Source: a bacterium
GTDB taxonomy: Bacteria > Patescibacteriota > Minisyncoccia > Phycocordibacterales > CAIZIN01
Direction of reading: 5' to 3'
Assembly: GCA_037131675.1 (NCBI GenBank)
Contig: JBAXQO010000002.1
Location: 15,166 to 79,165, forward strand
DNA length: 64,000 nt
Shown: in pieces, positions 1 through 64,000 of the stretch
Numbering within the stretch: the first letter of the stretch is position 1
Layout: every line of letters starts with the position of its first letter
Position numbers and translations under genes: made by a program
The notes under the pieces: generated by a model
The model's input: the letters and a program-made list of their open reading frames with translations, nothing else
Databases searched by the model: none
Told to the model about the DNA's origin: nothing

Positions 1-662
1 TTAGTGACGCTCCAAAACAAATGAAATTTGTCGAAGAGATGATTCGTACTTTGGTACAAGATATTTGTGGTGGAAACGAAATGTCTTTTGAAGATAAAAA
101 AATAGATTTTTCAAAACCTTTTAGGGTTGTTTCTTATATGGATCTTTTGAAAAATGAAGCAGGTATCTCTGACCCACTCTCTGCAACAAAAGATGAACTT
201 ACAAAAAAGGCAGAATCTTTTGGTGTTGCTGTTGATCCGGCAGATAGTGAGATGAAGTTATTGGATAATATTTATAAAAAAGTTTGCCGACCAAATATTT
301 TTGAACCAACTTTCATTGTTGAATATCCTGCAGACTATTTACCTCTTGCAAAAAGAAATGAAAAAAATCCAAAGCTTGTGGATGCGTTTCAACTTGTGAT
401 AGCTAACGTTGAGGTTTCAAAAGCATTTTCAGAATTAAATGATCCAGTTGACCAGGCTGAAAGGCTCTCAATACAAGAATCTCAGAGTCAAAAAGGGGAA
501 GCAGATGCTCAGAGAAAAGATGATGACTTCATAGAAGCTATGGAGCACGGGATGCCGCCTATGGGAGGTGTAGGTATTGGTATCGACAGGTTAGTAATGC
601 TTCTGACAAACACTCGAAACATTAAGGAAGTGATTTTCTTCCCAACAATGAAACCTAGATAA
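1..662 (+). CDS. lysS: lysyl-tRNA synthetase (class II), C-terminal fragment; the 5' end lies outside the window
   Basis: Class II aaRS motifs are present in the C-terminal catalytic core (FELNDPVDQ...; GMPPMGGVGIGIDRLVMLL). The frame is open to the window edge. Confidence 0.85.
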   Translation, partial: SDAPKQMKFVEEMIRTLVQDICGGNEMSFEDKKIDFSKPFRVVSYMDLLKNEAGISDPLSATKDELTKKAESFGVAVDPADSEMKLLDNIYKKVCRPNIFEPTFIVEYPADYLPLAKRNEKNPKLVDAFQLVIANVEVSKAFSELNDPVDQAERLSIQESQSQKGEADAQRKDDDFIEAMEHGMPPMGGVGIGIDRLVMLLTNTRNIKEVIFFPTMKPR

Positions 663-680
663 TTTCGTAAATCAAAATTT

Positions 681-716
681 AAAACCAAGGCTCAACAAAG
701 CCTTGGTTTTTTGTTT
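681..716 (+). terminator. rho-independent terminator after lysS
   Basis: Perfect stem aaaaccaaggct / agccttggtttt with loop caacaa, followed by a T-run. Confidence 0.7.
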
Positions 717-729
717 GGAAAGAGGTGAA

Positions 730-800
730 ATGTGGATAACTTTGTTGTGCGTTGGTGTATTGTGGGATAGAATAGTATGTAAGTGGGATAAAGTGGTATA
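730..800 (+). promoter_or_regulatory. mraZ promoter region with phased GTGG[G/T] direct repeats (candidate MraZ boxes)
   Basis: GTGGGA/GTGGTA/GTGGAT repeats start at 732, 762, 783 and 793, spaced 30, 21 and 10 bp. This matches the known ~10-bp-phased MraZ operator architecture upstream of dcw clusters. Confidence 0.5.
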
Positions 801-812
801 GAAAATAAAAAC

Positions 813-1247
813 ATGTTAATTGGCGAATACACACACAATTTTGATGATAAGAACCGAGTTTCGGTTCCTTCGAAATTCCGAAAGGAAATCGGAAAGAAAA
901 TTGTTGTAACTCGCGGACTCGACAATTGTTTGTTTATGTACACTCTCAAAGAATGGCAAAAGATTTCAGAAAAGCTTGGGGAGATGAGTATGCTCGCTTC
1001 TGACACTCGAGGTTTTAATCGTTTTATGCTCGCCGGTGCATCCGAGATTGATGTAGATGCAAACGGACGTGTTTTGATTCCAGAGTACCTTCGCGATTTT
1101 GCGAAGATCGAAGAAAAAGTTGTGTTCGCAGGTGTTCACAACCGTGTCGAACTTTGGAATGAGAATGCGTGGAATGAGTATAAAGAAAAGGTTGTAAAAC
1201 AGGCGGATGCTTTAGCTGAAAAGCTTGGGCAGGTCGGCGCGTTCTAA
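813..1247 (+). CDS. mraZ: transcriptional regulator MraZ
   Basis: 144 aa with duplicated MraZ/SpoVT-AbrB-like halves (DDKNRVSVPSKFR; DANGRVLIPEYLR). It is the first gene of the dcw cluster. Confidence 0.9.
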   Translation: MLIGEYTHNFDDKNRVSVPSKFRKEIGKKIVVTRGLDNCLFMYTLKEWQKISEKLGEMSMLASDTRGFNRFMLAGASEIDVDANGRVLIPEYLRDFAKIEEKVVFAGVHNRVELWNENAWNEYKEKVVKQADALAEKLGQVGAF

Positions 1248-1248
1248 T

Positions 1249-2133
1249 ATGCACATAAGTGTTCTTTTACATGAATCAATAGAGGGCTTAGAGCTCAAAG
1301 ACGGGGATGTTGTGTTTGACGGTACCTTTGGTGGTGGTGGGCATACACGGGCTATGCTTGCTCTTGGAAAAAAAATAAAAGTAATTGCAACCGATTTAGA
1401 CACGGATGCAATTGCAAATGGTCAAGAGCTTGTAAAAGAATACCCTGATCAACTTATTTTAGAAAACGATTCTTTTTCAAACATTGCTTCGATTCTAAAT
1501 AAACACAATTTTTCTGGTGTAGATAAAGTTTTGCTCGATTTAGGTTGGAGTTCAAACCAACTAGAAAATGGTGAAAGAGGACTTTCTTTTCTAAAAGACG
1601 AACCACTTGTAATGACTCTTAAAAAAGATATCACAGAATCTGATGTAACTGCTGAAATGATTGTAAACGAATGGGGTGAAGAAACCATTGCAGATATCTT
1701 ATTTGGTTTTGGAGAAGAACGTTACGCGCGCCGTATAGCAAGAGTAATCTGTGAAGAAAGACAAAAAAAACCAATCAAAACCACACATGAACTCGTCTCA
1801 ATTATTTCTAGAGCCGTGCCTCCTAATTACCGTTTTGGGAAGATCCATCCTGCAACTCGCACATTTCAAGCTCTTCGTATCGCAGTAAATCATGAACTTG
1901 AGACTTTAGAAACAGTTCTTTCTGAAGCGTGGAAAGTTTTAAAACCAGAGGGGAGGATGTCCATTATTTCATTTCATAGTCTTGAGGATCGCATCGTAAA
2001 AAGATTTTTCAGGGAAGTGGCAGCAGAGTCCAACGCAACAATAATCACAAAAAGACCAATAACTGCCAGTGAAGAAGAAATCTCATACAACCCACGTTCG
2101 CGAAGTGCAAAATTAAGAATTATTAAAAAATAA
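1249..2133 (+). CDS. rsmH: 16S rRNA (cytosine1402-N4)-methyltransferase RsmH
   Basis: SAM-binding GTFGGGGHT motif and ISFHSLEDRIVK motif. The ATG at 1249 lies 1 nt after the mraZ stop; the listed ORF begins at an upstream TTG. Confidence 0.9.
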   Translation: MHISVLLHESIEGLELKDGDVVFDGTFGGGGHTRAMLALGKKIKVIATDLDTDAIANGQELVKEYPDQLILENDSFSNIASILNKHNFSGVDKVLLDLGWSSNQLENGERGLSFLKDEPLVMTLKKDITESDVTAEMIVNEWGEETIADILFGFGEERYARRIARVICEERQKKPIKTTHELVSIISRAVPPNYRFGKIHPATRTFQALRIAVNHELETLETVLSEAWKVLKPEGRMSIISFHSLEDRIVKRFFREVAAESNATIITKRPITASEEEISYNPRSRSAKLRIIKK

Positions 2134-2146
2134 AAACCAAATCAAC

Positions 2147-2455
2147 ATGCAAACAAAAACCATTCGACACATATCACATATTCAGAAAGAAATATTCTGG
2201 GCTACAGCGGCAACTTTTATTGCTCTTGTTGGTTTGTATGTATTTTTCCTTGCCTCATCTATTGTGAATGTTGCTGTACGTCAGAATGTAAACGACAAAG
2301 TTGTGGCATTAAGTTCAAAGGTTGCACAGCTAGAATTTCAATATGTCTCTCTTCAAAACGCTGTTACGTCTGATGTGGCCACATCTGAAGGTTATGTCGC
2401 TCAAGCACCAGTTGCATATGTTGCAAAAGACATTCGTCTTTCTATGGCTCGATAG
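2147..2455 (+). CDS. ftsL: small single-TM protein in the FtsL position of the dcw cluster
   Basis: 102 aa with one N-proximal TM helix and a helical C-terminus. The call rests on conserved position between rsmH and the PBP gene, not on sequence motifs. Confidence 0.45.
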   Translation: MQTKTIRHISHIQKEIFWATAATFIALVGLYVFFLASSIVNVAVRQNVNDKVVALSSKVAQLEFQYVSLQNAVTSDVATSEGYVAQAPVAYVAKDIRLSMAR

Positions 2456-2463
2456 GATAATCT

Positions 2464-4170
2464 ATGAAAGATTTTTCGATTCTCAGAATTCGCATTCTTT
2501 CGATCACAATATTGTGTGTCGCGCTTTTGTTTATTTCGAAACTGTACATGATACAGGTTGTTCATTCTCAGGAATACCGAGATAGGGCAGACAGACAGTA
2601 CGTGCGTCCCAATCAGTCTGTTTTTGATCGAGGGACTATTTTTTTTGTTACAAAGGATAATGATCGTATTGCCGCTGCAACTCTTGAATCTGGATTTACT
2701 CTTGCAATAAACCCTAAACAAATTACAAACGATATTGATGTATATGAAAAAATAAATGCAATTCTACCTCTTGATAAAAATGATTTTTTAGCAAAAGCAG
2801 GAAAGAAGACTGATCCATACGAGGAGTTAGCGAAACATGTTGCTGATGATGTTGGTTTAAAAATTGATTCGCTCAAAATCCCAGGTGTGAGAATATATAA
2901 AGACCGATGGAGATTTTATCCTGGTAACACACTTGCTTCACAGGTTTTGGGCTTTCTGTCATTTAAAGGTAATGATCTTAAAGCTCAGTATGGGCTAGAA
3001 AGACAATACAATGAAGTTTTAAGTCGCAATACAGATGCTGTTTTTGCAAACTTCTTTGTTGAACTTTTTTCAAATATTAATAAAACAGTCCTTAAGAAAG
3101 AAGATTTAGAGGGAAGTATCGTGACAACTATTGACCCTGTTGTTCAAGGAACGCTGGAGAAAAAAATCGCAGATTTGCAGACACAGTATAAAAGTAAATT
3201 AACAGGAGGTGTCATAATGAATCCAAAGACGGGAGAAATCTACGCTATGGGTGCTTCTCCTTCATTTAATCCAAATACATATCAGACTGAGAAAAATATT
3301 TCATCATTCGGTAATCCTATAGTTGAGAATGTTTATGAAATGGGTTCGATTATTAAGCCTTTGACTATGGCAGCTGGTATTGATGCTGGAGTGGTGACTC
3401 CAGAAACAACTTATAAAGACGCTGGGTTTGTAACATTAAATAAATCTACTTTTTACAATTTTGATAAAAAGGGTAGAGGTGTGGTAAACATGCAAGAAGT
3501 GCTCAATCAGTCTTTAAATACTGGTGTAGCATTCGTCGTTTCAAAATTAGGTGATACAACATTTCGTAACTATATGTACGGATATGGTCTTTCGGAAAAA
3601 ACAGGTATTGATTTGCCAAATGAAGCAGACTCACTTGTGAAAAACCTAAAAAGTCCCAGAGAGATTGAATATGCAACCGCATCATTTGGACAAGGTATTG
3701 CACTTAGCCCTATACAAACAGTTCGTGCGCTTGCTTCTTTAGGCAATGGTGGTTTACTCGTAACTCCGCATGTGGTAAAGAGAATAGAATACCGTGTTGG
3801 AATATCTAGAGATATCTCATATCCAGAACCAAAAAAGGTTTTAAAACCAGAAACTAGTACGGCTATTACAAAAATGTTGGTAACGGTTTTCGATAAAGCT
3901 TTGCTTAATGGAAAGATAAAAATGGAACATTATTCAATGGCAGCAAAAACTGGTACGGCACAGATTGCTGATGGTCATGGTAAATATTTGGAAAATGATT
4001 ACCTCCATTCATTTTTTGGCTATTTCCCAGCGTACGATCCGAAGTTTATAGTGTTCCTGTTTACAGTTGAGCCTCAAGGTGTAGAATATGCTTCCCATAC
4101 CTTGGCAGAGCCATATAGTGATATTGCGAAGTTTTTAATAAATTATTATCAGGTACCGCCAGACAGATAG
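2464..4170 (+). CDS. ftsI: class B penicillin-binding protein (FtsI-like transpeptidase)
   Basis: N-terminal TM anchor plus transpeptidase motifs SIIKP (SxxK), SLN (SxN) and KTGTA. Confidence 0.85.
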   Translation: MKDFSILRIRILSITILCVALLFISKLYMIQVVHSQEYRDRADRQYVRPNQSVFDRGTIFFVTKDNDRIAAATLESGFTLAINPKQITNDIDVYEKINAILPLDKNDFLAKAGKKTDPYEELAKHVADDVGLKIDSLKIPGVRIYKDRWRFYPGNTLASQVLGFLSFKGNDLKAQYGLERQYNEVLSRNTDAVFANFFVELFSNINKTVLKKEDLEGSIVTTIDPVVQGTLEKKIADLQTQYKSKLTGGVIMNPKTGEIYAMGASPSFNPNTYQTEKNISSFGNPIVENVYEMGSIIKPLTMAAGIDAGVVTPETTYKDAGFVTLNKSTFYNFDKKGRGVVNMQEVLNQSLNTGVAFVVSKLGDTTFRNYMYGYGLSEKTGIDLPNEADSLVKNLKSPREIEYATASFGQGIALSPIQTVRALASLGNGGLLVTPHVVKRIEYRVGISRDISYPEPKKVLKPETSTAITKMLVTVFDKALLNGKIKMEHYSMAAKTGTAQIADGHGKYLENDYLHSFFGYFPAYDPKFIVFLFTVEPQGVEYASHTLAEPYSDIAKFLINYYQVPPDR

Positions 4171-4174
4171 AAAA

Positions 4175-5464
4175 ATGAAACAAATTTTAAAGAAAATAGT
4201 AATAGGAATTTTAACACTTGAAGCAAAGCTGGTGCTTAAGCGCTATAAACCAAAGATTATTGCTGTGACTGGAAGTGTTGGAAAAACTTCTACAAAAGAT
4301 GCAATTTACACAGCTTTATGTGAACCGTTTTCTATTCGTAAAAATCAAAAAAGTTTCAATAGTGAAATAGGAGTACCACTTACTGTTTTAGGTCTCGAGA
4401 ACGCATGGGGGAATCCTTTGTTGTGGGTTGGAAACATTTTAAAAGGTGCGTGGGTGTGTGTGTGGCCTCAAACATATCCAAAATTGCTGGTACTTGAAAT
4501 AGGGGCCGACCATCCAGGTGATATAAAATCCATTACAAAGTGGGTGATACCAGATATTGCAGTAGTAACCAGAATTCCAAATGTTCCAGTGCATGTTGAA
4601 TACTTTAAAGATGCAGAAGCTCTTCTTGAAGAAAAAGCAGAACTTTTAAAAGCTATGAAGCCGGATGGTGTAGCTGTAATTAATTCAGATGATGAAAATG
4701 TTCTTTCTCTTGGAAAACATGTGAAGGGAAGCGTTATTCATTATGGAATGGAAAATTCCGCCACAATTTACGGAGATTCTTATGGTCTTATGTACGAAGG
4801 AAATGATGTTGCGGGGATACAATTCAGAATTTTGTATGACTCCAATATAATACCTGTTGTGCTCAAAGGTATAGTTGGAGTACAGCATGTGTATCCTGTA
4901 CTTGCCGCTGCAGCAGTTGCTTTGCCTCTAAAATTACCCCTTGTTAAACTTACTGAATCTTTTGCACAACACGAATATCCACGGGGGCGTATGAATGTAA
5001 TAAAGGGGATTAAAAATACTATTATTATAGACGATACTTACAATTCCTCACCTGTAGCACTTGAATATGCTCTTCGTACTCTTAAAGATGTGCAGACTCA
5101 AGGAAGAAAAATTGCAGTGCTTGGAGATATGCTTGAGCTTGGTTCATATTCCGCTGAAGCTCATAAAAACATAGGAACAATCGCGGCGGAATGTGCAGAT
5201 ATTATTTTTACTGTAGGTGTGCGAGCTCGTGACATTAAAGATTTTGCTGTAAAAGCGGGAACACAAGAAACATCAACACAATCTTTTTCAAGTTCGGTAG
5301 AAGTGGGTGAATATTTAAAAGATTATATACAGGAAGGAGATGTTATACTCGCAAAAGGTTCACAAGGAATGCGTATGGAAAAATCTATTGCACCTATTGT
5401 GTTGGACCAAGAAAAAGTAAAAGATCTTCTGGTGAGACAAGAAAAAGAGTGGGTAGGAAGATAG
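4175..5464 (+). CDS. murF: UDP-N-acetylmuramoyl-tripeptide--D-alanyl-D-alanine ligase MurF
   Basis: Mur-ligase P-loop IAVTGSVGKTSTKD and the MurF-type C-terminal motif IIDDTYNSSP. Confidence 0.8.
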   Translation: MKQILKKIVIGILTLEAKLVLKRYKPKIIAVTGSVGKTSTKDAIYTALCEPFSIRKNQKSFNSEIGVPLTVLGLENAWGNPLLWVGNILKGAWVCVWPQTYPKLLVLEIGADHPGDIKSITKWVIPDIAVVTRIPNVPVHVEYFKDAEALLEEKAELLKAMKPDGVAVINSDDENVLSLGKHVKGSVIHYGMENSATIYGDSYGLMYEGNDVAGIQFRILYDSNIIPVVLKGIVGVQHVYPVLAAAAVALPLKLPLVKLTESFAQHEYPRGRMNVIKGIKNTIIIDDTYNSSPVALEYALRTLKDVQTQGRKIAVLGDMLELGSYSAEAHKNIGTIAAECADIIFTVGVRARDIKDFAVKAGTQETSTQSFSSSVEVGEYLKDYIQEGDVILAKGSQGMRMEKSIAPIVLDQEKVKDLLVRQEKEWVGR

Positions 5465-5594
5465 GTTCTTTATATACCCAATTTTCTAATTATCTTTCTT
5501 TTCTTTATATTTATCACAAATCATGTTGGCTGAGATACGTGCAGATTGGCCGGGGCCAACACCAACTATTAAATTTTAGGTTTCTTATCCATAA

Positions 5595-5795
5595 TTATTC
5601 TAGAGGACAAGTGTTTTTTCCAATAAAAGTATAAAACGCACACCAACTAACCAAGGATTCGTAAATAGAGAATATACCCAAGGCTATTAATACTATCTGC
5701 ATATAAATATTGTTAATAAAAAATACTGCGATAAGGGCAAGGATGCCTAAAAGTAATCTAAAAACCCGATCTTTTGTTCCAATATTCTTTTTCAT
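5595..5795 (-). CDS. small inner-membrane protein, DUF2892 (YgaP-like) type
   Basis: 66 aa with two TM helices and a C-terminal CxxYxxxGxxTCP-like motif. Confidence 0.45.
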   Translation of the reverse strand: MKKNIGTKDRVFRLLLGILALIAVFFINNIYMQIVLIALGIFSIYESLVSWCAFYTFIGKNTCPLE

Positions 5796-5954
5796 GTTGC
5801 TAATTATAATATAGATATAATTAATACGTAATAATAAATCGTTTGCTGAAAAATATCTCGAAGGCTTGATTTAAGCATATTTATCAGTAGTATTCTGCGC
5901 AGGCTAGAACAAAGCTGTTTTTGTTCTTTCATAAACTATATACAGGATAAACTT

Positions 5955-7382
5955 ATGCGTTATATTTCGACACGCGGTCAAGGTGGGTCGCTTTCTTTCA
6001 ATGATGTCTTGCTGGCTGGGCTGGCTCCTGATGGTGGGCTTTACGTTCCGGAGGAGTACCCGCAACTGGCATGGAAACATATTAAGCTGATGCAAGGCTG
6101 GAGCTATCATCAAATCGCATTCCACATCATTAAGCTTTTTGTCGGGGACGACATTAATGACAACGCTCTGCGAACGATCATTAAAAAAGCTTATGAACCT
6201 CGTCTGTTTGGTAGTCTCGACATTACACCAATACAACCTCTCTCAAGAGGTGTGGGTTTGCTGAAGTTGTCGAACGGGCCAACGTTGGCATTCAAAGATG
6301 TTGCGCTACAACTTCTCGCGAATCTCATGGACTATGTTCTTGAGGAGCGCGATGAATACCTTAACATTCTTGGTGCAACATCTGGTGACACTGGCTCGGC
6401 AGCAGAAGAAGCTGTGCGAGGTCGCAAGCGGTTGCGTATCTTCATGCTCTCGCCATATGGTCGCATGACTCCATTCCAGCAGATGCAAATGTATAGGATT
6501 CACGATCCAAGCGTTTTCAATCTGGTGCCGGATGGGAATTTTGATGATTGTCAGTCAGCAGTGAAGCTTGTGAACGCTGATTCCGATTTCAAGAGGGAAT
6601 ACTCAATCGGTGCGGTGAACTCAATCAACTGGGCACGTATCATGGCTCAAGTCGTGTATTACGTCTATGGGTACACACGGATGATAACAAGTCCGCATGA
6701 ACGCCTCACTGTTTCAGTGCCATCCGGCAATTTCGGCAATGCACTTGCTGCATATGTGGCGGGAAAGATGGGTCTCAAGATCGATATTATCGTAGCTACT
6801 AACGAGAACGATGTTCTGACTGAGCTTTTCAACTCGGGACGATATCGTATTCGTAAGGGCAATGAAGTTGTGAAAACGCAGAGTCCTTCAATGGACATTG
6901 CGTCGGCATCAAACTTCGAGCGGTTCATGTTCGATCAGGTGAATCGGGATCCTCGGCGTTTGGTAAAACTATGGAAAGAGCTTTCGGCTAAAGGTGAGTT
7001 CAGTTGGAATATACGGAACGAACCCGGCTCAACAGTTCGGTTTAGGTCAGGGACGGCGACTGATGCTGAAGTGACGAAGACCATAAAGTTAATCTTCGAT
7101 CACACCGGCATCATCATCGACCCACACACCGCGGTCGCTGCAAAGGTGTTCTATGATCTGAAAGGCGATTCCAATATGGGACCGTCCTTGATTGTAGAGA
7201 CAGCTCAACCAGCCAAGTTCGAGGATGCGATTTATCGTGCTCTCGGTATTAGGATGGCGATTCCTGAAGTGTGTCGTTACTTGGAAGGGAATGACGAGAG
7301 AATTATTCGTATTAATGAAACTGACCCAGTCGTAATTGCGAATGCGGCAAAAGCAATCATTGAAGCGAATGTGAAAAAATAA
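5955..7382 (+). CDS. thrC: threonine synthase
   Basis: PLP-lysine motif GPTLAFKDVALQ and a glycine-rich PLP-phosphate loop SGNFGNA. GC content (~47%) is markedly higher than the neighbours (~27-35%). Confidence 0.85.
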   Translation: MRYISTRGQGGSLSFNDVLLAGLAPDGGLYVPEEYPQLAWKHIKLMQGWSYHQIAFHIIKLFVGDDINDNALRTIIKKAYEPRLFGSLDITPIQPLSRGVGLLKLSNGPTLAFKDVALQLLANLMDYVLEERDEYLNILGATSGDTGSAAEEAVRGRKRLRIFMLSPYGRMTPFQQMQMYRIHDPSVFNLVPDGNFDDCQSAVKLVNADSDFKREYSIGAVNSINWARIMAQVVYYVYGYTRMITSPHERLTVSVPSGNFGNALAAYVAGKMGLKIDIIVATNENDVLTELFNSGRYRIRKGNEVVKTQSPSMDIASASNFERFMFDQVNRDPRRLVKLWKELSAKGEFSWNIRNEPGSTVRFRSGTATDAEVTKTIKLIFDHTGIIIDPHTAVAAKVFYDLKGDSNMGPSLIVETAQPAKFEDAIYRALGIRMAIPEVCRYLEGNDERIIRINETDPVVIANAAKAIIEANVKK

Positions 7383-7404
7383 AAAATATCACCGAAACAA
7401 TAAG

Positions 7405-7440
7405 CCCATCAGCCTTCGTGTTGATGGGTTTTTATTTATT
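7405..7440 (+). terminator. rho-independent terminator after thrC
   Basis: Stem cccatca / tgatggg with a 10-nt loop, followed by tttttatttatt. Confidence 0.6.
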
Positions 7441-7552
7441 TTATTAATTGTAACACGATAATTTTATGTCATATAATTTCTCTCGAAACTATTACCGATG
7501 TATACTTAACCTCAACGATATAATGATAGTAATAAATAAAAAATAAATTAAT

Positions 7553-9046
7553 ATGATAAAGAAAAAAGTGGTTGTAATCGGTGCTGGACTAGGTGGAATA
7601 TCTGCAGCAGCGTCACTTGCATCAAAAGGTTATGATGTAGAAATTTTTGAGAAAAACTCACATGTTGGTGGCAAGCTAAATCTATTAAAAAAAGATGGTT
7701 TTTCATTTGATCTCGGTCCTTCTATTTTGACCTTGCCACACTTGTTCCAAAAGTTGTTTGATGAGGCTGGTAAAAAAATGGAAGACTATGTTTCTATACA
7801 ACCACTCCGTCCACACTGGAGGAATTTCTTTGAAGATGGGATTGTAATTGATTTAACTCCAGATATGAAGGAGATGAAATTATCTAACCCAACACTAAGT
7901 AATCAAGATATTGTAGAGCTTGAAAAATATCTGGAGTATTCAAAGGGACTTTATGATTTTGCCGAGAGGGGTTATTTTAAAGCTGGTCTGGATACGTTAT
8001 GGGAAGTAATTACTTTTTACAACCCATTTTCTCTTTTAAAAAGTGTAAATATTTTTTCTACACTCCACGAAAAAACCCATAAATATATCAGCAATTCGTA
8101 TCTCCAAACCATAATGGACTTTTTTATTAAATATGTCGGATCATCCGCATACAATGCTCCAGCTATTCTTGGTCTTTTGGCACATGTACAATTTAAATAT
8201 GATCTATGGTATGTAGATGGGGGCTTATACAATCTTGCAAAAGGCTTGGAGAAATTACTTCTAGACATAGACGTTAAAATTCACCTTAATAGCGAAATTG
8301 TGAAACTAGAAAAAAATGGCGGAAAAATAATAAGAGCACTGCTTGCATCCGGTGAATATGTTGAAGCTGATATTTTCATTTCGGACATGGAGATTATTCC
8401 TGCTTATCTAAAATTAACCAATGAACCAGCAGATTTTATTGCTACATACGAAAAGAAGTTTGAACCAGCTTGTTCAGGGCTTGTATTGTATCTAGGTGTT
8501 GATCGAGAATATCCACAGTTGGCACATCATAATTTTTTCTTCTCTCAAAATCCAAAAGAACATTTTAGATCTGTGTTCGATAAAAAAATATTACCTGACG
8601 ATCCTACTATATATCTTGTAGCTCCTGCTCGAACTGATAAATCTCAGGCTCCAGCCGGTTGTGAGAACATAAAGATACTTCCTCATATTCCATACCTACA
8701 AGACAAGCCTTTTACTGCAAAAGATTATTCAGATTTGCGTGATCGCGTATTGATTAAATTAGAAAAAATGGGTCTTACAGATCTTCGTAAGCATATTATT
8801 ACTGAAGACATGTGGACACCTGAAGATATTGAGAAAAATTATTATTCAAATAGGGGTGCTATCTATGGTGTAGTTTCTGATAAAAAGAAAAATTTGGGAT
8901 TTAAGGCTCCAAAGGAAAGTACACTTTATAAAAATCTTTACTTTGTTGGAGGTAGTGTAAATCCTGGAGGAGGAATGCCGATGGCTGTGCTTTCAGGACA
9001 ACAAGTTTGTGATAAAATTATAAAAAAATATGGAGAACAAAAATAA
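7553..9046 (+). CDS. FAD-dependent oxidoreductase, phytoene desaturase (CrtI/CrtN) family
   Basis: N-terminal Rossmann fold VVVIGAGLGGISAA...EKNSHVGGK and a GPS motif; about 500 aa, typical of the CrtI family. Confidence 0.7.
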   Translation: MIKKKVVVIGAGLGGISAAASLASKGYDVEIFEKNSHVGGKLNLLKKDGFSFDLGPSILTLPHLFQKLFDEAGKKMEDYVSIQPLRPHWRNFFEDGIVIDLTPDMKEMKLSNPTLSNQDIVELEKYLEYSKGLYDFAERGYFKAGLDTLWEVITFYNPFSLLKSVNIFSTLHEKTHKYISNSYLQTIMDFFIKYVGSSAYNAPAILGLLAHVQFKYDLWYVDGGLYNLAKGLEKLLLDIDVKIHLNSEIVKLEKNGGKIIRALLASGEYVEADIFISDMEIIPAYLKLTNEPADFIATYEKKFEPACSGLVLYLGVDREYPQLAHHNFFFSQNPKEHFRSVFDKKILPDDPTIYLVAPARTDKSQAPAGCENIKILPHIPYLQDKPFTAKDYSDLRDRVLIKLEKMGLTDLRKHIITEDMWTPEDIEKNYYSNRGAIYGVVSDKKKNLGFKAPKESTLYKNLYFVGGSVNPGGGMPMAVLSGQQVCDKIIKKYGEQK

Positions 9047-10532
9047 AGAGAAAATAATAATAGTAGGTGCGGGTCCGGGTGGACTTTCTGCTGGTATGCT
9101 TCTAGCTCACCAAGGTTTTGATGTTCATGTTTTTGAAAAAGAATCTACTCCAGGAGGTCGTTCAAGACAGCTTGTACTTGGAGAATATAAATTTGATTAT
9201 GGTCCAACTTTTTTTATGATGGATTTTGTTGCTCGTGAGATATTCAAACAAACAGGTAGAAATTTAGAAGACTATGTTACCTTGTCTCGACTCTCTCCTA
9301 TGTATAAACTTCTATTTGCAGATAAACAAATAGATGTCTATGAAGAAGACGAAAAGATGATGGAAGAACTAGCGAAAGTATTTCCAGGTGAAGAAGAAGG
9401 ACTTCCACTATTTAATCAAAAGGAAAAGAAGAGACTTGAGTATCTTTATCCTATATTAGCTCGGAACAACAACAATATTTTCGATGCATTACGTCCTAGT
9501 TTTTTACGTACGTTACCATATTTTGCTATTGGTAGGACACTATTTCAAGTGTTGGGTAAATACTTCAAGCAACCAGAAGCCCGCCTATGCTTTACGTTCC
9601 AATCTAAATATCTTGGCATGTCTCCATGGGAATGTCCGGGTGCGTTTGCGATGGTTCCTTATGTTGAACAACAATTCGGAATTTATCATGTGAAAGGTGG
9701 TCTTTCAGAAGTAGCTTCTGCAATGGCAAAAGTTGTTACAGAAGAAGGAGGTAATATTCACTATAATTCAAAAATAAAAGAAATTATTGTTGAAGGAAAA
9801 ACTGCAAAAGGTGTCGTGCTTGAAAATGGTGAACGTGTTATGGGGGATAAGGTTATCATCAATGCAGACTTTGCTTATGCAATGAACAACTTATTACCAA
9901 AAGGAAAACTTAAGAAATATTCACCATCCAACCTCGCAAAGAAAAAGTATTCCTGCTCAATATTTATGCTTTATCTTGGGGTGAAAAAACAATACAATCT
10001 AAATCACCACACTATCGCTTTTGCTAAAGACTATGAAAAGAACGTCGGAGACATATTTCATGGAAGACTTACTGATAAAGATTTCTCGGTGTATGTTCGT
10101 GATGCAAGTAAAACTGATTCAACATTGTCACCAGAAGGAAAATCAGGGCTTTACGTTCTTGTTCCAGTACCAAACAATCAATCAGGAATCGACTGGAAAA
10201 CACAATCTAAAATCCTTCGTGAACAAACTCTAGATATTTTAGAAAAGAGATTCGGTCTTACTGACATTAGGGAAAATATTGAAGTTGAAAAAATCCTTAC
10301 ACCTGCTGATTGGGAAAATGACTTTAATGTTCAGTATGGTGCGGTATTTAATTTAGGACATCAACTACGACAGATGCTTTGGTTTCGTCCACACAATCAA
10401 TTTGAAGAGTTGAAAAATGTTTACTTAGTGGGTGGTGGGACGCATCCAGGTAGTGGATTGCCTACTATTTACGAGTCTGGTCGCATAGTAGCAAATCTTA
10501 TTTCAAAGAGTTTGAATAATAAAAAAGATTAA
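9030..10532 (+). CDS. FAD-dependent oxidoreductase, phytoene desaturase (CrtI/CrtN) family, second paralogue
   Basis: IIIVGAGPGGLSAG...EKESTPGGR and a GPTFFMM motif. It overlaps the upstream paralogue by 17 nt. Confidence 0.7.
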   Translation: MENKNKEKIIIVGAGPGGLSAGMLLAHQGFDVHVFEKESTPGGRSRQLVLGEYKFDYGPTFFMMDFVAREIFKQTGRNLEDYVTLSRLSPMYKLLFADKQIDVYEEDEKMMEELAKVFPGEEEGLPLFNQKEKKRLEYLYPILARNNNNIFDALRPSFLRTLPYFAIGRTLFQVLGKYFKQPEARLCFTFQSKYLGMSPWECPGAFAMVPYVEQQFGIYHVKGGLSEVASAMAKVVTEEGGNIHYNSKIKEIIVEGKTAKGVVLENGERVMGDKVIINADFAYAMNNLLPKGKLKKYSPSNLAKKKYSCSIFMLYLGVKKQYNLNHHTIAFAKDYEKNVGDIFHGRLTDKDFSVYVRDASKTDSTLSPEGKSGLYVLVPVPNNQSGIDWKTQSKILREQTLDILEKRFGLTDIRENIEVEKILTPADWENDFNVQYGAVFNLGHQLRQMLWFRPHNQFEELKNVYLVGGGTHPGSGLPTIYESGRIVANLISKSLNNKKD

Positions 10533-10637
10533 CGTTACTGAATTTAAACACATACTTTTAAAAATTACTTTAGTATTTTTGGTTAAGTTAAATTCCCGTA
10601 AGGGATGCTAAATTCTGGTAACAAAAAAGACTTAAAA

Positions 10638-10671
10638 TTAACCCTTCTCGTGCTAGCACGAGAAGGGTTAA
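10638..10671. terminator. 34-bp perfect palindrome, a probable bidirectional terminator hairpin
   Basis: ttaacccttctcgtgct | agcacgagaagggttaa forms a perfect 17-bp-arm palindrome, preceded by an A-run and followed by tctgttattctt. Confidence 0.45.
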
Positions 10672-10721
10672 TCTGTTATTCTTACAGACATTGAACTTTT
10701 GTCGGATTAAGTTTTTATCTA

Positions 10722-11837
10722 ATGGAATCAAAAAAACATATATTAATTTCTGCATTTTTTGTTACGGCTGTTTTGTTTGTTTGCGTTTTTTCGTCTATTA
10801 GTAAACCATATTCACTTGGGTCATATTTCAGTAACAAAATTATCAATTCTCAATTATTAGCACCCAAAAAAGACCCCCTCGGAAATGTTCTATATAAAGG
10901 AACGATTTATCATATTTTCTTTCATAGTCTAATCGTATATCCAGAGCTTGCATTTAATGGTAATAAAAACCAAGGTTTGTATGAAAACTATATGATCACT
11001 CGGGATGAATTTAATAAAATCCTGCCTGAATTATATAAAAATAATTTTGTTTTAATTGATATAAATTCAATTTACAAGATAAATAAAGACGGAACTGTTG
11101 TTAGGAAACCGATTTATATTCCAAAAGGCAAAAAACCATTAATCATTTCTATTGATGACCTTTCGTATTATAGAGGAATGCAAGGACATGGTTTTGCAAA
11201 TAAACTTGTGCTAGATGAAAATGGAAATGTGGCTACGGAAGTTATTACACCAAAAGGTGAGACTGTAGTCACTCACGATGGCGATGTTGTTCCGATTCTA
11301 GATGCTTTTGTTGCAGATCATCCAGATTTCTCAATGGGCGGTGCAAAGGGTACGATTGCGCTCACTGGGTATGAAGGGGTTCTTGGTTATCGTACTGAGG
11401 CAACGACTTCTAAAAGCTATTTACAAGATATTCAATCGGCAAAAAATATAATTGATAAGTTGAAATCAACCGGTTGGAGTTTTGCAAGTCATAGTTACTC
11501 ACATGATCAATCTTTTATAAACAAAACTATTTCTCTTGAGAATCTTAAAAAAGACTCTGAACGGTGGGATAGGGAGGTAAAACCTTTGGTGGGGGATACA
11601 AATATTTTTATTGGTCCTTTTGGGCAGGTTTTCAGTCAAGGTGATCCACGTCGAGCGTATCTGGTCTCGAAAGGTTTCAAAGTTTTGTGTGGAGTTGGTG
11701 TAAATCCATATCTTCGCTATTTTTCTGATTATGTCGCAATGGATAGAGCGGATATTGACGGCTATCGGTTCAGTCATACTGCCAACCTTTTAAAGACGTA
11801 TTTTGATCCGAAGGTTACTGTAGATAGTAGGAAATAA
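10722..11837 (+). CDS. polysaccharide deacetylase (NodB-like) family membrane-anchored protein
   Basis: N-terminal TM helix; NodB motifs IISIDDLSYY (motif 1) and FASHSYSHD (His-His motif). Confidence 0.6.
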   Translation: MESKKHILISAFFVTAVLFVCVFSSISKPYSLGSYFSNKIINSQLLAPKKDPLGNVLYKGTIYHIFFHSLIVYPELAFNGNKNQGLYENYMITRDEFNKILPELYKNNFVLIDINSIYKINKDGTVVRKPIYIPKGKKPLIISIDDLSYYRGMQGHGFANKLVLDENGNVATEVITPKGETVVTHDGDVVPILDAFVADHPDFSMGGAKGTIALTGYEGVLGYRTEATTSKSYLQDIQSAKNIIDKLKSTGWSFASHSYSHDQSFINKTISLENLKKDSERWDREVKPLVGDTNIFIGPFGQVFSQGDPRRAYLVSKGFKVLCGVGVNPYLRYFSDYVAMDRADIDGYRFSHTANLLKTYFDPKVTVDSRK

Positions 11838-11857
11838 AATAAACAGTGGTTTATTTT
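11836..11857. terminator. AT-rich hairpin between convergent genes
   Basis: aaaataaac-agtg-gtttatttt is a perfect 9-bp stem flanked by A/T runs. Confidence 0.4.
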
Positions 11858-11869
11858 ATTTGTTTCAGA

Positions 11870-13093
11870 CTATCTAAATATTTGGCGCTGTAGTGAAAGA
11901 TAAGTTGCTACTATTATTCCCACAAACCCTAGAGCAATGAATGAATGCGCAAATCCTAGATATTGCGCCATATACCCACCAACAATAGGCCCTCCTGTGT
12001 CACCAAAATTTGTAAATAGATCCTGAAGGGTTTCTGTTTCTTTTCGAAGGGTTGGAGTTTTTTCAATGTATTCTGCGTACATGGCGTTTATGGCTGGCCA
12101 ACCTATTGCAAAGAAAAATGATGCAATAAAGATTGAAAAAACCAAAAGGATAGGTGAAGTTATAAAACCAACAATAACAAGAATGATCGAGCCGAGTGCG
12201 ATTGATCCATGAGCTGTATGTATGTTTCCAAATTTTCTAGCAACAAAACCAACACTCCATCCTACGAGAATTGGAGGAAGTGCATAGGCTGTCATAAACA
12301 CACCTCCAGGTATGTTGTTTACTGATCCGAAATTTTCTGAAAACAATGGACCAAAAGTCCAAATTGCTGCATCTAAAAGATTAATGATGAGTGTGAGTAA
12401 TAAGATGGGGAAAATGGTTGACCAGATATTTTTCCAAAGACTGATTTCTTTAAAAAAACTAAGTGCATCTTTTCGGGCTACCCCAGAGTATTCCTTTCTT
12501 TCTGTAGAAGAATGTCTGATTCTAATATAAAAGAAGAAAGAGATAATAAGCGGTATTGATAAAACAAGAATCATTTTTGGTCCTGGATGTACAATGAGAA
12601 GAAGTAAGCTGCCCAGAAAAGGAGCAATAAAATATCCTAATCCTTCAAATGAACGAAGAATACCAAAATTAGATGTGTGTTGTTCTGGGTTATTTGTGCG
12701 TTCAACAAAATCAAGTGTGCCAATGTTGTAGAAATTATAATAAAACCCCCACACAGCCATTGTGAGAAAATAAATAGTTACGGTATTTCCACCAAACAAA
12801 AAGATTGGGAATAACATTGAGAGAACGAACATAAAAAGAAACATGCTTCTGTAATGTGTTGATTTGAGCGTTCTACACAGGATGATATCAAAAAGCATTC
12901 CAGCTATTGATGATGATCCCAGTATGAGACCCATAAGACTTTCAGAAATTCCTGAGTTGGAAATTGTAATGGGGGAAAGATACATGAGTATCCCGTCAAA
13001 AATTACGAAAAAGAAAACCATCATCCCCGCTGTGAAGATTTTAGAATTTATTCTGTGTTTAGAAACCTCAGATTGAAGCCTGTGAAGTATCAT
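11870..13093 (-). CDS. MFS transporter (12-TM)
   Basis: 407 aa with about 12 hydrophobic segments and an MFS-like loop motif region. Confidence 0.7.
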   Translation of the reverse strand: MILHRLQSEVSKHRINSKIFTAGMMVFFFVIFDGILMYLSPITISNSGISESLMGLILGSSSIAGMLFDIILCRTLKSTHYRSMFLFMFVLSMLFPIFLFGGNTVTIYFLTMAVWGFYYNFYNIGTLDFVERTNNPEQHTSNFGILRSFEGLGYFIAPFLGSLLLLIVHPGPKMILVLSIPLIISFFFYIRIRHSSTERKEYSGVARKDALSFFKEISLWKNIWSTIFPILLLTLIINLLDAAIWTFGPLFSENFGSVNNIPGGVFMTAYALPPILVGWSVGFVARKFGNIHTAHGSIALGSIILVIVGFITSPILLVFSIFIASFFFAIGWPAINAMYAEYIEKTPTLRKETETLQDLFTNFGDTGGPIVGGYMAQYLGFAHSFIALGFVGIIVATYLSLQRQIFR

Positions 13094-13097
13094 TTAT

Positions 13098-13373
13098 TTA
13101 TTGTCCAATTGGTCTAGGAGAGCTTGGCGGATTATTAGGGTCTATGAGAGGGGCACTAAGTATTTTTTCTTTAAGAGCCACTTTCTTGGCTGATTTCTTT
13201 GCGATTTTCTTTGCCTTCTTTTTTACAACTGGTTTTTTGACTGTTTTGTGTTTTTTAACTAATGCTTTGGAAATTGTTTTTGGAGTAGACGTTGCTGAGG
13301 CAAGTACTACGAAAGGACTAGAACTTATAAAAAAGGCTATGAGCACAAAAGCTAAAATTGTTATTTTTTTCAT
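13098..13373 (-). CDS. small secreted lysine-rich (histone-H1-like tail) protein
   Basis: The internal Met gives the signal peptide MKKITILAFVLIAFFISSSPFVVLASA, then the repeats KKHKTVKKPVVKKKAKKIAKKSAKKVALKEK. The longer ORF from 13499 lacks a signal-peptide start. Confidence 0.45.
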   Translation of the reverse strand: MKKITILAFVLIAFFISSSPFVVLASATSTPKTISKALVKKHKTVKKPVVKKKAKKIAKKSAKKVALKEKILSAPLIDPNNPPSSPRPIGQ

Positions 13374-13615
13374 GATTGCAATTATAACATAGAGCATGAA
13401 TGAGTTCGATTCCTCGAAGGGTGCTAGTTTTTTGATACTAAAAAGGCTTGATAATAAGCTTTTTCGTGCTAGTAGGGGTTGATGGTGTTTCGTTGACATT
13501 TAAATCCTCAAGAGTAATATCGCGAATGGTTCTACTTGATGGATACGTCTTGAAAAGTAGAGTTCATTAAATAAAAACCGCGTATATACGCACAACAAAG
13601 AAAGGAAACGAGATT

Positions 13616-14200
13616 ATGGATACGTCCAACACATCTCAATCGTCAGTCAATGCAGCAGACTTCCTGGTGGAAGTTGAGAGAAAACTCAGGAAAAACTTCA
13701 AGGACTTGCCATTCAAGAGGCTCGGGGACTACCTTGGGGTTTTCGAAAAGATGCTCGATCGACGTTACCATTTTTCTTATGGTCGCACGATCGGTTCCTT
13801 GAATCAGTCTCTTGATGATATGGTATTTGTAATACCAATAATCGAGACACCCACCACCTATCGGAACGGTTCCTTGAAGAGGTTGGAGGTGGTGCAGTTG
13901 GTTCTTGAGAGGAGGCTTTGTGGGGGAGAACATGGTTGTTGGAACATACATAGGGCAAAATTTGTTCAGGTATATCCAGACACTATTCCTACAGAGTTTA
14001 ATTCCTCGAGTTCCTCAATTACTTCATGTCATAGTCCTCATGAATTTAAGGTGGAGCTTGTCAGGATTAAATTGCCCCCCAACTTTACCGAAATGGTAAA
14101 TTCTGCCATTTGTAAATGGATAGAGAATTCCATCGAAAAAAGGCGACAGACGAATCAGTCGCTCGGAAAGCTCAAAGGAGAGTTTTCAACAAAGAAATAA
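13616..14200 (+). CDS. hypothetical protein in a GC-elevated block
   Basis: 194-aa ORF with RBS aaaggaaacgagatt. GC is roughly 48%, with shadow ORFs on the opposite strand typical of higher-GC DNA. It has its own terminator. Confidence 0.5.
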   Translation: MDTSNTSQSSVNAADFLVEVERKLRKNFKDLPFKRLGDYLGVFEKMLDRRYHFSYGRTIGSLNQSLDDMVFVIPIIETPTTYRNGSLKRLEVVQLVLERRLCGGEHGCWNIHRAKFVQVYPDTIPTEFNSSSSSITSCHSPHEFKVELVRIKLPPNFTEMVNSAICKWIENSIEKRRQTNQSLGKLKGEFSTKK

Positions 14201-14217
14201 TTCCTTTTTACAATACC

Positions 14218-14257
14218 AAAACCCTTGTCGTGAAAGCGACAAGGGTTTTTATTTTTT
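14218..14257 (+). terminator. rho-independent terminator
   Basis: aaacccttgtcg-tgaaag-cgacaagggttt followed by a T-run. Confidence 0.7.
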
Positions 14258-14285
14258 AAGACTATTTAATTTATTAGTTGTTGAA

Positions 14286-14359
14286 GGTGACCTTACGGGG
14301 AATCGAACCCCGATTTAAGCCTTGAGAAGGCTCCGTCCTAACCGTTAGACGATAAGGCC
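14286..14359 (-). tRNA. tRNA-Glu (anticodon CUC)
   Basis: Hand-folded cloverleaf: acceptor GGCCTTA/TAAGGTC, D-arm GTCT..GGAC, anticodon stem GAGCC/GGCTT with loop TTCTCAA, and T-arm CGGGG-TTCGATT-CCCCG. Discriminator A and CC are encoded. A TATAAT -10 lies about 11 bp upstream on the minus strand. Confidence 0.85.
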
Positions 14360-14454
14360 AATACGAGGCATTATAGAGTAAGGGGAAGAAAAAATCTAGT
14401 CTTTATTTGGGTTAGGTGATTGCTCAGGGATTTGCTTGGTGGTAAAATCCACCA

Positions 14455-15078
14455 ATGAAGAATACAACTAAAAAACCTACTAAAAAGGTGGTAAAGGAAG
14501 ATTTGACTTCCACTGCAGATTTTTTATTCGAAGCAGGAATGTTGGCTAAAACTCCAAGAAGTTGGGCTGGTTTTTTGGGAAGCGGTGACCAGAGTGTTGC
14601 AGAGCATACAAACCGTACAACATATATTGGGTTTGTTTTGTCGCATATGATAAAAGGTGTGGATGTGGCAAAGGTTGTGCAGATGTGTATGTTTCATGAT
14701 TTTTCTGAAGCACGAATTTCAGACTTGAATTATGTTCATCAAAAATATACAGAAAGATTAGAGCATAAAGCATTAGAAGATTTGGTGGCTAGTGTTCCTT
14801 TTGGGCAATCAATCAAAGCTATCATAGAAGAATATGAGGAAAGAAAAACTTTGGAATCGATTGTTGCAAAAGAAACGGATAACCTTGAATTTATCCTTAC
14901 TCTAAAAGAACAAAAAGACGCAGGTAACGAGCGTGCAGCTTCATGGATTCCATCTGCTGTTAAAAGACTAAAACTAAAAGAGTCCCAAGCTCTTGCTGCT
15001 ACGATTATAAAAACAGAATCTGATCATTGGTGGTTTGGTGATAAGGGTGATGAGTGGTGGGTAAGTAGGAATAAGTAA
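14455..15078 (+). CDS. HD-domain phosphohydrolase (YfbR-like 5'-deoxynucleotidase family)
   Basis: H...HD signature: AEHTNR ... MFHDFSEARISD. Confidence 0.7.
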   Translation: MKNTTKKPTKKVVKEDLTSTADFLFEAGMLAKTPRSWAGFLGSGDQSVAEHTNRTTYIGFVLSHMIKGVDVAKVVQMCMFHDFSEARISDLNYVHQKYTERLEHKALEDLVASVPFGQSIKAIIEEYEERKTLESIVAKETDNLEFILTLKEQKDAGNERAASWIPSAVKRLKLKESQALAATIIKTESDHWWFGDKGDEWWVSRNK

Positions 15079-15180
15079 TGTCCATTGTTTGTTGCAAGCT
15101 TTTCACTTGGGGTTATTGGTTCTTGGTTGGTTCTAATCTTGAAACTTATCTATAAATAGTTTTTGTGAGATAATAAACAT

Positions 15181-15774
15181 ATGATTGTCGTTGATGTTGA
15201 GACAACCGGTGTGGACCCAGATCGTCACTCGATAGTATCTATCGGTGCGGTGGATTTTTTGCATCCAGAAAGGAGGTTTTATGAGGAGTGTCGGATATGG
15301 GACGGTGCAATCATTTCTGATGAAGCGCTTGCAATAAATGGTTATACTCGTGAAGAAGTTACTGATATTAAAAAACAAAGCCTTGAAGAAATATTAAAAA
15401 AATTCTTTATGTGGGTTGAGGAGAGCGAGGGGCATACAATAATGGTTCTCCATCCAATTTTTGATTTATCTTTTTTAGATGAGAGCGCTGAGCGATACCA
15501 CCTACAACTTCCTTTTCCGAAACGTTCACTCGATTTACATTCGATTTGTTTTGCTCATATGATTAAAGGCGGTCTTATTCCACCTATTATAAATAAACAC
15601 AGTGCTGTAAATTCTGATCTAATAATGCAATATGTGGGAATTCCAACAGAACCAAAACCTCACATTGCTCTCAATGGCGCTCTCTATGAAGCCGAGGCAT
15701 TTAGTCGGCTTCTGTATGATAAAAACCTTTTGCCAGAATTTGCGGAATATCCCTTACCTTGGTTAAAAAGGTAA
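15181..15774 (+). CDS. DEDD-family 3'-5' exonuclease (DnaQ-like)
   Basis: Exo I VVDVETTG and Exo II HPIFDLSFL motifs. The Exo III region reads HIALNGALYE. Confidence 0.65.
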   Translation: MIVVDVETTGVDPDRHSIVSIGAVDFLHPERRFYEECRIWDGAIISDEALAINGYTREEVTDIKKQSLEEILKKFFMWVEESEGHTIMVLHPIFDLSFLDESAERYHLQLPFPKRSLDLHSICFAHMIKGGLIPPIINKHSAVNSDLIMQYVGIPTEPKPHIALNGALYEAEAFSRLLYDKNLLPEFAEYPLPWLKR

Positions 15775-15813
15775 GTTTGAAGATGTTTAAAAACCTGATA
15801 TAGTATACAAACT

Positions 15814-16035
15814 ATGTGGAATTTTATAATGAAACAAGCGATGAAATCGCAATTAAAAAATGTGCCAAAGGATCAGCAGGAAAAAATAATGGCTCTTATT
15901 GATAAAAATCCTGAATTTTTTACACAGCTTGCAGAAAAGATTAAGAAGAAAGTTGATAGTGGGAAACCTCAGATGGCGGCTGTGATGGAGGTGATGCAGG
16001 AAAATAAAGAAGAATTGCAGAAAATGATGAGGTAA
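15814..16035 (+). CDS. small Met/Lys-rich helical protein, hypothetical
   Basis: 73-aa ORF in operon position between the exonuclease and the flavodoxin-like gene. Confidence 0.4.
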   Translation: MWNFIMKQAMKSQLKNVPKDQQEKIMALIDKNPEFFTQLAEKIKKKVDSGKPQMAAVMEVMQENKEELQKMMR

Positions 16036-16054
16036 AAGAACGCTCAATATAGCC

Positions 16055-16131
16055 TTTCTGGAACACGAAAATTTTTTACTAAAAATTTTCTCTGTCCGCT
16101 GCCGTTGGTACAAGACCACTTCTTGTTTCCT
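16055..16131 (+). repeat. copy A of a ~76-nt repeated intergenic element
   Basis: The 44-nt core tttctggaacacgaaaattttttactaaaaattttctctgtccg matches the reverse complement of 33935-33979 at 42/44. Both copies end in a GTTTCCT-containing tail, and the core contains a 10-bp AT hairpin gaaaattttt/aaaaattttc. Confidence 0.6.
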
Positions 16132-16211
16132 AATTCGTTTCACTTATAAGTAAACAAAGTCGCGCAGCTACCAAGTTTCCATAAAGGGTATATTTCGCTA
16201 TAATGGTAGAT

Positions 16212-16787
16212 ATGAAAAAAATTTTTATATTACTTGGCCACCCAAATAACGAGGATACTTTTAATAAATCTCTTGCTGATGCATATGAGAAAGGTGCAAA
16301 GGAGGCTGGTCACGAGGTGAGGAGAATGAACTTAGGTGATATGCAGTTCGACTCAGTTTTACATAAGGGATATAAAGTAATTCAGCAACTTGAGCCAGAT
16401 CTTTTGGTGTTTCAAGAAAATATAAAATGGTGCGAACATTTTGTTGTAATATACCCAACCTGGTGGACTTCTATGCCTGCTCAGCTCAAGGGTCTTTTTG
16501 ATCGAGCTTGGATTTCTGGTTTTGCCTTTAGATTCAAGCCGAGTGGTTTGTGGAGTAAACTTCTCGTTGGGCGATCTGCTCACGTATTTACAACCATGGG
16601 TGCTCCTGCAATTGCTGAGTGTTTTTTCTTTGGTAATGTAACTCGTTTGCTTAAAAATAATTTATTAAAATTTGCTGGATTTTCTCCTGTTTGCGCAACA
16701 TGGATAGGGAACGCAGAAAAAATGAAAATTGAAAAGCGACAGAGGTGGTTTGCGAAAATGGAAAAGCTGGGAAGGGGAGGAAAATAA
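16212..16787 (+). CDS. flavodoxin-like fold NAD(P)H-dependent oxidoreductase (NQO1/Flavodoxin_2 family)
   Basis: MKKIFILLGHPNNEDTFNKSLADAY is the typical N-terminus of the family. A TATAAT lies at 16197-16202. Confidence 0.65.
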   Translation: MKKIFILLGHPNNEDTFNKSLADAYEKGAKEAGHEVRRMNLGDMQFDSVLHKGYKVIQQLEPDLLVFQENIKWCEHFVVIYPTWWTSMPAQLKGLFDRAWISGFAFRFKPSGLWSKLLVGRSAHVFTTMGAPAIAECFFFGNVTRLLKNNLLKFAGFSPVCATWIGNAEKMKIEKRQRWFAKMEKLGRGGK

Positions 16788-16793
16788 AAAGAA

Positions 16794-16820
16794 AAGACCA
16801 ACGGATTGAACGCTGGTCTT
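16794..16820. terminator. hairpin between convergent genes
   Basis: aagacca-13 nt loop-tggtctt. Confidence 0.45.
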
Positions 16821-16825
16821 ACTGT

Positions 16826-17377
16826 TTACTTTTTTCTACATTGTATTGGCACTATGCACAACCCCAAGGCTTCGTAGATAAGAGCGTAAGGAATTTTCCA
16901 CCATTTTATAATTGAGCGTGTTGGTACCGGGTACTGTGGAGCTTTTATTTGGTAAAAATGTCTCACACAATATCCAATCAAGCATGCTCGCCATACGTGG
17001 AACCAACGAGAGCAAACAAAGATTTTTTCAGCCTTGGTCTCTGTTGCTTCCTCATAAAGACTGATGGTTTCATATGCCGCCCTCATTTCACCATGAGTCT
17101 TGAATATTTCAGCTTTGTTAGCAAAAACATTGAATGAGGGAATCCCTTGTGCCACGAGATATTCCTTCATTCGGTCACACATTATCGTGTTGCCTTCCTT
17201 GGAAGATTTTCCTGCTGTTACGATGATGTACACCTCTTTATTGCGTCCTTTTGTGAGTTCGCGAAAAAGTTCTATTGCTTTGTCGAGCGGTGGGGTGGTG
17301 TCATCTTTTTTAGTACACACCCACTTGTCACCGACTTTTGTTAAGTTGCAGGCTAGTACAGCAATAAACATTGCCAC
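16826..17377 (-). CDS. YdcF/ElyC (DUF218) family protein
   Basis: GIPSFNVFANKAEIFKTHGEMRAAYE resembles the DUF218 GIP...E..S.NT.ENA core. Confidence 0.5.
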   Translation of the reverse strand: MAMFIAVLACNLTKVGDKWVCTKKDDTTPPLDKAIELFRELTKGRNKEVYIIVTAGKSSKEGNTIMCDRMKEYLVAQGIPSFNVFANKAEIFKTHGEMRAAYETISLYEEATETKAEKIFVCSRWFHVWRACLIGYCVRHFYQIKAPQYPVPTRSIIKWWKIPYALIYEALGLCIVPIQCRKK

Positions 17378-17494
17378 AAGCCACCTCCTTTCTATTGGTT
17401 AAGGTTCAATTTTCTACTAATAAAACTATATCACATTTTTTGTATTTAATCAAATCATTTCAAAAAAAATGAATTTAAGGTATTATTCCCATCT

Positions 17495-18592
17495 ATGAAA
17501 CTATCTATCGGTATCGTAGGTCTACCAAACGTCGGAAAATCGACGCTTTTTAATGCTCTGACAAAAAAGAGTGTGCCTGCAGAAAATTATCCGTTCTGTA
17601 CCATTGACCCATCTGTGGGTGTTGTTCCAGTACCTGATGAACGACTATACAAACTTTCTGAATTTTCAAAAACAAAAAAAACAGTTCCTGCTGTTATAGA
17701 ATTCGTAGATATTGCAGGGCTTGTAAAAGGTGCTTCAGAAGGTGAGGGACTTGGAAACAAATTCTTGTCGCATATTCGAGAGACAGATGCTATTGCGGAG
17801 GTGGTGAGAATTTTTGAAGACTCAAATGTGATTCATGTGGATGGAAAAATAAATCCAGTGAGCGATATTGAAGTGATCAACCTTGAGCTTATTCTCTCCG
17901 ACATGCAGACTGTAGAAAAAAGACTTGGGTCCGTGGAAAAAGATGTGAAGCGAAATGATAAAGTTGCAATAAAAGAAAAAGAAGCACTTGTGAAAGTAAA
18001 GACGACACTAGAGGCAAGTAAATTGGCAAACCAAGCAGAACTCACAGATGAAGAAAAACTTTTGGTAAAGAGTTTGTGTCTTATTACAATGAAGCCGATC
18101 ATGTACATACTCAACAAGAAAGCTGGAGGTACAAACCTGGATGAACTTAAAGATGAGCGCTGGGAAAAGCTAATGAAATTTTTTGAAGAAAATAATGCAA
18201 AGTGGACTTTGGTAGATGCAGGTATTGAACACGAACTTCAAGATATGGAAGGAGAAGAAAAAGAAATGTTTCGTCAGGAACTCGGCGCAAAGGATGACGG
18301 TATAAACAGTTTGATACGCAAAGGTTTTGAACTTCTAAACTTGATTACATATTTTACGACCGGAGTGGAAGAAACTCGTGCGTGGACTATCGAGCGTGGC
18401 TGGGATGCGCCAATGGCAGGAACGGCTATTCATACGGACTTTAAAGATAAATTTATCCGCGCAGAAGTAGTTTTCTGGAGTGATTTATTAGAAGCGGGTT
18501 CATTTGGAGCTGCTCGTGAAAAAGGCATCCTTCGTACAGAAGGAAAAGAATATGTTGTGAAGGATGGGGATGTGATGGAGTTTAAGATATAA
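17495..18592 (+). CDS. ychF: ribosome-binding ATPase YchF
   Basis: G1 motif GIVGLPNVGKSTLFNALT; coiled insertion; C-terminal TGS domain. Confidence 0.9.
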   Translation: MKLSIGIVGLPNVGKSTLFNALTKKSVPAENYPFCTIDPSVGVVPVPDERLYKLSEFSKTKKTVPAVIEFVDIAGLVKGASEGEGLGNKFLSHIRETDAIAEVVRIFEDSNVIHVDGKINPVSDIEVINLELILSDMQTVEKRLGSVEKDVKRNDKVAIKEKEALVKVKTTLEASKLANQAELTDEEKLLVKSLCLITMKPIMYILNKKAGGTNLDELKDERWEKLMKFFEENNAKWTLVDAGIEHELQDMEGEEKEMFRQELGAKDDGINSLIRKGFELLNLITYFTTGVEETRAWTIERGWDAPMAGTAIHTDFKDKFIRAEVVFWSDLLEAGSFGAAREKGILRTEGKEYVVKDGDVMEFKI

Positions 18593-18600
18593 TTGAAACC

Positions 18601-19029
18601 ATGAAAAAGGGAATCGACTGCATTGGAAACTGCGTAGTGTATTTTTGCCATGATGGACAAGGTAATTATGTGCTTAATAAAAGGAGTATAAACAGCAGAG
18701 ATGAACAAGGTGCTTGGGATTGTGGAGGTGGGGGAATAGAGGTGGGCGACTCGGTGATTGATACAATAAAAAAGGAAATCAAAGAGGAGTACTGTGCGGA
18801 TGTTCTCGATTATGAATTTCTTGGGTATAGAGATGTTCATCGAGAACATAATAGCAAGAAAACACATTGGATCGCTCTTGATTTCAAGGTTCTCCTGGAT
18901 AGGGAACAAGTAAAAAATGGCGAACCACACAAGTTCGATGAAATCGGCTGGTTCTCATTGGACAATCTTCCAAAACCTCTCCATTCTCAATTCCCTTTCG
19001 CTCTGGAAAAATATAAAAATATACTCTAA
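18601..19029 (+). CDS. Nudix hydrolase
   Basis: Nudix box GGGGIEVGDSVIDTIKKEIKEEYCA (Gx5Ex7REUxEExGU-like). Confidence 0.7.
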   Translation: MKKGIDCIGNCVVYFCHDGQGNYVLNKRSINSRDEQGAWDCGGGGIEVGDSVIDTIKKEIKEEYCADVLDYEFLGYRDVHREHNSKKTHWIALDFKVLLDREQVKNGEPHKFDEIGWFSLDNLPKPLHSQFPFALEKYKNIL

Positions 19030-19056
19030 TTTAATTTAAGATTAAGAATGTTGTAT

Positions 19057-19088
19057 TTGACGCATTATACCCCCTGGGGGTATAATGC
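19057..19088 (+). promoter_or_regulatory. csoR-copA promoter with a 27-bp perfect palindromic CsoR-type operator overlapping the -10
   Basis: TTGACG (19057-62), an 18-bp spacer, then TATAAT (19081-86). The operator GCATTATACCCCC-T-GGGGGTATAATGC (19062-19088) has the ATACCCC...GGGGTAT core characteristic of CsoR operators. Confidence 0.7.
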
Positions 19089-19357
19089 TTTTTATGAATA
19101 CTCAAAAAGATAAATTAATCCGTCGACTTAAAATTATAGAAGGACAGGTTAGAGGTCTTCAAGAAATGATTTCCAAAGACGAATATTGTATTGATGTTAT
19201 AACCCAAACTTCAGCCGTAAAGCAGGCACTTTCGGGAGTTGAGGATGCTTTGATGCAAAGTCACCTAGGTACTTGTGTGGTACATCAAATACAAAAAGGA
19301 AAAGAAAAAAAAGCTATTGATGAAATATTAAAAGTCTATCAACTAAAAAGAAAATAA
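19085..19357 (+). CDS. csoR: copper-sensing transcriptional repressor CsoR
   Basis: CsoR/RcnR fold: RLKIIEGQVRGLQEMI...YCIDVITQTSAVKQAL...H..C metal ligands. The true start may be the ATG at 19094, giving a leaderless mRNA. Confidence 0.8.
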   Translation: MLFMNTQKDKLIRRLKIIEGQVRGLQEMISKDEYCIDVITQTSAVKQALSGVEDALMQSHLGTCVVHQIQKGKEKKAIDEILKVYQLKRK

Positions 19358-19363
19358 TTTAGT

Positions 19364-21625
19364 ATGAAAATAAAAGCTAAAATTATTGGAATGCATTGCG
19401 CTTCGTGTGCTTCAATTATTGAAAAGACACTTAGAAAAGATGACGCGGTCAAAAGTGTATCTGTGAATTTTGGTACTGAAAAGGCAAAGATTGATTTTGA
19501 TGATACACAGACCAATATTTCAAAATTGTCTGAATCTATCAAACCTCTCGGATATGAATTTGTAGAAGAAGACGATATGAACTATGTGGATCATGATATG
19601 TCCAATATTGGTAATGAAAATAAATCAGAAGTCGACGCTCTTAAGAAAAATGTAATTATTGGTCTCTCACTCGCTTTCGTAAGTGTTGTGATCATGGTGT
19701 GGGATATTCTTTCTGGATCTTCAGTGAGGATTGTGCCAGAAATGTCTCCTATTATAAAAACATTTTTTCATCATCTTTTGCCGATAATGGCCACATATAT
19801 GCTTTTTGTTATTGGTCTTCCGTACCTCAAAGGAGTGTGGCGATTCTTTCGTTTTGGTAAAGCAAACATGGATACTTTGATTGGTATTGGAACGGGAATT
19901 GCATTTTTATACAGCTTCATTGTCACAGCATTTGAAAATGTATTACGACCATATTTAAATGTTGATTTTACGTATTATGATGTAACGATTGTTGTTATTG
20001 CACTTATAACATTTGGAAAATATCTCGAAGCAAGTTCAAAAGTAAAAACTGGGGAAGCTATTAAAAAATTAATGCACTTACAAGCGAAGACAGCTATTGT
20101 TGTGCGTAATGGAAAAGAAATCGAATTACCCGTTGATCAAGTTGTAATTGGAGATATTCTTCGTGTAAAACCAGGAATGAAAATTTCAGTTGATGGAGAA
20201 ATTTCAGACGGCATTTCATCTATTGATGAGTCTATGATTACCGGCGAGTCTGTTCCTGTTGATAAAAAAACAGCAGACCTTGTGATTGGTGGAACAATCA
20301 ATAAACAGGGGAGTTTTTTGATGAAAGCAACACAAGTTGGAAAGGATACAATGCTCGCGAAAATCATTTCTATGGTAGAAGATGCTCAGGGTTCAAAAGC
20401 ACCAATTCAGGCGCTAGCTGATAAAATATCTGCAGTCTTTGTTCCTATTGTGTTGGTGATTTCAGTGGTGGCACTATCTGCTTGGCTTTTCTTTGGTATA
20501 ACAACTATTGGTTTTTCGAGTGCACTCTCATACGGGTTGACCGCATTTGTGGGGGTGCTTGTGATTGCTTGTCCTTGTGCTCTCGGACTCGCTACACCAA
20601 CAGCTATTATTGTAGGAGTAGGTAAAGGAGCGGAACGAGGTATTCTTGTTAAAGATGCAGAGAGTCTCCAGAAATTAAGTGAAGTAGATACTGTGGTGTT
20701 TGATAAAACTGGAACAATTACGAAAGGAGAGCCTTCAGTTACGAATATAATTTCTTTTAATGAGAAAATAAATGATCAAGAATTGTTGAAATATGCAGCA
20801 AGCCTCGAAGGCCTTTCAGAACATCCATTGGCACAAGCTATTTTGAATAAAGCAGAAGAAGAGAAAATCCAATTAGAAAAAGTTATAGATTTTGAAGCTC
20901 TCGAGGGTGTTGGGGTGGCTGGTTATCTTCTAGGTGAATTGTTTTCAGTAACGAAACCTAATGCAAATGAAAGAAATAATCAACATATAAATACTTTAGA
21001 GCAAGAAGGTAAGACCGTTGTGATTGTGAAGAAGAACGAAGTTATTCTTGGTATTGTTGCTCTTTCAGATACTATTAAAGATGGTGTAACTGAAACAATC
21101 AAAAGACTCCATGCGCAAAAAATTAAAACAGTTATGCTTACGGGCGATAATGCACGAGCGGCTGCTTTTATTGCTCGTGAAGCTGGTATCGATGAAGTAA
21201 TAGCCGAGGTGTTGCCACAGGACAAAGCAGCAAAAATAAAATCGTTGCAAGAACAGGGTGCAAAAGTTGCAATGGCTGGGGATGGGGTAAATGATGCTCC
21301 AGCTTTGGTACAAGCAGATGTGGGTATTGCAATGGCGACAGGTACCGATGTGGCGATTGAATCCGCGGGTATAACTCTTCTTCAGGGTGATATTCGGAAA
21401 CTTGCAGATGCGATTTCTCTTGCAAAAGCTACAATGCGTACGGTTAAACAAAATCTCTTCTGGGCATTTATTTACAATGTGGTAGGTATACCTTTAGCTG
21501 CTGGTGTTTTATATCCAGTGTGGGGGATTCTATTGAGTCCTGTATTTGCTGGTGTTGCTATGGCGGGAAGTAGTGTGTCGGTGGTCACCAATTCACTTCG
21601 GCTTAAGGTTAAAAAACTTAAATAA
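19364..21625 (+). CDS. copA: copper-translocating P1B-type ATPase
   Basis: N-terminal HMA GMHCASCAS; CPC motif in TM6 (ACPCALG); DKTGTIT phosphorylation site; GDGVNDAP. Confidence 0.9.
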   Translation: MKIKAKIIGMHCASCASIIEKTLRKDDAVKSVSVNFGTEKAKIDFDDTQTNISKLSESIKPLGYEFVEEDDMNYVDHDMSNIGNENKSEVDALKKNVIIGLSLAFVSVVIMVWDILSGSSVRIVPEMSPIIKTFFHHLLPIMATYMLFVIGLPYLKGVWRFFRFGKANMDTLIGIGTGIAFLYSFIVTAFENVLRPYLNVDFTYYDVTIVVIALITFGKYLEASSKVKTGEAIKKLMHLQAKTAIVVRNGKEIELPVDQVVIGDILRVKPGMKISVDGEISDGISSIDESMITGESVPVDKKTADLVIGGTINKQGSFLMKATQVGKDTMLAKIISMVEDAQGSKAPIQALADKISAVFVPIVLVISVVALSAWLFFGITTIGFSSALSYGLTAFVGVLVIACPCALGLATPTAIIVGVGKGAERGILVKDAESLQKLSEVDTVVFDKTGTITKGEPSVTNIISFNEKINDQELLKYAASLEGLSEHPLAQAILNKAEEEKIQLEKVIDFEALEGVGVAGYLLGELFSVTKPNANERNNQHINTLEQEGKTVVIVKKNEVILGIVALSDTIKDGVTETIKRLHAQKIKTVMLTGDNARAAAFIAREAGIDEVIAEVLPQDKAAKIKSLQEQGAKVAMAGDGVNDAPALVQADVGIAMATGTDVAIESAGITLLQGDIRKLADAISLAKATMRTVKQNLFWAFIYNVVGIPLAAGVLYPVWGILLSPVFAGVAMAGSSVSVVTNSLRLKVKKLK

Positions 21626-21627
21626 AT

Positions 21628-22650
21628 ATGGAAACTAAACAATATACGCTTCATGTTCGTGGAATGCATTGTAAATCATGTGCTGTTCTCATAGAGCACA
21701 CACTTTCTGAAGTTCCATTTATTAAAAAAGTCCACGCAGATTCAAATGCACACAGTGTAAGCATTGAAGCAGAAACAAATCTGACTTCAGAAGCTCTTGT
21801 TTTGGAACTCACACCTCTTATATCTAAAGATGGTTATATGCTTTCAATAGAAAAACAAAAACACAAAACAAAATGGATAGATTTTATGTATGCGGTACCA
21901 ATTGCGCTTGTACTCATTTTTGGGTTTGTTCTATTACAAAAACTTGGGTTAGTGAATTTGATCACTGCAGACAAAGTGAGTTATCCTGTTGCTTTTGGTA
22001 TTGGGCTTATCGCTTCGATATCTTCATGTCTTGCTGTTGTTGGTGGGTTGTTACTTTCAGTTTCTGCAAACTATGTAAAACAAGGTGGAAAAATAAAACC
22101 CCAGGCTCTATTTCATGTAGGCCGTCTCATTTCATTTTTTGTATTTGGTGGAATCATCGGCGCCATAGGTTCTGCATTTACTCTTAGTGCCACGGCAACT
22201 TTTATTCTTAGTATTCTGGTTGGTCTCGTGATGCTCGTGCTCGGTTTAAATTTACTTGAAGTTTTTCCTTGGGCAAAGAGATTGCAATTTCATATGCCTA
22301 AAAAATTGGCAGTAGGGGCACATACAATGAAAAACATGGAATTTGGTCTAGCACCATTTCTTGTGGGTGTAAGCACATTCTTCTTACCATGCGGTTTTAC
22401 CCAGTCAATGCAAATATATAGTCTTTCTACAGGCAGTTTCGTTACAGGTGCGCTTACAATGACCTTCTTTGCGCTCGGTACATTGCCGGTATTGTCGCTC
22501 ATAAGCTTTACATCTGTTCGTTTTGGTAAAGGGAAGTTTGCAAGTATTTTCTTCAAGTCTGCGGGGATTCTTGTTATTGTGTTTGGAATTTTTACTGTAC
22601 TTAATGGTTTAGTAGCAAAAGGAATTATTACACCTTTTTACAATTTTTAA
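21628..22650 (+). CDS. HMA-domain fused to a DsbD_2/TauE-like polytopic membrane domain
   Basis: N-terminal GMHCKSCAV heavy-metal-associated domain, then about 8 TM segments with paired Cys motifs (ISSCLAVVGG and FFLPCGFTQ) as in the DsbD_2 family. Confidence 0.55.
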   Translation: METKQYTLHVRGMHCKSCAVLIEHTLSEVPFIKKVHADSNAHSVSIEAETNLTSEALVLELTPLISKDGYMLSIEKQKHKTKWIDFMYAVPIALVLIFGFVLLQKLGLVNLITADKVSYPVAFGIGLIASISSCLAVVGGLLLSVSANYVKQGGKIKPQALFHVGRLISFFVFGGIIGAIGSAFTLSATATFILSILVGLVMLVLGLNLLEVFPWAKRLQFHMPKKLAVGAHTMKNMEFGLAPFLVGVSTFFLPCGFTQSMQIYSLSTGSFVTGALTMTFFALGTLPVLSLISFTSVRFGKGKFASIFFKSAGILVIVFGIFTVLNGLVAKGIITPFYNF

Positions 22651-22660
22651 TTTAATTTAA

Positions 22661-23074
22661 ATGAGCAAACAAAATATATTTATTATCATTTCTTTGGTCT
22701 TGGTATTTGTGCTTATATTTTTTGCGAGTAGTTCCAGAAACAACCTTGGAAGTAATTCACAAAATAGTAAGGATGATACAAAAGTGGCGGCAGTGCAGAT
22801 TGTAGACGGAAAACAAATAATCGAAGTTGTGGCGCGAGGCGGGTACAATCCCCGTGATGTTGTTGCAAAGGCAAATATACCAACAATACTTCGTATGAAA
22901 ACATCAGGTACTTTTGATTGTTCGGCTGCATTCGTTATACCTTCTCTTGGTATTCAAAAGATGCTGCCTCAAACAGGTGTGACAGACATTGAAATCCCTT
23001 CGCAGACTTCCGGCTCAAATATTGCGGGAACGTGCGGTATGGGTATGTATCGACTCAACATTAATTTCCAATAA
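22661..23074 (+). CDS. membrane-anchored cupredoxin-like domain protein
   Basis: N-terminal TM helix; C-terminal GTCGMGMYRLNINF resembles the cupredoxin_1 Cys/Met ligand region. Last gene of the cop operon. Confidence 0.45.
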   Translation: MSKQNIFIIISLVLVFVLIFFASSSRNNLGSNSQNSKDDTKVAAVQIVDGKQIIEVVARGGYNPRDVVAKANIPTILRMKTSGTFDCSAAFVIPSLGIQKMLPQTGVTDIEIPSQTSGSNIAGTCGMGMYRLNINFQ

Positions 23075-23112
23075 TAATAATCTCTTTTCGGCTGTGGTAT
23101 AATGCACCCAAT

Positions 23113-23421
23113 ATGGAAAATATATACCCAGGAATAGAAGATCATTTTGACTCCATAAGACTTCTTATTTCAAATGCAGAGACTCGTATTAGAGATGAAC
23201 AAGGGGTTAAGGGTACTTGGGAGGCAATTTTTAATAATGTCCTGTCTGTTCTTATTGGAAATATTCATTCGATGTACCTAGAAAATAAGATACAAAAAGA
23301 TGAGTATGATAGATTTCACGCCAGAATTATTGATATTGGTATTAAGGCGCACACAAAAACAGAATTCTCTCCAAGCGAACGTGTCCAGCTTTTAGGGGAA
23401 TTGGAACATATTCTAGATTAA
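23113..23421 (+). CDS. hypothetical protein
   Basis: 102-aa ORF ending 3 nt before the helicase gene. Confidence 0.4.
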   Translation: MENIYPGIEDHFDSIRLLISNAETRIRDEQGVKGTWEAIFNNVLSVLIGNIHSMYLENKIQKDEYDRFHARIIDIGIKAHTKTEFSPSERVQLLGELEHILD

Positions 23422-23426
23422 AATAT

Positions 23427-25100
23427 ATGACCCAAGACGAGGCTTTCGAAATATTAAAAACTGGAAATAATGTGTTTATCACTGGTTCAGCAGGATCTGG
23501 TAAGACACACCTTATAAACCGTTACATCGCATTTTTACGTGAACACAAAGTTGATGTTGCTGTTACAGCCTCAACTGGTATTGCAGCTACACACATGGGA
23601 GGTGTAACTATTCATTCCTGGAGCGGGCTCGGTGTGCGTGACTCACTTTCAGATTATGATTTGGACTCTCTCGAGTCTCGCCAATATTTATGGAAACGTT
23701 TTGAAAATGTGAAAGTTTTAATCATTGATGAAGTCTCAATGCTCCACCATTTTCGTTTGGATATGGTGGATAAAATCATTCGCCACTTCAGGAGAAATAC
23801 AAAACCATTTGGAGGAATTCAAGTTGTTCTTGTTGGAGATTTTTTTCAACTTCCACCTATTTCTCGAGTTGGCGAGCCAGAAGCACTTTTTGTTTTCAAG
23901 TCTGACGCTTGGCGTGATGCTGGTTTTACTGTTTGTTATCTCACAACTCAATTTCGCCAAACAGATGATGCTTATCTTTCTGTCTTAAATGCGATTCGTG
24001 CAAATGATGCAGACGATGAAGTTCGTGAACATTTGCGTAAACGTTATAAGAAAAAACCACAAATTAATATTGAACCAACTCGTCTTTATACTCACAATGC
24101 TGATGTTGATGGTGTGAATGATAGAGAGCTTGAGCTTGTCTTTGGAGAGGTTACTCAATATACAATGACCCACCGCGGCTCATCAAAACATGTGGAGCTT
24201 TTGAAAAAAAGCTGTCTTGCACCGGAAGTGCTTCGACTTAAGGTAGGAGCTAGGGTAATGTGTGTGAAAAATAATTTTGAAGTAGGGTACGTGAACGGTA
24301 CTTTAGGTATAGTGGAGTCATGTGAACCTTGGGAAGACCCAGTGATACGAACAGCTTCTGGGTTGTCAATAAAAATTCCTCGCGTGAGTTGGCAGATTAC
24401 AGATGAAGACGCAGGAAAAGTAAAAGCAGAAATTACTCAGTATCCATTGCGCTTGGCTTGGGCTATTACAATTCACAAAAGTCAGGGAATGAGTTTGGAT
24501 GCGGTAGAGGTGGACTTATCTCGTTCTTTTGAAAGAGGGATGGGTTATGTGGCGCTTTCCCGCGTGCGCACTCTAGAAGGACTCTCTCTTTTGGGTATGA
24601 ATGAAATTGCCTTTCAGGTAAACGAAGAAGTGCTCGGTTTTGACAGTGAATTAAAAGAGCTCTCGGAAATTGCCAGACAAGCACTTCGTGAGACTAGTCC
24701 TGTGGTGCTTAAGAAAACCCAAGAAGCATTTATTGCTCGAATTTCTGATGTGAAATTAAAAGAGAAAAGTAAAAAAAGAAGTACATACGATGTGACAAAA
24801 GATTTTGTGCTCACTCGCGTACCGCTAAACCAAATCGCAAAAGATAGAGACATGAGTGTGGATACTATTGTTAGTCATATTGAAAAAATAATTGAGGAAG
24901 ATACGACTCTAGATGTGTCATATTTACTTTCACATCTTTCCCCAAAAAAAATACAAAAAATTCGTGAGGCAATAGAGAAAGTAAAAGAATCTTCAGATAA
25001 AGTCTTGCTCACGCCAGTAAGGGAGATTGTTGGTGACAATGTTTCTTTTTTGGATATTCGACTTGTTCGGTTGGTTATGCAGAAAGAGGGGTTAATTTAA
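23427..25100 (+). CDS. PIF1/RecD-family 5'-3' DNA helicase
   Basis: Walker A GSAGSGKTHL, PIF1 signature GGIQVVLVGDFFQLPPI, C-terminal WAITIHKSQGMSLD, and a roughly 130-aa C-terminal extension. Confidence 0.75.
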   Translation: MTQDEAFEILKTGNNVFITGSAGSGKTHLINRYIAFLREHKVDVAVTASTGIAATHMGGVTIHSWSGLGVRDSLSDYDLDSLESRQYLWKRFENVKVLIIDEVSMLHHFRLDMVDKIIRHFRRNTKPFGGIQVVLVGDFFQLPPISRVGEPEALFVFKSDAWRDAGFTVCYLTTQFRQTDDAYLSVLNAIRANDADDEVREHLRKRYKKKPQINIEPTRLYTHNADVDGVNDRELELVFGEVTQYTMTHRGSSKHVELLKKSCLAPEVLRLKVGARVMCVKNNFEVGYVNGTLGIVESCEPWEDPVIRTASGLSIKIPRVSWQITDEDAGKVKAEITQYPLRLAWAITIHKSQGMSLDAVEVDLSRSFERGMGYVALSRVRTLEGLSLLGMNEIAFQVNEEVLGFDSELKELSEIARQALRETSPVVLKKTQEAFIARISDVKLKEKSKKRSTYDVTKDFVLTRVPLNQIAKDRDMSVDTIVSHIEKIIEEDTTLDVSYLLSHLSPKKIQKIREAIEKVKESSDKVLLTPVREIVGDNVSFLDIRLVRLVMQKEGLI

Positions 25101-25177
25101 ATTAATCATTTTTATATGAATTTGTGATTCTAATAAAAAGTTTTCACAACGGGTTTATAGTTTAAATTCTCAATATA

Positions 25178-25963
25178 TTAATGGGTTGAGTTGTTTGTCA
25201 ACATTTGAAGTTGTTGCTGTAGAAGTAGAAGAAGTTGGGTTTGTAGATTTATGAGCAATGCCTGTCTTCCAGAATCGGATGTCGTGATAGTATTTCCGTT
25301 AGTTGTAGTAAAAGACCGAGTAGAAGATGCTATCGTGTTGCCAGCAGTGTCGGTGATTATTCCTGAAAAATTATACACTGTGTTTGGGGTAAGATTTGTG
25401 ATGCCAACTGATATGTTTCCTTCCGTGCTGGTAATACCATTAGCTGTTATTGATATTCTTGGTTGTAGCACTGTGACCATACTTGAAGATGTGGAATTTG
25501 TACTCGTTGCAACGCTTGTTGTTGCTCCAGTAAAAAATGTATGGTCCCCAGAAGCTCCTTGTATGTTTGAAGATGTGCTCATCGCTATTATCTTAAAATG
25601 GTAGATAGTGTTTGGTATGAGTCCAAAAAGAGTGGATGAGTGATTTGTGGAAGGATCTTGATCCAGTGTTGTAGAGGCTCCATAGAATGTATTTACGCCG
25701 TATACTACGTTAGATATGGCGTTCTGGTTCGTTATCCATGTTATTGTTGCACTCGTGCCATTTTCTGAGCTCGAGGCTACTATCTGAGAAATTATTGGAA
25801 TACCTCCTGATGCCATGTTCTGTGTTGAAGTTCCTGTTGTGTTTGTGGAGGTTGAATATAAGTTTGTTGTTTGTCCAAAAGTTATGAGTGAAGGCAAGAA
25901 TGCTATTGCTGAAACAGCAAATGCTATTACAGAAAATATTTTTAGTGTATATACGTTTCTCAT
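25178..25963 (-). CDS. secreted Ser/Thr-rich protein with fibronectin-III-like repeats
   Basis: Signal peptide; two Fn3-like segments (ITWITNQ...YHFKIIAMS and NTVYNFSGIITDTAGN); S/T-rich linkers. Confidence 0.4.
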   Translation of the reverse strand: MRNVYTLKIFSVIAFAVSAIAFLPSLITFGQTTNLYSTSTNTTGTSTQNMASGGIPIISQIVASSSENGTSATITWITNQNAISNVVYGVNTFYGASTTLDQDPSTNHSSTLFGLIPNTIYHFKIIAMSTSSNIQGASGDHTFFTGATTSVATSTNSTSSSMVTVLQPRISITANGITSTEGNISVGITNLTPNTVYNFSGIITDTAGNTIASSTRSFTTTNGNTITTSDSGRQALLINLQTQLLLLLQQQLQMLTNNSTH

Positions 25964-26053
25964 AATAAAATAAGAATTAGACTTTCAGTACTATTAATAT
26001 ATACAGTATAGAAAATAGATCGTGAATTTTTCTTGAAGATAAATTTTAAAAAA

Positions 26054-26761
26054 TTAATTTTTACAAAGAGTGTCTAGGAAAGTTTTCAATTCTTCTCCTT
26101 CTATGGCACGGTAGCTACCTACTCCTAGTTTGTTTAATTTAATATTTAATATTCGTACTCGTTGTAGATCAATAACGTCATTAAAAAGCGCGACACACAT
26201 TCGTCTTATTTGGTGTTTTCTACCTTCAGTTAGGGTGATTTTGAAAGTGTTTTCATTAAGAATAGAAACTTTACAAGGTTTAGTTACACAGTCTTCAAGT
26301 TTTACACCAGCTTCCATATTTTTTTTGAAGCTTGAACGTAAGTTTTTATTGGTCTTTACTATATATTCTTTTTCGTGGACATAATCTGGATTAAGGAGTC
26401 GGTCTGTAATGTGTCCATCATTTGTAAGTATTACAAGGCCGTGAGAGTTTTTGTCTAGTCGTCCAACGGGAAATACCCCCTTAAGCGCTGTAGCTTGAAT
26501 AATATCCACTTCACCACGCTGAGGGGAGTGGGTGATAATACCTACCGGTTTGTTATATGCATAATAGAAAAATTTCTTTGCTATACCTCCGCCACGCACC
26601 TCAACAGAGTCGTTTTCTTCAACTTTATCTCCTAGCACAGCTGTTCTGCCATTGATAAAAACCTTTCTTTTTGTAATGAGTTCATCGGCTGCTTTACGAG
26701 TTGAGTGTTTTTTTAGTGCGAGGTATTTGTTGATTCGCATTGGGTATATAGGTTTTTCCAT
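26054..26761 (-). CDS. pseudouridine synthase, RsuA/RluB family
   Basis: S4 domain MRINKYLA...GRVFINGR and catalytic GRLDKNSHGLVILTNDG. The start is chosen at the internal MEKPIYPMRINKYL. Confidence 0.8.
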   Translation of the reverse strand: MEKPIYPMRINKYLALKKHSTRKAADELITKRKVFINGRTAVLGDKVEENDSVEVRGGGIAKKFFYYAYNKPVGIITHSPQRGEVDIIQATALKGVFPVGRLDKNSHGLVILTNDGHITDRLLNPDYVHEKEYIVKTNKNLRSSFKKNMEAGVKLEDCVTKPCKVSILNENTFKITLTEGRKHQIRRMCVALFNDVIDLQRVRILNIKLNKLGVGSYRAIEGEELKTFLDTLCKN

Positions 26762-26872
26762 CGGCTGAGTATAGCACAAACTTGACATATGTACACTTTT
26801 TGTTTCAAAAAACATTTGCTTTGTTTGTGGGTGTGGATAAGTTCCTGTGTTCATTAATGTATTATTAGCAGA

Positions 26873-27970
26873 ATGTTTCACTACTCAAAAGTTATAAGTG
26901 TAATTATTTTTATATTTATGGCCCTATGCTCCACACCTAATACTTATGCTTTTTCGTTGGCTCCAAGTTCTGCAACTTCGTTACCTGGATATGTTCGTAT
27001 TTTTTATTATCAAGAAGGAAAAAATGCCAGGAAATCTTTTACAGAAAACCTAGGTTCCGTAGATGTGTTGGCACCACAAACATATTCCTTAAATGCATCA
27101 GGAGAACTTAACGGAAGTGTTAATTCTGACATATTTAAACTAGCTCAGAAAAATAATATTAAAGTGATGCCTCTTGTGACCAATAACGGTTTTGGGCAGG
27201 CATCTATCAAAGCCATCTTAAATGATTCAGTAAAGCAGGATAGGGCAATAGCAATGCTTGTTTTGGAAGCAAAGAAACAGGGGTATTGGGGTTGGCAGGT
27301 TGATTTTGAACAGATGGATTTATCCTACAGAGATGCATTTTCTTCTTTTATAAAAAAACTAGGTGCATCAATGAAGGATGAAGGTCTTGTATTAAGTGTT
27401 GCCGTTATTGCTCAGATATCTGAAAACCCAAGTGATTATCCAAAAAATCTTTGGCAGAGGATAATTGGTGTGTACGATTATGCAGCACTCTCTTCTAGTA
27501 CTGACTTTATAAGCGTTATGTCTTATGATGATCCTGAATCAACGGGTCCGGTGGCTCGATATTCTTGGATGGAAAAAGTAATTGCTCATAGTTTAAAATA
27601 TATTCCAAAAGAAAAATTATCTCTTGGTATACCTCTTTACTATTGGAAGTGGGATACAGCACGTGGAAAAATTGTAGGAATTGGCGGGAATACAACACTT
27701 CAAGAAACTCTGAAAAAATATAAGGTCACAAAAGGTTATAGTGAAAAAGAACAGGCGCCATTTATGAAATATAAAATTGCAAAAAAAAGTTATACAATCT
27801 GGTACGAGAATGCAAAAAGTATAACCAAGAAACTTGAATTGATAACAAAAAATGATTTGTATGGTTTCTCAGCGTGGGCATTAGGTCTTGAGACGGCAGA
27901 GACACATTCTGCTTTTCAAGATGGAGTTTTACAAACAGCTTCCGCTGTATCATCTCTCAGTCTAAGATAA
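26873..27970 (+). CDS. secreted glycoside hydrolase family 18-like protein (YaaH/YdhD-type)
   Basis: Signal peptide; GH18 motifs WGWQVDFEQ (catalytic DxE) and MSYDD. Confidence 0.55.
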   Translation: MFHYSKVISVIIFIFMALCSTPNTYAFSLAPSSATSLPGYVRIFYYQEGKNARKSFTENLGSVDVLAPQTYSLNASGELNGSVNSDIFKLAQKNNIKVMPLVTNNGFGQASIKAILNDSVKQDRAIAMLVLEAKKQGYWGWQVDFEQMDLSYRDAFSSFIKKLGASMKDEGLVLSVAVIAQISENPSDYPKNLWQRIIGVYDYAALSSSTDFISVMSYDDPESTGPVARYSWMEKVIAHSLKYIPKEKLSLGIPLYYWKWDTARGKIVGIGGNTTLQETLKKYKVTKGYSEKEQAPFMKYKIAKKSYTIWYENAKSITKKLELITKNDLYGFSAWALGLETAETHSAFQDGVLQTASAVSSLSLR

Positions 27971-27971
27971 T

Positions 27972-28011
27972 ACAAAATCCTCTACAGAAACTATCTGGTA
28001 GAGGATTTTGT
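27972..28011. terminator. bidirectional terminator hairpin
   Basis: Perfect 14-bp stem acaaaatcctctac / gtagaggattttgt between convergent genes. Confidence 0.65.
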
Positions 28012-28015
28012 ATTG

Positions 28016-28204
28016 CTATGCCTGAACTTTTGATTCAAGCCAGCTCAACATCTTATCATCTGACATGTGCATTTCTTTGATTTTATCTGGGTGGCTGCTT
28101 TTTAGGTGATTCATCATTTTTTGAGCAACGTCTTTTTCTGTTCCACCATTAGCTACGAAATCACAATCAATTTTTGGATCAATATCTTTACAAGCTAGTT
28201 TCAT
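28016..28204 (-). CDS. DUF1059 small metal-binding protein
   Basis: MKLACKDIDPKIDCDFVANGGTEKDVAQKMMNHLKSSH matches the DUF1059 C..DC...TEEE...H...H pattern. Confidence 0.55.
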   Translation of the reverse strand: MKLACKDIDPKIDCDFVANGGTEKDVAQKMMNHLKSSHPDKIKEMHMSDDKMLSWLESKVQA

Positions 28205-28315
28205 ATTTTTTGTATTAAAGTGACTACTAAGAAAGGTTAGTAAAATCGACCATAATCATAGGCTGATTTATATTCATATTACTATTCTTATCATGAAGAA
28301 GGTGTGAAGTGGTAT

Positions 28316-29212
28316 TTAATATTTTGGAATAACTCTGTTTAATATATTTTTCACATTATTTATTGGTATGGAAAAATTGATATTGTTTGAGTCTATTGCT
28401 GTCGCAACGTTTATTCCTATCACATCACCGTTTAGATCTGTAAGAGGTCCTCCTGAATTTCCTGGATTTACTGACACATCTGTTTGTATAACTCCCTTTA
28501 ATTTTTCGGTTGCGGTTGTGTTTTCATCACCTGCTTCGATGTCTCTGTTGAGACCAGATACAATACCTAAAGAAACTGTGTTGTTATATTCTCCTAAAGC
28601 ATTTCCCACTGCTATTACTGTTTGTCCAATCTTTAGATTTGATGAGTCCCCAAGCGATGCTGTGTTTTGGTATGAACCATCTATTTTTAATATGGCAATA
28701 TCGCGAACCTTGTCTTGATAAAATATTTTTGCAACTTTAGTATCTCCGTTTAAAAGGGTGACTGTATATTCTGCGTCAGTGTCTGAAACTACATGATTGT
28801 TTGTAAGTACATATCCGTGCCTGTCTATAATAATTCCTGTTCCTGCTCCTATTTTTTCTTTTTTATCTCCCTTTTTTTTAACTACTGGAATTTTAAAACC
28901 AAAATCTTTTAGACTCGGATCGTTTTCAAATGGGTTCGTGTAATAAACATCTATATTTGGAATGCTTTTCAGTATAGTTACTGAAACTACTGCTGGTGTT
29001 ATTTTTGAAACAGCCGATGTTGTGAGTTGTTCTTGAGTCTGAAATTCTTCATCTTTACTATTTGCTAAATAACCTCTTGAGTTTTTTGTGATGACGTTGA
29101 TTTGGTTTTGCAGTAGTCCAATCTGGTTTTTGTAAAAAGCTGACTGATACACACTGAAAGCTGTAAGTCCGAGAAGTGTAAGTCCAGCAACAAAATAAGT
29201 CACTTTTTTCAT
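28316..29212 (-). CDS. membrane-anchored trypsin-like serine protease (S1C/HtrA-like, no PDZ domain)
   Basis: N-terminal TM; catalytic triad contexts LTNNHVV, DIAILKI and GNSGGPL. Confidence 0.75.
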   Translation of the reverse strand: MKKVTYFVAGLTLLGLTAFSVYQSAFYKNQIGLLQNQINVITKNSRGYLANSKDEEFQTQEQLTTSAVSKITPAVVSVTILKSIPNIDVYYTNPFENDPSLKDFGFKIPVVKKKGDKKEKIGAGTGIIIDRHGYVLTNNHVVSDTDAEYTVTLLNGDTKVAKIFYQDKVRDIAILKIDGSYQNTASLGDSSNLKIGQTVIAVGNALGEYNNTVSLGIVSGLNRDIEAGDENTTATEKLKGVIQTDVSVNPGNSGGPLTDLNGDVIGINVATAIDSNNINFSIPINNVKNILNRVIPKY

Positions 29213-29395
29213 AATTCTTACTATATTCCCATGTCCATGAACATATAATGAAGTCTAAATAATGTGTCGAGTCATGTAAAAAACTAACACCTAAGATGAA
29301 TTCATAATTTATATTGTCTTGATTTTTTAAGACAGCAGATAGAGAATGGAATTAGATTCGAGGAATTTCACTAATACACTAATTTTAAATAAACG

Positions 29396-29842
29396 ATGAC
29401 AATATTTAATTTAGAGGGATACATTTCAGAGTTAAAAAAAATAATGGCAATGCCAGCTCAGACGCTAAAAGTTGTTATAATTGATGATTCTTCTGCAGAT
29501 GTTAAATATCTTGAGTTTGTATTAAAAAATTGGCCAAAAATAAAACTCATAACATATATTCAAAGCTCAGGCACAGTGCCGAAAGTAGCTTTTGATACAG
29601 ATATATTACTTTTGGATTATTATCTTGATGGAATAACAGGGGACTACATTGCTCGAGATTTAAGATCAAGAGATTTTGAGGGTTTGATTTCAAGTATAAG
29701 CACATCTATAAGTCCTGCGTGGTCTTATTTACATTTTCCTTATAAAAAAGAAATATTACATAGTGAATTATATGCGTGTGGTTTTGTGCATTACATGAAT
29801 GAACTTATTAAACACTCTCAAGAAATGAGAAAGTGGAGATAA
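29396..29842 (+). CDS. orphan single-domain response-regulator receiver (CheY-like)
   Basis: VVIIDDSSAD, phospho-Asp context ILLLDYYLDG, and conserved Ser and Lys positions. No output domain, and no histidine kinase in the window. Confidence 0.5.
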   Translation: MTIFNLEGYISELKKIMAMPAQTLKVVIIDDSSADVKYLEFVLKNWPKIKLITYIQSSGTVPKVAFDTDILLLDYYLDGITGDYIARDLRSRDFEGLISSISTSISPAWSYLHFPYKKEILHSELYACGFVHYMNELIKHSQEMRKWR

Positions 29843-29857
29843 TATAATTTAATCTTT

Positions 29858-30352
29858 ATGCATATCTCAAATGGTTTACCAAAATTTGAAAATGTAAATG
29901 CTCTTATTGTTGTCATGGGGGCAAAATCTGTACTCTTCTATACAGGATCCAACTCTACATTGGAAGAACTTGAGTCTTTTTACTTGAAGGAACCAGAGTA
30001 TTCAAAGAATCGGACGATGAGAGGTGTGAATGCTGAAAAAGGAAAATCTAGTTTACGTTCAGCTTACACATCTAGGGGACCCTCTTTACTTACAGATTTT
30101 TTGCAGGGTTTCTATAAACATTTGGTTAATATTTTAAAACAAAATGTTATAACAAAAATATATATGTTTTGTCCAACATATATGGAAGCGAGGGTGAGAA
30201 ATATTCTACCTAAAGACATTCATAATAAAATAGTTGCTGTCCATCGAGGAAACTTTGTAAAAAAACATCCTTTTGAGATACTTAAAATGCTTGAAATGGA
30301 TCATGGTATAGAAGGGGTGGTTATCGAAAATAATGAAGAAGAAATTGACTAA
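29858..30352 (+). CDS. hypothetical protein
   Basis: 164 aa, 15 nt downstream of the receiver gene. The N-terminal hydrophobic/Gly motif ALIVVMGAKSVLFY loosely recalls host-attachment/baeRF-like proteins (very tentative). Confidence 0.4.
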   Translation: MHISNGLPKFENVNALIVVMGAKSVLFYTGSNSTLEELESFYLKEPEYSKNRTMRGVNAEKGKSSLRSAYTSRGPSLLTDFLQGFYKHLVNILKQNVITKIYMFCPTYMEARVRNILPKDIHNKIVAVHRGNFVKKHPFEILKMLEMDHGIEGVVIENNEEEID

Positions 30353-30450
30353 AATAATGCTACTGTTGACAAAATGTATATAATAGTATACTATCAAGCA
30401 GTAAGTTAATCTCATTAGTTTTGTTTTTGAACAGGGTATTCGTATCGAAA

Positions 30451-30577
30451 CTTTAGAGATTAGAGTCAGTAAACTATTGACTCATATTTAGTCGCCTTAC
30501 TTTAATCTCTAAAGACTAATATATTTCTCGTCGTCTAATAAGTACGAGAAGTAGAACTCTTTCTTAGTAAGAAAGAG
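30451..30577 (+). promoter_or_regulatory. structured 5' leader of the DEAD-box helicase gene (four hairpins)
   Basis: A 12-bp long-range pair ctttagagatta/taatctctaaag encloses gagtca/tgactc, then ttctcgt/acgagaa, then ctctttctta-g-taagaaagag, ending 13 nt before the ATG. Confidence 0.4.
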
Positions 30578-30589
30578 CTTTGTAATTTT

Positions 30590-31867
30590 ATGTATAATAA
30601 ACCGTTTTCAAAAAGAACAAGCAGTGCTGGTGGTAATGGTGGTGGCTATGGTGACCGTGGTCGCTCAAGTGGCGGAAGTCGCTTTGGTGGTGCAAGTCGC
30701 TCAGGCGGCAGCCGTTTTGGTGGTAATCGCTTTGGCGGCAATCGCCGTGGTGGTGGTCCAAAAGGTCAACGTATTGATGTTTCTAAATTTATAAACAAAG
30801 CAGTTATTACTGAAGAAGTAGATGTTTTTGTTCCTGAACATTCTTTTATGGATTTCACATTTGAGGAATCCTTGAAAAAGAATATCGTAACAAAGGGTTA
30901 TGTAAATCCTTCTCCAATTCAAGATCGAGCTATTCCTCATGTGCTTCGTGGTGAAGATGTTGTTGGTATTGCAAACACAGGTACTGGTAAAACAGCTGCG
31001 TTTCTTCTTCCTCTCATCAACAAAGCAATTCTTAACCCAGATGAACAGGTGTTAATCATGGCTCCAACACGTGAGCTCGCACTTCAGATTGAACAAGAAT
31101 TAAAATCATTTACACAAGGACTAAAACAATATTCAGTTTGTTGTGTTGGTGGCGCATACATTGGTAAGCAGATTTCTGAACTACGATATTTCAACAATTT
31201 CGTCATCGGTACACCAGGACGATTGAAAGATTTGATTGAACGAAGAAATATCAAACTCGCAACTTTTAAAACAGTTGTACTTGATGAAGCTGACCGTATG
31301 CTTGATATGGGATTTATTAATGATATGCGATATATCATGAGTCTCATGCAGAAGGATCGACAAACTCTTTTCTTCTCCGCAACACTTTCTCCAGAAATTG
31401 AAAAATTAATTCATGAGTTTTTGAAAAATCCAGTTCGTATTTCTGTAAAGACTCGCGATACTTCAAAGAATATCGACCAAGACATCGTTCGAGTAAAAGG
31501 TGCTACAAAGCTAGATGTACTTCATGATCTTTTGGTTCAGCCAGAATTCAACAAAGTACTTATCTTCGGACGCACAAAGCATGGTGTTGAGAAGTTAACT
31601 GGCATGCTGGTGGAACGTGGTTTCAAAGCAGCTTCTATTCACGGTGATAAAGTGCATTCACAACGACAACGAGCTCTCAAGCTTTTCAAAGATGAAGCCG
31701 TGCAGGTGCTAATTGCAACTGATGTTGCTGCACGAGGTTTGGATATTCCAAATGTCTCTCATGTGATCAACTACGAAATTCCTCAGACTTACGAAGACTA
31801 TGTACACCGCATCGGCCGAACAGGTCGTGGTGACAAGATGGGTAAGGCTCTGACATTTGTAGAATAA
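30590..31867 (+). CDS. DEAD-box ATP-dependent RNA helicase with an N-terminal Gly/Arg-rich (RGG) tail
   Basis: Q-motif, motif I ANTGTGKT, DEAD (VLDEADRM), SAT, and HRIGRTGR. The protein ends 11 aa after motif VI; the N-terminus is GGSRFGG repeats. Confidence 0.85.
   Translation: MYNKPFSKRTSSAGGNGGGYGDRGRSSGGSRFGGASRSGGSRFGGNRFGGNRRGGGPKGQRIDVSKFINKAVITEEVDVFVPEHSFMDFTFEESLKKNIVTKGYVNPSPIQDRAIPHVLRGEDVVGIANTGTGKTAAFLLPLINKAILNPDEQVLIMAPTRELALQIEQELKSFTQGLKQYSVCCVGGAYIGKQISELRYFNNFVIGTPGRLKDLIERRNIKLATFKTVVLDEADRMLDMGFINDMRYIMSLMQKDRQTLFFSATLSPEIEKLIHEFLKNPVRISVKTRDTSKNIDQDIVRVKGATKLDVLHDLLVQPEFNKVLIFGRTKHGVEKLTGMLVERGFKAASIHGDKVHSQRQRALKLFKDEAVQVLIATDVAARGLDIPNVSHVINYEIPQTYEDYVHRIGRTGRGDKMGKALTFVE
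30626..30770 (+). repeat. in-frame GGSRFGG/GNRFGG coding repeats (low complexity)
   Basis: gg(c/t)gg(a/c)...cgctttggtgg units repeated about 4 times. Confidence 0.5.
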
Positions 31868-31881
31868 ATTTTTTAACAAAA

Positions 31882-31916
31882 AAACACCAGACTGAAAAGT
31901 GTGGTGTTTTTTCTTT
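31882..31916. terminator. bidirectional rho-independent terminator
   Basis: acacca-12 nt-tggtgt followed by tttttctttt; it sits between convergent helicase and dgkA genes. Confidence 0.65.
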
Positions 31917-31932
31917 TTAGCTCATTGATTTA

Positions 31933-32331
31933 TTATATTTGAAAAAAATAAGGTAGAAATATAATTAACCCAACAATAATAGCTGTAATTGAAGATATTA
32001 GAACTGCTCCAGCGGCGACATCTTTAGTGTCTCTTGCATAAGGGTGGTATTCAGGAGAAGTTAGGTCGATATCAATTTCAATAGCAGTATTAAAAGCTTC
32101 TGAAACTAGTACGAAGCCAGAAGTAAGAACGAGTGCTAGCCATTCCACTTGAGTGATGTGAAAATATAAGCCCAGTAAGACAGCACAAAGAAGAATGGAA
32201 AGATGTATCCACGCATTGTGAGTACTTTTTATAAAAATCCAAGTACCACGACCTGCATAAGTAAAACTTTCTGCGCGTTTTACAATAGAAAATTTTTTTG
32301 TTTGGCTAATTTTTTTAATTTCATTCATCAT
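31933..32331 (-). CDS. dgkA: diacylglycerol kinase / undecaprenol kinase
   Basis: Three TM helices; motifs EAFNTAIE and RDTKDVAAGAVL. Confidence 0.75.
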   Translation of the reverse strand: MMNEIKKISQTKKFSIVKRAESFTYAGRGTWIFIKSTHNAWIHLSILLCAVLLGLYFHITQVEWLALVLTSGFVLVSEAFNTAIEIDIDLTSPEYHPYARDTKDVAAGAVLISSITAIIVGLIIFLPYFFQI

Positions 32332-32385
32332 ATAAATGACATTATATCAAAAGTTATATTTTAATATATGTATATGAAAATATAT

Positions 32386-33873
32386 TTATTCCGCAAAGAC
32401 TTCTTCCGCGGCTGCTTTTTTGTCTCCTTTGATCCAGAATGAAGCAAAAGCTCCAATGAGAACAAGTATCGAGGAGACAATAAACACAGTGCCATAGGCT
32501 GAAATCTGGGCTTTGAGGGATATTAGGGCAGTGGCTTGTTTGAATTGTTCCGCTGTGTGGAGGTGAAGAATGCTATTTTTTGAAATTGTAAGAATATTAC
32601 TTTCAATTGATTTTGTAAGGATTGTTCCGAAGATTGCAATACCGAATGCGCCGGCAATATTTCGCACAAGCGCTAGAACTCCAGATGCAATTCCAATTTC
32701 ATCATGAGGTACTGCAGATGCAATAATATTTGTTCGCTGTGCCATACCAAAGCCAAGGCCGAATGCCATTATTGATAATGGAATCATGATGTCTAAGGCT
32801 CCTGAGCGCGCATCGATAAAAGAGAATAAGTACAGGCCGATGGCTGCAACAAAGGTACTTGCGGCAATAACATAGCGAGGTTGAACTTTTCCAATGAGTC
32901 TGCCTCCGATAGGTGCTCCGAGCATCATTGCAAATGCCATCGGCATAAAGAGGTACCCACTTTGTGTTGCGTCATATCCTAGAAAAGTTTGAGCAAAAAT
33001 TGGGATTAGGAAGAGGCTTCCCATCATTCCCATGAAGACAATGAAGTTATTGAAAAGTGCGTTTACGAAAATTGGAATTTTGAAAAATTTAAAATCAACA
33101 ATTGGTTCAGGGTGGTTGATTTCGATTTTTGCAAATATGAAACTAAAAATAATTATTGAAACGTAGGACAAAATACTTTCATATGAAAGCCATCCCCAGT
33201 CCAAACCTTTGTCGAGCACAAGTACGAGCGATGCAAGCGCACCGCCGAGAGTGAGTGCGCCCCACCAGTCGAAGTTTAATGTTTTCTTTTCTGAAGTAGA
33301 TTCGTGTACATATTTATTTGCCATCAAAATACCGATAATTCCAATAGGTAAGTTGATGAGGAAAACAGAACGCCAACCGAAGTTGTCGATGAGTGGTCCG
33401 CCGAGAAGTGGTCCAAAAACTGTGGCTGCTGCAAATGAAGCAGACCAAATACCCAGAGCCTGGGCGCGCTCTTTACCTTCTGTAAATGTGACTGCAATAA
33501 TTGCCATGGCGGTAGGGTAGTCAGCAGATCCTGCGATAGCTTGGATAACCCTAAAAACGAGAAGGGAAGAAAGGTTCCACGATAGACCTGCAAGAATGGA
33601 GCCGACGATAAACATACTAAAGCCGATAATGTAAATTTTTTTTCTACCCAATGTGTCTCCAAGTTTTCCCCATACTGGAACAAAAACAGCATTCGCTAAA
33701 ATGTATGCAGTTGCAATCCAACCAGCAGCAGAAACAGTGATGCTGAAATCATCAATTATTTTTGGAAGGGCAAGGTTGACGATGGTTTGGTCGAGACGTC
33801 CAAGAAACGTGCCGACCATGACGGTCAAAAGCACGAGCCATTTTAGATTTTTATTTTCTTGGGTTTTTTCCAT
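32386..33873 (-). CDS. emrB: MFS drug-efflux transporter, DHA2 (EmrB/QacA, 14-TM) family
   Basis: 495 aa with about 14 TM helices and MFS motif A GKLGDTLGRKK. Confidence 0.8.
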   Translation of the reverse strand: MEKTQENKNLKWLVLLTVMVGTFLGRLDQTIVNLALPKIIDDFSITVSAAGWIATAYILANAVFVPVWGKLGDTLGRKKIYIIGFSMFIVGSILAGLSWNLSSLLVFRVIQAIAGSADYPTAMAIIAVTFTEGKERAQALGIWSASFAAATVFGPLLGGPLIDNFGWRSVFLINLPIGIIGILMANKYVHESTSEKKTLNFDWWGALTLGGALASLVLVLDKGLDWGWLSYESILSYVSIIIFSFIFAKIEINHPEPIVDFKFFKIPIFVNALFNNFIVFMGMMGSLFLIPIFAQTFLGYDATQSGYLFMPMAFAMMLGAPIGGRLIGKVQPRYVIAASTFVAAIGLYLFSFIDARSGALDIMIPLSIMAFGLGFGMAQRTNIIASAVPHDEIGIASGVLALVRNIAGAFGIAIFGTILTKSIESNILTISKNSILHLHTAEQFKQATALISLKAQISAYGTVFIVSSILVLIGAFASFWIKGDKKAAAEEVFAE

Positions 33874-33903
33874 TTTTTTATTTCAGTCTGACGAAAGTGT
33901 ATG

Positions 33904-33979
33904 TTTTCAGGAAACTTGGGAGGAGTGGCGACGACGGACAGAGAAAATTTTTAGCAAAAAATTTTCGTGTTCCTGAAAA
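33904..33979 (-). repeat. copy B of the ~76-nt repeated element, inside the efflux operon
   Basis: Reverse complement of 33935-33979 is 42/44 identical to 16055-16098. Flanked by a perfect 10-bp inverted repeat ttttcaggaa/ttcctgaaaa. Lies between the MFP stop (33996) and the emrB start (33873). Confidence 0.6.
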
Positions 33980-33995
33980 TATGCACTGAGGTATT

Positions 33996-34715
33996 TTAGT
34001 TTGTATAAATCCACAATTTTGCAGACATGCCATTTTGAAGTTCTGGATATTGGGTTGTGTTGAATCTTATTTTAACGTCGAATACACGAGTCTCTCTTTT
34101 ATCTGAAATGTTGAATACAATATCTCCTTGTCGAGCACTAGGACTAATTTCGTCTACGATACCTTCAAATTTTTTGCTACCAAACGCATCTACTGTAAAA
34201 GTCGCATGTTGTCCAATTTTAATTTCATTCAAACCTTTATCTTCGTCGATATGTCCGACAACACGGAGGTCATCGGGGTTTACTACTGTAACCACAGCCT
34301 CACCGCGATTGAAAAGTTTGCCAATTGAATCTTGTGTTTTTGTTACCACGCCCGCATCCTTTGTTTTGATGAGTTCGTTATCTACTCTAGCAACTACGGA
34401 ATTTGCATTAATGTAGTCACCTTGTTTTACAAAAACCTCCTGCAGAATTCCTGCATTTTGTGGCGCAAGGTCTGATGTTGGAGCAGAAATCTCGGCTTTG
34501 TCCGTGTATACTCTGCCAGAAGAATATTTCCAATAGGCGAATCCGCTCGCGCCTGCAATAATTAAGAATGAGATTAGTCCGAGGGCTATGTGAGAATTAC
34601 GGGAAAGTTTTTTAATGTCTTTCTCTTCATCTTTAATTTTTTTTAGAATTTCTTCTTCCTCGCGAAGAATTTTCTTTTCCTCATCGAGCATTTGTTTTTG
34701 TGTATCGTTTGTCAT
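33996..34715 (-). CDS. HlyD-family membrane fusion / periplasmic adaptor protein (EmrA-like, short)
   Basis: N-terminal charged coiled-coil, one TM, and a biotinyl/lipoyl-like beta domain. Adjacent to emrB. Confidence 0.6.
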   Translation of the reverse strand: MTNDTQKQMLDEEKKILREEEEILKKIKDEEKDIKKLSRNSHIALGLISFLIIAGASGFAYWKYSSGRVYTDKAEISAPTSDLAPQNAGILQEVFVKQGDYINANSVVARVDNELIKTKDAGVVTKTQDSIGKLFNRGEAVVTVVNPDDLRVVGHIDEDKGLNEIKIGQHATFTVDAFGSKKFEGIVDEISPSARQGDIVFNISDKRETRVFDVKIRFNTTQYPELQNGMSAKLWIYTN

Positions 34716-34718
34716 GTT

Positions 34719-36179
34719 TTAGTTGTTACCAAAGCTTGCTATTAAATCTCCTTCATTAAGTCCAGAAAGAACTTCCGTTTCTGTGTTTGTGTTCATGATA
34801 CCTGTGGTAATCTTTTTCTCGGAATATTCTTTTCCATTTTGAACAAGAACAAAAGTATCATTACCTCGACGGATAATTGCACGAGAAGGTACGACTAGTG
34901 CCTGATTTGATGTACGAGTGGAAACTTCTGCGTTTGCAGTCATACCAGAATAGATTTTACTATCTGACTTATCGAATAGAAGTGTTGCTTTGTATGTACC
35001 AACTCCGTTTGTCACCGTTTCTGATGGGTCAATGGCAGATACATGAGCGTTGAATATGTTGCCCGTGCCGTACGCGTCGAGAGTGATTGCCGCTTTATTG
35101 TCGACTGCGATTTTAGCAAGATCAACTTCTGGAATTTGTATCTCAACTTTAAATGCATCTTTTGTCATGATGCCGAAAGCTGGTGTTCCTGCTGCAAAAA
35201 ATTCTCCAACTTTTGGTTCGGCTTTTGTTACTATTCCTGAAAACGGAGCTCGGATAATTGTGTGATTAATTTGGCTTTGGATAGCATCAACAGCTGACTG
35301 AGCCTTTGATACTCGAGTTTCTTGAACGGGGCCACTTGCAGAAGTTCCTCGAAGGGACTCCTCTGCACTTGTGATATTTGAGAGTGTTGTGTTTATGTTT
35401 GCTCTGGCGGAGGCCACATCACTTTTATATTTATCAATTGTGCTTTGAGGAAGTGTATTGTTTGGTTCGAAGTTGTTTACTGCGCGTGATACATCATCAA
35501 GGAAATTTTTGACGGTCGTCAAATATGTTCTTGCTTGTTCCGCATCGGCATTTGAGATTGAATCAGATGAAAGATTGGTATTCATCGTGTGCCACTTAGT
35601 TAGAGTTTCTTCAATTACAATTCTTTCTCCGTTTATTTTTTCTTTCAAATCATAGTCATTAAAAGCAAAAAGAATTTTTGGGTTCATTGTGTCGGGGTCT
35701 GTAAAAAATTGGTCCACTTTATTGCGTACAGAATCATCTGCTGTGGTAAGACCGCCTTGAACAGTGTCGTAAAGTTTATGTTGTGCTGTCACGAGTTCTG
35801 TTGAAGTATTGCCTGAGCTACCTTGTAGTTGACTTAATTTTTCTTGTTCGGCTTTGAGATCGGCCTGTGCACCTTCAAGACTCGCATATAGTTCGTCTGA
35901 AGAAAGCGCCCCGAGAGTATCGCCGGCGTTTACTGAGTCACCAATTTTAACATTTACACGAGCAACTGAGCCGCTTTTATCAAATGCAAGTGATACGTTA
36001 TCGAGTGCTTCGACTTTTCCTGTCGCTGTAATTTTTTCAGTAATGTCTTTTCTTTCAACTTTCACAGTGTTGTAGTTTTGTGTACGAGAAGAAATGAGGA
36101 ATGTTGAACCAGCAATTATTCCTATTCCAATAAAGATAGATCCTCCAATTATAAATGTTTTGTTATGCAGTAAGTTCAT
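34719..36179 (-). CDS. efflux periplasmic adaptor / membrane fusion protein with a long coiled-coil hairpin
   Basis: N-terminal TM, lipoyl-like segment VERKDITEKITATGKVEA, long alpha-helical region, and C-terminal beta domains. Confidence 0.55.
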   Translation of the reverse strand: MNLLHNKTFIIGGSIFIGIGIIAGSTFLISSRTQNYNTVKVERKDITEKITATGKVEALDNVSLAFDKSGSVARVNVKIGDSVNAGDTLGALSSDELYASLEGAQADLKAEQEKLSQLQGSSGNTSTELVTAQHKLYDTVQGGLTTADDSVRNKVDQFFTDPDTMNPKILFAFNDYDLKEKINGERIVIEETLTKWHTMNTNLSSDSISNADAEQARTYLTTVKNFLDDVSRAVNNFEPNNTLPQSTIDKYKSDVASARANINTTLSNITSAEESLRGTSASGPVQETRVSKAQSAVDAIQSQINHTIIRAPFSGIVTKAEPKVGEFFAAGTPAFGIMTKDAFKVEIQIPEVDLAKIAVDNKAAITLDAYGTGNIFNAHVSAIDPSETVTNGVGTYKATLLFDKSDSKIYSGMTANAEVSTRTSNQALVVPSRAIIRRGNDTFVLVQNGKEYSEKKITTGIMNTNTETEVLSGLNEGDLIASFGNN

Positions 36180-36603
36180 CTTGTTTCTTGTTAGTTATTA
36201 TTGTTTCTAAAATTCCCTCGAAATCTTTTTTTTGTTTTTGCGTGAAAGCGTCAAAAAGTTTTTCTATCTTTACGGAAGCTTGTTTAAGGCATTTTTCCAA
36301 ATTCTTTTTTCCTAGCGACGTTATCTTTAGTGATACTATTCTGCGGTCTGTCTTGCTCGGGGTTCTCTTGAGTTTTCCATTTTTCTCGAGCTTGTTAATG
36401 ATTTCCGTGGTGGATGGGGAAGAGATGTGTAAGTATTCTGCCAAAGTTTTCATCGATATGTTTTCATTCTTCGAGACTATTCCTAGAGTTTTTAATTCTA
36501 AAATCGAAGACTCTGGATTTTTTTCGATTATTTTCTCTCGTATTATTCCTGCTACAGCGAGGATGTTGAGCATGAGTTTGCTTGTCGGATCATTTTTGTC
36601 CAT
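36163..36603 (-). CDS. MarR-family transcriptional regulator
   Basis: Winged HTH with TDRRIVSLKITSLGKK. First gene of the efflux operon; overlaps the downstream adaptor gene by 17 nt. Confidence 0.8.
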   Translation of the reverse strand: MDKNDPTSKLMLNILAVAGIIREKIIEKNPESSILELKTLGIVSKNENISMKTLAEYLHISSPSTTEIINKLEKNGKLKRTPSKTDRRIVSLKITSLGKKNLEKCLKQASVKIEKLFDAFTQKQKKDFEGILETIITNKKQDELTA

Positions 36604-36614
36604 TGTGATAATTG

Positions 36615-36627
36615 TTAGGTTTCCTAA
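36615..36627. promoter_or_regulatory. 13-bp palindrome TTAGGTTTCCTAA at the MarR promoter (candidate operator)
   Basis: Perfect palindrome 12 bp upstream of the marR start codon, in the divergent intergenic region. Confidence 0.3.
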
Positions 36628-36709
36628 GTATTTTATTGTTTTTAGATGAAAATGTCAAATACACATCACGTTAGCGTATCTTTGTAAAAACCTGTAAAAT
36701 GATTCTTAT

Positions 36710-37453
36710 ATGAATATTTTTAGATCTCGCTTTAAAAAAGAAATCGTAACTGAATTTGTTCGACCTGTTATAGATTCAAATAAAGTAATTATTTTATGCA
36801 CTGGTATGCCGGGTTATCCTGGTAAGCGTGAAGATCTTTTGAGTTTCTTGGCAGATAAGGGGTATTGGGTGTTTTTGCCACGCTATCGTGGAAGCTGGGA
36901 AAGTGATGGAAGTTTTTTGAAGGAATCGCCACATCAAGATGTTTTGGATATTATAGACGAGCTTGAAACGGGTTTTATTGAATTGTGGGGTGGTAATAAA
37001 TTTATGATAAACAAACCAGAGGTGTACCTAGTTGGTGTGAGTTTCGGTGGTCCTGCAGCACTCCTTGCTTCAAGGGATAGTAGAGTAAAAAAAGTTGTTG
37101 CTATGTCACCTGTAGTTGACTGGAAAATTGAAAGTGAAGCTGAGCCATTTGATCATTTAGCACAGTTTATGATTGACGGATTTGGAAATGGATATAGGTG
37201 TGATATGGAAGATTTTCATAAACTTCAGAAAGGGAGTTTCTATAACCCGATAGATGAAATCGAATCTCTTGATTCTTCAAAAATAAAAATTATACATGCA
37301 AAAAATGATGAAGTGGTATATTTTGCGCCTACAGAAAATTTTGCAAAAAAACTTGGTTGTGAATTTGTGGCGCTTGAAACTGGTGGTCACCTGTCTACGT
37401 CACTTATTTTACTTCCTGAATTTTGGTCAGAAATAAAAGCATTTATAGAATGA
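36710..37453 (+). CDS. alpha/beta hydrolase (S9/dienelactone-hydrolase-like)
   Basis: Nucleophile elbow VGVSFGG, acid at HAKNDEVV, and His at ETGGHL. Confidence 0.7.
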   Translation: MNIFRSRFKKEIVTEFVRPVIDSNKVIILCTGMPGYPGKREDLLSFLADKGYWVFLPRYRGSWESDGSFLKESPHQDVLDIIDELETGFIELWGGNKFMINKPEVYLVGVSFGGPAALLASRDSRVKKVVAMSPVVDWKIESEAEPFDHLAQFMIDGFGNGYRCDMEDFHKLQKGSFYNPIDEIESLDSSKIKIIHAKNDEVVYFAPTENFAKKLGCEFVALETGGHLSTSLILLPEFWSEIKAFIE

Positions 37454-38148
37454 AATCACTAGCTGTTGAAAAGGTATTAAAGGCGAAAGCTAACAAATTG
37501 AAAGCCCAATTACTTTCGAAGTTTTTTAAAACTGGAAAAGGGGAATATGGAGAGGGTGATGTATTTTTGGGAATTACTGTACCTGAACAGAGGCTAATTG
37601 CAAAGGAATTTGTGAATATTCCGCTTGAGGAGGTGCAGAAACTTTTGCAAAGCCCTTTGCATGAATGTCGCTTTACCGCACTTTTGATTTTAACTTACAA
37701 ATATTCCAAAGCTGACGAAAAAGAAAAGAATAAGATATTTGATTTTTATATAAAGAATACAAAATATATAAATAATTGGGATTTGGTGGATGTCACGTGC
37801 CATAAAATAGTCGGAGAATATTTGTTTGAAAAAGATAGGAAAATTTTATACAAATTAGCAAAATCGAAAAATTTATGGGAAAAACGCATTGCAATAATTT
37901 CCACTTTTTATTTTATTCGAGAAAGGGATTTTTCTGATTCTATAAAGATTGCTGAAATGCTCTTAGGTGATACACACGATTTAATCCACAAAGCTGTGGG
38001 TTGGATGCTTCGGGAAGTGGGCAAAAAAGACGAAAATGTATTGCATGACTTTTTGAAAATTCACACCAAGAAAATGCCTCGAACTGCGCTAAGGTATGCG
38101 ATAGAGAGACTACCAGAAGAGTTCAGGAGGTTTTATATGAGGTTGTAA
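37450..38148 (+). CDS. DNA alkylation repair protein (AlkD/AlkC HEAT-repeat family)
   Basis: FFKTGKGEYGEGDVFLGITVP is the family signature. ATGA overlap with the upstream stop. Confidence 0.75.
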   Translation: MKSLAVEKVLKAKANKLKAQLLSKFFKTGKGEYGEGDVFLGITVPEQRLIAKEFVNIPLEEVQKLLQSPLHECRFTALLILTYKYSKADEKEKNKIFDFYIKNTKYINNWDLVDVTCHKIVGEYLFEKDRKILYKLAKSKNLWEKRIAIISTFYFIRERDFSDSIKIAEMLLGDTHDLIHKAVGWMLREVGKKDENVLHDFLKIHTKKMPRTALRYAIERLPEEFRRFYMRL

Positions 38149-38168
38149 GATTGGGTAGTAATAAAAAA

Positions 38169-38196
38169 CAGGCGTCATCCAGGAAGATGACGCCTG
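38169..38196. terminator. bidirectional terminator hairpin
   Basis: Perfect 11-bp stem caggcgtcatc-caggaa-gatgacgcctg between convergent genes. Confidence 0.6.
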
Positions 38197-38215
38197 CTAT
38201 ATTTTGTGACACTGT

Positions 38216-39007
38216 TCAAGTCAAAGCTGCTACAAAGCGTGCGATGTAATATTCCAGAAATTCCTCCCTGGAGCTGTTCGCAAGGAACAGCATAATCACG
38301 TCTTCCATCGTCGCATTGTCCGAAAGTTCACCGACACGCTCCTGTTGATTCGAGAATGCCCGCTCTTCGCAGACTTCGAGAAACAGAGAGCGATCGTAGA
38401 ACAGATCCGGATTCGCGGCCAGAGTTGCCTTGATCTCTTCCGACAATGGTGTCGGCGCTCGATAGGCTTTGACTCGCTCGGTAAGCGTGGATATGAGCTC
38501 GATTTTTTCGACGACGCCGAAAAGGGATTGAGCTGTTTGACCCAGCATTCCATCGGATGTTAGCGAGAGTGTTGCGTTGAAGGTTCGTGGCACTGATTGC
38601 CATTCACCGCTCATTGCGACAGCATGCAAACCAACTTTCCATATTTCGTCGATCTCGAGGTTGTTGATGCAGAGGATTAAGCGCAAACCATGCGCCTGTT
38701 CCTTGCGGATCGTGATTGCTACACGAGCCCGCACGCCGTATCCATAGAGGATCTGACGCAGATCACTTTCGCTGTTGATTACCTTGGCACCGATCGGACG
38801 ACCAGTGCTTTTCTCTTGAACGAGGCGTTGAAGCTTATCACTGTAGAGACTGGGATTCGCGAGGACATGTTCCCGAGCCGATTTGCTTTCCGGGTATTCG
38901 TTCAGTTGATTGAAAATGCCGAGAAGGTCTCCTTTGGGCAACTGTGCTTTTTTGAAGAGCTCCAAGGCTTCCGCGGGACTCTTTGGTCCTTGAGAAGTGT
39001 TAATCAT
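38216..39007 (-). CDS. hypothetical protein in a GC-elevated block
   Basis: 263-aa ORF at about 50% GC against a ~35% background, with multiple shadow ORFs on both strands. No recognisable motifs. Confidence 0.5.
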   Translation of the reverse strand: MINTSQGPKSPAEALELFKKAQLPKGDLLGIFNQLNEYPESKSAREHVLANPSLYSDKLQRLVQEKSTGRPIGAKVINSESDLRQILYGYGVRARVAITIRKEQAHGLRLILCINNLEIDEIWKVGLHAVAMSGEWQSVPRTFNATLSLTSDGMLGQTAQSLFGVVEKIELISTLTERVKAYRAPTPLSEEIKATLAANPDLFYDRSLFLEVCEERAFSNQQERVGELSDNATMEDVIMLFLANSSREEFLEYYIARFVAALT

Positions 39008-39169
39008 GATGTCTATCCTTTCGTTGGTTTTTGAGTTGAACTTAATTGTGAAAAGGGCTTTTATTACCTATTCTTATTATATCACATTAAACACATTTGT
39101 CAAACACATAAAAAATTGGAGAGAATATTTTGAGACAAAAATTTATTTTATATGTTATTATTTCCCAAC

Positions 39170-40330
39170 ATGGACTACAATAAAAAATCACTAGAACTAC
39201 ACAAAAAATATAAAGGTAAGATTGAATTAAAATCAAAAGTGCCACTTAAAACAAAGATAGATTTGTCGCTCGCGTATACTCCTGGCGTGGCTGAGGTGTG
39301 TCGTTTGATACATAAAGACCCAAAAGCTGTTAACACTCACACACTTCGTGGAAACACTGTAGCTGTGGTTTCTGATGGTTCTGCTGTACTTGGGCTTGGA
39401 AATATTGGACCAAAAGCCGCAATGCCTGTGATGGAAGGTAAAGCTTTGCTTTTCAAGGAGTTTGCAAATGTTGATGCATTTCCAATTTGTCTCGATACAC
39501 AAGATCCTGAAAAAATAATTGAAATTGTAAAAGCATTAGCACCAACATTTGGTGGAATAAACTTAGAAGACATTTCCGCACCAAATTGTTTTTATATTGA
39601 AGAGCGACTTAAAAAAGAATTGGACATTCCTGTTTTCCATGACGACCAGCATGGTACTGCTATTGTAGTTTTAGCTGCGCTTTTGAATGCACTTAAACTT
39701 GTGAAGAAAAATGTTGCAGATATTAAGGTTGTAGTAAATGGCGCAGGTGCCGCTGCAACAGCTGTTGCGAAACTTCTCATTAAAGCTGGAGTTCCTGCGA
39801 AAGAAATGATTATTCTCGACAGTAAAGGCACTTTGTTTGATGGGCGAGGAGACTTGAACAGTGCAAAAGCAGAAATGGCGAAAGTAACCAACAAACAAAA
39901 AGTGTCTGGCGGTTTGGATGCGGCTTTGGTTGGCGCGGATGTGTTTATTGGAGTTTCTGTAGCAGGTGCGCTCAAACCAGAATTGGTTTCTCTTATGGCA
40001 GAAAAGCCAATCGTGTTTGCGATGGCAAATCCAAATCCTGAAATTTCATACGAAGATGCAAAGAAAGCAAACATTGCTGTGTTTGGAACTGGACGCTCAG
40101 ACTATCCAAACCAGATAAATAACGTACTTGCGTTCCCTGGTATTTTCCGCGGAGCATTTGATGTGGGCGCAACAAAAATCACCGATGATATGAAAATTGC
40201 TACAGCTCACGCCATCTCTTCACTTGTGAAAAAAGCGGAACTTACAAAAGATTATATTATTCCAAGTCCTTTTGATAGACGTGTTGCAAAAGTGGTTGCT
40301 CAAGCGGTAAAAAAATCTTTTAAGAAATAG
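39170..40330 (+). CDS. NAD(P)-dependent malic enzyme (short form)
   Basis: LAYTPGVAEVC, SDGSAVLGLGNIG, the NAD-binding GAGAAATA motif, and ANPNPE. Confidence 0.85.
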   Translation: MDYNKKSLELHKKYKGKIELKSKVPLKTKIDLSLAYTPGVAEVCRLIHKDPKAVNTHTLRGNTVAVVSDGSAVLGLGNIGPKAAMPVMEGKALLFKEFANVDAFPICLDTQDPEKIIEIVKALAPTFGGINLEDISAPNCFYIEERLKKELDIPVFHDDQHGTAIVVLAALLNALKLVKKNVADIKVVVNGAGAAATAVAKLLIKAGVPAKEMIILDSKGTLFDGRGDLNSAKAEMAKVTNKQKVSGGLDAALVGADVFIGVSVAGALKPELVSLMAEKPIVFAMANPNPEISYEDAKKANIAVFGTGRSDYPNQINNVLAFPGIFRGAFDVGATKITDDMKIATAHAISSLVKKAELTKDYIIPSPFDRRVAKVVAQAVKKSFKK

Positions 40331-40349
40331 TAGGATGTGAGCTTAAAAA

Positions 40350-40395
40350 CACAGAACCTGCCCTGATACTTACCAGGGCAGGTTCTGTGTTTTTC
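40350..40395 (+). terminator. strong rho-independent terminator
   Basis: 17-bp stem acacagaacctgccctg / cagggcaggttctgtgt followed by ttttt. Confidence 0.8.
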
Positions 40396-40427
40396 ATATG
40401 CCTGCTTTATGCTAAAATCAGCTTATT

Positions 40428-41654
40428 ATGCAAACATCATATACACCTTCCAAAAATATATTAGAAAAATACGCAAACGTACTTGTAAATTTTGCATTAA
40501 ATAATGGAAAGGGAATTAAGAAAGGAGACACGGTCCTTGTCCAAGGTAGTGAGTCTTGCCGACCTTTTTATCTTGAACTTTTGAAGGCTGTGTGGCGAGC
40601 GGGTGGTAATGCTATTCCACGCTACGCACATGATACTTATAGTGCTGATGATAACACTATGAAATTTTTCTATGAGAATGCTACCAAGGAACAGCTCGAA
40701 CATTTTCCAAAACATTACAATCGCGGACTTGTAGATGAAGTAGATCACTCAATATTTATAATTAGTGAAACAAACAAGAAAGCTCTTCAAGGTGTTGACC
40801 CTGCAAAAATGATGGCGAGAGGAAAAGTAATGAAACCTGCTATGGATTGGAGAAGAGAAAAAGAAAACGCAGGGAAATACACTTGGACTTTAGCTCTTTA
40901 TGGTACTCCCGCAATGGCAAAAGAAGCAAAGATGACAGAAAAAGAGTACTGGAATCAAATCATTAAGGCTTGTTTTTTGGATGAGAAAGATCCAGTAAAA
41001 AAATGGAAAGAAGTTTATAAACAAATGGCAATTTTGGAAAAGAAATTAAACAAACTGCCTATAGATAAACTTCACGTATTTGGCCAAGATGTTGATCTGT
41101 GGATTTCTCTCGGTGAAAAGCGAAAGTGGGTTGGTGGAGCTGGGAGGAACATTCCTAGTTTTGAATTATTTACTTCACCAGACTGGCGTGGGACAAACGG
41201 GACAATAAGATTTAACCAACCTTTGTATCGTTATGGAAATTTAATTGAGGGTGTCGAACTAGAATTTGAAAATGGAAAAGTGATAAAAAGTACTGCTAAG
41301 AAAAACGAAAAGGTTCTCAAGGAGATGGTTGCGACTGAACACGCTGATAAAGTTGGGGAATTTTCGCTTACCGATAAAAGATTTTCTCGTATTACAAGAT
41401 TTATGGCAGAGACTTTGTTCGATGAAAATATGGGCGGTCCTGAAGGAAATACACATATTGCTTTAGGAGCTTCTTATCACGATTGTTTCGACGGAGACCC
41501 TTCACAGATTCAAAAAGAAGAATGGGAGCGCTTAGGTTTCAATGATTCATCTGTTCATACAGATATTGTTTCTACAACTCCGAGAACTGTAACCGCATAT
41601 CTTCATAATGGAAAGAAAAAGATAATATACAAAGATGGGCAATTTATGCTTTAA
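40428..41654 (+). CDS. aminopeptidase, M29 (AmpS/aminopeptidase T) family
   Basis: N-terminal KYANVLVNFALNNGKGIKKGDTVLV and C-terminal metal-binding HIALGASYHDCF region. Confidence 0.65.
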   Translation: MQTSYTPSKNILEKYANVLVNFALNNGKGIKKGDTVLVQGSESCRPFYLELLKAVWRAGGNAIPRYAHDTYSADDNTMKFFYENATKEQLEHFPKHYNRGLVDEVDHSIFIISETNKKALQGVDPAKMMARGKVMKPAMDWRREKENAGKYTWTLALYGTPAMAKEAKMTEKEYWNQIIKACFLDEKDPVKKWKEVYKQMAILEKKLNKLPIDKLHVFGQDVDLWISLGEKRKWVGGAGRNIPSFELFTSPDWRGTNGTIRFNQPLYRYGNLIEGVELEFENGKVIKSTAKKNEKVLKEMVATEHADKVGEFSLTDKRFSRITRFMAETLFDENMGGPEGNTHIALGASYHDCFDGDPSQIQKEEWERLGFNDSSVHTDIVSTTPRTVTAYLHNGKKKIIYKDGQFML

Positions 41655-41663
41655 TAGAGGGCG

Positions 41664-42434
41664 ATGATTAATTCAAAAAAGCTTTTCTATATTGCTATTG
41701 GGGTACTCGTTGGACTTTTAATTGGGTATTTTCTTATTGCAAAACATATAATTACAGTTCCGAAAGCTGTGGAATTATTTTTTGTGATTTCATTTTCAGC
41801 ACTACTAGATAGTTTAAATCCATGTGCGTTTTCAATTTTGTTTTTAACTATTGGTTTTTTGTTTAGCTTGGGTCGTGATAGAGCACATGTGTTCAAAGCG
41901 GGACTTATGTATGTGTTTGGAATCATGGCAACATATATTCTTATTGGCCTTGGTATATTGAGAGTTCTAAGTTTTTTTAATGTTCCAAATGGTATGGCTA
42001 AGTTTGGTGCTGTTGCAATTATTGTATTTGGAGCTATTGGGTTGATTAATGAATTTTTTCCAGCATTTCCTATTAAACTTAAAATTCCCCATGTTGCACA
42101 TACGCTCATTGCAAAGTATATAGAAAAAGCATCTATGATAGGTTCACTTGTACTTGGTGTTGTTGTTGGTATATTTGAGTTTCCTTGTACTGGTGGGCCA
42201 TATCTTTTGGTGCTTGGTTTGCTTCATGATCAAGGGCAATTTTGGAGTGGTTTAGCTTATCTATTGTTTTATAACGCAGTATTTGTTCTACCTCTTTTCA
42301 TTGCACTTTTACTTTCTATTGATAAGCGAGTGGCTGAAAAAGTTGATACTTTGCGCCGTCAGGAAACAAAACAAGCACGGCTTTCTGTGGCTGTAATTAT
42401 GATTGCTTTAGGACTCATTATTTTCTTTGTTTAA
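41664..42434 (+). CDS. ccdA: cytochrome c-type biogenesis / thiol-disulfide transporter CcdA (DsbD TM-domain family)
   Basis: Conserved Cys in TM1 (LNPCAF) and TM4 (FPCTGGPY); 6-8 TM helices. Confidence 0.7.
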   Translation: MINSKKLFYIAIGVLVGLLIGYFLIAKHIITVPKAVELFFVISFSALLDSLNPCAFSILFLTIGFLFSLGRDRAHVFKAGLMYVFGIMATYILIGLGILRVLSFFNVPNGMAKFGAVAIIVFGAIGLINEFFPAFPIKLKIPHVAHTLIAKYIEKASMIGSLVLGVVVGIFEFPCTGGPYLLVLGLLHDQGQFWSGLAYLLFYNAVFVLPLFIALLLSIDKRVAEKVDTLRRQETKQARLSVAVIMIALGLIIFFV

Positions 42435-42469
42435 AGCGTAAGATTTTGTTGCTGAAGATGTTTTAGAAT

Positions 42470-43003
42470 TTGCGGTTTTTTGGTATACTTTTGGACATGA
42501 CACAAACAACAATGACGATGGAAGAACTTGTGGCTAAAGTTCAAGAACTCAAAAAAGACGGACCAATAGACCTTTCTACAGAAGAGGACTTAGCTTTGGC
42601 TGTTATGAACCTAATTTCTCTAGAAGAACATTTGTTTTTTACGGGAGCAAAAACTGGCAACGATGCATACTGGGCAACTTCAAATGAGGTCCGTGAAATG
42701 CGAAAAAGTTTATTAGCACGAATGATTCCTAGGAACGAAGGTGAAACATGGTGTTCCTCTAAACATCTTCTTTCTGCAACAATGCGACTTATAGAAGTGG
42801 GCACAAAACTTTTTGCTGATGGTAAAAAAAATGAAGCAAAAGATATGTATGAAAAAGCACACGAATTATTTTCAATTTTCTGGGCTTTACGTTTGAAACT
42901 TGTGACTTTACCTGAGGCGGCTAAATCTACAGAAGGTGAAATAGGTGGGGTAATGACCACAAAAGATATTATGAATAAATTAGTAGATTGTTGTAAAGAA
43001 TAA
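42470..43003 (+). CDS. hypothetical protein
   Basis: 177-aa soluble helical ORF between ccdA and the thioredoxin-like gene. The start may be the ATG at 42497. Confidence 0.4.
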   Translation: MRFFGILLDMTQTTMTMEELVAKVQELKKDGPIDLSTEEDLALAVMNLISLEEHLFFTGAKTGNDAYWATSNEVREMRKSLLARMIPRNEGETWCSSKHLLSATMRLIEVGTKLFADGKKNEAKDMYEKAHELFSIFWALRLKLVTLPEAAKSTEGEIGGVMTTKDIMNKLVDCCKE

Positions 43004-43007
43004 TTTT

Positions 43008-43373
43008 ATGAAACAAACATTTGCATGGATTGTTGTAGCGTTTGTGATTGCCGGAGGGTTTACATGGTACGCAATAAAGTCAAAAAATCCTAATGTACCA
43101 AATAAATATGATGCCTTTGCTCAATGTCTTGCTTCAAAACAGACAACTATGTACGGTGCTGCTTGGTGTTCGCATTGCCAGGCTCAAAAGAAAGAATTTG
43201 GTACTTCATTCAAATATGTTCCATATGTAGAATGTCCAGAAAATACAAAGCTATGTACTGATAAGGGTGTTGAAGGTTTCCCCACATGGATAAGTTCTGA
43301 AGGGAAAAAATTGGTTGGAGAACAAAGCTTTGAAAAATTAGCCGAGCTCAGTGGATGTCAGTTACCGCAATAA
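43008..43373 (+). CDS. membrane-anchored thioredoxin-like protein (VKOR-associated Trx-domain type)
   Basis: N-terminal TM; YGAAWCSHCQAQKKEFG resembles the Trx-like domain fused to bacterial VKOR proteins; CxxC active site. Confidence 0.55.
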   Translation: MKQTFAWIVVAFVIAGGFTWYAIKSKNPNVPNKYDAFAQCLASKQTTMYGAAWCSHCQAQKKEFGTSFKYVPYVECPENTKLCTDKGVEGFPTWISSEGKKLVGEQSFEKLAELSGCQLPQ

Positions 43374-43389
43374 ATATAAAATAAATAAA

Positions 43390-43420
43390 AAACAGAGAAT
43401 GACATTCTCTATTTTTTATT
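43390..43420. terminator. bidirectional terminator hairpin
   Basis: agagaatg-a-cattctct followed by attttttattt, between convergent genes. Confidence 0.55.
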
Positions 43421-43432
43421 TAAGTGTTTAAT

Positions 43433-44947
43433 CTAGTCGATGAGAGAGACACCTGTCATCGCTCTTGGTTTTTCTAGTCCGAGAAGTTCTAGAATTGTGG
43501 GGGCTATGTCTGCAAGGGTTCCTGTTTTGAGTGTGTACTCTTTTTCCGTTAGAATTTCAGGTACGGGATTTGTCGTATGGGAAGTGTGTTTTGCACCTGT
43601 GATAGGGTCAATATTTATTTCTGCATTACCATGATCTGCAGTGATAAATGCGATACCGCCTTTTGCATGGCATGCCTCAATAACGCGTCCGAGTTGTTTA
43701 TCAGTTTCTTCAACGGCAGTAACAATTGCTGGCACATTTGCAGTGTGGCCAACCATGTCGGCGTTTGCAAAGTTGATGAAAATAAAATCTGTGCCTTTAT
43801 TTATTTCTTCGATTGCTTTGTCTGCTATACCCTCGGCACGCATTTTAGGTGCCATATCGTGAGTTGGTACGTCTTTGTGACTATCAAGCATAATATGTGT
43901 TTCGCCTGGGTATGGAGCCTCAACACCACCATTTAGGAAATATGTTGCATGAGGAAATTTTTCTGTTTCGGCTATGTGCGCTTGTGTGAGTCCTGCATTT
44001 GAAATTTCTTTTGCAAGGGTGGTTTCAATTTTTACTGGCATAAAAACTACCTCTACTTTTCCTTCAAAACGAGTATCATATTCTGTCAGAGTTATGATTT
44101 TCACATCCATATACTCAGTTTTTTCAATTTGTTTTTCTGTAATCATTCTTGCTCTATCTGCTCGAAAATTGAAAAAGAAAATGCCATCGTGAGGTTTTAT
44201 TGCACAACCTTTTTCTGTCGAACTGTAGCATACGATTGGTTCTAGAAGCTCATCTATTTTTCCTTCCTTATATAGATTTTCTACATAGTCTGAAGGTTTG
44301 ATTTCACAAACGCTCCCTTTAAGTTCAAACATTGCTTGCATGGTTTTATCAAGTCTGTCCCAGTTGTGGTCACGATCCATAGCATAAAATCTACCCGAAA
44401 TTGTTGCGATAAAACCAATTCCAATTTCGGCAATTTCTTCCTCCAGTGTTTTTATATATCCAGCCGCACTTTGTGGTGGAACATCACGACCGTCGGTAAA
44501 TATATGAATAGCAACTTTTTTTACATTATTATTTTTTGCTGCTCGTAAAAAAGCAAAAAGATGTTCATAATGACTGTGTACACCGCCGTCTGAAAGAAGT
44601 CCTTGTACATGGAGGGTTGAGTTGTTTTTATTTACATGTTCGAAGAGAGAAATGAACACAGGATTTTTTGCAAACTCTCCAGAGTCAATATTTTTCTTTA
44701 TACGAACAAGGTCTGTATCTACGGTTGTCCCTGCGCCGATAGTGGTGTGACCAACCTCGCTATTACCCATCTGGCCTTCTGGGAGCCCCACAGCAAGTCC
44801 AGATGCTCGGAGTAGGTTATGTGGATAATCTTTCCATAAAGTATCAAATACGGGTGTATTTGAAGCTTCGATAGCATTATCTTTTTTTTCTTCTCTATAG
44901 CCCCACCCGTCGAGAACTATTAACATAACTGGTTTTTTTGTTGTCAT
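43433..44947 (-). CDS. gpmI: 2,3-bisphosphoglycerate-independent phosphoglycerate mutase
   Basis: MLIVLDGWGY N-terminus, Ser phosphorylation region, C-terminal metal ligands ADHGNAE; 504 aa. Confidence 0.9.
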   Translation of the reverse strand: MTTKKPVMLIVLDGWGYREEKKDNAIEASNTPVFDTLWKDYPHNLLRASGLAVGLPEGQMGNSEVGHTTIGAGTTVDTDLVRIKKNIDSGEFAKNPVFISLFEHVNKNNSTLHVQGLLSDGGVHSHYEHLFAFLRAAKNNNVKKVAIHIFTDGRDVPPQSAAGYIKTLEEEIAEIGIGFIATISGRFYAMDRDHNWDRLDKTMQAMFELKGSVCEIKPSDYVENLYKEGKIDELLEPIVCYSSTEKGCAIKPHDGIFFFNFRADRARMITEKQIEKTEYMDVKIITLTEYDTRFEGKVEVVFMPVKIETTLAKEISNAGLTQAHIAETEKFPHATYFLNGGVEAPYPGETHIMLDSHKDVPTHDMAPKMRAEGIADKAIEEINKGTDFIFINFANADMVGHTANVPAIVTAVEETDKQLGRVIEACHAKGGIAFITADHGNAEINIDPITGAKHTSHTTNPVPEILTEKEYTLKTGTLADIAPTILELLGLEKPRAMTGVSLID

Positions 44948-45045
44948 AAGTGAAAATATTGTATCTTTTTTGAAATGTTTAGCAACCTTTGACTATTTTT
45001 AGTAAGTTAAATTGACTTATTGGTTCAGTAAGTGTATTTTGTCTT

Positions 45046-45294
45046 TTGGATGTTGTTCTCATGAATACACTTAATAAACAATCTGATGCAGAAGGGTTGC
45101 ACCTTGGCCCAGTAAAACTTTTTACCAAGAGTGAGTTTGATAAAAATTTTGGAACCCGCTTTGATTGGTCGAGAGTTGAGAAACTTCTCAAATTTTTAGG
45201 GGTGCAAAATGTTAACCATGTTGCCTTTGATGAAAGAGCAAATGTTTGGGCTCCGGTAAGTCGTAGTAAACTGATTACTGCGGCTAAATGCTAA
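45046..45294 (+). CDS. small hypothetical protein
   Basis: 82-aa ORF antisense to the gpmI-eno interval. It has its own hairpin plus U-tract terminator immediately downstream. Confidence 0.35.
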   Translation: MDVVLMNTLNKQSDAEGLHLGPVKLFTKSEFDKNFGTRFDWSRVEKLLKFLGVQNVNHVAFDERANVWAPVSRSKLITAAKC

Positions 45295-45303
45295 TTTTTG
45301 AAG

Positions 45304-45332
45304 CGTACAAATATGGATTTGTACGTTTTTTC
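45304..45332 (+). terminator. rho-independent terminator for the small plus-strand ORF
   Basis: cgtacaaat-atgg-atttgtacg followed by ttttttc. Confidence 0.5.
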
Positions 45333-45341
45333 TTATTAAAA

Positions 45342-45369
45342 AACACCCTTGCGTCAAAGGGTGTTTTTT
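45342..45369. terminator. terminator hairpin at the 3' end of eno
   Basis: aacaccctt-gcgtcaa-agggtgtt flanked by A-run and T-run on both sides. Confidence 0.6.
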
Positions 45370-45384
45370 AATTTTTCTTAAATT

Positions 45385-46698
<1,314 letters not shown>

Positions 46699-46835
46699 TT
46701 ATTATTAATACCGCAGTATTATATAGCACTTTGTTATTTTTTGAAAAATTGACAGAGGAGTGTTTTGTGTTAATCTTTTTCATCAGACTGTTCTTGAAAG
46801 ATTGAACAGAAAACAACCAACAGGAGGAATAAATA

Positions 46836-47567
46836 GTGAGTGATGAAAATTTGAAACGTTTGGATGGCCACGATATTTCCGTGATAATGAGGATGTTCGG
46901 CTTCTTCTTTAAAAAGTTTGCTCTTGTCTTGGTCAGTCGGCCAAGCACAGGAAAAGGGAAACTCGCGGGTGTTTTGGAAAGACTTGGCTTTGTGGCTGTG
47001 TCCTGTAGTGGGGCATTGACCGAAATGGCTGAAGCGGATCCTGAAAATCCGGAAATGCAGAAAATTCTGAAGGAACTGCGCAGTGGAGAACTTGTCGAGA
47101 AACATCATGTTCTCAGGGCTGTCCGCATGAAATTGGCGTTTAATCGTGGTGACTCAGCTATCGTTTTCGACGGCTTCCCACGAAAAGATGTTCAGGCTGT
47201 AGATCTGAAGCAGATTCTCGAAGACTTAAACCTTCCGTGTTTTGCCTTGGAGCTCAGATGTACTCGTGAGGAGGCGAATGTGCGCAGGTCTCAGCGTATC
47301 CATGAGGCTAGAGAAAATGGCAACCCTCCTCGCGAAGAGGATGTTAATGTGGAAAAGTGGAATAATCGCCAAGATCAATACGAAGAACATTACGCTTCTT
47401 TGAGAAAAACTCTATCGGAATTTGCGTGTTATCGTGTGATCGAGACAACTCACGGTTCAAGGCTCGAGAATCATTGCCTTGCTCTCAGAGAGATCATGGT
47501 CTTCATTGTCCTTACTCTTCTGAGGTTGCCAAAGGCGGTAAAAGACCGTTATTTCGCAAGGGTTTAG
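46836..47567 (+). CDS. adenylate-kinase-like (NMP kinase fold) protein with a degenerate P-loop
   Basis: GTG start with RBS AGGAGG. The Adk-type motif IVFDGFPRKDVQAVDL and an LID-like R-rich segment are present, but the P-loop reads SRPSTGKGK instead of GxPGxGKGT. GC is roughly 47%. Confidence 0.55.
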   Translation: MSDENLKRLDGHDISVIMRMFGFFFKKFALVLVSRPSTGKGKLAGVLERLGFVAVSCSGALTEMAEADPENPEMQKILKELRSGELVEKHHVLRAVRMKLAFNRGDSAIVFDGFPRKDVQAVDLKQILEDLNLPCFALELRCTREEANVRRSQRIHEARENGNPPREEDVNVEKWNNRQDQYEEHYASLRKTLSEFACYRVIETTHGSRLENHCLALREIMVFIVLTLLRLPKAVKDRYFARV

Positions 47568-47577
47568 TTCAGTTTGT

Positions 47578-47620
47578 AAAGCGCAGGTTCCGAAAGGATT
47601 CCTGCGCTTTTTATTTTTAT
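47578..47620. terminator. bidirectional rho-independent terminator
   Basis: aaagcgcagg-13 nt-cctgcgcttt followed by ttatttttatttttt. Confidence 0.65.
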
Positions 47621-47626
47621 TTTTTC

Positions 47627-48289
47627 TTAATTCCTAATCGGAGCGTTTTTTATTATTTCCAGAATCTTGTCTTCGTCGTCTGTGATTGTGTATAGGTCTG
47701 TGTCTTCTGCACTAATGGTGTAGTGGTGTGAAAGCATATCTTCTTGTATGAGGGTGTTGAGGGGTTTCCAATATTCTTCGCCGACAAGAATTATTGGAAC
47801 TTTTTCAATTTTTCCAGTCTGCACAAGAGTGAGTACTTCGAAAAGCTCATCAAATGTACCAAAACCTCCCGGAAAGAAAAGATATGCCTCTGCGGCAAAC
47901 CACATCATTGTTTTTCGAGAGAAAAAGAAATTGAAATCAAGTTTTCCTGTTAAATAAGGGTTGTCTTTTTGTTCATGCGGAAGTTTTATTGTAAATCCTA
48001 TAGACTGCCCGCCTGCATCGTGAGCTCCCTTATTTGCAGCTTCCATAATACCTGGGCCTCCACCAGTCACAACAACATATTCTAATTCTTTAGCAACCCT
48101 GTATCCAATATGTTCTGCTTTTTTATAATAAACATCATCCGGTTTGAATCTTGCTGACCCAAAAAAGGTTACTGATTTTTTATAGCTATGAATATATTTA
48201 AATCCATCCTCGAATTCTTTGTGTATTGATAAAAGTCTTTCTTTCTCTGACATGTGTTCAATAGTGATCGCTTTTGTTTTTTCATTCAT
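47627..48289 (-). CDS. LOG-family cytokinin riboside 5'-monophosphate phosphoribohydrolase-like protein (TIGR00730)
   Basis: VTGGGPGIMEAANKGA and PGGFGTFDELFE signatures. The start is chosen at MNEKTK; it could instead be MSEKER at 48253. Confidence 0.8.
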   Translation of the reverse strand: MNEKTKAITIEHMSEKERLLSIHKEFEDGFKYIHSYKKSVTFFGSARFKPDDVYYKKAEHIGYRVAKELEYVVVTGGGPGIMEAANKGAHDAGGQSIGFTIKLPHEQKDNPYLTGKLDFNFFFSRKTMMWFAAEAYLFFPGGFGTFDELFEVLTLVQTGKIEKVPIILVGEEYWKPLNTLIQEDMLSHHYTISAEDTDLYTITDDEDKILEIIKNAPIRN

Positions 48290-48357
48290 ATAGAGAATAT
48301 TGTATGTGAATAACGATACTTTTGCAAAAATGAATTCTCGATGTAAAATGAAAGGAT

Positions 48358-48834
48358 ATGAAAAAACTTTCACGTAATCAAATAATAGCCGTTACTGTAG
48401 GTATAGTGTTGGTAGCTGGCTATGTTGCGTATTCATCATTTGGTTTGTCGTCTTCATTATCATTAAATAATCTTAGTTTAAATACAATGCAGCAAGGTTC
48501 AAATAATCAATCATCACAATTACTTGTAGAAGATATAACTGTAGGTACTGGTACAGAGGCTGTGGCCGGAAAGCATGTGACTGTAAATTATAAAGGAACA
48601 TTGATAGATGGAACTGTATTTGATAGTTCATATGAGCGTGGTACGCCTTTTGATTTTGATTTAGGAGCAGGACAGGTGATTGCTGGATGGGATCAAGGTC
48701 TTGTAGGAATGAAAGTTGGAGGTAAGAGAAAGCTTGTTATTCCAGCGACATTAGCATATGGAGATAGAGCGATAGGACCAATTCCTGCAAATTCCACTCT
48801 TGTATTTGAGGTTGAGCTTTTGGGAGTGAAATAA
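48358..48834 (+). CDS. FKBP-type peptidyl-prolyl cis-trans isomerase, membrane-anchored
   Basis: N-terminal TM plus the FKBP domain [18 protein letters not shown]...[21 protein letters not shown]. Confidence 0.85.
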
Positions 48835-48853
48835 TTAAGTTTTATTTATTCAA

Positions 48854-48886
48854 AAAACCGCAATGAAATCGTTGTGGTTTTTTGTT
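48854..48886 (+). terminator. rho-independent terminator after the FKBP gene
   Basis: aaaaccgcaa-tgaaatcg-ttgtggtttt with one G-U wobble, followed by a T-run. Confidence 0.5.
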
Positions 48887-48943
48887 ATAAAAATAGTGCA
48901 AAAGAAAAAGAGGTCTGCTAGAAGCATGCCTCTTGGTTGTGGG

Positions 48944-49156
48944 TTATCTTACTAAAAAAGCCCTATTGTCTTTAACTGTGATATCACCTTGTCTATCGAG
49001 CCAGTGAATAAAATCTTTCAAACTTTGGCCGGAAGGAAGCAGTGTCATGCTGTATCTCCAAAGCCCAGGGATGTACACACCCCTCTTGAGTCTGCAAAGA
49101 ATTTCTTCCACTTCTATTCTACGACTAGGTAACTTATTTTTTGGTAATTGGGCCAT
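48944..49156 (-). CDS. small hypothetical protein
   Basis: 70-aa ORF with an RBS GAAAGGA 8 nt upstream and a hairpin/U-tract terminator downstream (48908-48934 on the minus strand). Confidence 0.4.
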   Translation of the reverse strand: MAQLPKNKLPSRRIEVEEILCRLKRGVYIPGLWRYSMTLLPSGQSLKDFIHWLDRQGDITVKDNRAFLVR

Positions 49157-49282
49157 AAAACAAAGATCCTTTCTCTATAAAAAATATTAACATAAAGTAT
49201 GGTTTTAGTAAAATTATAGACTTGTTTTTTATATCATATATGATACAATGCTCGCGGGTGAGAGATTGAAAATTTAAAAAAT

Positions 49283-49330
49283 CTTCCCCTTGCGAGTCGG
49301 CGCCACAGGTTCCAATTCGCGAGGGGAAGA
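49283..49330 (+). promoter_or_regulatory. 15-bp anti-SD/SD helix sequestering the ribosome-binding site of a small ORF
   Basis: tcttccccttgcgag (49283-97) pairs with ttcgcgaggggaaga (49316-30) at 15 bp including two G-U wobbles. The right arm contains the GAGGGGAAGA Shine-Dalgarno 5 nt before the ATG at 49336. A TGnTACAAT extended -10 lies at 49240-49248. Confidence 0.4.
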
Positions 49331-49335
49331 GAGTG

Positions 49336-49581
49336 ATGAGCTCTGGCGAGTGTCTAGTCCGCACTACGCAAAAGTTTCCTCTCGTAAAGATACCAACCAT
49401 GGGAATCTTTCGAGCGATAGGCCTTGCTTTAGCTATCATCACTTTAAAACTTCTTGCGCCTGACATATGGCATGCGCTGGAAGGAACCCTCTTGGTGTTC
49501 TTTAATACCTTGCAAAGAACTTTGGCATTTGCGCCAGCAGATATTTTGCAAAGTAACGTAATCAGTGTGCCAAAAATTTAG
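49336..49581 (+). CDS. small hydrophobic protein, hypothetical
   Basis: 81 aa with one predicted TM helix (GIFRAIGLALAIITLKLLAP). Preceded by the sequestered SD and followed by a GC hairpin plus U-rich tract. Confidence 0.35.
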   Translation: MSSGECLVRTTQKFPLVKIPTMGIFRAIGLALAIITLKLLAPDIWHALEGTLLVFFNTLQRTLAFAPADILQSNVISVPKI

Positions 49582-49608
49582 CACCCGATAACGTAAACGT
49601 TTTTCTAA

Positions 49609-49650
49609 GGCCGCTTGCATTCGCATGCGGCCTTTATCATTTGCATTTTA
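49609..49650 (+). terminator. GC hairpin with U-rich tail
   Basis: ggccgc-12 nt-gcggcc followed by tttatcatttgcattttaattt. Confidence 0.4.
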
Positions 49651-49651
49651 A

Positions 49652-50890
<1,239 letters not shown>

Positions 50891-50902
50891 CTTTTGTGGG
50901 CA

Positions 50903-50945
50903 AATAAAATAAAACCGCCAGTCTGAAAATTCAGGTTAGCGGTAT
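50903..50945. terminator. bidirectional terminator hairpin
   Basis: accgccagtctgaa / ttcaggttagcggt (13 of 14 bp) with an A/T-rich tail on the minus strand. Confidence 0.55.
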
Positions 50946-50947
50946 TT

Positions 50948-51505
50948 CTATGAAGACATCGAGCAGGATGCTGTCGGAATACATAGAGTCACTAGGTCAT
51001 AGTGGGGTTTGGGATAAAGAAGAAAAGTTTGATGAGTGGTCATCGTACAGATTTCAAATCCATGTTCCGTTTCTTTGAGATAGATGTAACAGTATGTACC
51101 CTGGGCAGATTCTTTGAATGTTCCATGAGTGAGAATTATCAATTTTTTCCCAGGGCTTGGTCTTTCTGGTAGGTTTGGTCCGCTTCCGTTTTTAGTTTGG
51201 TGACTAAAGATTGCGTCTACAGACCATAGACAAAGAGGCATAATCTCGCCTTTCGCGGCAACTTCCAAAAGTTTTTCGTGTGCTACACCTGCATTGATTT
51301 GAATTTCGTCGCTTTCGAGAGCGATTGGTCCAAAGCTGAGTTTTGACGGAAGGTTGATTTGATTGAAAGGTAGAGCGTATTCTTCTGAAATTTGAGCTCT
51401 AATTTTCATCATTTCAATCAGATTACGGTCTCTGTTTATGGGCCACCGGTCAAACTCAAGACCGAGAAGCTCTTGATTTGCTGGAGTGGGTTTGAGGATT
51501 TTCAT
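50948..51505 (-). CDS. hypothetical protein
   Basis: 185-aa ORF with no recognised motifs and a terminator downstream. Confidence 0.45.
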   Translation of the reverse strand: MKILKPTPANQELLGLEFDRWPINRDRNLIEMMKIRAQISEEYALPFNQINLPSKLSFGPIALESDEIQINAGVAHEKLLEVAAKGEIMPLCLWSVDAIFSHQTKNGSGPNLPERPSPGKKLIILTHGTFKESAQGTYCYIYLKETEHGFEICTMTTHQTFLLYPKPHYDLVTLCIPTASCSMSS

Positions 51506-51640
51506 AAGGAGCTGGTTACTGGTGAGGTACTTTAATTCAAAGGTGTGTATCTGTCAAAAAAGAAAAAGCGCACGAGGTGAATCGTGTGCCTTATAACTTT
51601 TACGTTGGTTTGCTCAGTTGGACTTGTTGTTTTTTCTTAC

Positions 51641-52132
51641 TTAGGCTTCAGATACTGATGTTGGTTGGGGTCGAGTAATCAAATCAATGATTTGCTTTGC
51701 AATCTCTTCTGCCTCCGGTCCTTTGTAATCGGCAAATACAAACTTTTCCCGCAGGGCTTCCATATTTGAACCTGTGAGATATGGTTTGTACTTTTCGTCG
51801 AGGTGGTCCCAAAGCATATCGCTGTAAGTATTTCTTGGGTCTGTGAGAAAGTCGATAATAACAAAGGACATATTTTTCATGTCGGATCCTTTTCGAGGAC
51901 CTAAAGTTTTCAGCCAATCTTGTGACCAGTTTTTACACATTTCTGGAAAAATTTCTTTGATTATATTGGCATCGTCCCGCATTTCGCGATAGTCCTGAAC
52001 CCTGCCGGCTCTTTCAGTGAGGAGGGCAAGTAAGTGTTGTTTCAACAAGAAAATAATATTCTCCCGTTCTATCAGTGTTAAGGTCTCTTTATGTTGCATT
52101 AAATAACTCCTTTCCGCCCATGACAATACCAC
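51641..52132 (-). CDS. hypothetical protein
   Basis: 163-aa ORF with no recognised motifs, separated from the downstream orphan by a 135-nt spacer. Confidence 0.45.
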   Translation of the reverse strand: MVLSWAERSYLMQHKETLTLIERENIIFLLKQHLLALLTERAGRVQDYREMRDDANIIKEIFPEMCKNWSQDWLKTLGPRKGSDMKNMSFVIIDFLTDPRNTYSDMLWDHLDEKYKPYLTGSNMEALREKFVFADYKGPEAEEIAKQIIDLITRPQPTSVSEA

Positions 52133-52156
52133 TTAAATAAGGTAATATCAAACTGA

Positions 52157-54283
52157 ATGTCAGTTTTCAAACTTAAAAGCGAATACGAGCCAGCGGGCGA
52201 CCAGCCGAAAGCTATTTCGGATCTTGTTTCCAGTATCAAAAAAGGCAGCAGAGACCAAACTCTTTTGGGTGTGACTGGTTCCGGAAAGACATTTACAATG
52301 GCAAATGTGATTTCTAAAATAGGGAAGCCGACACTTGTAATTGCTCACAATAAAACTCTCGCTGCCCAGCTCGCCCAAGAGTATAAAGAATTTTTTCCTG
52401 AAAACGCTGTACACTATTTCGTATCCTACTATGACTACTATCAGCCAGAAGCTTATATGCCAGTCTCTGATACATATATCGAAAAAGAAGCGATGATCAA
52501 TGAGGAAATTGAACGACTTCGCCACGCTTCCACACAAGCGCTTCTCACTCGGAAAGATGTCATTATTGTTGCATCAGTTTCTTGTATTTACGGTCTTGGC
52601 TCTCCAGAGGAGTATGAAAAAGTGAATTTGAAAATTTCTGTAGGTGACAAATTTGGCCGAATGGATTTGCTTGAAAAACTTATTGATATTCATTTCGAGC
52701 GCACGAATGCGGACTTGAAGTCTGGACAACTTCGTGCTGTGGGAAACACAGTTGAAGTGATGCCTGTGTCTGAGCAATACATAATCCGTTTCAGTTTTGA
52801 TGGAAATGAAGTCGCTTCAATTTCAAAAATCGACGCTGTGACGCGCAGAATTATCTCTGAAGAAAAATCTACTTTTATTTTCCCTGCAAAACATTTCATT
52901 ACAGACGAAGCTCAGCAAAAGAAAGCATTTGAAAGTATTAAAAAAGAGCTTGACCACAGATTGAAAGAACTTGAAAAAGAAGGGAAAGTTTTAGAAGTTG
53001 AAAGACTAAAACGACGCACAACATACGACCTTGCACTCATTCGCGAAGTTGGCTACTGCAACGGTATTGAAAACTACTCACGACATTTTTCTGGGAAAAA
53101 AGCTGGCGAGGCGCCAGATACACTACTTTCATATTTTTCACGAAAAGCTGATGGTTCGGCAGATTTTCTCACTATTATTGATGAGTCACATGTAACAGTT
53201 CCGCAAATTGGTGGAATGTTTGCTGGTGATCAGTCTCGAAAACAAACTCTTGTTGAATATGGTTTTCGCTTACCTTCAGCAAAAGATAACCGTCCACTCA
53301 AATTTGATGAATTTGAAAAAAGAGTCGGGCAAGTTATATACACATCTGCAACTCCTGGAAAATATGAACTTGAAAAATCTGGAAAACCAGTGGAGATGGT
53401 AATCCGCCCCACTGGACTTCTAGACCCGATTGTTGAAGTGAAACCAATAGTTGAGAAAGGAAAATACAAAGGGCAAGTTTTTGATTTTATTGATGAAGCT
53501 GCTGCAGTGGTAAAAAAAGGTGACCGAGTGATAGCCACGACACTTACAAAAAAAATGGCAGAAGATTTAAGTGAATATCTTTCGGAAAAAGGACTTGCAT
53601 CAAAATATCTGCATAGTGATATTAAAACTATTGAACGAATCGAGCTTCTCTCGGCTTTTCGTCGAGGTGAATTTGATTGTCTTGTTGGGGTAAACTTGCT
53701 TCGAGAAGGTTTAGACCTGCCAGAAGTTTCTTTGATTGGAATTTTAGATGCCGACAAAGAAGGTTTTCTCCGTTCTGAAACATCTCTCATTCAGACTATT
53801 GGTCGTGCTGCTCGAAATGCGGCAGGGCGAGTGGTTTTGTACGCGGATAATATGACAGGCTCCATGACTCGAGCGATTTCTGAAACGCAACGTCGTAGAA
53901 CACTTCAAGAAAAATACAATACAGAACACGGCATTACTCCAAAAACGATTATCAAAAAAATCCACGATATTACAAGTCAACTTCAAAATGATCACAAGAA
54001 AGCTGTGTCAGCACTGCTCTCCATAGATGAAATTCTTTTACAAAAAGATCCGAAGAAACTTTTAGATGAAAAAGAAGAGCAAATGGGCCAGGCTGTGCAA
54101 GATCTAGATTTTGAAACAGCTGCAATTTTGCGTGATGAGATAATTGAAATTAAAGAAAAGATAGGAAAGAAAATGGGCGATATGACACAGCTCGACAGAA
54201 AGCTCGCAGCAAAATTTGATAAAGAATTTTTGAATGAGTTTCCAAAAGAAAAAAAGAAAGGAACACGAAAGAAAAAGAATTAA
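52157..54283 (+). CDS. uvrB: excinuclease ABC subunit B
   Basis: Helicase motif I GVTGSGKTFT, beta-hairpin region, and C-terminal UVR domain (DFETAAILRDEI). Confidence 0.95.
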   Translation: MSVFKLKSEYEPAGDQPKAISDLVSSIKKGSRDQTLLGVTGSGKTFTMANVISKIGKPTLVIAHNKTLAAQLAQEYKEFFPENAVHYFVSYYDYYQPEAYMPVSDTYIEKEAMINEEIERLRHASTQALLTRKDVIIVASVSCIYGLGSPEEYEKVNLKISVGDKFGRMDLLEKLIDIHFERTNADLKSGQLRAVGNTVEVMPVSEQYIIRFSFDGNEVASISKIDAVTRRIISEEKSTFIFPAKHFITDEAQQKKAFESIKKELDHRLKELEKEGKVLEVERLKRRTTYDLALIREVGYCNGIENYSRHFSGKKAGEAPDTLLSYFSRKADGSADFLTIIDESHVTVPQIGGMFAGDQSRKQTLVEYGFRLPSAKDNRPLKFDEFEKRVGQVIYTSATPGKYELEKSGKPVEMVIRPTGLLDPIVEVKPIVEKGKYKGQVFDFIDEAAAVVKKGDRVIATTLTKKMAEDLSEYLSEKGLASKYLHSDIKTIERIELLSAFRRGEFDCLVGVNLLREGLDLPEVSLIGILDADKEGFLRSETSLIQTIGRAARNAAGRVVLYADNMTGSMTRAISETQRRRTLQEKYNTEHGITPKTIIKKIHDITSQLQNDHKKAVSALLSIDEILLQKDPKKLLDEKEEQMGQAVQDLDFETAAILRDEIIEIKEKIGKKMGDMTQLDRKLAAKFDKEFLNEFPKEKKKGTRKKKN

Positions 54284-54284
54284 A

Positions 54285-54318
54285 AAACCGCTCACAAAAT
54301 CGAGCGGTTTTTCTTTTC
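54285..54318 (+). terminator. rho-independent terminator after uvrB
   Basis: aaccgctc-acaaaat-gagcggtt followed by tttcttttc. Confidence 0.65.
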
Positions 54319-54325
54319 AAACTTT

Positions 54326-54682
54326 TTATCTTTGAACTGTGGAAACTAAATTAGAGAACAGAGAGATGATGTTCGCCACGTTATCCAATACCTGGTTAAG
54401 CGCCACTTGTTCTTGTTGTGCTTGTGCTTGCCCAAGAAGTGTTTGGTCTCGCAAAATCTGATTTTGTTTATTTGCTATTGCGATACTCAACTGATTGAGA
54501 GTCTGTAGCAGTTGTGGAGCTATGGCTTTAATATCAGCAATTGTAATCATTTGACTCGTTGTGCCCGATTGAGTTGTTACAGTTTGGGTTGTTGTGGATG
54601 TTTGATATGTTTGGGCATGTATTGGACTCATTGGGGCGATTAAAAACAAAGCTAAAATAACAAAAGATAATGTCTTTTTCAT
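54326..54682 (-). CDS. secreted Gln/Thr-rich coiled protein, hypothetical
   Basis: Signal peptide MKKTLSFVILALFLIAPMSPIHA, then a T/Q-rich low-complexity and helical region. Confidence 0.45.
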   Translation of the reverse strand: MKKTLSFVILALFLIAPMSPIHAQTYQTSTTTQTVTTQSGTTSQMITIADIKAIAPQLLQTLNQLSIAIANKQNQILRDQTLLGQAQAQQEQVALNQVLDNVANIISLFSNLVSTVQR

Positions 54683-54808
54683 AATTATGTAGAATTATAG
54701 TTATTAAAGAACTCTTTTTACGAAAGAGTTGTGTTTGTAAAAATAGACAAGTCGGCCTGGTGACTTTCCTCTCCATTCTACCTCTTTTAAAAATAAAGCA
54801 AAGTAAAA

Positions 54809-54830
54809 CCCCAAGCCGAATTGCTTGGGG
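54809..54830 (-). terminator. terminator hairpin for the minus-strand gene at 54869-55504
   Basis: Perfect 8-bp stem ccccaagc-cgaatt-gcttgggg with a U-tract on the minus strand. Confidence 0.55.
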
Positions 54831-54868
54831 TAGGAGTTGAACGCATATCTCCTGAAAGCGGGTTTTTA

Positions 54869-55504
54869 TTAACTTGTGAGGACGGCAGATGGGTCGTAGA
54901 ATGTCCACTCACTGTCGAGCCAATTGCAACGCCAATTCCACACCTCAGCAGAACAAATCCAGCATGCTGATAGAATGAAACGATTGTTACGTATCTTAAA
55001 GATCGTGCCGTCGAAGTAGATATGGGTTACTTTGCCTCTCGTCTTCTTTTTCCAACTTTCTGGAATTAGGTTTTTGTTCTTCCAAAGAGTCTGGAAAACT
55101 TTGGCGTCGAGGCGGATATTATTTGCTTCTTTGAGACGCTTCAGTTTTTCTTCGCCACCCACAACGTTCTCTCCGTCCTTGAGCATTGTCTCGAGGTGGA
55201 CATTAGTGAGGTCAATTTCGGTGAGGGCGAGACTGCGTTCGTCCTCCTCTTCGATGGTCCAGCCGTCGCCAAGGAATTTCAGGTCAAAAGGTGTAGTTCG
55301 GTCAATTGTGATGATTTTGGATTCTCCGACAATTACTCGACCGCCGTTCTTGAGGAAAGCAGTGAACTGAGCACCGGCTTCCTTTGGATGCTGAAGCGCC
55401 CACTCAACTGTTGAGTCGGGAACTTTGCTGAGGTCGACGTTGTTGTTCAGAACTCCCATAAGCCGTAAAGCTCTGTTGGGGTCTGTGATTGGCTTACTAT
55501 TCAT
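54869..55504 (-). CDS. hypothetical protein in a GC-elevated block
   Basis: 211-aa ORF at about 46% GC with plus-strand shadow ORFs and a Trp/Cys-rich C-terminus (CWICSAEVWNWRCNW). Confidence 0.45.
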   Translation of the reverse strand: MNSKPITDPNRALRLMGVLNNNVDLSKVPDSTVEWALQHPKEAGAQFTAFLKNGGRVIVGESKIITIDRTTPFDLKFLGDGWTIEEEDERSLALTEIDLTNVHLETMLKDGENVVGGEEKLKRLKEANNIRLDAKVFQTLWKNKNLIPESWKKKTRGKVTHIYFDGTIFKIRNNRFILSACWICSAEVWNWRCNWLDSEWTFYDPSAVLTS

Positions 55505-55580
55505 GAGCTTACCTTTCTTTTTAAGTTACGCTGACCATTTCTTTCACGGATTGCGAAAGCTATAGCTGACGTTCTGTGGT

Positions 55581-55630
55581 ATTTACCGCATAACACAAAG
55601 GTCATAAAACCTCTCTGTTATGCGGTAAAT
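55581..55630. promoter_or_regulatory. perfect 15-bp inverted repeat with a 20-bp spacer upstream of the uvrA operon
   Basis: atttaccgcataaca (55581-95) and tgttatgcggtaaat (55616-30) are exact reverse complements. No U-tract on either side. Confidence 0.4.
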
Positions 55631-55765
55631 CTTGCAAGTTGGAATGTAAAAGAACTTGTTTCATATTTTTACTATTATTAAGCGCTCATGTCAAGTATCA
55701 GAAACGGCGGATTTAGGATAGTATTTGACTACATATACCCCTAGTGAGCAAGAGAGGGGGATTTG

Positions 55766-55963
55766 ATGCGTATGAAAAAAGAAAACCCCAAAGGCGAAAT
55801 AAGTGTTGAAAAACTTAGTCATTTCAGGTGCTGTCTTTGCGGTAAGTGGTGGAGCATAGGAGATGCTCTAAAACGAAAAGAATGGCATTGCCCACGGTGC
55901 GGAGAGAAGCAAGAGTTCTCAACTGAAAGTAAACCAAAATTTAAATATGAAACCAGAAAATAA
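55766..55963 (+). CDS. small zinc-ribbon protein
   Basis: RBS AGAGAGGGGG 6 nt upstream. Pattern CCLCGKWW...HCPRCGEK (CxxC-x17-CxxC). Overlaps the uvrA start by 17 nt. Confidence 0.5.
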
Positions 55964-58538
55964 AAAAGAATCGGATAAAATAATAGTGAAAGGCGCTCGC
56001 ACCCACAACCTGAAAAATATCACCGTGGAGATGCCTCGCAACAAGATGGTGGCTATCACGGGACTTTCAGGAAGTGGAAAGTCATCACTCGCATTCGATA
56101 CTATTTTCGCTGAAGGTCAGCGACGATATGTTGAATCTCTTTCCGCATATGCACGACAATTTTTGAATACGATGCAAAAGCCAGATGTGGATGAAATCGT
56201 TGGTCTTTCACCCGCAATCTCTATCGACCAAAAATCTCGCTCAAACAACCCTCGTTCAACTGTGGCAACTATCACAGAAATCTACGACTATATGCGTATT
56301 CTTTTTGCACGTATCGGAAAGCCTCACTGTCTTGAATGTGGACGCGAAATCAAGAGGCTTTCACAAGAAGAAATTATGGATACTATCATGACGACGGTGA
56401 AGTCTATCGATACAAAGTCTGCTGAGAAAAAAGTGATGGGTGTGGAAATTAATGACCTGAAAGTAGGTCTCTATGCTCCGCTTGTAGTGGGCAGAAAAGG
56501 CGAGTACTATCAGCTTCTTTATGATCTGCTTAGTAAAGGTTTTGAGCGTGTACTTGTCGATGGAGAAGAGAAAAAACTTCGCGAACAAATCATTCTTTCT
56601 AAAACAAAAAAACATGACATTGACGTGCTTGTGGATGAATTCTATCTTTCTGACATCAAACAAAACAAACCCGGTATGAAAGAGCGTTTGAGCGAAGCTG
56701 TGGAGCGAGCTCTTGCCGAGTCCGAGGGTTTGCTCAAGGTGGTAACTCCTCATGAAACAAAACTCATCTCTTCAAAATTCATGTGTCCATACGATGGTTT
56801 TTCATATCCTGAAATCGAGCCGCGACTTTTCTCTTTCAACTCCCCATACGGAGCTTGTCCTGAATGTAACGGCCTCGGCACACGACATTTTTTTGGTAAC
56901 GAAGAATGTAAAAAATGTCATGGTGCGCGACTTCGCGAAGAAGCATTGCATGTATTTTTGGGTGAAAATAAAACAAATATCGTGGGGCTTACGGCGATGT
57001 CCATTTTTGATGCAAAAACTTTTTTCACCCACTTGAAACTTTCTCCTCAAGAAAAAGAAATTTCAAAAGTGATCGTGAAAGAAATCATGAACCGACTAGA
57101 TTTTATGATCAACGTTGGCATCGACTATTTGTCGCTCGACCGTCGTGCACACACGCTTTCTGGCGGTGAGGCACAACGTATCCGCCTGGCGTCACAGCTC
57201 GGCTCAGGACTTGTGGGAGCTCTCTATGTACTCGATGAACCAACCATCGGTCTTCATCAGCGCGACAATGACCGATTGATTGAAACTCTTATAAACCTCC
57301 GTGATATGGGGAATACCATTATCGTTGTTGAACATGATGAGGATACGATTTTCGCGTCTGACTACATTATCGATATTGGTCCTGGCGCTGGCGTACATGG
57401 TGGAAATGTGGTGGCTTCAGGATACCTCGACGAACTTCTCACTGCAAAAACAAACAAAACAAAATCACTGACACTCGACTATTTGCGTGGTGATGTGAAA
57501 ATCGAAATTCCTCACGAAAGACGAAATCAAGATAAAGGAAAAATACAAGTGCGCGGTGGAAATGTATTCAATATTAAAAATATGAATATTGATGTTCCAC
57601 TTGGAAAATTTGTTTGTGTGACAGGTGTGTCCGGCTCAGGAAAATCATCTTTCGTATATGAAATTTTGCATAAAAACTTGCAAGCTCGATTTGAAAAAAG
57701 ATACAGAAGTGCGGAGACATTCAACTGCGCTTCGTTTACTGGTACAGAATATGTGGGGCGAACAATCTTGATTGACCAAAGTCCTATCGGCCGAACACCT
57801 CGCTCAAACCCGGCAACATATACCGGTGCGTGGACATTTGTGCGTGATTTGTTTGCTTCTACTTCGGAAGCTCGCGTGCGTGGCTGGGGAGCAAACCGTT
57901 TTTCTTTCAACGTGAAAGGTGGGCGATGTGAAGCATGTCAAGGAAATGGAAGTATTGAAGTGGAAATGCACTTTTTGCCGACAGTGTATGTGACATGTGA
58001 TGTCTGTCAAGGCAAGCGCTTTATGAAAGAAACACTCGAAGTAAAATACAAAAAGAAAAACATTTATGATGTTCTTCAAATGACCGTGGAAGAAGCTCTT
58101 ACATTTTTTGAAGATATTCCGGCAATTCACGATAGACTCAACACACTCAATGAAGTGGGGCTTGGATACCTACAGCTCGGACAGTCTGCAACAACACTTT
58201 CCGGCGGAGAAGCACAACGTGTGAAAATTTCTTCAGAACTATACCGACCTCATTTGCAGAAAACTATTTATCTTTTGGATGAGCCGACAATCGGACTTCA
58301 CTACGAAGACGTACGAAAGCTTATTGAAATTTTGCAGAAACTGGTGGACAAAGGAAATACAGTACTTGTGATTGAACACAATATGGATCTCATTAAATCT
58401 GCCGACTATATGATCGACATTGGTCCAGAAGGAGGTGTAAAAGGAGGAGAAATTGTTGCGAAGGGTACACCTGAGGACGTAGCGAATAATGCGAAGAGTT
58501 ACACGGGTAAGTATCTTAAAAAAGTTTTGAAGAAGTAG
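55947..58538 (+). CDS. uvrA: excinuclease ABC subunit A
   Basis: Two ABC ATPase modules ([12 protein letters not shown]; [13 protein letters not shown]), zinc-finger Cys clusters, and LSGGEAQR signatures; 863 aa. Confidence 0.95.
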
Positions 58539-58576
58539 TGTAAGAAAAAAGTCGGAAGATTATTCCGACTTTGGAG

Positions 58577-58783
58577 CTATTGCAAACCAACCTCTTCTTG
58601 TTCTTGGTTGGGGATTTCTTGGGAGATCGGTACGAAGAACTCGAAAGGTCTTTCAAAGCTCTTGTGACACTTGTCACACTCACATTCATTTATTCCTGGC
58701 TCAATACGACGAGTATAGGTGCCAGTAGAACTGCATTTCGGGCACTTCATCCCAAACGGGACTATACAAGGTATTACCGTCAT
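58577..58783 (-). CDS. small C4 zinc-ribbon protein, hypothetical
   Basis: MKCPKCSSTG...CECDKCHKSF pattern; good RBS AGGAAAGA 10 nt upstream on the minus strand. Fills the uvrA-uvrC intergenic gap. Confidence 0.45.
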   Translation of the reverse strand: MTVIPCIVPFGMKCPKCSSTGTYTRRIEPGINECECDKCHKSFERPFEFFVPISQEIPNQEQEEVGLQ

Positions 58784-58822
58784 GGTTTTTGTCTTTCCTG
58801 CGTGCTAATCTATAATAAAAAA

Positions 58823-60037
58823 ATGCAAAGTCAAGACCTTACAAAAACAAATCTTCCTGAAACTCCTGGCGTATATCTTTTCAAACAAGGAAAGAGTGTT
58901 TTGTATGTGGGAAAGGCGACATCGCTCAAAGACCGTGTGAAAAGCTATTTTTCTAGAGATCTCATTGCAGCCCGCGGACCGCTTCTTGTCGACATGGTGT
59001 TCAAAGCCGACAGAGTGGAATATGAACAGACAGACTCTGTGCTCGAAGCTCTCATTCTCGAAGCTCATCTCATCAAGAAACTCCAGCCCAAATACAACAC
59101 AAAAGAAAAAGATAACAAAAGCTATAACTATGTTGTTGTTACGAAAGAAGATTTCCCAAAAATACTTATAGAACGCGGGAAAAATATTGATTTCAAAAAC
59201 TGCATTGCTGGGGAATTTTCTCTTCAAACTATCTATGGTCCGTTTCCACATGGGGCGATTCTTAAAGAAGCTCTTAAAATAGTTCGAAAAATATTTCCTT
59301 TTATAGACAGGCAATCTTCAAAAAAAGACAACTACCATTTTTATCGCCAACTCGGTCTCACACCAGATATTTCAAATGGTGATGCAAAAAAAGAATACGC
59401 AAAAACCATTCGCCATATCAAACTATTTTTCGAGGGTAAAAAGAAAGAGCTTGTAAAAACACTGGAAAAAGAAATGCACGCATATGCAAAAAAACAAGAA
59501 TTCGAAAAGGCGAATGAAGTGAAAAAAACGCTTTACGCACTCAATCATATTCGCGACGTGTCTCTCTTGAAACGTGACATGACAGATGTGGGCAAAGCCC
59601 TCCGTATTGAAGCCTATGACGTAGCTCACTTGAGTGGTACCAACATGGTAGGGGTGATGACTGTGGTGGAGGATGGCGTGCCAGAAAAAGCCGAGTACAG
59701 AAAATTTAAAATCAAAACCATGACAGGTGCCAATGATCCAGGTGCTCTCAAAGAAATGTTTTTGCGAAGACTCGGACATACCGAATGGCAGTACCCTTCG
59801 CTTATTGTAGTGGATGGTAACGAAATTCAGCTCAATGTGGTGGAACAGTCTCTCGCTTCACTCAAGCTTTCCATTCCTGTTGTAGCAGTAGTTAAAAACG
59901 AGAAACATAAAGCAGAAAAAATATTAGGTGACAAAAATCTCATTCTTTCATATCGTGACCAAATACTTCTAGCAAATGCCGAAGCTCACCGTTTTGCTAT
60001 TGCGTTTCATAGACAAAAAAGAGGGAAAATTAAATAA
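58823..60037 (+). CDS. uvrC: excinuclease ABC subunit C, short form without the C-terminal (HhH)2 domain
   Basis: GIY-YIG (PGVYLFKQGKSVLYVGKATSLKDR), UVR domain, and RNase-H-like endonuclease domain. It ends at 404 aa with no helix-hairpin-helix region. The start is chosen at MQSQDL; the listed longer ORF is antisense to the zinc-ribbon gene. Confidence 0.85.
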   Translation: MQSQDLTKTNLPETPGVYLFKQGKSVLYVGKATSLKDRVKSYFSRDLIAARGPLLVDMVFKADRVEYEQTDSVLEALILEAHLIKKLQPKYNTKEKDNKSYNYVVVTKEDFPKILIERGKNIDFKNCIAGEFSLQTIYGPFPHGAILKEALKIVRKIFPFIDRQSSKKDNYHFYRQLGLTPDISNGDAKKEYAKTIRHIKLFFEGKKKELVKTLEKEMHAYAKKQEFEKANEVKKTLYALNHIRDVSLLKRDMTDVGKALRIEAYDVAHLSGTNMVGVMTVVEDGVPEKAEYRKFKIKTMTGANDPGALKEMFLRRLGHTEWQYPSLIVVDGNEIQLNVVEQSLASLKLSIPVVAVVKNEKHKAEKILGDKNLILSYRDQILLANAEAHRFAIAFHRQKRGKIK

Positions 60038-60130
60038 AAATAATCCAATTCCAATTATTTTTTTATTTACAAATTTAGAAAATATTGTAATATCAAAACC
60101 TGAAAAAGTACCAACAACAAGGAGGATAAA

Positions 60131-60628
60131 ATGAGAAAGTTATTTACCCGTTTAAGTCGGAAACTGAGTTTGATTCTGGCGTACAAACATAAAGCAAAGT
60201 GCGGTCACGAAACAAAGCTTATTGGATATACATCCGATGGTTTGTGGATGGAAATGCCTTTAAATAAAGATGGAGTGCCTGATTATTGCCTCGCATGTCT
60301 CGAAAAGCATTCCATACCATGCCCTTGCTGTGGAGAAAATATCCACGTTGGGGAGCAGATAGCTCTCGGCATCGGAGAGTCCATGCACCAGAAACAACGC
60401 GACAGATCAAGACCTATCACCGTGGTCAACTTCGAGAATAAAGTTGATGGGATATATCCTGTTTGCATGAATTGCAGCGATGTATTTAACCTTTCAGCCT
60501 GGCTTCATCCGGATGCTACAGCTGTACATTTCGGTTCTCTCATGGAGAGAGTTATCTCTTCGAAAGGTGCGGTGGTTTGCTATGATACGAGCCGTATTGC
60601 TCAAAGTTCAAGGGCGGTTACTTTCTGA
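60131..60628 (+). CDS. Cys-rich hypothetical protein in a GC-elevated block
   Basis: Strong RBS AAGGAGG 7 nt upstream; 165 aa with CxxC pairs (CLACLEKHSIPCPCCG; CMNC); roughly 45% GC. Confidence 0.5.
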   Translation: MRKLFTRLSRKLSLILAYKHKAKCGHETKLIGYTSDGLWMEMPLNKDGVPDYCLACLEKHSIPCPCCGENIHVGEQIALGIGESMHQKQRDRSRPITVVNFENKVDGIYPVCMNCSDVFNLSAWLHPDATAVHFGSLMERVISSKGAVVCYDTSRIAQSSRAVTF

Positions 60629-60646
60629 AGAATTCTCAAAATGCTA

Positions 60647-60678
60647 AGACTGCACAATTTCATGTGTAGTCTTTTTCT
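60647..60678 (+). terminator. rho-independent terminator
   Basis: agactgcaca-atttca-tgtgtagtct with one G-U wobble, followed by ttttcttttc. Confidence 0.5.
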
Positions 60679-60742
60679 TTTCATTTATTCACCAAAGTTG
60701 TAAGATTGAATCTGTTATTTATTAATCATATTTTACACAAAA

Positions 60743-61507
60743 ATGGATCCATTATTTGTACTTGGTTTGATTGTTTTGTTTTTTCTTCTAGTAACTTCTT
60801 TGCGTGTGGTGAAGGAGTATGACCGCGGAGTTATTTTCTTCCTCGGTAAATGTACAGGAGTGCGTGGTCCAGGACTTATTATCCTCATTCCTATTTTTGA
60901 GCAGATGACCAAAGTGTCACTAAGGACTATCACTATGGGTATTCCTTCACAGAAAATTATCACAAAAGATAACGTATCCATCGACATTGCTGCGGTGGCG
61001 TACTATCACATTTTGGATCCACAAAAATCAGTTGTTGCAATTGAAGATGTAGACAGTGCAGTAAACCAGATTAGTCAGACAACTGTCCGAAATATTGTTG
61101 GGCAATTCCAACTCGACCAGCTTCTTTCACAAACAGGACAGATAAATATTCAAATTAAAGAAGTTATTGATACACATACTGAACCTTGGGGTGTTCAGGT
61201 AACTGCTGTGGAAATCAAAGATATTACTTTGCCGGACAACATGCAGCGCGCCATGGCTAAAGAAGCCGAAGCAGAAAGAGAGCGCCGAGCTAAGATTGTG
61301 GCCGCGGAAGGTGAGTTCCAAGCAGCTCAGAAACTTGGTGAGGCTGCAGACTTGATAGCAGCGCACCCAGTTGCACTTCAGTTGCGAACACTTCAGACAA
61401 TGGCGGAGATTAGTGTTGAAAAGAACTCAACAATCATTTTCCCAGCACAATTCATGACAACAATCAGGGAGGCTGTCTCTATGATAAACGCGGACGGTGC
61501 AAAATAG
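60743..61507 (+). CDS. SPFH/band-7 (stomatin/prohibitin-like) membrane protein
   Basis: N-terminal TM, SPFH core (VVKEYDRGVIFFLGKC...), and a C-terminal coiled-coil AEAERERRAK. Confidence 0.8.
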   Translation: MDPLFVLGLIVLFFLLVTSLRVVKEYDRGVIFFLGKCTGVRGPGLIILIPIFEQMTKVSLRTITMGIPSQKIITKDNVSIDIAAVAYYHILDPQKSVVAIEDVDSAVNQISQTTVRNIVGQFQLDQLLSQTGQINIQIKEVIDTHTEPWGVQVTAVEIKDITLPDNMQRAMAKEAEAERERRAKIVAAEGEFQAAQKLGEAADLIAAHPVALQLRTLQTMAEISVEKNSTIIFPAQFMTTIREAVSMINADGAK

Positions 61508-61626
61508 TTAAAAGTTTTCAAACAAAAACACTCTATCCAAAAAGATGGGGTGTTTTTGTTGACAAATGTTGAAAAAGTTTTATTATAATCCTCAGTAAAA
61601 AGTTCAACCCAATTCAACAATAGAAT

Positions 61627-61956
61627 ATGATTATAAAATCAGGATATTTCAAACTCCACGACATGTGCCTTGCTGGCCAGATCGTGTGCAGTGATGGATC
61701 ACTTTTGCAGTGGTGTGTCACGAAAAGCCAAGCTCTTGAAATCGGCGAAGCCTTTGTTGGCATCAACATTACTCCCGAAGAATGGTTAGCTATCAAGGAG
61801 CAGATCCACGCGAGTCTGCTTCCGAACCATGACGAGGAGCTGGAAAAAGCGTTGAATCAGTTTCAAGGCTGCGCAGAGGAATTTACCATTCATTTGAAAA
61901 AGGTTCTTGAACACCTCAAAAACCAACATAACGAAGGTGAAGGCTGGAAAGATTAA
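61627..61956 (+). CDS. hypothetical protein
   Basis: 109-aa ORF followed by a terminator. Confidence 0.4.
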   Translation: MIIKSGYFKLHDMCLAGQIVCSDGSLLQWCVTKSQALEIGEAFVGINITPEEWLAIKEQIHASLLPNHDEELEKALNQFQGCAEEFTIHLKKVLEHLKNQHNEGEGWKD

Positions 61957-61971
61957 AATATTTCAGCTAAA

Positions 61972-62006
61972 CCCCTACACAATATTTGCCGTGTAGGGTT
62001 TTTTCT
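61972..62006 (+). terminator. rho-independent terminator
   Basis: ccctacac-10 nt-gtgtaggg followed by ttttttc. Confidence 0.6.
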
Positions 62007-62170
62007 TTAAAATAACTCACTTTTAATTTATAAGTTGTTTGTAAATAGAAAATTTCGCGTTAAAATTAATCAATTCAGAACTCGAGAGACTACTCGGCGT
62101 GTTGAAAAATACCTTAAACGACAAAAAGTAGGGTTTTAAGTGATTTTAAGAATAGTTAACACTAATTGAC

Positions 62171-62224
62171 TAGTATTAACTAAAATGATAAGATAGTTTA
62201 TACAAATTAAATAGTATTAACTAA
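62171..62224 (+). promoter_or_regulatory. two exact 13-bp direct repeats TAGTATTAACTAA upstream of fic (candidate operator)
   Basis: Copies at 62171-62183 and 62212-62224, 41 bp apart, plus a degenerate third copy tagttaacactaa at 62153-65. The last copy abuts the fic ATG. Confidence 0.35.
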
Positions 62225-62226
62225 TT

Positions 62227-63372
62227 ATGAGCAACATAATCGGAAAAAATAAAAAACACCAAAACGGATATGAATATCTTTCTCTTTTTCCATTTCCTTC
62301 AGGTGATTTAAAAAGAAACATTTCTGAAGAACTCGTTCAAAAATCTAATATGGCACAATTTTTACTTGGAAAATTGTCTGGTATTACGGTTTTGTTGCCA
62401 GATGTGGACTACTTTATTAATGCTTATGTCGCAAAAGATGCAGCTTCTTCATCGCAGATTGAGGGTACAAAGGCAACTATGGTTGATGCGTTTGAATACG
62501 CCGCAGACCCTTCTAATGATAAAAATTCCGATGCTGATGATATTACTCACTATATTAAAGCTCTTAACTATGGTCTAAAGAGAATAAATGAAGATGATTT
62601 TCCTCTTACTCTTCGATTTATTCGAGAACTTCATAAGCAATTGATGCAGGGTGCAAGGTCAACGCATTTTGCTGATCCGGGAGAGTTTAGAAAAACTCAA
62701 AACTGGATTGGTGGTACTAGACCGGATAATGCAGACTTTGTACCTCCTACACCAGATGAACTCCCTCAATCTCTTAGTGACTTAGAAAAATTTATTCATA
62801 TGTCTTTTTCACATCCAATTTTGGATGCGGGGCTTATGCATGCCCAATTTGAAACTATTCATCCTTTCCTTGATGGGAATGGAAGAACTGGCCGTTTGTT
62901 GATTACTTTCTATCTTATTCACCACAAATATCTTGAACTCCCAGTACTATTCCTTTCTTCATATTTCAAAAGACATCAAAAAATCTATTACCAGAGTTTG
63001 AGAGAGTATCACAATGGGAATACCGCCCCTTGGCTAGAATTTTTTATAGATGCTGTTATTGAAACGGCAAAAGATGCAATAGAAGTTTCTAAGAAAGTAA
63101 CCGTCTTGAGAGATAGAGACCTAGAAAAAGTATCAATGTTTGATAAAAGAAACTCAGATACTGTTTTGAAAGTTGTTAAAAGGTTATATAAAGAGCCAAT
63201 TGTATCAACTTCAACTATTCAAGAATGGATTGAACAATCACGACCAGGTACCATTAAGTTTATTGATAGGCTCATCAAAGCTGGTATATTGGTCTTGCAT
63301 AGGAAAGGAGAAGGGTCTCGTCCCTCCCTCTATTCTCATAAGGAATATCTTAAAGTTTTTGCTGAAAAATAA
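62227..63372 (+). CDS. fic: Fic-family protein (class II, N-terminal inhibitory motif present)
   Basis: Fic motif HPFLDGNGRTGR; N-terminal SxxxEG inhibitory motif (SSQIEG); C-terminal winged-helix-like region. Confidence 0.85.
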   Translation: MSNIIGKNKKHQNGYEYLSLFPFPSGDLKRNISEELVQKSNMAQFLLGKLSGITVLLPDVDYFINAYVAKDAASSSQIEGTKATMVDAFEYAADPSNDKNSDADDITHYIKALNYGLKRINEDDFPLTLRFIRELHKQLMQGARSTHFADPGEFRKTQNWIGGTRPDNADFVPPTPDELPQSLSDLEKFIHMSFSHPILDAGLMHAQFETIHPFLDGNGRTGRLLITFYLIHHKYLELPVLFLSSYFKRHQKIYYQSLREYHNGNTAPWLEFFIDAVIETAKDAIEVSKKVTVLRDRDLEKVSMFDKRNSDTVLKVVKRLYKEPIVSTSTIQEWIEQSRPGTIKFIDRLIKAGILVLHRKGEGSRPSLYSHKEYLKVFAEK

Positions 63373-63425
63373 TTTCAAAATATCTCATATAAAGAACAAG
63401 GTGTTTTGTTGTAAATCTCTTCATT

Positions 63426-63806
63426 TTGTGGGAAAATTGCTTTAATTCACAAGCTGAGATGAAAAACATAAAAATCCTAACAGAAAGAATAATAGCGTTT
63501 AGAGATGCGAGAGACTGGAAACAGTTCCACAATCCCAAAGACGTTGCTTTATCTTTAGTTTTAGAAGCTGGGGAAGTTATGGAGCATTTTCAATGGAAAT
63601 CTAAAGAAGAGATGGATAAATATGTTATTGAACATAAGGAAGAAATTGGAGATGAATTGGCAGATGTTCTGTATTGGGTGCTCTTAATGAGTAATGATCT
63701 AAAGATAGATGTCCTGAAAGCTTTAGAGAAAAAGTTGAAGAAAAATGAAGACAAATATCCTGTTGAAAAGGCTAAGGGAAAACATACTAAATACAACAAG
63801 CTATAA
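63426..63806 (+). CDS. MazG-like nucleotide pyrophosphohydrolase (YpjD type)
   Basis: EAGEVMEHFQWK...IGDELADVLYWVLLMS has the MazG EExxE/D-motif layout; 126 aa. Confidence 0.7.
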   Translation: MWENCFNSQAEMKNIKILTERIIAFRDARDWKQFHNPKDVALSLVLEAGEVMEHFQWKSKEEMDKYVIEHKEEIGDELADVLYWVLLMSNDLKIDVLKALEKKLKKNEDKYPVEKAKGKHTKYNKL

Positions 63807-63808
63807 AT

Positions 63809-64000
63809 CATGATAGTTTATCAGTCTACAAAGTTAGGTTTTCTAGAAGATGCTTCAAATGGAATTGAAGACATTGTTCGTGCTCGAGTTAAAGAAAAAC
63901 TTAATATTGATATTAAAGTTGGAAGCAGTGAATACAACTCTTGGAAAAACTCTCTTGGAGACGCCATGTATAAAGTGATGCAGACAGACAAAATTCCTGA
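63809..64000 (+). CDS. hypothetical protein, N-terminal fragment continuing beyond the window
   Basis: ATG at 63809, 2 nt after the mazG-like stop, and an open frame to the window end (MIVYQSTKLGFLEDASNG...). Confidence 0.3.

Follow-up and report, generated by a model that had tools for sequence, protein, structure and literature searches.

A threonine synthase gene, thrC, stands alone in the 64-kb stretch of DNA analyzed here (the window), and we consider it probable that this solitary accessory unit was acquired laterally from a GC-richer patescibacterium and that its product has the canonical ThrC activity. The host is a Paceibacteria-like bacterium of the CPR/Patescibacteria with a tiny genome, and its UvrB is 72-76% identical to proteins of Paceibacterota, Taylorbacteria, and Parcubacteria. 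Members of this group are generally regarded as reliant on other cells for the bulk of their building blocks. A full-text literature search returned no paper on threonine synthase, or on a lone thrC, in CPR/Patescibacteria. The features of the locus are listed in Table 1.

Table 1. Features of the thrC locus and its surroundings (window coordinates).
Feature	Position	Strand	Basis and details
Left anchor: mraZ, mraW, ftsL-like, ftsI, murF (dcw block)	813-5464	+	Pfam
Hypervariable interval, murF to tRNA-Glu	5465-14285		Comparison with relatives
YgaP-like membrane protein ORF, 66 aa	5595-5795	-	Pfam PF11127, E = 7e-18
Conserved thrC module, about 1.58 kb	5865-7442	+	blastn blocks against L092 and L085
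Putative promoter	5866-5893	+	Sequence and conservation; -35 TTGATT (5866-5871), 16-nt spacer, -10 TAGTAT (5888-5893)
Leader, about 60 nt	5894-5954	+	Hairpin 5906-5927; CTTTCA 5926-5931; Shine-Dalgarno AGGA 5944-5947
Opposite-strand shadow ORF overlapping thrC	5904-6236	-	Mechanical ORF list
Second shadow ORF	6665-6928	-	Mechanical ORF list
thrC CDS	5955-7382	+	ORF list; 475 aa, class-II (E. coli-yeast type) threonine synthase
Intrinsic terminator	7402-7441	+	12-bp stem, then T-run; terminator scan (hairpin and T-run 7402-7431)
Right anchor: tRNA-Glu(CTC)	14286-14359	-	ARAGORN, Rfam; 3' end faces the variable interval

A preliminary description of this DNA, made from the letters alone, had read the gene as thrC, and profile, domain, and structure comparisons bear this out. 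The protein scored 221.4 bits against the TIGR00260 equivalog of NCBIfam (cut-off 167.1) and matched Thr_synth_N (PF14821, 98 bits) and PALP (PF00291, 47 bits) above their gathering scores, with a weak match to THR4_C (PF24857, 21 bits for a gathering score of 27); all three domains are precomputed for all its close homologues. Residues 1-450 align with the solved structures 4f4f and 3v7n (E = 2e-122), the latter being the threonine synthase of Burkholderia thailandensis, and some 25 residues at the C-terminus extend beyond the aligned part. The motifs GPTLAFKD, GATSGDTGSAA, NSINWAR, and SGNFGN are kept identical or nearly identical with respect to 3v7n, 4f4f, 1kl7, 8g1y, and 1vb3; the lysine of GPTLAFKD presumably binds PLP, the roles of the motifs being assigned here from family knowledge. 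Domain architecture and length class are those of the known class-II enzymes (3v7n, 4f4f, yeast Thr4 1kl7, E. coli 1vb3). Compared with its counterpart in the sister genome L092, thrC has a dS of 0.575 and a dN/dS of 0.089. Taken together, these results establish the protein as a ThrC and show that its gene is intact and under purifying selection. Judging from its sequence, the enzyme would use PLP to convert O-phospho-L-homoserine into L-threonine and phosphate; the purifying selection speaks only for the maintenance of the protein. The shadow ORFs that the preliminary description had mentioned on the opposite strand are present, and we rejected both as genes because they overlap the GC-rich thrC frame, which is under purifying selection.

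The composition of the gene sets it apart from its surroundings. In sliding windows, GC climbs to 0.46-0.48 exactly over positions 6000-7400, from about 0.32-0.39 before, and then falls back to 0.32-0.35. The GC and GC3 of thrC are 0.474 and 0.487, against 0.375 and 0.230 for murF, and 0.346/0.239 and 0.361/0.246 for the two CrtI genes. Relative to the 24 other genes that encode 300 aa or more, whose means are 0.383 (GC) and 0.285 (GC3), thrC is an extreme outlier (z = 5.2 for GC3 and 4.2 for GC), and its GC3 ranks fourth against all 62 other ORFs of the window (z = 2.1). The windowed GC and codon-usage comparison that the preliminary description had proposed thus yields a compositional anomaly, with a sharp GC rise over thrC and a GC3 outlier among long genes; its estimate of about 47% GC for thrC stands (47.4%), whereas the 27-35% it gave for the flanks is too low (35-38% measured). 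The GC of thrC also exceeded that of its neighbors in all CPR loci measured. In every locus thrC is GC-richer and never GC-poorer than its host, a one-sided pattern that random exchange between hosts differing in GC would not predict and that would allow for selection acting on the composition of this gene. High GC3 is likewise found across relatives in clearly native genes, namely mraZ (0.39-0.45) and the orthologues of 13616-14200 (0.41-0.48). A polarized synonymous-substitution test, biased by its parsimony reconstruction, gave a net loss of GC in thrC (53 vs 34, p = 0.053). Its control on native genes returned an impossible equilibrium, reflecting parsimony bias with an outgroup that is distant and AT-rich. 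Per site, thrC and this control had the same S>W/W>S ratio (1.3); the test is no more than suggestive of an ongoing loss of GC.

The conserved unit extends beyond the coding sequence and has sharp boundaries. Alignment blocks obtained with blastn run from window position 5865 to 7441 or 7442, at 85.6% identity to L092 and 82.6% to a further relative, L085. The DNA just outside this block is unrelated to either genome, and within the variable interval the module is the only DNA that the window has in common with L092 and L085. Such sharp edges would also be expected if selection simply maintains a functional transcription unit and the DNA around it is replaced.

At the 5' end of the module, the -35 and -10 hexamers keep their positions in relatives whose ThrC is as little as 66% identical, and this conservation suggests that they act as a promoter. 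A consensus promoter scan did not pick up this site (8/12 matches, below threshold); the match that it returned at 5939-5966 overlaps the ATG and was disregarded. In the leader alignment of relatives, the promoter columns and G..CTTT are invariant, and a hairpin lies directly 5' of CCTTTCA in most of them. An Rfam search of the leader gave no match even at E up to 10, RNAalifold found 0 consensus pairs on the aligned leaders, and single-sequence folds were no better than those of shuffles, with z-scores that were not significant. A riboswitch or attenuator was rejected on these three grounds, the conservation being confined to sequence motifs. At the 3' end, the gene has its own terminator, as the preliminary description had proposed, and the homologous stem, GCCCAYCAGC...GTTGGTGGGC, is kept in L092, L085, L090, L005, L094, L095, and L096.

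The module lies in an interval whose gene content is different in every genome compared. In the window, this interval comprises the YgaP-like ORF, thrC, two CrtI-family genes, a 371-aa ORF, an MFS transporter, a 133-aa ORF, and a 194-aa ORF. The YgaP-like ORF sits between murF and the thrC module, outside the latter; L092 has ham1 there, and the DNA of this ORF has no homology to L092 at that position. An inverted tRNA-like 19-mer is found at 13404-13422. Both sides of the interval are anchored in backbone. The proteins of the left anchor are 92-98% identical to those of L092 and 57-97% identical to those of four other relatives (L172-L175), in the same gene order. On the right, the backbone (tRNA-Glu, RNase_T, YchF) is common to L173 and L175, with HD_3 and flavodoxin also in L173, and the same tRNA-Glu is found at the corresponding place of the backbone in L085, L173, and L175. 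None of the seven related genomes examined continues the dcw block mraZ-mraW-ftsL-ftsI-murF past murF, whether it has thrC or not; thrC therefore interrupts nothing, contrary to the preliminary description, which had seen it as breaking the dcw cluster. Neither Pfam nor PHROG matched an integrase, transposase, or recombinase among the ORFs of the window's interval, and the only att-like or direct repeats flanking the module or its interval were short and at chance level, so that the mobility of the module is something we infer from comparison and do not see directly here.

This comparison shows that thrC comes and goes. Within the interval, it is absent in four relatives and present in three, with different neighbors each time. 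The module occurs in three arrangements, namely murF-ygaP-thrC-crtI in the window, murF-ham1-thrC-parB in L092, and DUF378-thrC-ham1-tRNAGlu in L085. No thrC was found within 10 kb after murF in L172-L175, which share the flanking backbone (MurF 71-79%), and a search for ThrC homologues gave no match on the 337-kb contig of L172; the thrC sites of these relatives are empty. Gene histories disagree as well. MurF puts L085 at twice the distance of L173 from the window (dN 0.29 vs 0.15), whereas HD_3 puts it eight times closer (dN 0.03 vs 0.25). The dS values for L085 are similar for thrC (0.79) and HD_3 (0.77), with murF saturated at 1.7, in a comparison that is soft because dS varies widely among backbone genes (from 0.4 to saturated). 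In this local test, which involves no full species tree, the history of thrC and HD_3 is incongruent with that of the murF backbone. In the related locus L088, an 84-nt direct repeat (85% identity) brackets thrC, its downstream copy being a fragment of the upstream ORF. The empty sites, the incongruent histories, and this insertion footprint agree with the proposal of the preliminary description that thrC is an acquired accessory gene. Elsewhere, tRNA genes lie 150-300 nt from thrC in L005, L088, L090, and L097, a large serine recombinase adjoins it in L090, and an rve transposase is present in the L088 locus. In the L085 copy, a stop codon cuts off the final 28 residues, the rest being conserved. 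No relative of thrC was found among IMG/VR viral contigs, phage records reached at most 37% ThrC identity, and plasmids at most 50%, the latter all with ordinary proteobacterial thrC.

To place the protein, we used an outgroup-rooted, bootstrapped NJ tree built on a biased sample in which CPR-clade members are mostly metagenome proteins; it replaced an earlier unrooted NJ tree that was uninformative on deep relationships. Bootstrap values were 99 for the clade of the window, 85 for the CPR clade, and 88 for its sister clade, which is dominated by Betaproteobacteria and includes one 'Kaiserbacteria' sequence. The closest relatives of the window ThrC are all CPR, and it belongs to the CPR clade, which is CPR-only among named members. 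Dozens of relatives in CPR context are 66-91% identical to it, whereas the Betaproteobacteria, the nearest non-CPR group, form a separate clade at only 45-51%. Since the nearest relatives are all CPR, the transfer would have taken place within CPR, and the phylogeny that the preliminary description had suggested for finding the donor reveals no foreign donor lineage. Nor would the transfer be recent, as L092 shares the gene (dS 0.58, dN/dS 0.09).

The two clades also differ in how thrC is organized. In the sister clade, hom lies directly upstream of thrC in 79 of 111 loci, as opposed to none of the 15 CPR-clade loci, in which no Hom-like ORF was found. Like the window gene, these 15 copies are always alone, with their own promoter and terminator; they occur mostly in different neighborhoods, often beside a tRNA gene, the closest relatives sharing the same interval. 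Within the 64 kb of the window, no match to Hom or ThrB was found among ORFs long enough to encode them (about 440 aa for Hom), and an HMM built from Hom detected nothing in any frame. The absence of an adjacent hom or thrB in the preliminary description thus extends to the whole window. That description was right on the gene, its foreign composition, its terminator, and its solitude; the dcw interruption that it saw, and the foreign donor and recent arrival that its reading implies, are not supported. Its suggestions of O-phosphohomoserine scavenging or a moonlighting PLP enzyme are speculative, and the active site shows the motifs of an ordinary ThrC.

We propose that a self-contained transcription unit, made of a promoter, a short leader, a class-II ThrC gene, and an intrinsic terminator, resides as an accessory gene in the hypervariable interval. 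It would have been acquired from another, GC-richer patescibacterium before the split from L092, after which the thrC-to-HD_3 side of the interval may have been exchanged among relatives by recombination, and thrC would have ameliorated slowly and still incompletely. That the most likely source is a fellow member of the group makes the case interesting without being exceptional: as a finding on a single locus, it is well documented but an ordinary example of gene transfer within a phylum. The simplest guess for the supply of substrate is a kinase encoded elsewhere in the genome and acting on scavenged homoserine. A bolder version, which we regard as possible but doubtful, is that the unit is an autonomous 'metabolic patch' that circulates among Patescibacteria and is fed by their hosts. 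The cassette, from promoter and leader to gene and terminator, would then need no mobility genes of its own and spread through homologous or tRNA-proximal recombination, thrC would be kept because it turns host-derived homoserine or O-phosphohomoserine into threonine in host-dependent cells, and the conserved leader (hairpin and CCUUUCA) would be an undescribed regulatory element.

Several other explanations were weighed against lateral acquisition within the CPR. A native, vertically inherited thrC, with a high GC due to gene-specific codon or nucleotide selection and a patchy distribution due to repeated loss, would account for the excess of GC over the host, which thrC shows in each CPR locus examined and at any host GC, and some clearly native genes are persistently GC3-rich too; L092 carries thrC at the same site, and all named clade members are CPR. 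We nevertheless judge it quite unlikely. The four relatives without thrC at the site are closer by MurF than L085, which has it, the HD_3/thrC history conflicts with that of murF, L088 shows an insertion footprint, and every distant relative offers a different neighborhood. Moreover, the dS of thrC is the highest of seven genes compared with L092, and strong codon selection would lower it. A recent import from a GC-rich donor outside the CPR, such as a betaproteobacterial neighbor or host, was the reading implied by the preliminary description. It would explain the compositional contrast and fits with Betaproteobacteria being the nearest non-CPR relatives and 3v7n the best solved structure, but it is highly improbable given the distance and separate clade of the betaproteobacterial enzymes, the dozens of closer homologues in CPR context, the presence of thrC before the window/L092 split, and the coupling of sister-clade thrC to a hom that did not come along. 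Finally, the abrupt GC step could in principle reflect an assembly or binning chimera, in which a GC-rich fragment of another organism was joined into a low-GC contig. This explanation is refuted by four contigs from separate assemblies (L001-L004; Logan, two ENA, JGI), each of which spans both junctions and matches the window at 100% identity; L092 and L085 also carry the same module in low-GC contexts, leaving the chimera a negligible probability.

A further alternative concerns function. The protein might not be a threonine synthase in vivo but another PLP enzyme, such as a phospho-lyase or deaminase, or a moonlighting protein, which would explain its persistence without hom and thrB. THNSL2 is a vertebrate ThrC-like phospho-lyase/deaminase. 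The absence of both upstream genes from the 64 kb and the 15 CPR-clade loci, and the L085 copy truncated at its C-terminus and otherwise conserved, are compatible with such an activity, as is a moonlighting role reported for a cyanobacterial ThrC (PMC12172450). This alternative appears unlikely, since the score exceeds the curated ThrC equivalog cut-off, all motifs common to four solved threonine synthases are conserved, and dN/dS is low; furthermore, the absence of the upstream pathway concerns only the part of the genome covered by the window.

For a canonical ThrC without hom or thrB in the same 64 kb, a parallel exists in Trypanosoma brucei, whose threonine pathway is reported to consist of just homoserine kinase and threonine synthase and to start from homoserine that is scavenged (PMC4460637). 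In both cases the last part of the threonine pathway is retained by an organism that depends on others, and the earlier steps of the aspartate pathway are missing, making a scavenging role plausible for the window thrC. The likeness is one of logic only: in T. brucei the kinase is present and the route is reported to have been tested experimentally, whereas no kinase was found in the 64 kb of the window. Our data indicate that an intact, selected ThrC is maintained across a whole CPR clade as a unit that stands alone, is exchanged laterally, and is not coupled to hom, which points to a specific metabolic dependency on some precursor and its supplier.

The locus is also an example of accessory-gene turnover in small genomes, within a tRNA-adjacent variable interval and with no obvious mobile-element machinery. 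Unlike tRNA-associated genomic islands and islets, the window's interval has no integrase, att-like repeats, or recognizable mobile-element genes, and the unit common to the genomes is a single gene and not an island. It shares with them an atypical GC, a patchy presence, and a variable interval bounded by a tRNA gene, here tRNA-Glu, and the L092 version of the interval includes a ParB-like gene, matching the mobile-element cargo of such islands.

We confirmed that the thrC ORF codes for a 475-aa class-II threonine synthase. The Pfam domains Thr_synth_N and PALP pass threshold (THR4_C is weak), and the protein scores 221 bits against the NCBIfam equivalog TIGR00260, for a cut-off of 167. Among solved threonine synthases, 3v7n (E 2e-122) and 4f4f align over its residues 1-450, and yeast 1kl7, E. 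coli 1vb3 and 8g1y align more distantly; the motifs GPTLAFKD (PLP-lysine), GATSGDTGSAA, NSINWAR and SGNFGN of the solved structures are kept. Compared with the sister genome, contig L092, thrC is under purifying selection (dS 0.575, dN 0.051, dN/dS 0.089). Judged from its sequence, ThrC is thus intact and maintained by selection. An assembly chimera was ruled out, because four separately assembled contigs are 100% identical to the window over both thrC junctions. As the preliminary description had proposed, opposite-strand shadow ORFs are present in the ORF list, the terminator scan returned a terminator proper to thrC, and partner genes are absent nearby: none of the window ORFs matches the homoserine dehydrogenase (hom) or homoserine kinase (thrB) families, and a Hom profile found no match in any frame of the 64-kb window. 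In the related contig L085, an in-frame TAG (L085 5522-5524) cuts the last 28 codons of thrC while the conserved C-terminal tail is still readable to about 5608; this may reflect a genuine nonsense mutation or a sequencing error, or mean that the tail is dispensable.

The closest ThrC homologues are unnamed metagenome proteins (66-91% identity), followed by proteins named Kaiserbacteria or Parcubacteria (~52-55%) and then by Betaproteobacteria (45-51%). To find the donor lineage, 149 non-redundant sequences were placed in a neighbour-joining tree (100 bootstraps; root E. coli, 8g1y, yeast and 4f4f). The window ThrC falls in a 28-taxon clade (99%), nested in a 67-taxon clade (85%) in which every named member is CPR. 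The sister, a 78-taxon clade (88%), is mostly Betaproteobacteria and includes 3v7n as well as one small Kaiserbacteria-named group; the two clades together have 100% support. The tree and the identities therefore point to a donor among the CPR; a connection with Betaproteobacteria, if there is one, is ancient. In 79 of the 111 sister-clade loci, hom lies directly 5' of thrC, and in 23 more it is nearby; a Hom-like ORF was found in 0/15 CPR-clade loci.

In the window, thrC is the sole amino-acid biosynthesis gene, alongside genes of lower glycolysis and repair, peptidase genes and many of unknown function, a content consistent with a Paceibacterota/Parcubacteria-type host. The UvrB encoded there shares 72-76% identity with proteins that carry the names Paceibacterota, Taylorbacteria, Parcubacteria and 'Patescibacteria group'. 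Host relatives were retrieved with MurF (contigs L172-L175) and the region 3' of murF was read, L085 and L092 being added via ThrC. All seven genomes share mraZ-mraW-ftsL-ftsI-murF (the dcw block) with a class-II aminoacyl-tRNA synthetase gene on its 5' side, and in L172-L175 greA as well. The block ends at murF in every case, and what lies between murF and tRNA-Glu differs in each genome; thrC therefore does not interrupt the dcw cluster, contrary to the initial claim, but sits in a hypervariable interval. As in the window, the backbone resumes after it in L173 and L175 with tRNA-Glu(CTC), RNase_T and YchF, and L173 also shares HD_3, flavodoxin and NUDIX. L172-L175 (MurF 71-79% identical) have no thrC in the 10 kb after murF, and none of the ThrC homologues retrieved lies on the 337-kb L172 contig. 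L092, whose dcw proteins are 92-98% identical, reads murF-ham1-thrC, then a ParB-like and a sigma-factor gene; L085 (MurF 65%) carries thrC-ham1-tRNA-Glu-HD_3 after five unrelated genes, so that ham1 (87% nt identity) flanks thrC on different sides in the two. In L092 (9893-11624), the ParB-like gene is GC-rich and also matches phage ParB families, and the next gene is of the sigma-70 family, which suggests mobile-element-derived cargo in its version of the interval. The window and L092 (327-1793) have a 98% identical synthetase 5' of mraZ; in L172-L175 the same slot (e.g. L173 4987-6447) seems to be filled by a different paralogue (Asp/Asn/Lys type), only ~33% identical.

Features of the thrC locus and other window features
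Feature	Window coordinates (strand)	Remarks
Class-II aminoacyl-tRNA synthetase	21-662	5' of mraZ
mraZ	813-1247	
Hypervariable interval	5465-14285	contains thrC
Shared thrC module	5865 to 7441/7442	blastn block against L092 and L085
-35 hexamer	5866-5871	TTGATT; in module
-10 hexamer	5888-5893	TAGTAT; in module
Leader	5894-5954	~60 nt; hairpin 5906-5927, then CTTTCA, SD; thrC and terminator follow
thrC	5955-7382 (+)	
Terminator	7402-7431	
CrtI-family genes	7553-10532	two, in tandem
Palindrome	10637-10672	perfect, 36 nt (18 + 18 nt, no spacer)
tRNA-Glu-like 19-mer	13404-13422	inside 133-aa ORF
GC3-rich ORF	13616-14200 (+)	GC3 0.48
Resumed backbone	14286-19029	
tRNA-Glu, T-arm/acceptor 3' part	14290-14308	
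Metal-handling cluster	19364-23074	
GC3-rich ORF	38216-39007 (-)	GC3 0.55
GC3-rich ORF	46836-47567 (+)	GC3 0.46
GC3-rich ORF	54869-55504 (-)	GC3 0.54

When the window was compared with L092 and L085 by blastn, one block was returned around thrC, with the same ends both times (85.6% and 82.6% identity, respectively); beyond these edges the DNA is unrelated, even in the sister genome. The promoter hexamers, a G..CTTT motif and the terminator stem recur around thrC in relatives whose ThrC identity is as low as 66%. Such sharp edges fit a cassette moving as a unit, but would also arise if selection kept the transcription unit while the neighbouring DNA turned over. The dS of thrC against L092 compares with 0.16-0.55 for six flanking genes, and thrC therefore predates the window/L092 split. 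Against L085, murF is saturated (dS 1.69, dN 0.29), but divergence is far lower for thrC (dS 0.79) and HD_3 (dS 0.77, dN 0.03); against L173 the pattern is reversed (dN 0.15 for murF, 0.25 for HD_3). Rate variation cannot explain opposite orderings of the same genes across taxa, and we therefore conclude that the thrC-to-HD_3 side of the interval was exchanged between lineages after the backbone had diverged. The leader was rejected as a recognisable RNA element (no Rfam match at E up to 10, no RNAalifold consensus pair), and its single folds were no better than shuffles. The equivalent leaders of L092, L085, L086, L090, L005, L006, L088, L094 and L096 were compared with it: most keep a hairpin, of differing sequence, and then CCTTTCA at constant spacing from the promoter, with no statistical support for a shared structure.

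The compositional step is real: sliding-window GC is 0.46-0.48 over 6000-7400 and 0.32-0.39 on both sides, although the flanks are slightly GC-richer than the 27-35% first claimed. GC and GC3 are 0.474 and 0.487 for thrC, 0.375 and 0.230 for murF, and 0.346/0.239 and 0.361/0.246 for the two CrtI genes. In GC3, thrC ranks 4th among all 63 window ORFs (z = 2.1) and is the clear extreme against the 24 other genes of at least 300 aa (GC3 z = 5.2, GC z = 4.2). Its GC exceeds that of neighbouring genes in every CPR locus measured (thrC versus neighbour-gene mean: window, 0.474 vs 0.385; L085, 0.489 vs 0.371; L006, 0.518 vs 0.426; L090, 0.524 vs 0.436; L088, 0.545 vs 0.427; L086, 0.516 vs 0.498; L005, 0.551 vs 0.510), with a similar offset in L092 and L094-L097. 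The lowest thrC GC3 values (0.49-0.52) occur in the hosts of lowest GC, which fits partial amelioration from a GC-richer ancestor. There is some room for gene-specific selection on composition instead, since the offset is one-sided across CPR loci, and two native genes, mraZ and that of the 13616-14200 family, have high GC3 in every relative. Polarised substitutions in thrC (S>W 53 vs W>S 34, p = 0.053, mainly on the window's branch) were not relied on, because the native-gene control is strongly parsimony-biased. Of the four other GC3-rich ORFs tabulated, one is adenylate-kinase-like and the remaining three match nothing in Pfam or PHROG; orthologues of 13616-14200 in L173 and L175 are likewise GC3-rich at the same backbone position, so high GC3 here is not always foreign. 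For mraZ (orthologues in L092 and L173-L175), dS against L173 is 0.40, where most genes are saturated, which, with its GC3, hints at constraint on the nucleotide sequence.

Related loci carry possible footprints of mobility. In L088, an 84-nt direct repeat (127-210 and 1899-1982, 85% identity) brackets thrC, and its downstream copy, a fragment of the ORF that is intact upstream, is squeezed in between the terminator of thrC and tRNA-His; this looks like the footprint expected of a single-crossover insertion. The same ORF fragment lies 3' of thrC in L005 and L006. In four loci (L005, L088, L090, L097) a tRNA gene lies 142-306 nt from thrC, and in L090 thrC also has a large serine recombinase as a neighbour. 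The window's own interval shows no integrase and no att-like repeats, and no close relative of its thrC was found in phages, viral contigs or plasmids. The tRNA-Glu-like 19-mer, inverted, 870 nt from the tRNA-Glu 3' part and 16/19 complementary to it, may have arisen by chance or be left over from an old integration. Taken together, these results make thrC a well-supported accessory, laterally exchanged, stand-alone gene of a CPR genome. The interpretation in the preliminary description is thus partly supported: thrC was probably acquired horizontally, but within the phylum and not recently.

By homology, ThrC would convert O-phosphohomoserine to threonine. An altered or moonlighting activity may be considered, given that hom and thrB are missing from the 64-kb window and that moonlighting is reported for a cyanobacterial ThrC (PMC12172450), but nothing found here beyond these two points specifically supports it. 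The closest analogy to a lone CPR thrC is the truncated pathway of Trypanosoma brucei (PMC4460637), which keeps only the last two threonine-pathway steps and uses scavenged homoserine. A full-text literature search found no paper discussing thrC in CPR bacteria. The gene is of known kinds, a ThrC and a tRNA-proximal variable-region gene, and what is modestly interesting is that thrC stands alone across the clade.

Directly after thrC, this CPR genome carries the tandem CrtI-family (phytoene desaturase-like) genes, of which only the second is matched (91% identity) in the variable interval of L173. The palindrome between the second CrtI gene and a 371-aa ORF might act as a terminator in both directions or as a binding site for a protein. 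The compact metal-handling cluster comprises a P-type ATPase and a DsbD_2-family membrane protein, each with an HMA domain, and a cupredoxin-like protein.

Follow-up and report, generated by a model that had tools for sequence, protein, structure and literature searches.

The interval 13098-14360 of the DNA analysed here (the window, a bacterial stretch of 64,000 nucleotides) consists of three independent, ordinary transcription units, of which the interesting one is that of ORF194, a gene for a protein of 194 aa. Its leader is predicted to be a conserved, structured cis-regulatory RNA, supported by covariation, and together with a matching hairpin formed over the start codon it looks like a hitherto undescribed translational control element. 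The explanation that we prefer, with moderate confidence, is that the twin hairpins would be bound by one factor and mediate autogenous repression of ORF194, that no genomic island is involved, and that the lysine-rich open reading frame next to ORF194 is unrelated to it. The features of the interval are as follows (coordinates of the window, strand).

13098-13373, minus: lysine-rich small protein, 91 aa, in flexible DNA to the left of the ORF194 promoter
13404-13472, plus: non-conserved spacer, with a tRNA-like fragment and a degenerate copy of 10603-10656
13493-13520, plus: sigma-70-type promoter of ORF194 (promoter scan; TTGACA, 16-17-nt spacer, TAATAT preceded by GAG)
13528-13564, plus: leader hairpin P1 (RNAfold per locus; 10-bp outer stem, 13528-13537 with 13555-13564)
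13541-13550, plus: mini-hairpin P1a at the apex of P1 (motif scan; GGA[UACG]UCU)
13580-13591, plus: leader hairpin P2, optional, in 7 of 11 loci (palindrome GCGTATATACGC)
13602-13606, plus: Shine-Dalgarno-like AAGGA, 9 nt ahead of the AUG and within a conserved A-rich tract (sequence and alignments)
13616-14200, plus: ORF194, 194 aa (open reading frame)
13617-13628, plus: start-codon hairpin P3, UGGA[UACG]UCCA, holding the UG of the AUG and codons 2-4
14218-14249, no strand assigned: terminator hairpin between ORF194 and tRNA-Glu, which are convergent; 14-bp stem with 6 G-C pairs (terminator scan)
14286-14359, minus: tRNA-Glu(CUC), the right-hand conserved anchor of a variable segment (ARAGORN; Rfam tRNA, 61.4 bits)

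An earlier note on this DNA had described a tRNA-Glu(CUC) beside a 194-aa gene with its own strong terminator; ARAGORN, Rfam and the open reading frame bear out the first statement and the terminator scan the second, and the terminator hairpin is also kept in the related loci L001 and L011. ORF194 occupies a position in the conserved backbone, between mraW-ftsL-PBP-murE and HD_3/RNase_T/YchF.

A conserved leader with a twin hairpin motif

ORF194 is monocistronic and has the same near-consensus predicted promoter in every locus examined, with TTGAC and GAGTAnnnT at equal spacing in all 11 distinct loci. Profile scans of genome and metagenome collections, run with a narrow alignment of three sequences, contributed one locus each. 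Conservation among relatives begins abruptly at about 13485-13489, at the -35 box, and the leader that follows, present in all 11 distinct loci directly ahead of the family's start codon, is 75-105 nt long (about 95). Hairpin P1 starts within a few nucleotides of the mRNA 5' end, the transcription start of ORF194 being a predicted position, and is capped across loci by the mini-hairpin GGGA[UNCG]UCCC. The 12-bp palindrome GCGTATATACGC that the earlier note had placed before ORF194 was confirmed at 13580-13591; it is functional as a hairpin (P2) of the structured RNA leader, not as an isolated site. Its variants are GCGCAUAUGCGC, GCGCACAUGCGC, GCGCAAAUGCGC and GUGCAGAUUUGCAC, the stems of which covary while the loops are non-palindromic, and it is missing from L012, L016, L023 and L026.

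The motif GGA[UNCG]UCC was found by motif scan exactly twice in each locus, once at the apex of P1 in the leader and once over the start codon, the two copies being separated by 56-85 bp (from locus coordinates). The start-codon copy, P3, is present in 11 of 11 loci with 100% of cells paired, the putative recognition element thus overlapping the start codon; by itself it is a weak hairpin (about -2.6 kcal/mol). In L023 it carries the compensatory form UGGU[UCCG]ACCA, with which the N-terminal peptide becomes MVPTK. In most loci both copies retain the GGA-UNCG-UCC primary sequence, with proteins down to about 25% identity. As the second copy fixes codons 2-4, the MDTSK N-terminus is kept, synonymous sites included, at 25-40% protein identity. 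The loop letters of the two copies are not always matched (UCCG and UACG in L026, UCCG and CACG in L025).

Promoter and leader together are more conserved than the coding sequence that they precede, with 88-91% against 84-86% identity between the window and L001/L002, and 73-83% against 60-62% nucleotide identity between the window and L018/L020/L022. A leader identity of 88-91%, where dS in the adjacent coding sequence is about 0.45, is above the neutral expectation. As for structure, 8 of 22 pairs were compensatory and 92.9% of cells paired, in an alignment of 11 distinct loci that was fitted by the covariance model, which inflates the pairing; helix 1 (P1) contributed 5 compensatory pairs of 10, with 91.8% of cells paired. 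In the controls, slid alignments gave 18-46% of cells paired and at most 3 compensatory pairs, and no more than 1 of 500 shuffles came up to the observed value. When seven loci were used to build a covariance model, it also recovered the four distant loci that had been held out (E from 2e-7 to 9e-5).

With the same model, no other copy of the leader was found in 159 kb, nor in the 64-kb window with filters off, the search for motif copies elsewhere in this genome having covered these 64 kb. The leader has no match in Rfam 15, neither with gathering thresholds nor with E values up to 1. A viral origin was considered and rejected, the twin motif being absent from all viral contigs scanned, and nothing relevant was found in the literature on the motif string or on RNA motifs of Saccharibacteria.

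Several other readings of the leader were considered and rejected. A long-range pairing of the two motif copies, suggested by the RNAalifold consensus, is at odds with L023, in which the GGU/ACC double change leaves the local stem intact but disrupts the long-range duplex; the local hairpins are thus preferred. An upstream open reading frame (MDTS and stop) at the leader copy has its AUG only in the window and L001. For GGA sites of the CsrA type, the GGA sits in a stem and the whole 10-mer is conserved. No feature of the leader supports a T-box or the sensing of tRNA-Glu.

ORF194 is an allele of a small protein family

ORF194 is a real gene under purifying selection (dN/dS 0.18-0.27, with dS of about 0.45) and belongs to a small uncharacterised CPR family. 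It is not the orphan that it had been taken for: it has 3 close homologues, and an exhaustive HMMER search returned 21 representative clusters of homologues, of 184-254 aa. The family is one of Saccharibacteria-type bacteria (one fetched record bears the title Candidatus Saccharibacteria, one member is labelled Paceibacterota), and ORF194 is one of its alleles, not a foreign gene. No match was found in Pfam, NCBIfam, PHROG, PADLOC or PDB sequence profiles. The GC content of ORF194, given in the earlier note as about 48%, is 43.1%, against 38.1% for the window; the figure of 48% is that of third codon positions only. The excess amounts to about 1.4 standard deviations (3.6% for windows of the same size) and is mild, since 6 of 52 long open reading frames are equally or more GC-rich. 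Homologues likewise lie 0.3-6.6 points above their own locus in all 10 loci compared, and raised GC is a trait of the whole family.

The isoelectric point is mostly about 9 in the family, 5 of 23 members being neutral or acidic (5.5-7.0). A first AlphaFold model, made from three sequences, had a pLDDT of 43 and was discarded. A confident AlphaFold2 model predicts a curved sheet of the cystatin/NTF2-like kind between long N- and C-terminal helices, with weak matches among known folds to NTF2-, cystatin- and PAS-like domains, none of which is a classic RNA binder.

Proposed regulation and competing explanations

We propose, as judged from the sequences, that translation of ORF194 is autoregulated by an RNA-binding protein, probably the product itself. 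Both matching hairpins would be recognised by the same sequence-specific RNA-binding factor, for which a dimer of the ORF194 product, itself mildly basic, is the most economical candidate. Initiation would be blocked when this factor sits on the start-codon hairpin, leading to autogenous translational repression, and the leader copy would allow cooperative binding; P1, as a 5'-terminal stem, may in addition make the mRNA more stable. The basis for autoregulation is circumstantial: the hairpin is sequence-specific and occurs in duplicate, there is one target gene, and most of the proteins are basic. Against it stand the predicted fold, the neutral or acidic members of the family, the weakness of the start hairpin and the loop letters that differ between copies.

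One might speculate further that promoter, twin-hairpin leader and ORF194 form a self-contained CPR module, in which a new type of RNA-hairpin binder would repress itself through two GGA[UNCG]UCC operators, and in which a hypervariable body arising from allele replacement would suggest a role in conflict, such as recognition of phage, host or competitor. We regard this extension as tentative and on the whole doubtful.

The main competing explanation is that the leader acts in cis only, P1 protecting against decay that depends on the 5' end, the A-rich tract and Shine-Dalgarno sequence ensuring high translation, and the start hairpin tuning initiation, the likeness of P1a and P3 being incidental or the relic of a duplicated gene 5' end. 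The position of P1 within a few nucleotides of the predicted start and the near-consensus promoter are in keeping with it, UNCG loops stabilise very short stems in general, and the leader copy of the window and of L001 reads AUG GAU ACG UCU UGA, as a duplicated gene start would. However, in most loci it is the GGA-UNCG-UCC sequence, beyond mere pairing, that is kept in both copies, bases of the P1 stem that are free to covary are nonetheless invariant, and the leader AUG is not conserved; we thus think this explanation unlikely, if worth keeping in mind. The twin hairpins might otherwise be recognised by a factor other than ORF194, whether an RNA-binding protein, an RNase or a small RNA. The ORF194 fold holds no known RNA-binding domain, and a conserved external factor fits more easily than a fast-diverging self-binder with alleles that are 25-43% identical around a fixed hairpin. 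Such a factor would have to be dedicated to a single target, as the motif pair occurs only at ORF194 in about 160 kb of related sequence, and no conserved neighbouring gene could encode it, which makes this possibility rather improbable in our view. Finally, DNA operators for a transcription factor could be seen in the repeated 10-mer and the palindrome, both of which follow closely on the promoter; one such factor would be the LexA-like S24 peptidase, the gene of which lies divergently upstream in L002, L018 and L022, hence adjacent in three loci and two different contexts. This we find scarcely credible: the spacing between the copies varies (56-85 bp), L023 has a stem-preserving double substitution in one copy and none in the other, the P2 loops are non-palindromic and P2 itself dispensable, the P1 stem covaries, and the window has no S24 gene nearby.

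The autogenous repression that we favour has parallels in known systems. In Escherichia coli, thrS, encoding threonyl-tRNA synthetase, has two similar hairpins in its leader, one of them beside the ribosome-binding site, and the homodimeric product binds them and represses its own translation. The layout at ORF194 is analogous, in that the hairpin of the leader has a matching counterpart at the start. The thrS hairpins, however, mimic the anticodon arms of tRNA-Thr with 7-nt loops, and their regulator is a known RNA-binding enzyme, whereas those of ORF194 have UNCG tetraloops on stems of 3-4 bp, one of them contains the start codon, and neither a function nor an RNA-binding domain is known for the protein. 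In the RNA phages MS2 and PP7, a single hairpin with the start codon is bound by the dimeric coat protein, the product of a different gene, and initiation is blocked. A small hairpin includes the start codon at ORF194 as it does in the phages, but there is a second, matching hairpin about 75 nt upstream, and self-regulation is here a proposal. The ompA 5' UTR and the Bacillus subtilis aprE leader carry 5'-terminal stem-loops that act as stabilisers and need structure only; ORF194 similarly has a stem-loop at or within a few nucleotides of the mRNA 5' end, after a strong promoter, but the sequences of its stem base and apical mini-hairpin are conserved, and the start codon lies in a second copy of the latter.

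Saccharibacteria and other CPR bacteria have tiny genomes, few recognisable transcription factors and very few known regulatory RNAs or regulators. A leader that is more conserved than its protein, with a matching hairpin at the start codon, is a concrete and testable target for post-transcriptional control, and this module could supply a function for a protein family that has no annotation.

ORF194 is not the cargo of a tRNA-integrated island

The earlier note had proposed an island at tRNA-Glu. Under this hypothesis ORF194 would be of foreign origin, carried by a genomic island that had inserted at the 3' end of tRNA-Glu, and some observations point that way: ORF194 adjoins the tRNA 3' end and lies 5 points above the GC of the window, the content between the open reading frame and the tRNA varies among relatives, L001 has an att-like direct repeat of the tRNA 3' end (14 of 15 positions) 130 nt downstream, and the ORF allele has been exchanged between lineages. 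The bulk of the evidence is against it. No direct repeat of at least 11 nt, of the tRNA 3' end or of any other part of the tRNA, was found in the 64-kb window; the sole similar piece, at 13404-13422, was rejected as an att site, as it is inverted and thus in the wrong orientation for an island. No integrase was found among the Pfam matches of the open reading frames checked from 1 to 16 kb, which include a PBP, MurE, ThrC, two amine oxidases, a deacetylase-like protein, MFS, HD and RNase T, among others. The order of the open reading frame followed by tRNA-Glu(CUC) is conserved in L001, L002/3, L011, L012 and L018 (in L018 with one gene between the two), an outcome that the earlier note had itself named as refuting its island. 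Homologues are found at the same place in the backbone even where the remaining proteins of the genomes share only about 70% identity. The gap between ORF194 and the tRNA is just 85 nt, which is the terminator, and the small GC shift is common to the whole family. The hypothesis is largely refuted and we consider it very unlikely; ORF194 is not the cargo of a tRNA-integrated island. Taken alone, the claim of an island with an antimicrobial H1-like peptide would be of little importance, the island being absent and the activity of the peptide a conjecture.

Allele exchange between the leader and the tRNA

In L002 and L018 the neighbouring proteins are 90-99% identical and the ORF194 homologues 43%; nucleotide similarity ends 22 nt into the coding sequence and resumes at the tRNA, which is 98.7% identical. 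Between the window and L002 the pattern is reversed, with a backbone at 69-75% nucleotide identity and an ORF module at 84%, and L011 is a perfect chimera of two alleles. These alignments show that lineages have exchanged the DNA that runs from about codon 8 as far as the 3' end of tRNA-Glu, with leader and tRNA conserved. The stretch between the start of the open reading frame and the tRNA 3' end is recombination-prone, and in this altered form part of the island idea survives. The exchange probably proceeded by homologous recombination, with the leader and the tRNA as homology arms. Such allele swapping marks a site of ongoing recombination, useful for population genomics.

A similar arrangement is that of pilA and tRNA-Thr in Pseudomonas aeruginosa, with a conserved 5' end, divergent exchanged alleles, and variable DNA between the gene and the tRNA. 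ORF194 shares the conserved 5' end, the strongly divergent exchanged alleles, the variable accessory DNA before the tRNA and the adjoining tRNA gene. It is not a pilin, however, as it has no hydrophobic N-terminus, and the conserved 5' part, which encodes a functional protein segment in pilA, encodes an RNA structure in ORF194.

The lysine-rich open reading frame and the left flank

To the left of the promoter, the fragment at 13404-13422 resembles the T-loop and acceptor of a tRNA, with 16 of 19 matches to tRNA-Glu in inverted orientation (p of about 0.01 within 3 kb on either side). The adjoining 13419-13472 is a degenerate copy of 10603-10656; both pieces have weak to moderate significance. 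The stretch 10586-10690 weakly resembles the 3' end of the tRNA with the terminator (score 59, against 44 for the 99th percentile and 52 for the next-best match).

By its sequence features, the lysine-rich open reading frame is predicted to encode a real, separate, strain-variable small polycationic protein that is exported and unrelated to ORF194. It begins MKKITIL, and its N-terminus is signal-peptide-like, in keeping with the earlier note, with a basic n-region (MKK), the hydrophobic segment ITILAFVLIAFFISS (Kyte-Doolittle 2.63 for residues 4-18) and an AxA site between ASA and TS. These signal-peptide-like features are repeated in its one homologue, P0027, which is 74% identical and also of 91 aa, and such an N-terminus argues for export. 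Gene callers lengthen the frame to 133 aa from an ATG at 13499; this start falls within the -35 region that is conserved in the ORF194 promoter, and the sole homologue is called at 91 aa. The description of the protein as almost pure AKKxAKK repeats was overstated, a 37-residue stretch being 46% lysine with three AKK. As for its H1-like character, the composition does resemble that of H1 tails, but the protein falls in no histone H1 family and has no Pfam or NCBIfam match above threshold. Among the loci fetched, the gene occurs only in contigs with the identical ORF194 allele, and conservation of the protein is strongest in the non-lysine tail at its C-terminus, LKEKILSAPLIDPNNPPSSP[R/K]PIGQ.

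Gene order and composition around tRNA-Glu

The four features that the earlier note had named, counting tRNA-Glu(CUC) itself as one and the 194-aa ORF with its terminator as another, are all present where it had placed them:

13098-13373 (-), Lys-rich 91-aa ORF, N-terminus MKKITILAFVLIAFFISSSPFVVLASA/TS
13580-13591, palindrome GCGTATATACGC
13616-14200 (+), ORF194, the 194-aa ORF
14218-14249, terminator with a 14-bp stem, between the convergent ORF194 and tRNA-Glu
14286-14359 (-), tRNA-Glu(CUC), the sole tRNA of the window (ARAGORN; Rfam tRNA, 61.4 bits)

Their reading as an island integrated at the tRNA is contradicted by the same placement in relatives, an outcome that the note had itself set against an island. 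No tRNA segment of at least 11 nt is repeated elsewhere in the window, and the Pfam hits of the ORFs checked include no integrase. The window carries, in order, mraW, PBP and murE (1225-5464), thrC, two amine oxidases, a deacetylase-like gene, MFS, the Lys-rich ORF, ORF194, tRNA-Glu, HD_3 and RNase_T, with YchF further on. Relatives whose backbone proteins are 70-86% identical have an ORF194 homologue in the same interval: among the loci fetched from other genomes or contigs, L002/L003 and L018 read mraW-ftsL-PBP-murE, S24 peptidase, ORF194 homologue, tRNA-Glu, HD_3, RNase_T, and L012 has this frame with different fillers. The tRNA lies convergent and 3' of the homologue in L001, L002/L003, L011 and L012, and further on in L018; the surroundings of the more distant members, in L016, L017 and L019, lack it.

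The variable parts are the left flank of the ORF194 promoter, which includes the Lys-rich gene, and the short gap between ORF194 and the tRNA. The window has a gap of 85 nt; L002, L001 and L012 have gaps of about 180, 325 and 370 nt, and L018 one of 1.7 kb. Within the L001 gap, TTCCCGGTAGAGTCA (6821-6835) is a 14/15 direct repeat of the 3' end of tRNA-Glu (6965-7038), 130 nt downstream of the tRNA, and the DNA between the two contains the palindrome TTAAAACATAATAACATTATGTTTTAA; this resembles an att scar left in L001 by an integrated element that was small or has decayed. The gap variation and this repeat thus indicate that the tRNA side is recombination-prone in the lineage, the window itself being without an insertion.

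The GC content of ORF194, put at about 48% in the earlier note, is 43.1%, the higher value being reached by third codon positions only. The window has 38.1% GC (sd 3.6% in windows of ORF194 size), and 6 of 52 long ORFs equal or exceed ORF194, so the shift is mild. A 263-aa ORF at 38216-39007 (-) lies where the GC content of the window peaks (up to 52% in stretches of 585 bp); it has no Pfam hit and is more deviant in composition than ORF194. As first described, then, the locus is unremarkable: it adjoins the tRNA by conserved synteny, its GC content is mildly shifted and, as shown below, "orphan" is wrong. What the region does hold is a candidate new cis-regulatory RNA on an unannotated, allele-swapping CPR protein family, which is of moderate interest and open to direct testing.

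A constrained protein family

A word-indexed search found three close proteins, namely the identical one (on nine contigs) and one each at 82% and 79% identity. Their alignment, run exhaustively with HMMER against 1.84 billion representatives (E up to 1e-3), returned 22 proteins, which replaces the orphan by a family. One of the 22, the repetitive damselfly protein P0016 (Ischnura elegans, 1405 aa), which scored E 3e-8 over seven short stretches, was judged a low-complexity false positive and left out. The others are 184-254 aa long and align end to end, with the N-terminal MDTSK, an LPFKRL motif, W109, W168 and R176 invariant or nearly so; most have a pI close to 9. Candidatus Saccharibacteria is the title of one record, and NCBI labels one member Paceibacterota. 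The three close alleles give a dN/dS of 0.18-0.27 at a dS of about 0.45, and ORF194 is therefore a real, constrained coding gene.

Neither Pfam, PHROGs, NCBIfam nor PADLOC gave a match for any family member, and searching PDB sequences by profile likewise gave none. The AlphaFold2 model is confident (pLDDT 93.4, pTM 0.86, from a 23-sequence alignment), with a long N-terminal helix, a six-strand curved antiparallel sheet, a short helix and a 35-residue C-terminal helix; ORF194 has no hydrophobic N-terminus. Foldseek against the PDB matched NTF2/cystatin-like and PAS-like domains only weakly and in part (E at least 0.018), and a structural search of BFVD gave no significant match.

Other than RecJ, which directly adjoins two distant members in differing orientations (L016 4147-5877, L023 1019-2752), no gene was seen repeatedly beside the family. 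In three loci, which represent two genomic contexts, a divergent Peptidase_S24 gene (LexA/UmuD-like) is found upstream of the homologue (L002 5024-5587, L018 4722-5285, L022 4999-5490), and the window has no such gene nearby.

A conserved promoter and structured leader

When the window is aligned with L001, L002 and L011, the -35 box, at about 13485, marks the sudden onset of similarity, and conservation is higher over the promoter and 5' UTR than over the coding sequence. Against L001 and L002 the promoter and leader are 88-91% identical and the coding sequence 84-86%; against L018, L020 and L022 the values are 73-83% and 60-62%. The pattern TTGAC, 17-nt spacer, GAGTAnnnT occurs in 11/11 distinct loci, followed by a leader of 75-105 nt with three elements, namely P1 with its cap P1a, P2, and P3 over the start codon:

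13528-13537 with 13555-13564, P1, 10-bp stem starting a few nt from the predicted transcript 5' end
13541-13550, P1a, mini-hairpin capping P1, consensus GGGA[UNCG]UCCC
13580-13591, P2, the palindrome
13617-13628, P3, UGGA[UACG]UCCA, two AUG bases plus codons 2-4

P3 is preceded by an A-rich tract with an SD-like AAGGA. The 10-mer GGAUNCGUCC is present in exactly two copies per locus, one in the leader and one at the start, and it is because of this second copy that MDTSK is kept, synonymous positions included, in proteins only 25-40% identical. L020 has UCCG in both copies and the peptide MDPSK; the start copy of L023 is UGGU[UCCG]ACCA, with MVPTK. The double change in L023 breaks two pairs of a long-range duplex between the two copies, proposed by RNAalifold, and keeps the local stem; the duplex was rejected. 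P2 takes the forms GCGCAUAUGCGC, GCGCACAUGCGC, GCGCAAAUGCGC and GUGCAGAUUUGCAC elsewhere, its stems covarying and its loops non-palindromic.

A covariance model trained on the seven nearer loci retrieves the four held-out distant ones (E 2e-7 to 9e-5); its scans of 159 kb, and of the window with the filters switched off, gave no further convincing copy. In the model-based alignment of 11 sequences, which is fitted to the structure, standard pairs fill 92.9% of cells and compensatory changes occur in 8 of the 22 pairs. No more than 1 in 500 column shuffles matched the observed values, and sliding the partners by 1-3 columns left 18-46% of cells paired and no more than 3 compensatory pairs. The leader has no match in Rfam 15, and a full-text literature search on its motif found nothing.

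Allele exchange

L002 and L018 are close relatives (HD_3 99%, PBP 94%, MurE 90% identical), and their family members are 43% identical. Nucleotide similarity runs through the promoter and leader, ends 22 nt into the coding sequence and returns at tRNA-Glu at 98.7%, L018 having an extra amine-oxidase gene in between. The window and L002 show the reverse pattern, with a backbone at 69-75% nucleotide identity and promoter, leader and ORF at 84%; L001 shares the window's allele class in a completely different neighbourhood. L011 (1-1561) is a perfect chimera, without mismatch to L001 up to position 403 and to the window from 440, and is a natural recombinant unless co-occurring strains were mixed in the assembly. 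Alleles have thus been replaced between two conserved anchors, and from these alignments the coding body of ORF194 appears to be a swappable allele.

The second amine oxidase of the window (CrtI-like, 8985-10507) is 86% identical to L018 6681-8202. It lies upstream of ORF194 in the window and between the homologue and tRNA-Glu in L018, so the gene has moved across the ORF194 module. The flexible interval of the window also carries thrC (5955-7382) and another amine oxidase.

Possible regulation

The ORF194 unit is monocistronic: a strong, conserved promoter precedes a structured leader, the gene is followed by a terminator of its own, and the transcript bears a sequence-identical small hairpin in the leader and over the start codon. 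A purely cis-acting leader, serving stability and translation, is one main rival explanation. It is stem sequence and loop class, however, and not pairing alone, that are kept in both copies, and the motif was seen at no other gene in about 160 kb, for which the simplest reading is one sequence-specific RNA-binding factor that would take the ORF194 mRNA as its target. DNA operators are a further rival; the absence of P2 from four loci argues that it, at least, is an optional RNA hairpin and not a protein operator.

If such a factor exists, the product of ORF194 itself would be the most economical candidate: this mostly basic protein could dimerise through its long terminal helices and would block initiation when bound at P3, with cooperativity contributed by P1a. 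In addition, P1 at the 5' end may stabilise the transcript. The thrS operator is bound by the gene's own product and the MS2 operator by the coat protein, and the repression proposed here would follow the same logic. A different trans factor is somewhat favoured by the divergence of the alleles to 25-43% identity around fixed hairpins, whereas the single-target pattern favours self-binding. Autoregulation by the ORF194 product specifically is a tentative proposal that we are inclined to doubt; for the account as a whole, in which that product is the most economical candidate factor, we lean slightly towards acceptance.

The Lys-rich gene and dispersed repeats

The Lys-rich ORF is a separate gene on the strand opposite to ORF194, restricted among the fetched loci to contigs with the identical ORF194 allele, and sits in the flexible region. 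Its one homologue, P0027, is 74% identical, is also 91 aa long and has an identical C-terminal tail, which favours the MKK start over the 133-aa call of the gene caller. The ATG of the latter (13499) falls inside the conserved ORF194 -35 region and is probably fortuitous. One promoter element was found:

13374-13392 (-), extended -10 TGTTATAAT, ending 7 nt before the MKK-start ATG

Given this distance, the mRNA may be leaderless. The signal peptide claimed earlier has a classical n-h-c layout with ASA/TS and no lipobox cysteine, sequence features that make export of a polycationic peptide plausible; an antimicrobial, DNA-binding or surface-binding role is conjecture. The mature protein is far from "almost pure AKKxAKK", consisting of a 37-residue stretch with 46% Lys and three AKK, then a proline-rich tail, and its likeness to H1 stops at composition.

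A 54-nt direct repeat (72% identity; 10603-10656 and 13419-13472) flanks a block of three genes, those for the 371-aa deacetylase-like protein, MFS and the Lys-rich protein, with a short piece resembling the tRNA-Glu 3' end before each copy (10595-10603 and 13404-13422). The pair might be an insertion scar, with weak statistics. The dispersed palindromic motif CTTCTCGTGCTAGCACGAGAAG forms a perfect hairpin with 18-bp arms at 10637-10672, with a half copy at 13459-13472, and recurs in L001 (5869-5884 and 6798-6815), L018 (about 8255-8270) and L025 (1032-1081). Its copies share a flank of about 45 nt (88% over 44-50 nt in the window, L001 and L025) and often adjoin tRNA-Glu or synteny breaks. 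The ORF194 terminator is a related hairpin, and the motif could be a REP/MITE-like terminator repeat.

Follow-up and report, generated by a model that had tools for sequence, protein, structure and literature searches.

A ~100-nt palindromic element of CPR/Patescibacteria genomes, probably a non-autonomous mobile DNA of the Rickettsia-palindromic-element/MITE kind

ERIC/IRU, Correia/NEMIS, BOX, RUP, and SPRITE are small non-autonomous repeats that form long imperfect hairpins when transcribed. These classical MITEs are mostly intergenic and co-transcribed with their neighbours, are occasionally found within genes, and can carry promoter-like or terminator-like features; ERIC accepts internal insertions at fixed points, and the textbook MITE is defined by terminal inverted repeats that are conserved, by a target-site duplication of constant length, and by a full-length IS to which it is related. 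Palindrome-associated elements derived from IS200/IS605, as well as REP/REPIN sequences, are mobilised by HUH Y1 transposases that act on folded single-stranded DNA, and the end motifs of IS608 are TTAC/TCAA. In the attC sites of integrons, structure outweighs sequence: they fold as single-stranded DNA around a variable central part, and their R''/R' core sites are found in cassette arrays near an integrase.

The Rickettsia palindromic element (RPE; Ogata et al. 2000) is described in PMC10969869 as a palindromic, hairpin-forming, multi-copy repeat of 100-150 bp in a reduced, host-dependent genome. RPE copies are placed there both between genes and in frame within unrelated housekeeping genes, to which they add a peptide segment, and the element has neither its own transposase nor a known mobilising enzyme (PMC10969869). 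The 64-kb stretch of bacterial DNA analysed here, referred to as a whole as the window, contains two copies of an element, copy A (16041-16199, plus strand) and copy B (33891-33992, minus strand), which probably belong to a family of ~100-nt non-autonomous palindromic mobile DNA in CPR/Patescibacteria genomes. The best reading of its closest kind is the Rickettsia-palindromic-element/MITE one, which is not reported for CPR in the literature searched. The CPR element shares with RPE a length of ~100 nt, the palindromic structure, residence in the small, reduced genome of a host-dependent bacterium, multiple copies in intergenic and in-frame intragenic positions, and the lack of a transposase of its own. 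It differs from RPE in having intragenic copies in both orientations and two frames, in strongly preferring the first few bases behind stop codons, and in conserving its interior (a three-way-junction core) while its arms vary. Moreover, the RPE host belongs to the Alphaproteobacteria and the CPR element resides in a different phylum; because the hosts are in unrelated phyla, analogy is more likely than homology.

The earlier note had pointed to a duplicated core, and the duplication is borne out: GGAACACGAAAATTTTTT[A/G]CTAAAAATTTTCTCTGTCCG occurs at 16060-16098 (plus strand) and 33935-33973 (minus strand) with one mismatch, and a 44-nt stretch agrees at 42 of 44 positions. It was equally right in placing both copies in short co-directional gaps, just past a stop codon (they start ~10 nt after it) and in the orientation of those genes, in describing a 10-bp A/T hairpin (GAAAATTTTT/AAAAATTTTC) in both and a perfect 10-bp inverted repeat (TTTTCAGGAA/TTCCTGAAAA) that closes copy B, and in regarding the ORFs at both copies, which share the peptide RTEKIFSKKFSCS, as artefactual. 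Its element length of 76 nt and its end of copy A at 16131 were wrong, as the two extents given above indicate. Copy B represents the whole canonical 102-nt element; it matches covariance model R1 with 108 bits over model positions 1-102, has a fold z-score of -4.25, and lies between the stop codon of an HlyD-like gene (33996-33998) and the start of an MFS gene (33873), with its P2 hairpin, formed by GAAAATTTTT, a TGCT loop, and AAAAATTTTC, at 33943-33966 on the minus strand.

Copy A is composed of a 102-nt canonical body and a 57-nt secondary insertion, matches R1 with 82.7 bits over model positions 1-102, and has a fold z-score of -4.97. Upstream of it is the stop codon of a 73-aa ORF (16035) and downstream the start of a Flavodoxin_2 gene (16212); copy A separates this small ORF from the quinone-reductase-like gene. 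On the plus strand, the 5' arm of the stem P1, AATATAGCCTTTCTGGAAC (16046-16064), pairs with 16176-16194 in the MFE fold, and the closing stem CCTTTCTGGAA/TTCCATAAAGG contains one mismatch. The P2 hairpin (GAAAATTTTT, a TACT loop, and AAAAATTTTC; 16067-16090, plus strand) is followed by the conserved junction strand CTCTGTCCG (16090-16098, plus strand), whose invariance in the 18-sequence alignment A3 is not independent, as the genome-scan pattern imposed this motif and L097-L099 were re-located by a regular expression that required CTCTGTCC; copies found only by the model carry substitutions in this strand (CTCCGTCCG in L100 and CTCTGTAC in both L104 copies). The 3' part of copy A (16169-16199, plus strand) comprises the junction strand TACCAAG, the P1 3' arm TTTCCATAAAGGGTATATT, and the 3' flanking motif TCGCT, and ACCAAGTTTCCAT at 16170-16182 is the counterpart of CCCAAGTTTCCTG in copy B. 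The secondary insertion, of net 57 nt, occupies the P3 loop at ~16106-16163 (plus strand), and the covariance-model alignment places a 58-nt insert between CCGU and GCAGC. The orthologous copy of the relative L104 (9887-9988) lacks the insertion and has a 4-nt CGTC loop there; the GTTTCCT (16125-16131) that had been described as the tail of copy A lies inside this insertion. Among 105 fetched loci, none contains an exact match to the 55 nt in the middle of the insert (16106-16160). As copy A shows, the P3 loop accepts further insertions, in a manner that resembles the internal insertions of ERIC.

In the common fold, the long stem P1 closes a three-way junction that also holds the A/T hairpin P2 and the small, expandable hairpin P3. 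The near-invariant junction core of ~60 nt consists of CACGAAAA, P2, TTTTCTCTGTCCG, P3, and CTCCCAAG, while the 15-20 bp of P1 vary freely in sequence provided that pairing is kept, and a tetranucleotide of the TCRR type borders the body at either end. Within any one copy the arms form inverted repeats, their sequence differs among subfamilies, and the conserved part is internal; unlike textbook MITEs, the CPR element has no terminal inverted repeats common to all copies and keeps only the pairing of its arms. Across 27 copies, both-sided changes occur in 29 of 34 pairs (18 of 19 in P1 and 6 of 10 in P2, which is paired in 98.8% of cases across copies), and 88.3% of cells are paired, against 69.0% after shuffling, where 0 of 500 shuffles reach 88.3%, and 40-60% with slid partners. 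The pair types of P1 and P2 amount to 662 Watson-Crick, 5 G-T, and 19 A-C; as G-U is nearly absent and the changes are almost all of the Watson-Crick kind, they do not show selection of the structure at the RNA level. Near-exclusive Watson-Crick pairing is expected for DNA hairpins and, like the motifs at the ends, would fit single-strand transposition of the IS200/IS605 type, and the conservation of structure over terminal sequence is a feature that the CPR element shares with IS200/IS605-derived and REP elements.

A DNA pattern built on the core finds 15 copies in 10 species-representative CPR genomes, and with the covariance model the ~102-nt family amounts to 27 copies in all, divergent ones among them, in ~16 CPR assemblies, the sampling being a handful of genomes. 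The further copies and the covariation that the earlier note had proposed to look for were thus both found. A chance or merely local duplication without wider meaning might be suggested by the window, which holds just two family copies (A and B), and can be dismissed: the 39-nt core occurs twice in the 64-kb window with one mismatch and finds no match in 100 shuffles, and against a local event stand the 27 copies in ~16 assemblies and their compensatory changes. Several copies are located at contig ends, as repeats break assemblies in this way. In its corrected form, the family DNA pattern is GAAAAN{12,20}TTTTCN{15,45}CCTYCCARGTTTCC. Several sets of matches were discarded: among those of the genome scan, L032, L040, L046, and L048 correspond to an Acidobacteriota repeat, and L041, L042, and L047 are due to chance; the 44 metagenome matches (L050-L093) are noise, the pattern gap between TTTTC and CCTYCC having been set to 24-54 nt when the real gap is 19 nt; the 27 matches of a loose pattern (GGAACACGN{18,30}CTCTGTCCG) to viral contigs all arose by chance in G+C-rich phage DNA, as did by chance the 3 matches of the corrected pattern to viral contigs. 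A BLAST search of phage and plasmid collections with copy B gave no match. A protein search with concatenated element peptides retrieved 4 proteins and is not a census, as matches of ~25 residues are barely significant among 5.8 billion sequences. At the gathering threshold, Rfam 15 detects only a tRNA in the whole window, and at E values up to 10 copies A and B receive only chance snoRNA-like or miRNA-like matches.

About 14 of the ~18 independent intergenic loci carry the element directly behind a stop codon and co-oriented with the upstream gene; the co-oriented copies begin 0-36 nt past the stop, with one at 89 nt, and in an 8-kb stretch of L039 four consecutive genes have a copy at the end of each. 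This regular gene-end placement could also be compatible with a host-level function at gene 3' ends. In particular, a host-beneficial RNA module (terminating transcription, protecting 3' ends from exonucleases, or serving as an RNase processing site) that spread because it is useful would agree with the proximity and co-orientation to the stop, with the L039 series, with the strongly conserved core and covarying structure, and with the canonical terminator hairpin that L103 has at the place of copy A; moreover, copies A and B have opposite orientations under a constant GC skew, so that orientation follows transcription and not replication. We consider such a module distinctly unlikely, because copies are antisense to flanking genes in L100/L101, in L036, and, less securely, in L049, because those inside genes have both orientations, and because 5 G-T against 19 A-C pairs on the sense strand run contrary to selection on the folding of a sense RNA. 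Similarly, a scan for the intrinsic terminator consensus (GC-rich stem plus T run) finds none at copies A or B, whose A/T-rich stems are followed only by YTTCG, so that the terminator reading proposed earlier receives nothing from it, and ordinary terminator-like hairpins exist elsewhere in the genome (e.g., 40345-40394). Lastly, copy B sits inside an operon, where it would be carried within the MarR-HlyD-HlyD-MFS-DAGK transcript, and in relatives the two genes that it separates are 2-23 nt apart.

The position of copies A and B directly upstream of start codons invites a different explanation, namely a cis-regulatory RNA (a riboswitch-like leader) or a DNA operator (e.g., that of MarR) controlling the MFS efflux pump and the quinone-reductase-like gene. 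A common stress regulon would be plausible for the DHA2/MFS pump and the Flavodoxin_2 NAD(P)H quinone-reductase-like protein, a MarR gene is the first of the copy B operon, P2 is a perfect 10-bp palindrome, and the conserved tail of copy A provides a -35-like TTTCCA, spaced by 17 nt from a following TATAAT, which in turn is 7 nt away from the ATG. The promoter-like match, however, is no better than that obtained with shuffled sequence, P2 covaries, so that its half-sites are not fixed, and no Rfam family matches at E values up to 10. The same MFS and Flavodoxin_2 genes lack the element in close relatives, and the downstream genes at other loci are unrelated (pyruvate kinase, SMC, RecA, an HMA/DsbD_2 protein, and others), as are the flanking genes in general (HlyD, RNase III-like, NDK-like, RecA, FtsK, pyruvate kinase, Cu-ATPase, and others). 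A riboswitch for efflux or quinone reduction and a MarR operator were both rejected on the unrelated neighbours and the covarying P2 stems; the cis-regulatory option of the earlier note is hardly credible, owing to these unrelated flanking genes.

Five copies lie in frame within protein-coding genes, those for a UvrD-like helicase, a PfkB kinase, TruB, PheT, and a T4SS-pilin-like protein, two in antisense and three in sense orientation and in two different frames. In the UvrD-like helicase, the copy corresponds to residues 706-739, between the UvrD_C and PDDEXK_1 domains; in TruB, it encodes 34 residues in place of 4 residues of T. maritima TruB; and in PheT, it sits in the C-terminal region. 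For TruB and PfkB, the alignment with solved homologs covers both sides of the extra segment. The frame is open across every intragenic copy, including L030 and L034, which were found by the DNA pattern and thus not pre-selected for openness, and the element peptides, such as ENFLLKIFSVRRR and KLGRRDGAGQRK, are predicted within TruB, PheT, PfkB, or the helicase. An apparent direct repeat in the peptide around the copy of the pilin-like protein was rejected as a by-product of similar A/T-rich arms and not a duplication. The interruption of conserved genes (TruB, PheT, PfkB, helicase), together with the compact, conserved three-way-junction core and a long closing stem that joins both flanks, is what a very small intron-like element might look like, in which case self-splicing or an endonuclease would excise the intragenic copies from the mRNA. 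Known self-splicing introns are far longer than ~100 nt, and the length of the element falls well under theirs. Moreover, the reading frame is kept in all intragenic copies, both orientations occur in genes, an arrangement incompatible with a strand-specific ribozyme or splice signal, and no ribozyme family of Rfam matches, all of which makes removal from the mRNA highly improbable. Placement in frame in unrelated protein genes as well as between genes is a trait that the element shares with selfish DNA of the RPE kind.

Direct comparison of relatives argues for mobility. Three sites are polymorphic (occupied or empty) between genomes that share 88-96% identity in the flanking proteins. The HlyD/MFS site is occupied in the window and empty in L102 (MFS 92% identical), where the allele TAAaaatCCTCAGgctgaaat corresponds to TAAaataCCTCAG[98 nt]actgaaat in the window; the gap between HlyD and MFS measures 122 nt in the window, 23 nt in L102, and 2 nt in a third relative. 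In the three-way alignment of the window, L100, and L102, the segment missing from the L102 empty allele spans 98 nt (33888-33985, minus strand) and is bounded on both sides by TCAG (33986-33989 and 33888-33891). The idea that the insertion length is a multiple of three by design was rejected, as the copy B insertion has 98 nt. At the same site, L100/L101 carry, in reverse orientation, an element that belongs to a different subfamily. The site between the small ORF and the Flavodoxin_2 gene is occupied in the window and in L104, and no element is found there in L103 (96% identical) or L105; a canonical terminator hairpin is present at the same place in the empty site of L103. The Cu-ATPase/HMA-DsbD_2 site is occupied in L104 and L105, and the window has just 2 nt from stop to ATG. 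These polymorphic sites, the further copies in many CPR genomes, and the in-frame copies in unrelated genes support the MITE-like option of the earlier note; small size (102 nt, less than ~500 bp), non-coding nature, dispersed copies, and the three polymorphic sites are all traits of MITEs. Long hairpins and a mostly intergenic, occasionally intragenic placement are likewise shared with the classical MITEs.

Conversely, a target duplication would be of 4 nt at best and no related IS is present within the window, in which the element may differ from textbook MITEs. Exact 4-nt flanking repeats are seen at copy B (TCAG, already in the empty allele), L029 (TCGA), and L104b (TCAA), the flanks of subfamily 2 are constant, with TCGG on one side and TCAA on the other, and the flank table reveals no clear constant target-site duplication across copies. 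As the motifs are partly subfamily-specific (TCGG...TCAA), the TCRR flanks may represent a target plus an element end instead of a duplication. A short motif at the left end with a similar one at the right (TCRR...TCRR) and no obvious duplication recall IS608. An outer, locus-specific inverted repeat of at least 9 bp surrounds 9 of the 22 independent copies, as compared with 3% of controls at a threshold of at least 7 bp.

The element itself encodes no transposase, and no transposase, integrase, or reverse transcriptase is present among the 49 window ORFs of at least 150 aa. The element would rely for its movement on a trans-acting enzyme whose gene lies elsewhere. This enzyme would recognise the core in its folded form, probably on single-stranded DNA, since the stems retain Watson-Crick pairs and have almost no G-T. 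Insertion would take place in A/T-rich spacers, adjacent to TCRR and frequently within a small hairpin loop that already existed behind a gene, and the surviving copies would be the harmless ones, between genes or in tolerant protein linkers, where they would be translated. Effects on expression (a 3' stem-loop, partial termination, or a borrowed -35 box) would be secondary. Unlike IS200/IS605-derived and REP elements, the CPR element has no TnpA or RAYT gene in the window and consists of one long hairpin with a three-way junction and not of two subterminal hairpins or a REP doublet. A replication-strand bias in the window was rejected, as GC skew is positive throughout and copies A and B are on opposite strands; this constant skew is also at odds with a strict lagging-strand bias. 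With integron attC sites, the CPR element shares the imperfect palindrome, a similar length, and a co-oriented position right behind the stop; unlike attC, its copies are isolated behind housekeeping genes, form no cassette arrays, and are also found inside genes, and its central part is the conserved one. Inspection of the flank table gave no evident R''/R' boxes (RYYYAAC/GTTRRRY), and the window contains no integrase.

A bolder proposal, regarded here as rather unlikely, is that the family represents a new structure-guided mobile DNA, in which the conserved three-way-junction core and not the termini would be recognised by a CPR enzyme so far not associated with transposition, and which would be aimed at single-stranded hairpin loops with TCRR just behind genes, regularly rebuilding gene 3' ends with new C-termini, 3' stem-loops, and -35 boxes. 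If true, this rebuilding would affect genomes that are regarded as streamlined and poor in mobile DNA.

CPR/Patescibacteria genomes, of ~1 Mb, are tightly packed and usually called streamlined. In practical terms, an element of this kind breaks metagenomic assemblies and generates spurious ORFs, and it could serve as a strain-level marker; covariance model R1 is directly usable for a census. If the mobile-element reading holds, a selfish palindrome would generate variation in genomes and proteins that annotation pipelines miss, splitting formerly adjacent or coupled genes, as with HlyD and MFS here, and adding segments of ~30 residues to proteins such as TruB, PheRS, and a helicase. It would also constitute, besides Rickettsia, a second independent case in which reduced, host-dependent bacteria tolerate translated selfish DNA.

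The palindromic hairpin element is present twice in the window, as the earlier note had proposed: a 39-nt core, GGAACACGAAAATTTTTT[A/G]CTAAAAATTTTCTCTGTCCG, lies at 16060-16098 (+) and 33935-33973 (-) with a single differing base, located within the hairpin loop, and none of 100 dinucleotide-preserving shuffles yields such a match; a chance duplication is excluded. By folding, copy A spans 16041-16199 (+; z-score -4.97) and copy B spans 33891-33992 (-; z-score -4.25), each closed by a long stem whose 5' strand is (C)CTTTCNGGAA in both copies and whose 3' strand is TTCCTGAAAA in copy B and a second GTTTCC, at 16176-16190, in copy A. The extent first assigned to copy A was wrong, and the GTTTCCT at 16131 that had been taken for its tail falls inside a 57-nt insertion of the internal loop, which is absent from the copy A orthologue of a related metagenome contig (L104, 9887-9988), a clean 102 nt. 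The coordinates of the flanking genes place both copies in short co-directional intergenic gaps, again as proposed: copy A between a 73-aa ORF (stop 16035) and a Flavodoxin_2 / NAD(P)H-quinone-reductase-like gene (ATG 16212), and copy B between a 239-aa HlyD-like gene and a DHA2-type MFS gene, within a MarR-HlyD-HlyD-MFS-DAGK operon. This compact efflux operon (32386-36603, -) codes for MarR, two HlyD-like proteins of 486 and 239 aa, the DHA2 MFS, and a diacylglycerol-kinase-like protein, and it is kept across very many CPR contigs with an MFS identity of 70-92% (3062 proteins at E <=1e-40). The small ORF upstream of copy A (15814-16035, +; 73 aa, lysine/glutamate-rich, no Pfam match) has also been called as a gene (64-73 aa) in the relatives L103, L104, and L105, and is probably a real gene. 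Other features of the window include the UvrB, UvrA, UvrC cluster at 52157-60037 and, near the window end, a gene coding for a Fic_N-containing member of the Fic/DOC family (62227-63372, +).

A pattern derived from the core, used in a single scan of a species-representative genome collection, gives 22 matches, of which seven are due to chance and 15 are clear relatives in 10 CPR metagenome-assembled genomes (MAGs), with at most four copies per genome. These genomes are labelled Saccharibacteria, Taylorbacteria, or plain "bacterium", the labels being those of the deposited MAGs, and homologs of the window proteins are named Parcubacteria, Paceibacterota, or Patescibacteria. The chance matches L032, L040, and L048 (three contigs of CAVROP01) and L046 (CAWEFC01) lie in a near-identical G+C-rich repeat of >180 nt (…GGAACACGAAAGGCAGCGGCATTTTGACGTCCGTCCCCCCTCTGTCC…), which is multi-copy in several contigs of two Acidobacteriota MAGs and unrelated to the CPR element. 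The covariance model R1, built from 18 copies, recovers both window copies (108 and 83 bits) and adds copies, some of them divergent, in the loci fetched from other genomes; the further copies that the earlier note had proposed to count therefore exist, 15 by core pattern and 27 in all. Elsewhere in the window, R1 finds only short opposite-strand matches to the P2 hairpins of copies A and B and generic hairpins. Two long perfect hairpins between genes (40345-40394 and 10630-10679, both strands; e.g. AAAAACACAGAACCTGCCCTGGTAA.TATCAGGGCAGGTTCTGTGTTTTT), with runs of A and T on their flanks, look like ordinary bidirectional intrinsic terminators and match R1 only because of the long stem of the model. 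No Rfam family matches the element; a tRNA gene (RF00005, 61 bits) is located at 14288-14359 (-), adjoining a 194-aa ORF with no Pfam match (13616-14200).

The element is bounded on each side by a TCRR-type tetranucleotide, followed inwards by the closing stem P1 (15-20 bp) and by a three-way junction with strands CACG, CTCTGTCCG, and C(T)CCCAAG, from which emerge P2, a 10-bp A/T hairpin with a TGCT, TACT, or TGTT loop, and P3, a short hairpin that takes the form of a full one in a divergent subfamily and accommodates insertions (15 nt in L035, 57 nt in window copy A, 92 nt in L049). Copies of a divergent subfamily in L039 (1214-1335, -, and 6826-6946, +) read CACGATA, hairpin 1, TTCTCTAC, hairpin 2, CCGTAAG, and their hairpin 2 (GAAATTTTTTACTAAAAATTTC) is nearly identical to the main-family P2 but shifted to the P3 position, a likeness that suggests a modular rearrangement of hairpins within the family; at 2555-2756, L039 also holds a copy broken by ~97 N (masked in the stored genome) right after the core CTCT. 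Over the 27 copies, 88.3% of the cells are paired, versus 69.0% after shuffling (none of 500 shuffles as high) and 40-60% with slid partners, and 29 of the 34 pairs change on both sides, in an alignment that was fitted to R1 and with which independent MAFFT alignments agree; the covariation that the earlier note had suggested looking for is thus found. The seemingly invariant GGAAC/GTTTCC becomes CGTC/GACG and AGAGC/GCTCT in protein-derived copies and is therefore stem sequence, not core. The invariance of the core is itself partly imposed by the search pattern, and copies recovered by the model only carry core substitutions (CTCCGTCCG in L100 and CTCTGTAC in L104). Taken together, P1 and P2 contain 662 Watson-Crick, 5 G-T, and 19 A-C pairs in a sample that is small and in part defined by the search pattern. 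In an RNA whose folding on the transcribed strand is under selection, G-U rather than A-C pairs would be expected; pairing that is almost exclusively Watson-Crick is consistent with a constraint acting on the DNA, or on both strands.

Comparison of the genomic surroundings of close homologs of both window genes reveals occupied and empty sites. At the HlyD|MFS junction of the relative L102 (MFS 92% identical), the genes are 23 nt apart with no element (TAAaaatCCTCAGgctgaaataaaaaATG), and the window reads TAAaataCCTCAG[98 nt]actgaaataaaaaaATG, the additional 98 nt finishing with a second TCAG. In a third relative, the gap is of 2 nt, as judged from gene coordinates only, and in L100/L101 (88% identical), it is occupied by an oppositely oriented copy that belongs to a different subfamily (80 bits), which is an independent insertion. 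At the small ORF|Flavodoxin_2 junction, the element is found in the window and L104 (92% identical), its place in L103 (96% identical) is taken by an ordinary terminator hairpin, aaaaATACGCACtcagaGTGCGTATttttattt (2244-2297), with TCAG in the loop, and L105 (88% identical) has an unrelated spacer sequence; the presence of the element in L104 and not in L103, the closest relative at this locus, suggests either that L103 lost or replaced it or that strains recombined. Lastly, the copper-ATPase|HMA-DsbD_2 junction is occupied in L104 (15504-15605) and L105 (16902-17004) and is an empty site inside the window (21620-21632), where 2 nt separate the copper-ATPase stop (21625) from the HMA/DsbD_2 ATG (21628). 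In a single clade, four or five genomes thus disagree on the occupancy of three sites, as a mobile, or at least insertion/deletion-prone, element would behave and a fixed functional site would not.

In every copy, a TC[G/A]N tetranucleotide is present on both sides of the palindromic body, and the left one is already there in the only precisely resolved empty site (CCTCAG, L102). The two flanking motifs are identical in window copy B (TCAG), L029 (TCGA), and L104b, one of the two L104 copies (TCAA); in one subfamily, the left motif is always TCGG and the right one TCAA. The right-hand motif may be either a 4-nt duplication of the target or a target-like end of the element itself, the latter being the arrangement of IS200/IS605 elements. 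Just outside the motifs, nine of 22 independent copies have a locus-specific perfect inverted repeat of 9-14 bp, which is absent from both window copies; only 3% of mismatched-flank controls reach 7 bp. With the element taken out, the L104b site reads GAAATATTT-aaaTCAA-AAATATTTC, which is a small hairpin whose loop contains the motif. Judging from these two cases, L104b and the empty copy A site of L103, small-hairpin loops behind genes may be a favoured target, which would also account for the position behind stop codons.

Insertion also reaches coding sequences. Two copies found by the DNA pattern alone sit antisense in long ORFs, stop-free and with the frame kept, as residues 706-739 of a 1009-aa UvrD-like helicase, between UvrD_C (334-676) and PDDEXK_1 (757-1002), and as residues 213-246 of a 360-aa PfkB kinase. 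A protein-database search with the four open frames of the element adds three copies, all sense and in the frame ...EHENFLLKIFSVRRR...: residues 95-129 of TruB, the C-terminal part of PheT immediately N-terminal to the FDX-ACB domain, and a site near the N-terminus of a T4SS-pilin-like protein whose annotated start may be too far upstream. TruB aligns with its solved homolog on either side of the segment, which counts 34 residues versus 4 in T. maritima TruB, and the PfkB protein has 20-31 additional residues in the same region relative to solved homologs. The tolerance of insertions in genes is explained by the core being open in four of its six frames, which also explains the artefactual ORFs noted earlier. 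Tiny introns are an unlikely account of these segments, since every in-gene copy is open in frame and the copies occur in both orientations.

The genes flanking the copies are unrelated (HlyD, MFS, RNase III-like, NDK-like, pyruvate kinase, SMC, RecA, FtsK, copper ATPase, and others); this context excludes a gene-specific regulator. A riboswitch or an operator is essentially excluded, and the cis-regulatory reading of the earlier note is not supported. About 14 of about 18 independent intergenic loci begin 0-36 nt (in one case 89 nt) past the stop of a co-oriented gene, and within one 8-kb stretch of CAYZNH01, the consecutive FtsK, 117-aa, RecA, and 271-aa genes each have a copy at their end. 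Conversely, L100/L101 and L036 are antisense to their neighbours, as apparently is L049, whose relation to L045 is uncertain, and L033 and L045 lack a nearby upstream gene in their own orientation. Copies A and B lie on opposite strands of a window whose GC skew is positive over its whole length; therefore, their orientation follows the local genes, not replication. Several copies (L043, L033, the second L038 copy) are at contig ends, as expected of assembly-breaking repeats. The regular position and orientation behind genes makes a host-beneficial 3'-end module, acting as terminator or stabiliser, the serious rival, against which, as the primary explanation, stand the antisense and in-gene copies, the excess of A-C over G-U on the sense strand, the empty alleles in relatives, and the lack of a terminator signature at the window copies, which also leaves the terminator option of the earlier note without support. 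Such a module and a mobile element are compatible with each other because mobile terminator-like repeats are known, e.g. SPRITE (PMC10969869).

In its behaviour, the CPR element is most like the Rickettsia palindromic element, described in PMC10969869 (citing Ogata et al. 2000) as ~150-bp palindromic repeats, of which nearly half occupy in-frame positions in unrelated genes of a reduced genome. It also shares features with ERIC/Correia-type hairpin MITEs and with IS200/IS605- or REP-type elements acting as folded single strands. The MITE-like reading put forward earlier is supported by the mobile behaviour seen in occupied and empty sites. The CPR element lacks the conserved terminal inverted repeats of a textbook MITE; a target duplication of fixed length is not demonstrated, and no parent IS is known. 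For these reasons, it is filed only under the broad kind of non-autonomous palindromic repeat elements, as a new member outside any named family. A full-text literature search returned no paper tying MITEs or palindromic/intergenic repeats to Patescibacteria, CPR, Parcubacteria, or Saccharibacteria, and BLAST against phage and plasmid collections found nothing.

The CPR element is most probably a selfish mobile palindromic element, any particular mechanism being much less certain. Nested insertions and independent insertions at one site are observed, the element has no coding capacity, and no transposase, integrase, or reverse transcriptase is found among the 49 window ORFs of at least 150 aa. 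It would be moved in trans by an enzyme recognising the folded core, probably as single-stranded DNA, would insert beside TCRR in A/T-rich spacers or hairpin loops, and its copies would persist where harmless. The conserved tail of the element in copy A provides a -35-like TTTCCA, separated by 17 nt from a downstream TATAAT whose end is 7 nt from the ATG at 16212 (16176-16204, +; 10/12), a match no better or more frequent than in shuffled sequence; a predicted promoter derived in part from copy A, from which the Flavodoxin_2 mRNA would start with little or no leader, is only a possibility. Copy B, for its part, has widened the gap between two operon genes, which measures 2-23 nt in relatives.

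Follow-up and report, generated by a model that had tools for sequence, protein, structure and literature searches.

The closest described systems to the gene dealt with here are the short-LID ('lidless') bacterial adenylate kinases, represented by PF00406, NF001381, NF011100 and NF011105 and by the structures 2cdn and 3cm0, and the eukaryote-type UMP-CMP kinases, covered by TIGR01359 and the structures 1ukz and 2ukd. In UMP-CMP kinases, the loop is the canonical GGPGSGKGT and an equivalent of Arg36 (E. coli Adk numbering) is present, and the Adk fold is also found in AK6 (Fap7, hCINAP), an Adk-fold ATPase that has been co-opted for ribosome biogenesis. A 64-kb stretch of bacterial DNA, referred to below as the window, carries an Adk-like gene, adkL, that would encode, at a probability of about 0.6, an active accessory enzyme of the NMP-kinase fold with a remodelled acceptor site. 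Its sequence and context suggest a monocistronic, selectively maintained and lineage-restricted paralogue of the short-LID bacterial adenylate kinase, whose hosts form a small AT-rich clade of probably Saccharibacteria-like bacteria. The original prediction had placed two readings side by side, namely a divergent kinase that handles nucleotides in a changed way and an inactivated paralogue co-opted for another role; the former is now favoured by a fixed P-loop, by the invariance of those residues whose loss abolishes the function of Adk and by purifying selection, and the retained catalytic set argues against the latter.

The gene occupies positions 46836-47567 of the plus strand as an intact ORF of 243 amino acids. 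The GTG start behind a perfect Shine-Dalgarno sequence (AGGAGG, 46822-46827, plus strand, 8 nt upstream of the GTG) and the location in a GC-rich block (GC 0.463 compared to 0.381 for the window) were read correctly at the outset. The start is supported by the relatives, since the closest homologue (in locus L013, 91% identical in amino acids) has an ATG at the very codon where adkL has its GTG, and those of L012 and L001 start with TTG behind AGGAGG or AAGGAG; in both L012 and L013 it is likewise AGGAGG that precedes the start. The public annotation of the adkL protein (MEI6480083.1, named 'nucleoside monophosphate kinase' by the NCBI pipeline) is a miscalled version of 224 residues starting at Met20, which leaves the P-loop unchanged, and the public call for the homologue in L012 (P0008, 181 residues; L012:4878-5609) likewise falls short of a protein that is really 243 residues long, its TTG start being preceded by AGGAGG.

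Upstream, positions 46675-46835 form a divergent promoter region, in which the TATAAT of eno is found on the minus strand (around 46718-46723). For adkL, a putative promoter can be read from the sequence at 46749-46776 (plus strand), consisting of TTGACA (46749-46754), a 16-nt spacer and an extended -10 element, TGtTAATCT (46768-46776). The -35 box AAAATTGACA and a TGTTA(A/T) -10 region are kept in four related loci, and this conservation is a further part of the case for the promoter; a consensus promoter scanner did not report it, which is explained by a weak -10 hexamer with only 3/6 matches. In the relatives, the TATAAT of eno and the TTGACA and extended -10 of adkL are conserved and the 5' UTR of adkL (about 60 nt) is not, and no RNA or riboswitch reached the Rfam thresholds. 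Downstream, an intrinsic terminator at 47578-47625 (plus strand), shared with the convergent LOG gene, combines a 13-bp interrupted hairpin (47578-47610) with a T-run behind it; the hairpin folds at -20.8 kcal/mol (z = -5.35), and 0/200 shuffled sequences fold as well. Taken from these signals, adkL would be a monocistronic transcription unit with its own conserved putative promoter and terminator.

The neighbouring LOG gene deserves two remarks. Its mechanically called ORF (47627-48373, minus strand, 248 amino acids, GTG start) overlaps the start of the FKBP gene, and the public call of 220 amino acids starting at 48289 fits the homologues better. A functional link between adkL and this LOG/SLOG neighbour was considered and rejected: the two genes are convergent, their adjacency is lost in L001 and L015, and their synteny is not informative, given that synteny is general among these genomes.

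Regarding the fold, adkL matches the Pfam ADK family with 39.6 bits (gathering score 26.8), but it stays far below the cut-offs of all the adenylate kinase and UMP-CMP kinase models of NCBIfam, reaching 48.2 bits with TIGR01351 (cut-off 168), 48.9 with the best equivalog (cut-off 187) and 29.2, below threshold, with TIGR01359 (cut-off 207.6). An AlphaFold model built from an alignment of nine sequences has a mean pLDDT of 85 and a pTM of 0.81. The protein has the three-domain NMP-kinase fold (CORE, NMPbind and LID). The top 50 PDB matches listed by Foldseek are without exception adenylate and UMP/CMP kinases; TM-scores are about 0.8 for 2cdn, 5ycb and 2ukd, which are of the short-LID type.

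The P-loop of adkL, S34-R-P-S-T-G-K-G-K42 (46935-46961, plus strand), departs from the GxPGxGKGT consensus. In E. coli numbering, the changes are G7S (S34), A8R (R35), G10S (S37), A11T and T15K (K42, or D in other members of the family), and Pro9, Gly12, Lys13 and Gly14 are kept. It had been claimed that the Walker A glycines and the threonine are replaced, which holds for the threonine and for only two of the four glycines (G7 and G10, both to serine). The replacements at G7, G10 and T15 are fixed: SRPS[TA]GKG[KD] is found throughout the nine-member family, wherever the N-terminus is known. To call the loop 'degenerate', as was done originally, overstates the case and is the wrong term, since the variant is invariant in nine proteins that are otherwise 46-56% identical, and since the single substitutions are each found among 247 Adk-like domains taken from the 148 nearest relatives. 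In those domains, position 10 can be Ala, Leu, Ser or Cys, position 7 Ser or Ala, and position 15 Lys or Asp, the loops including GPPA.GKGT (common), GAPASGKGK, SGPAAGKGT and GKPSTGKTT, although the full SRPSTGKGK combination is absent from all 247. Neither of two observations that could have explained the loop away was made: the loop lies in frame inside the ORF and is conserved, so that no alternative start gives back a canonical one, and no characterised subfamily carries this variant. Modelling of the loop, which had been proposed together with the prediction, gave a pLDDT of 88 across it. Nonetheless, a Ser in place of the first Walker A glycine is seldom seen, which counts against the main reading of an active kinase; the literature searched contained nothing on Adk P-loop mutants (G10V).

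The remaining landmarks of the fold were examined position by position. The predicted DGFPR motif is indeed present as D112-G-F-P-R116 and is followed by Q120 (47169-47195, plus strand; residues 108-123 read IVFDGFPRKDVQAVDL); D112, R116 and Q120 correspond to D84, R88 and Q92 of E. coli Adk and are invariant both in the family and in canonical adenylate kinases. The arginine-rich LID-like segment was also recognised rightly: it spans residues 147-182 as a short helical LID (47274-47381, plus strand) that contains R150, R154, R166, D169 and R178 in the places of R119, R123, R156, D159 and R167, all of them invariant in the family, as is K40, the equivalent of K13. The LID is of the RRxxRIxxAxxxGxxPRxxD type, shared with the 'second Adk' relatives discussed below, and adds the family-specific residues N148, W175, Q179 and Y182. 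As for the NMP-binding helix, the helix announced by the original prediction exists, but its signature does not: the [ST]TGDxLR motif of the AMP site has become SCSGALTE within a remodelled stretch, S56-C-S-G-A-L-T-E-M64 (47001-47027, plus strand), in which, according to HMMER and MAFFT alignments to the Thermus and E. coli enzymes, T31 is replaced by C57, D33 by G59 and R36 by an invariant T62. Residues S56, S58 and A60-M64 of this stretch do not vary in the family, whose new invariant residues are E63, M64, P72, M74, C142, N148, W175, N212 and H213.

How much weight can be given to this pattern? In the alignment of the nine family sequences, 60/243 columns are invariant, so that the chance of finding all nine catalytic and specificity positions invariant is about 0.247^9, or ~3e-6, if independence is assumed; such a retention is very unlikely without selection for catalysis. 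In E. coli Adk, the mutants R88A, R123A, R156K and R167A have less than 1% activity and R36A has 17%, and the equivalent of the latter in human AK1, R44A, keeps 21% (PMC8297476). The only catalytic arginine lost by adkL is thus the most dispensable one. This bears directly on the idea of a catalytically dead pseudoenzyme, in which the Adk fold would have been co-opted as a nucleotide sensor or as a binding or regulatory protein. Such a protein could be suspected from the two Ser substitutions within the glycine-rich loop, from the loss of T15 and R36, and from the low scores against the curated kinase models together with fast evolution. However, the indispensable residues whose loss would define a pseudoenzyme are all there: the equivalents of K13, D84, R88, R123, R156, D159 and R167 are invariant in a protein of which three quarters changes between members, and the variant loop is fixed rather than decaying, with a dN/dS of 0.09, so that we regard a dead enzyme as improbable.

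For the active enzyme that we favour, the following scheme can be proposed. ATP would still be bound by the P-loop, which keeps G12-K13-G14 and in which positions 7, 8, 10 and 15 have become fixed as Ser, Arg, Ser and Lys, and the γ-phosphate might be transferred with the help of the retained Lys, the Asp of DGFPR and four arginines of the LID and core. The acceptor pocket, on the other hand, would have been rebuilt by the changes of Arg36 to Thr, Asp33 to Gly and Thr31 to Cys and by the new invariant Glu63, Met64, Pro72 and Met74, and so acceptor specificity or kinetics would be expected to differ from those of housekeeping AMP phosphorylation. Since R88 and Q92 have been retained, a nucleotide is still the probable acceptor.

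The family is very small. Only eight clusters were found in 5.8 billion proteins, confined to one clade; 1.84 billion representatives gave two strong family clusters, the next matches being other Adk-like proteins, the JGI metagenomes added just one further locus, and no member was found in viral contigs. Members with genomic context share the arrangement gpmI-eno (minus strand), adkL (plus), LOG (minus), FKBP (plus) and tgt, with the exception of the most divergent lineage (L001 and L015), where TPR and hypothetical genes stand between eno and adkL and the downstream genes differ. The eno/adkL/LOG slot is the same in at least five diverged genomes, and the ORF is intact everywhere. Across the same genome pairs, protein identity is 85-93% for eno, 78-86% for gpmI, 94% for tgt and 68-84% for LOG, and only 46-56% for adkL, apart from one close pair (the window and L013) at 91%; in one related MAG, eno is 86% identical to that of the window. 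Accordingly, dN is 0.36-0.57 for adkL and 0.04-0.22 for eno, gpmI, LOG, FKBP and tgt, which makes adkL evolve 3-9 times faster than its flanking genes. In the only pair that is not saturated (window and L013), dN is 0.040 and dS 0.44, and the resulting dN/dS of 0.09 indicates, at the sequence level, that adkL is under purifying selection.

Would adkL then be the only, housekeeping Adk of the organism, with an odd P-loop and a place outside the ribosomal-protein operon? The window and the related loci contain no canonical adk, as judged by tblastn and phmmer with E. coli Adk and by the family HMM, nor any second Adk-like ORF; the catalytic set is intact, including the adenine-reading Q92, and the 17% activity left to R36A in E. 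coli (PMC8297476) would make the loss of this arginine tolerable. Yet adkL, at 46-56% identity where eno, tgt and gpmI have 78-94%, evolves at a rate much too high for an Adk that is essential and present in a single copy, and its family of only eight clusters in 5.8 billion proteins speaks equally against such a role. Moreover, two of the nearest outgroup types stand in tandem with a canonical adk, and adk is reported to be well represented in another CPR phylum (PMC4508563). A housekeeping function is consequently unlikely, and adkL is plausible as a paralogue of a housekeeping adk: an accessory enzyme, as we would have it, that changes faster than its neighbours and whose alleles have been exchanged.

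The exchange is seen in L013, which is a mosaic (L013:1-1689 aligned with window 46770-48460 and with L012:4812-6620). Its adkL is 89% identical in nucleotides to that of the window and about 60% to that of L012, whereas its LOG gene is closer to that of L012 (83% in nucleotides, 90.5% in amino acids) than to that of the window (78% and 83.6%); between the window and L013, dS is 0.44 in adkL and 2.2 in LOG. This points to homologous exchange of adkL alleles among lineages. A diversity-generating retroelement was discarded as a source of the variation, as no reverse transcriptase was present among the window ORFs scanned against Pfam and the divergence spans the whole gene.

The base composition of adkL is also peculiar. 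The GC-rich block matches the adkL ORF in position, the GC3 of adkL of 0.463 compares with 0.20-0.31 in most neighbouring genes (about 0.27 being typical), and the excess falls mainly on G-ending codons (G3 26% in the adkL of the window, compared to 10-16%). In every locus, adkL has a higher GC3 (0.32-0.47) than its neighbours (0.19-0.36), and the excess has been kept in spite of synonymous sites being saturated between lineages. A GC3 of 0.46 in a genome of about 0.27 could point to a foreign gene of recent arrival or to a pseudogene in decay, the GC-rich block being an unameliorated insertion, but the gene sits in the same slot in at least five diverged genomes and is GC3-rich in all of them despite the saturation, its ORF is intact everywhere and its dN/dS is 0.09. 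Conserved synteny and purifying selection refute this explanation, to which we give hardly any credence, and the conserved position and the GC3 excess in all relatives led to the rejection of a recent horizontal transfer as the origin of the block.

Six orphan ORFs of the window are GC3-rich as well (0.37-0.55): 13616-14200 (plus), 38216-39007 (minus), 50948-51505 (minus), 51641-52132 (minus), 54869-55504 (minus) and 60131-60628 (plus). None of them has a match in Pfam, PADLOC or PHROGs, or by tblastn in the related loci examined, which for the ORFs between tgt and uvrA include the syntenic stretch of L012, and they have the appearance of strain-specific accessory genes with the same compositional oddity as adkL. 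The one after uvrC, of 165 aa, is Cys-rich, with CxxC pairs. The rest of the window is an ordinary small-genome chromosome (mraZ-mraW-ftsI-murE, thrC, copA, uvrABC, tgt, etc.), with some particularities. The threonine synthase gene (5955-7382, plus strand) has a GC of 0.47 and a GC3 of 0.49 in a genome of 38% GC, and may be a foreign acquisition in a host from which amino acid synthesis is not expected. An otherwise housekeeping stretch contains a PIF1-like helicase with a C-terminal HTH_40 domain (23427-25100, plus), and a gene for a Fic/DOC-family protein (62227-63372, plus) is directly followed by one for a MazG-like nucleotide pyrophosphohydrolase (63426-63806, plus), which may form a toxin-related or nucleotide-modifying pair.

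Fast evolution, allele exchange and the GC3 excess (mainly of G3) are left without explanation by a plain metabolic role. They might be accounted for if adkL were a kinase involved in conflict or host interaction, acting on a non-nucleotide target or on host or phage molecules and driven by an arms race: dN is 3-9-fold above the neighbours, divergent alleles occupy one syntenic slot, L013 is a mosaic, the GC3-rich signature is common to the strain-specific orphan ORFs, and new invariant residues accompany the rebuilding of the acceptor pocket. Nevertheless, PADLOC, PHROGs and viral contigs gave no match, for which an origin of adkL in a defence system or phage was rejected; there is no linked immunity or secretion partner gene, the gene is apparently monocistronic and its product has no evident signal peptide. 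Furthermore, R88 and Q92, which hold the NMP, are retained, and dN/dS is low in the only unsaturated pair. A conflict kinase is therefore quite improbable in our opinion, and the accessory nucleotide kinase is still preferred.

Outside the family, the best HMM matches (70-95 bits) are 'second Adk' copies that often lack Gly10 and the canonical NMP motif. P0020 (in L016) is encoded directly after a canonical adk of 202 amino acids and before rpsM, on a contig of 58% GC, and a P0042-like protein of 209 amino acids (in L019) between a canonical adk, which follows secY, and rpsM, on a contig of 56% GC. In both cases (L016:111-1367 and L019:1428-2675), the secY-adk-rpsM operon thus harbours a canonical adk in tandem with a divergent second Adk (loops GLPASGKGT and GKPLSGKGT, respectively), so that a second Adk beside the housekeeping one appears as a recurring arrangement, and we know of no description of this tandem paralogue class. 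These second Adks share with adkL a LID of the form N-x-RR-x-x-RI-x-x-A-x-x-x-G-x-x-PR-x-(E/D)D-L-x-V-x-x-(W/F), and they have a residue other than Gly at position 10 of the P-loop and variable NMP motifs. Unlike adkL, they keep the first glycine and Thr15, lie on GC-rich contigs (56-58%) and are physically linked to adk. In a neighbour-joining tree, the adkL family is monophyletic on a long branch, the tree assigning it no firm sister group.

A different case is P0030 (L018:6001-6606), an Adk-like gene located after uvrC on a contig of 37% GC from a related type of host, whose uvrA is 76% identical to that of the window. It shares with adkL a high GC3 (0.40 versus 0.20-0.23 in its neighbours), a non-Gly residue at position 10 and the absence of Arg36; it has an SSSGL motif and the T15D change also seen in P0004. 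Unlike adkL, it keeps the first glycine, lacks Pro9 (GAACSGKGD) and sits in a different locus; it is only 29% identical to adkL, and is a singleton with no close relatives in 5.8 billion proteins. P0030 suggests that very divergent Adk-like genes are more widespread in these bacteria. One might go further and see both P0030 and adkL as terminal branches of a class of Adk-fold kinases, hypervariable and subject to recombination, in episymbionts of the Saccharibacteria type. Their catalytic core would be frozen while the remainder of the protein, rebuilt acceptor pocket included, would diversify in conflict with hosts or phages; the acceptor would be other than the standard NMPs, and the G3-rich codon usage, common to the strain-specific orphan genes, would mark a 'flexible' gene pool. 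We regard this idea as improbable.

What would an accessory kinase of this kind be for? For another CPR phylum, the Parcubacteria, a poor representation of cmk, gmk and tmk has been reported, adk being common (PMC4508563), so a paralogue such as adkL could fill a gap in the nucleotide kinases of CPR bacteria; that it covers for a missing NMP kinase is speculation. If the main reading holds, an uncharacterised nucleotide kinase would be added to a very sparse CPR nucleotide-salvage repertoire, and the glycine-rich loop of Adk would be seen to tolerate a fixed Ser-Arg-Pro-Ser-Thr variant, which bears on the need for the P-loop glycines. The combination of fast evolution, allele exchange and GC3 excess would moreover make adkL, together with the orphan ORFs of the window, part of a variable gene pool. 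Should adkL be simply a sloppy second Adk, the finding would be ordinary.

Returning to the described systems, the short-LID adenylate kinases differ from adkL in several respects: they have the GxPGxGKGT loop where adkL has SRPSTGKGK, and Arg36, Asp33 and Thr31 in an AMP site where adkL has replaced all three; they lack its N-terminal extension of 28 residues and the C-terminal one of 20 residues found in four members, and adkL scores 3-4 times below their curated cut-offs, lies outside the ribosomal operon and evolves several-fold faster than its neighbours. From the eukaryote-type UMP-CMP kinases, adkL is set apart by its score with respect to the cut-off (29.2 versus 207.6 bits). AK6/Fap7/hCINAP, for its part, provides a precedent for a non-metabolic role of the Adk fold, as an analogy of function only.
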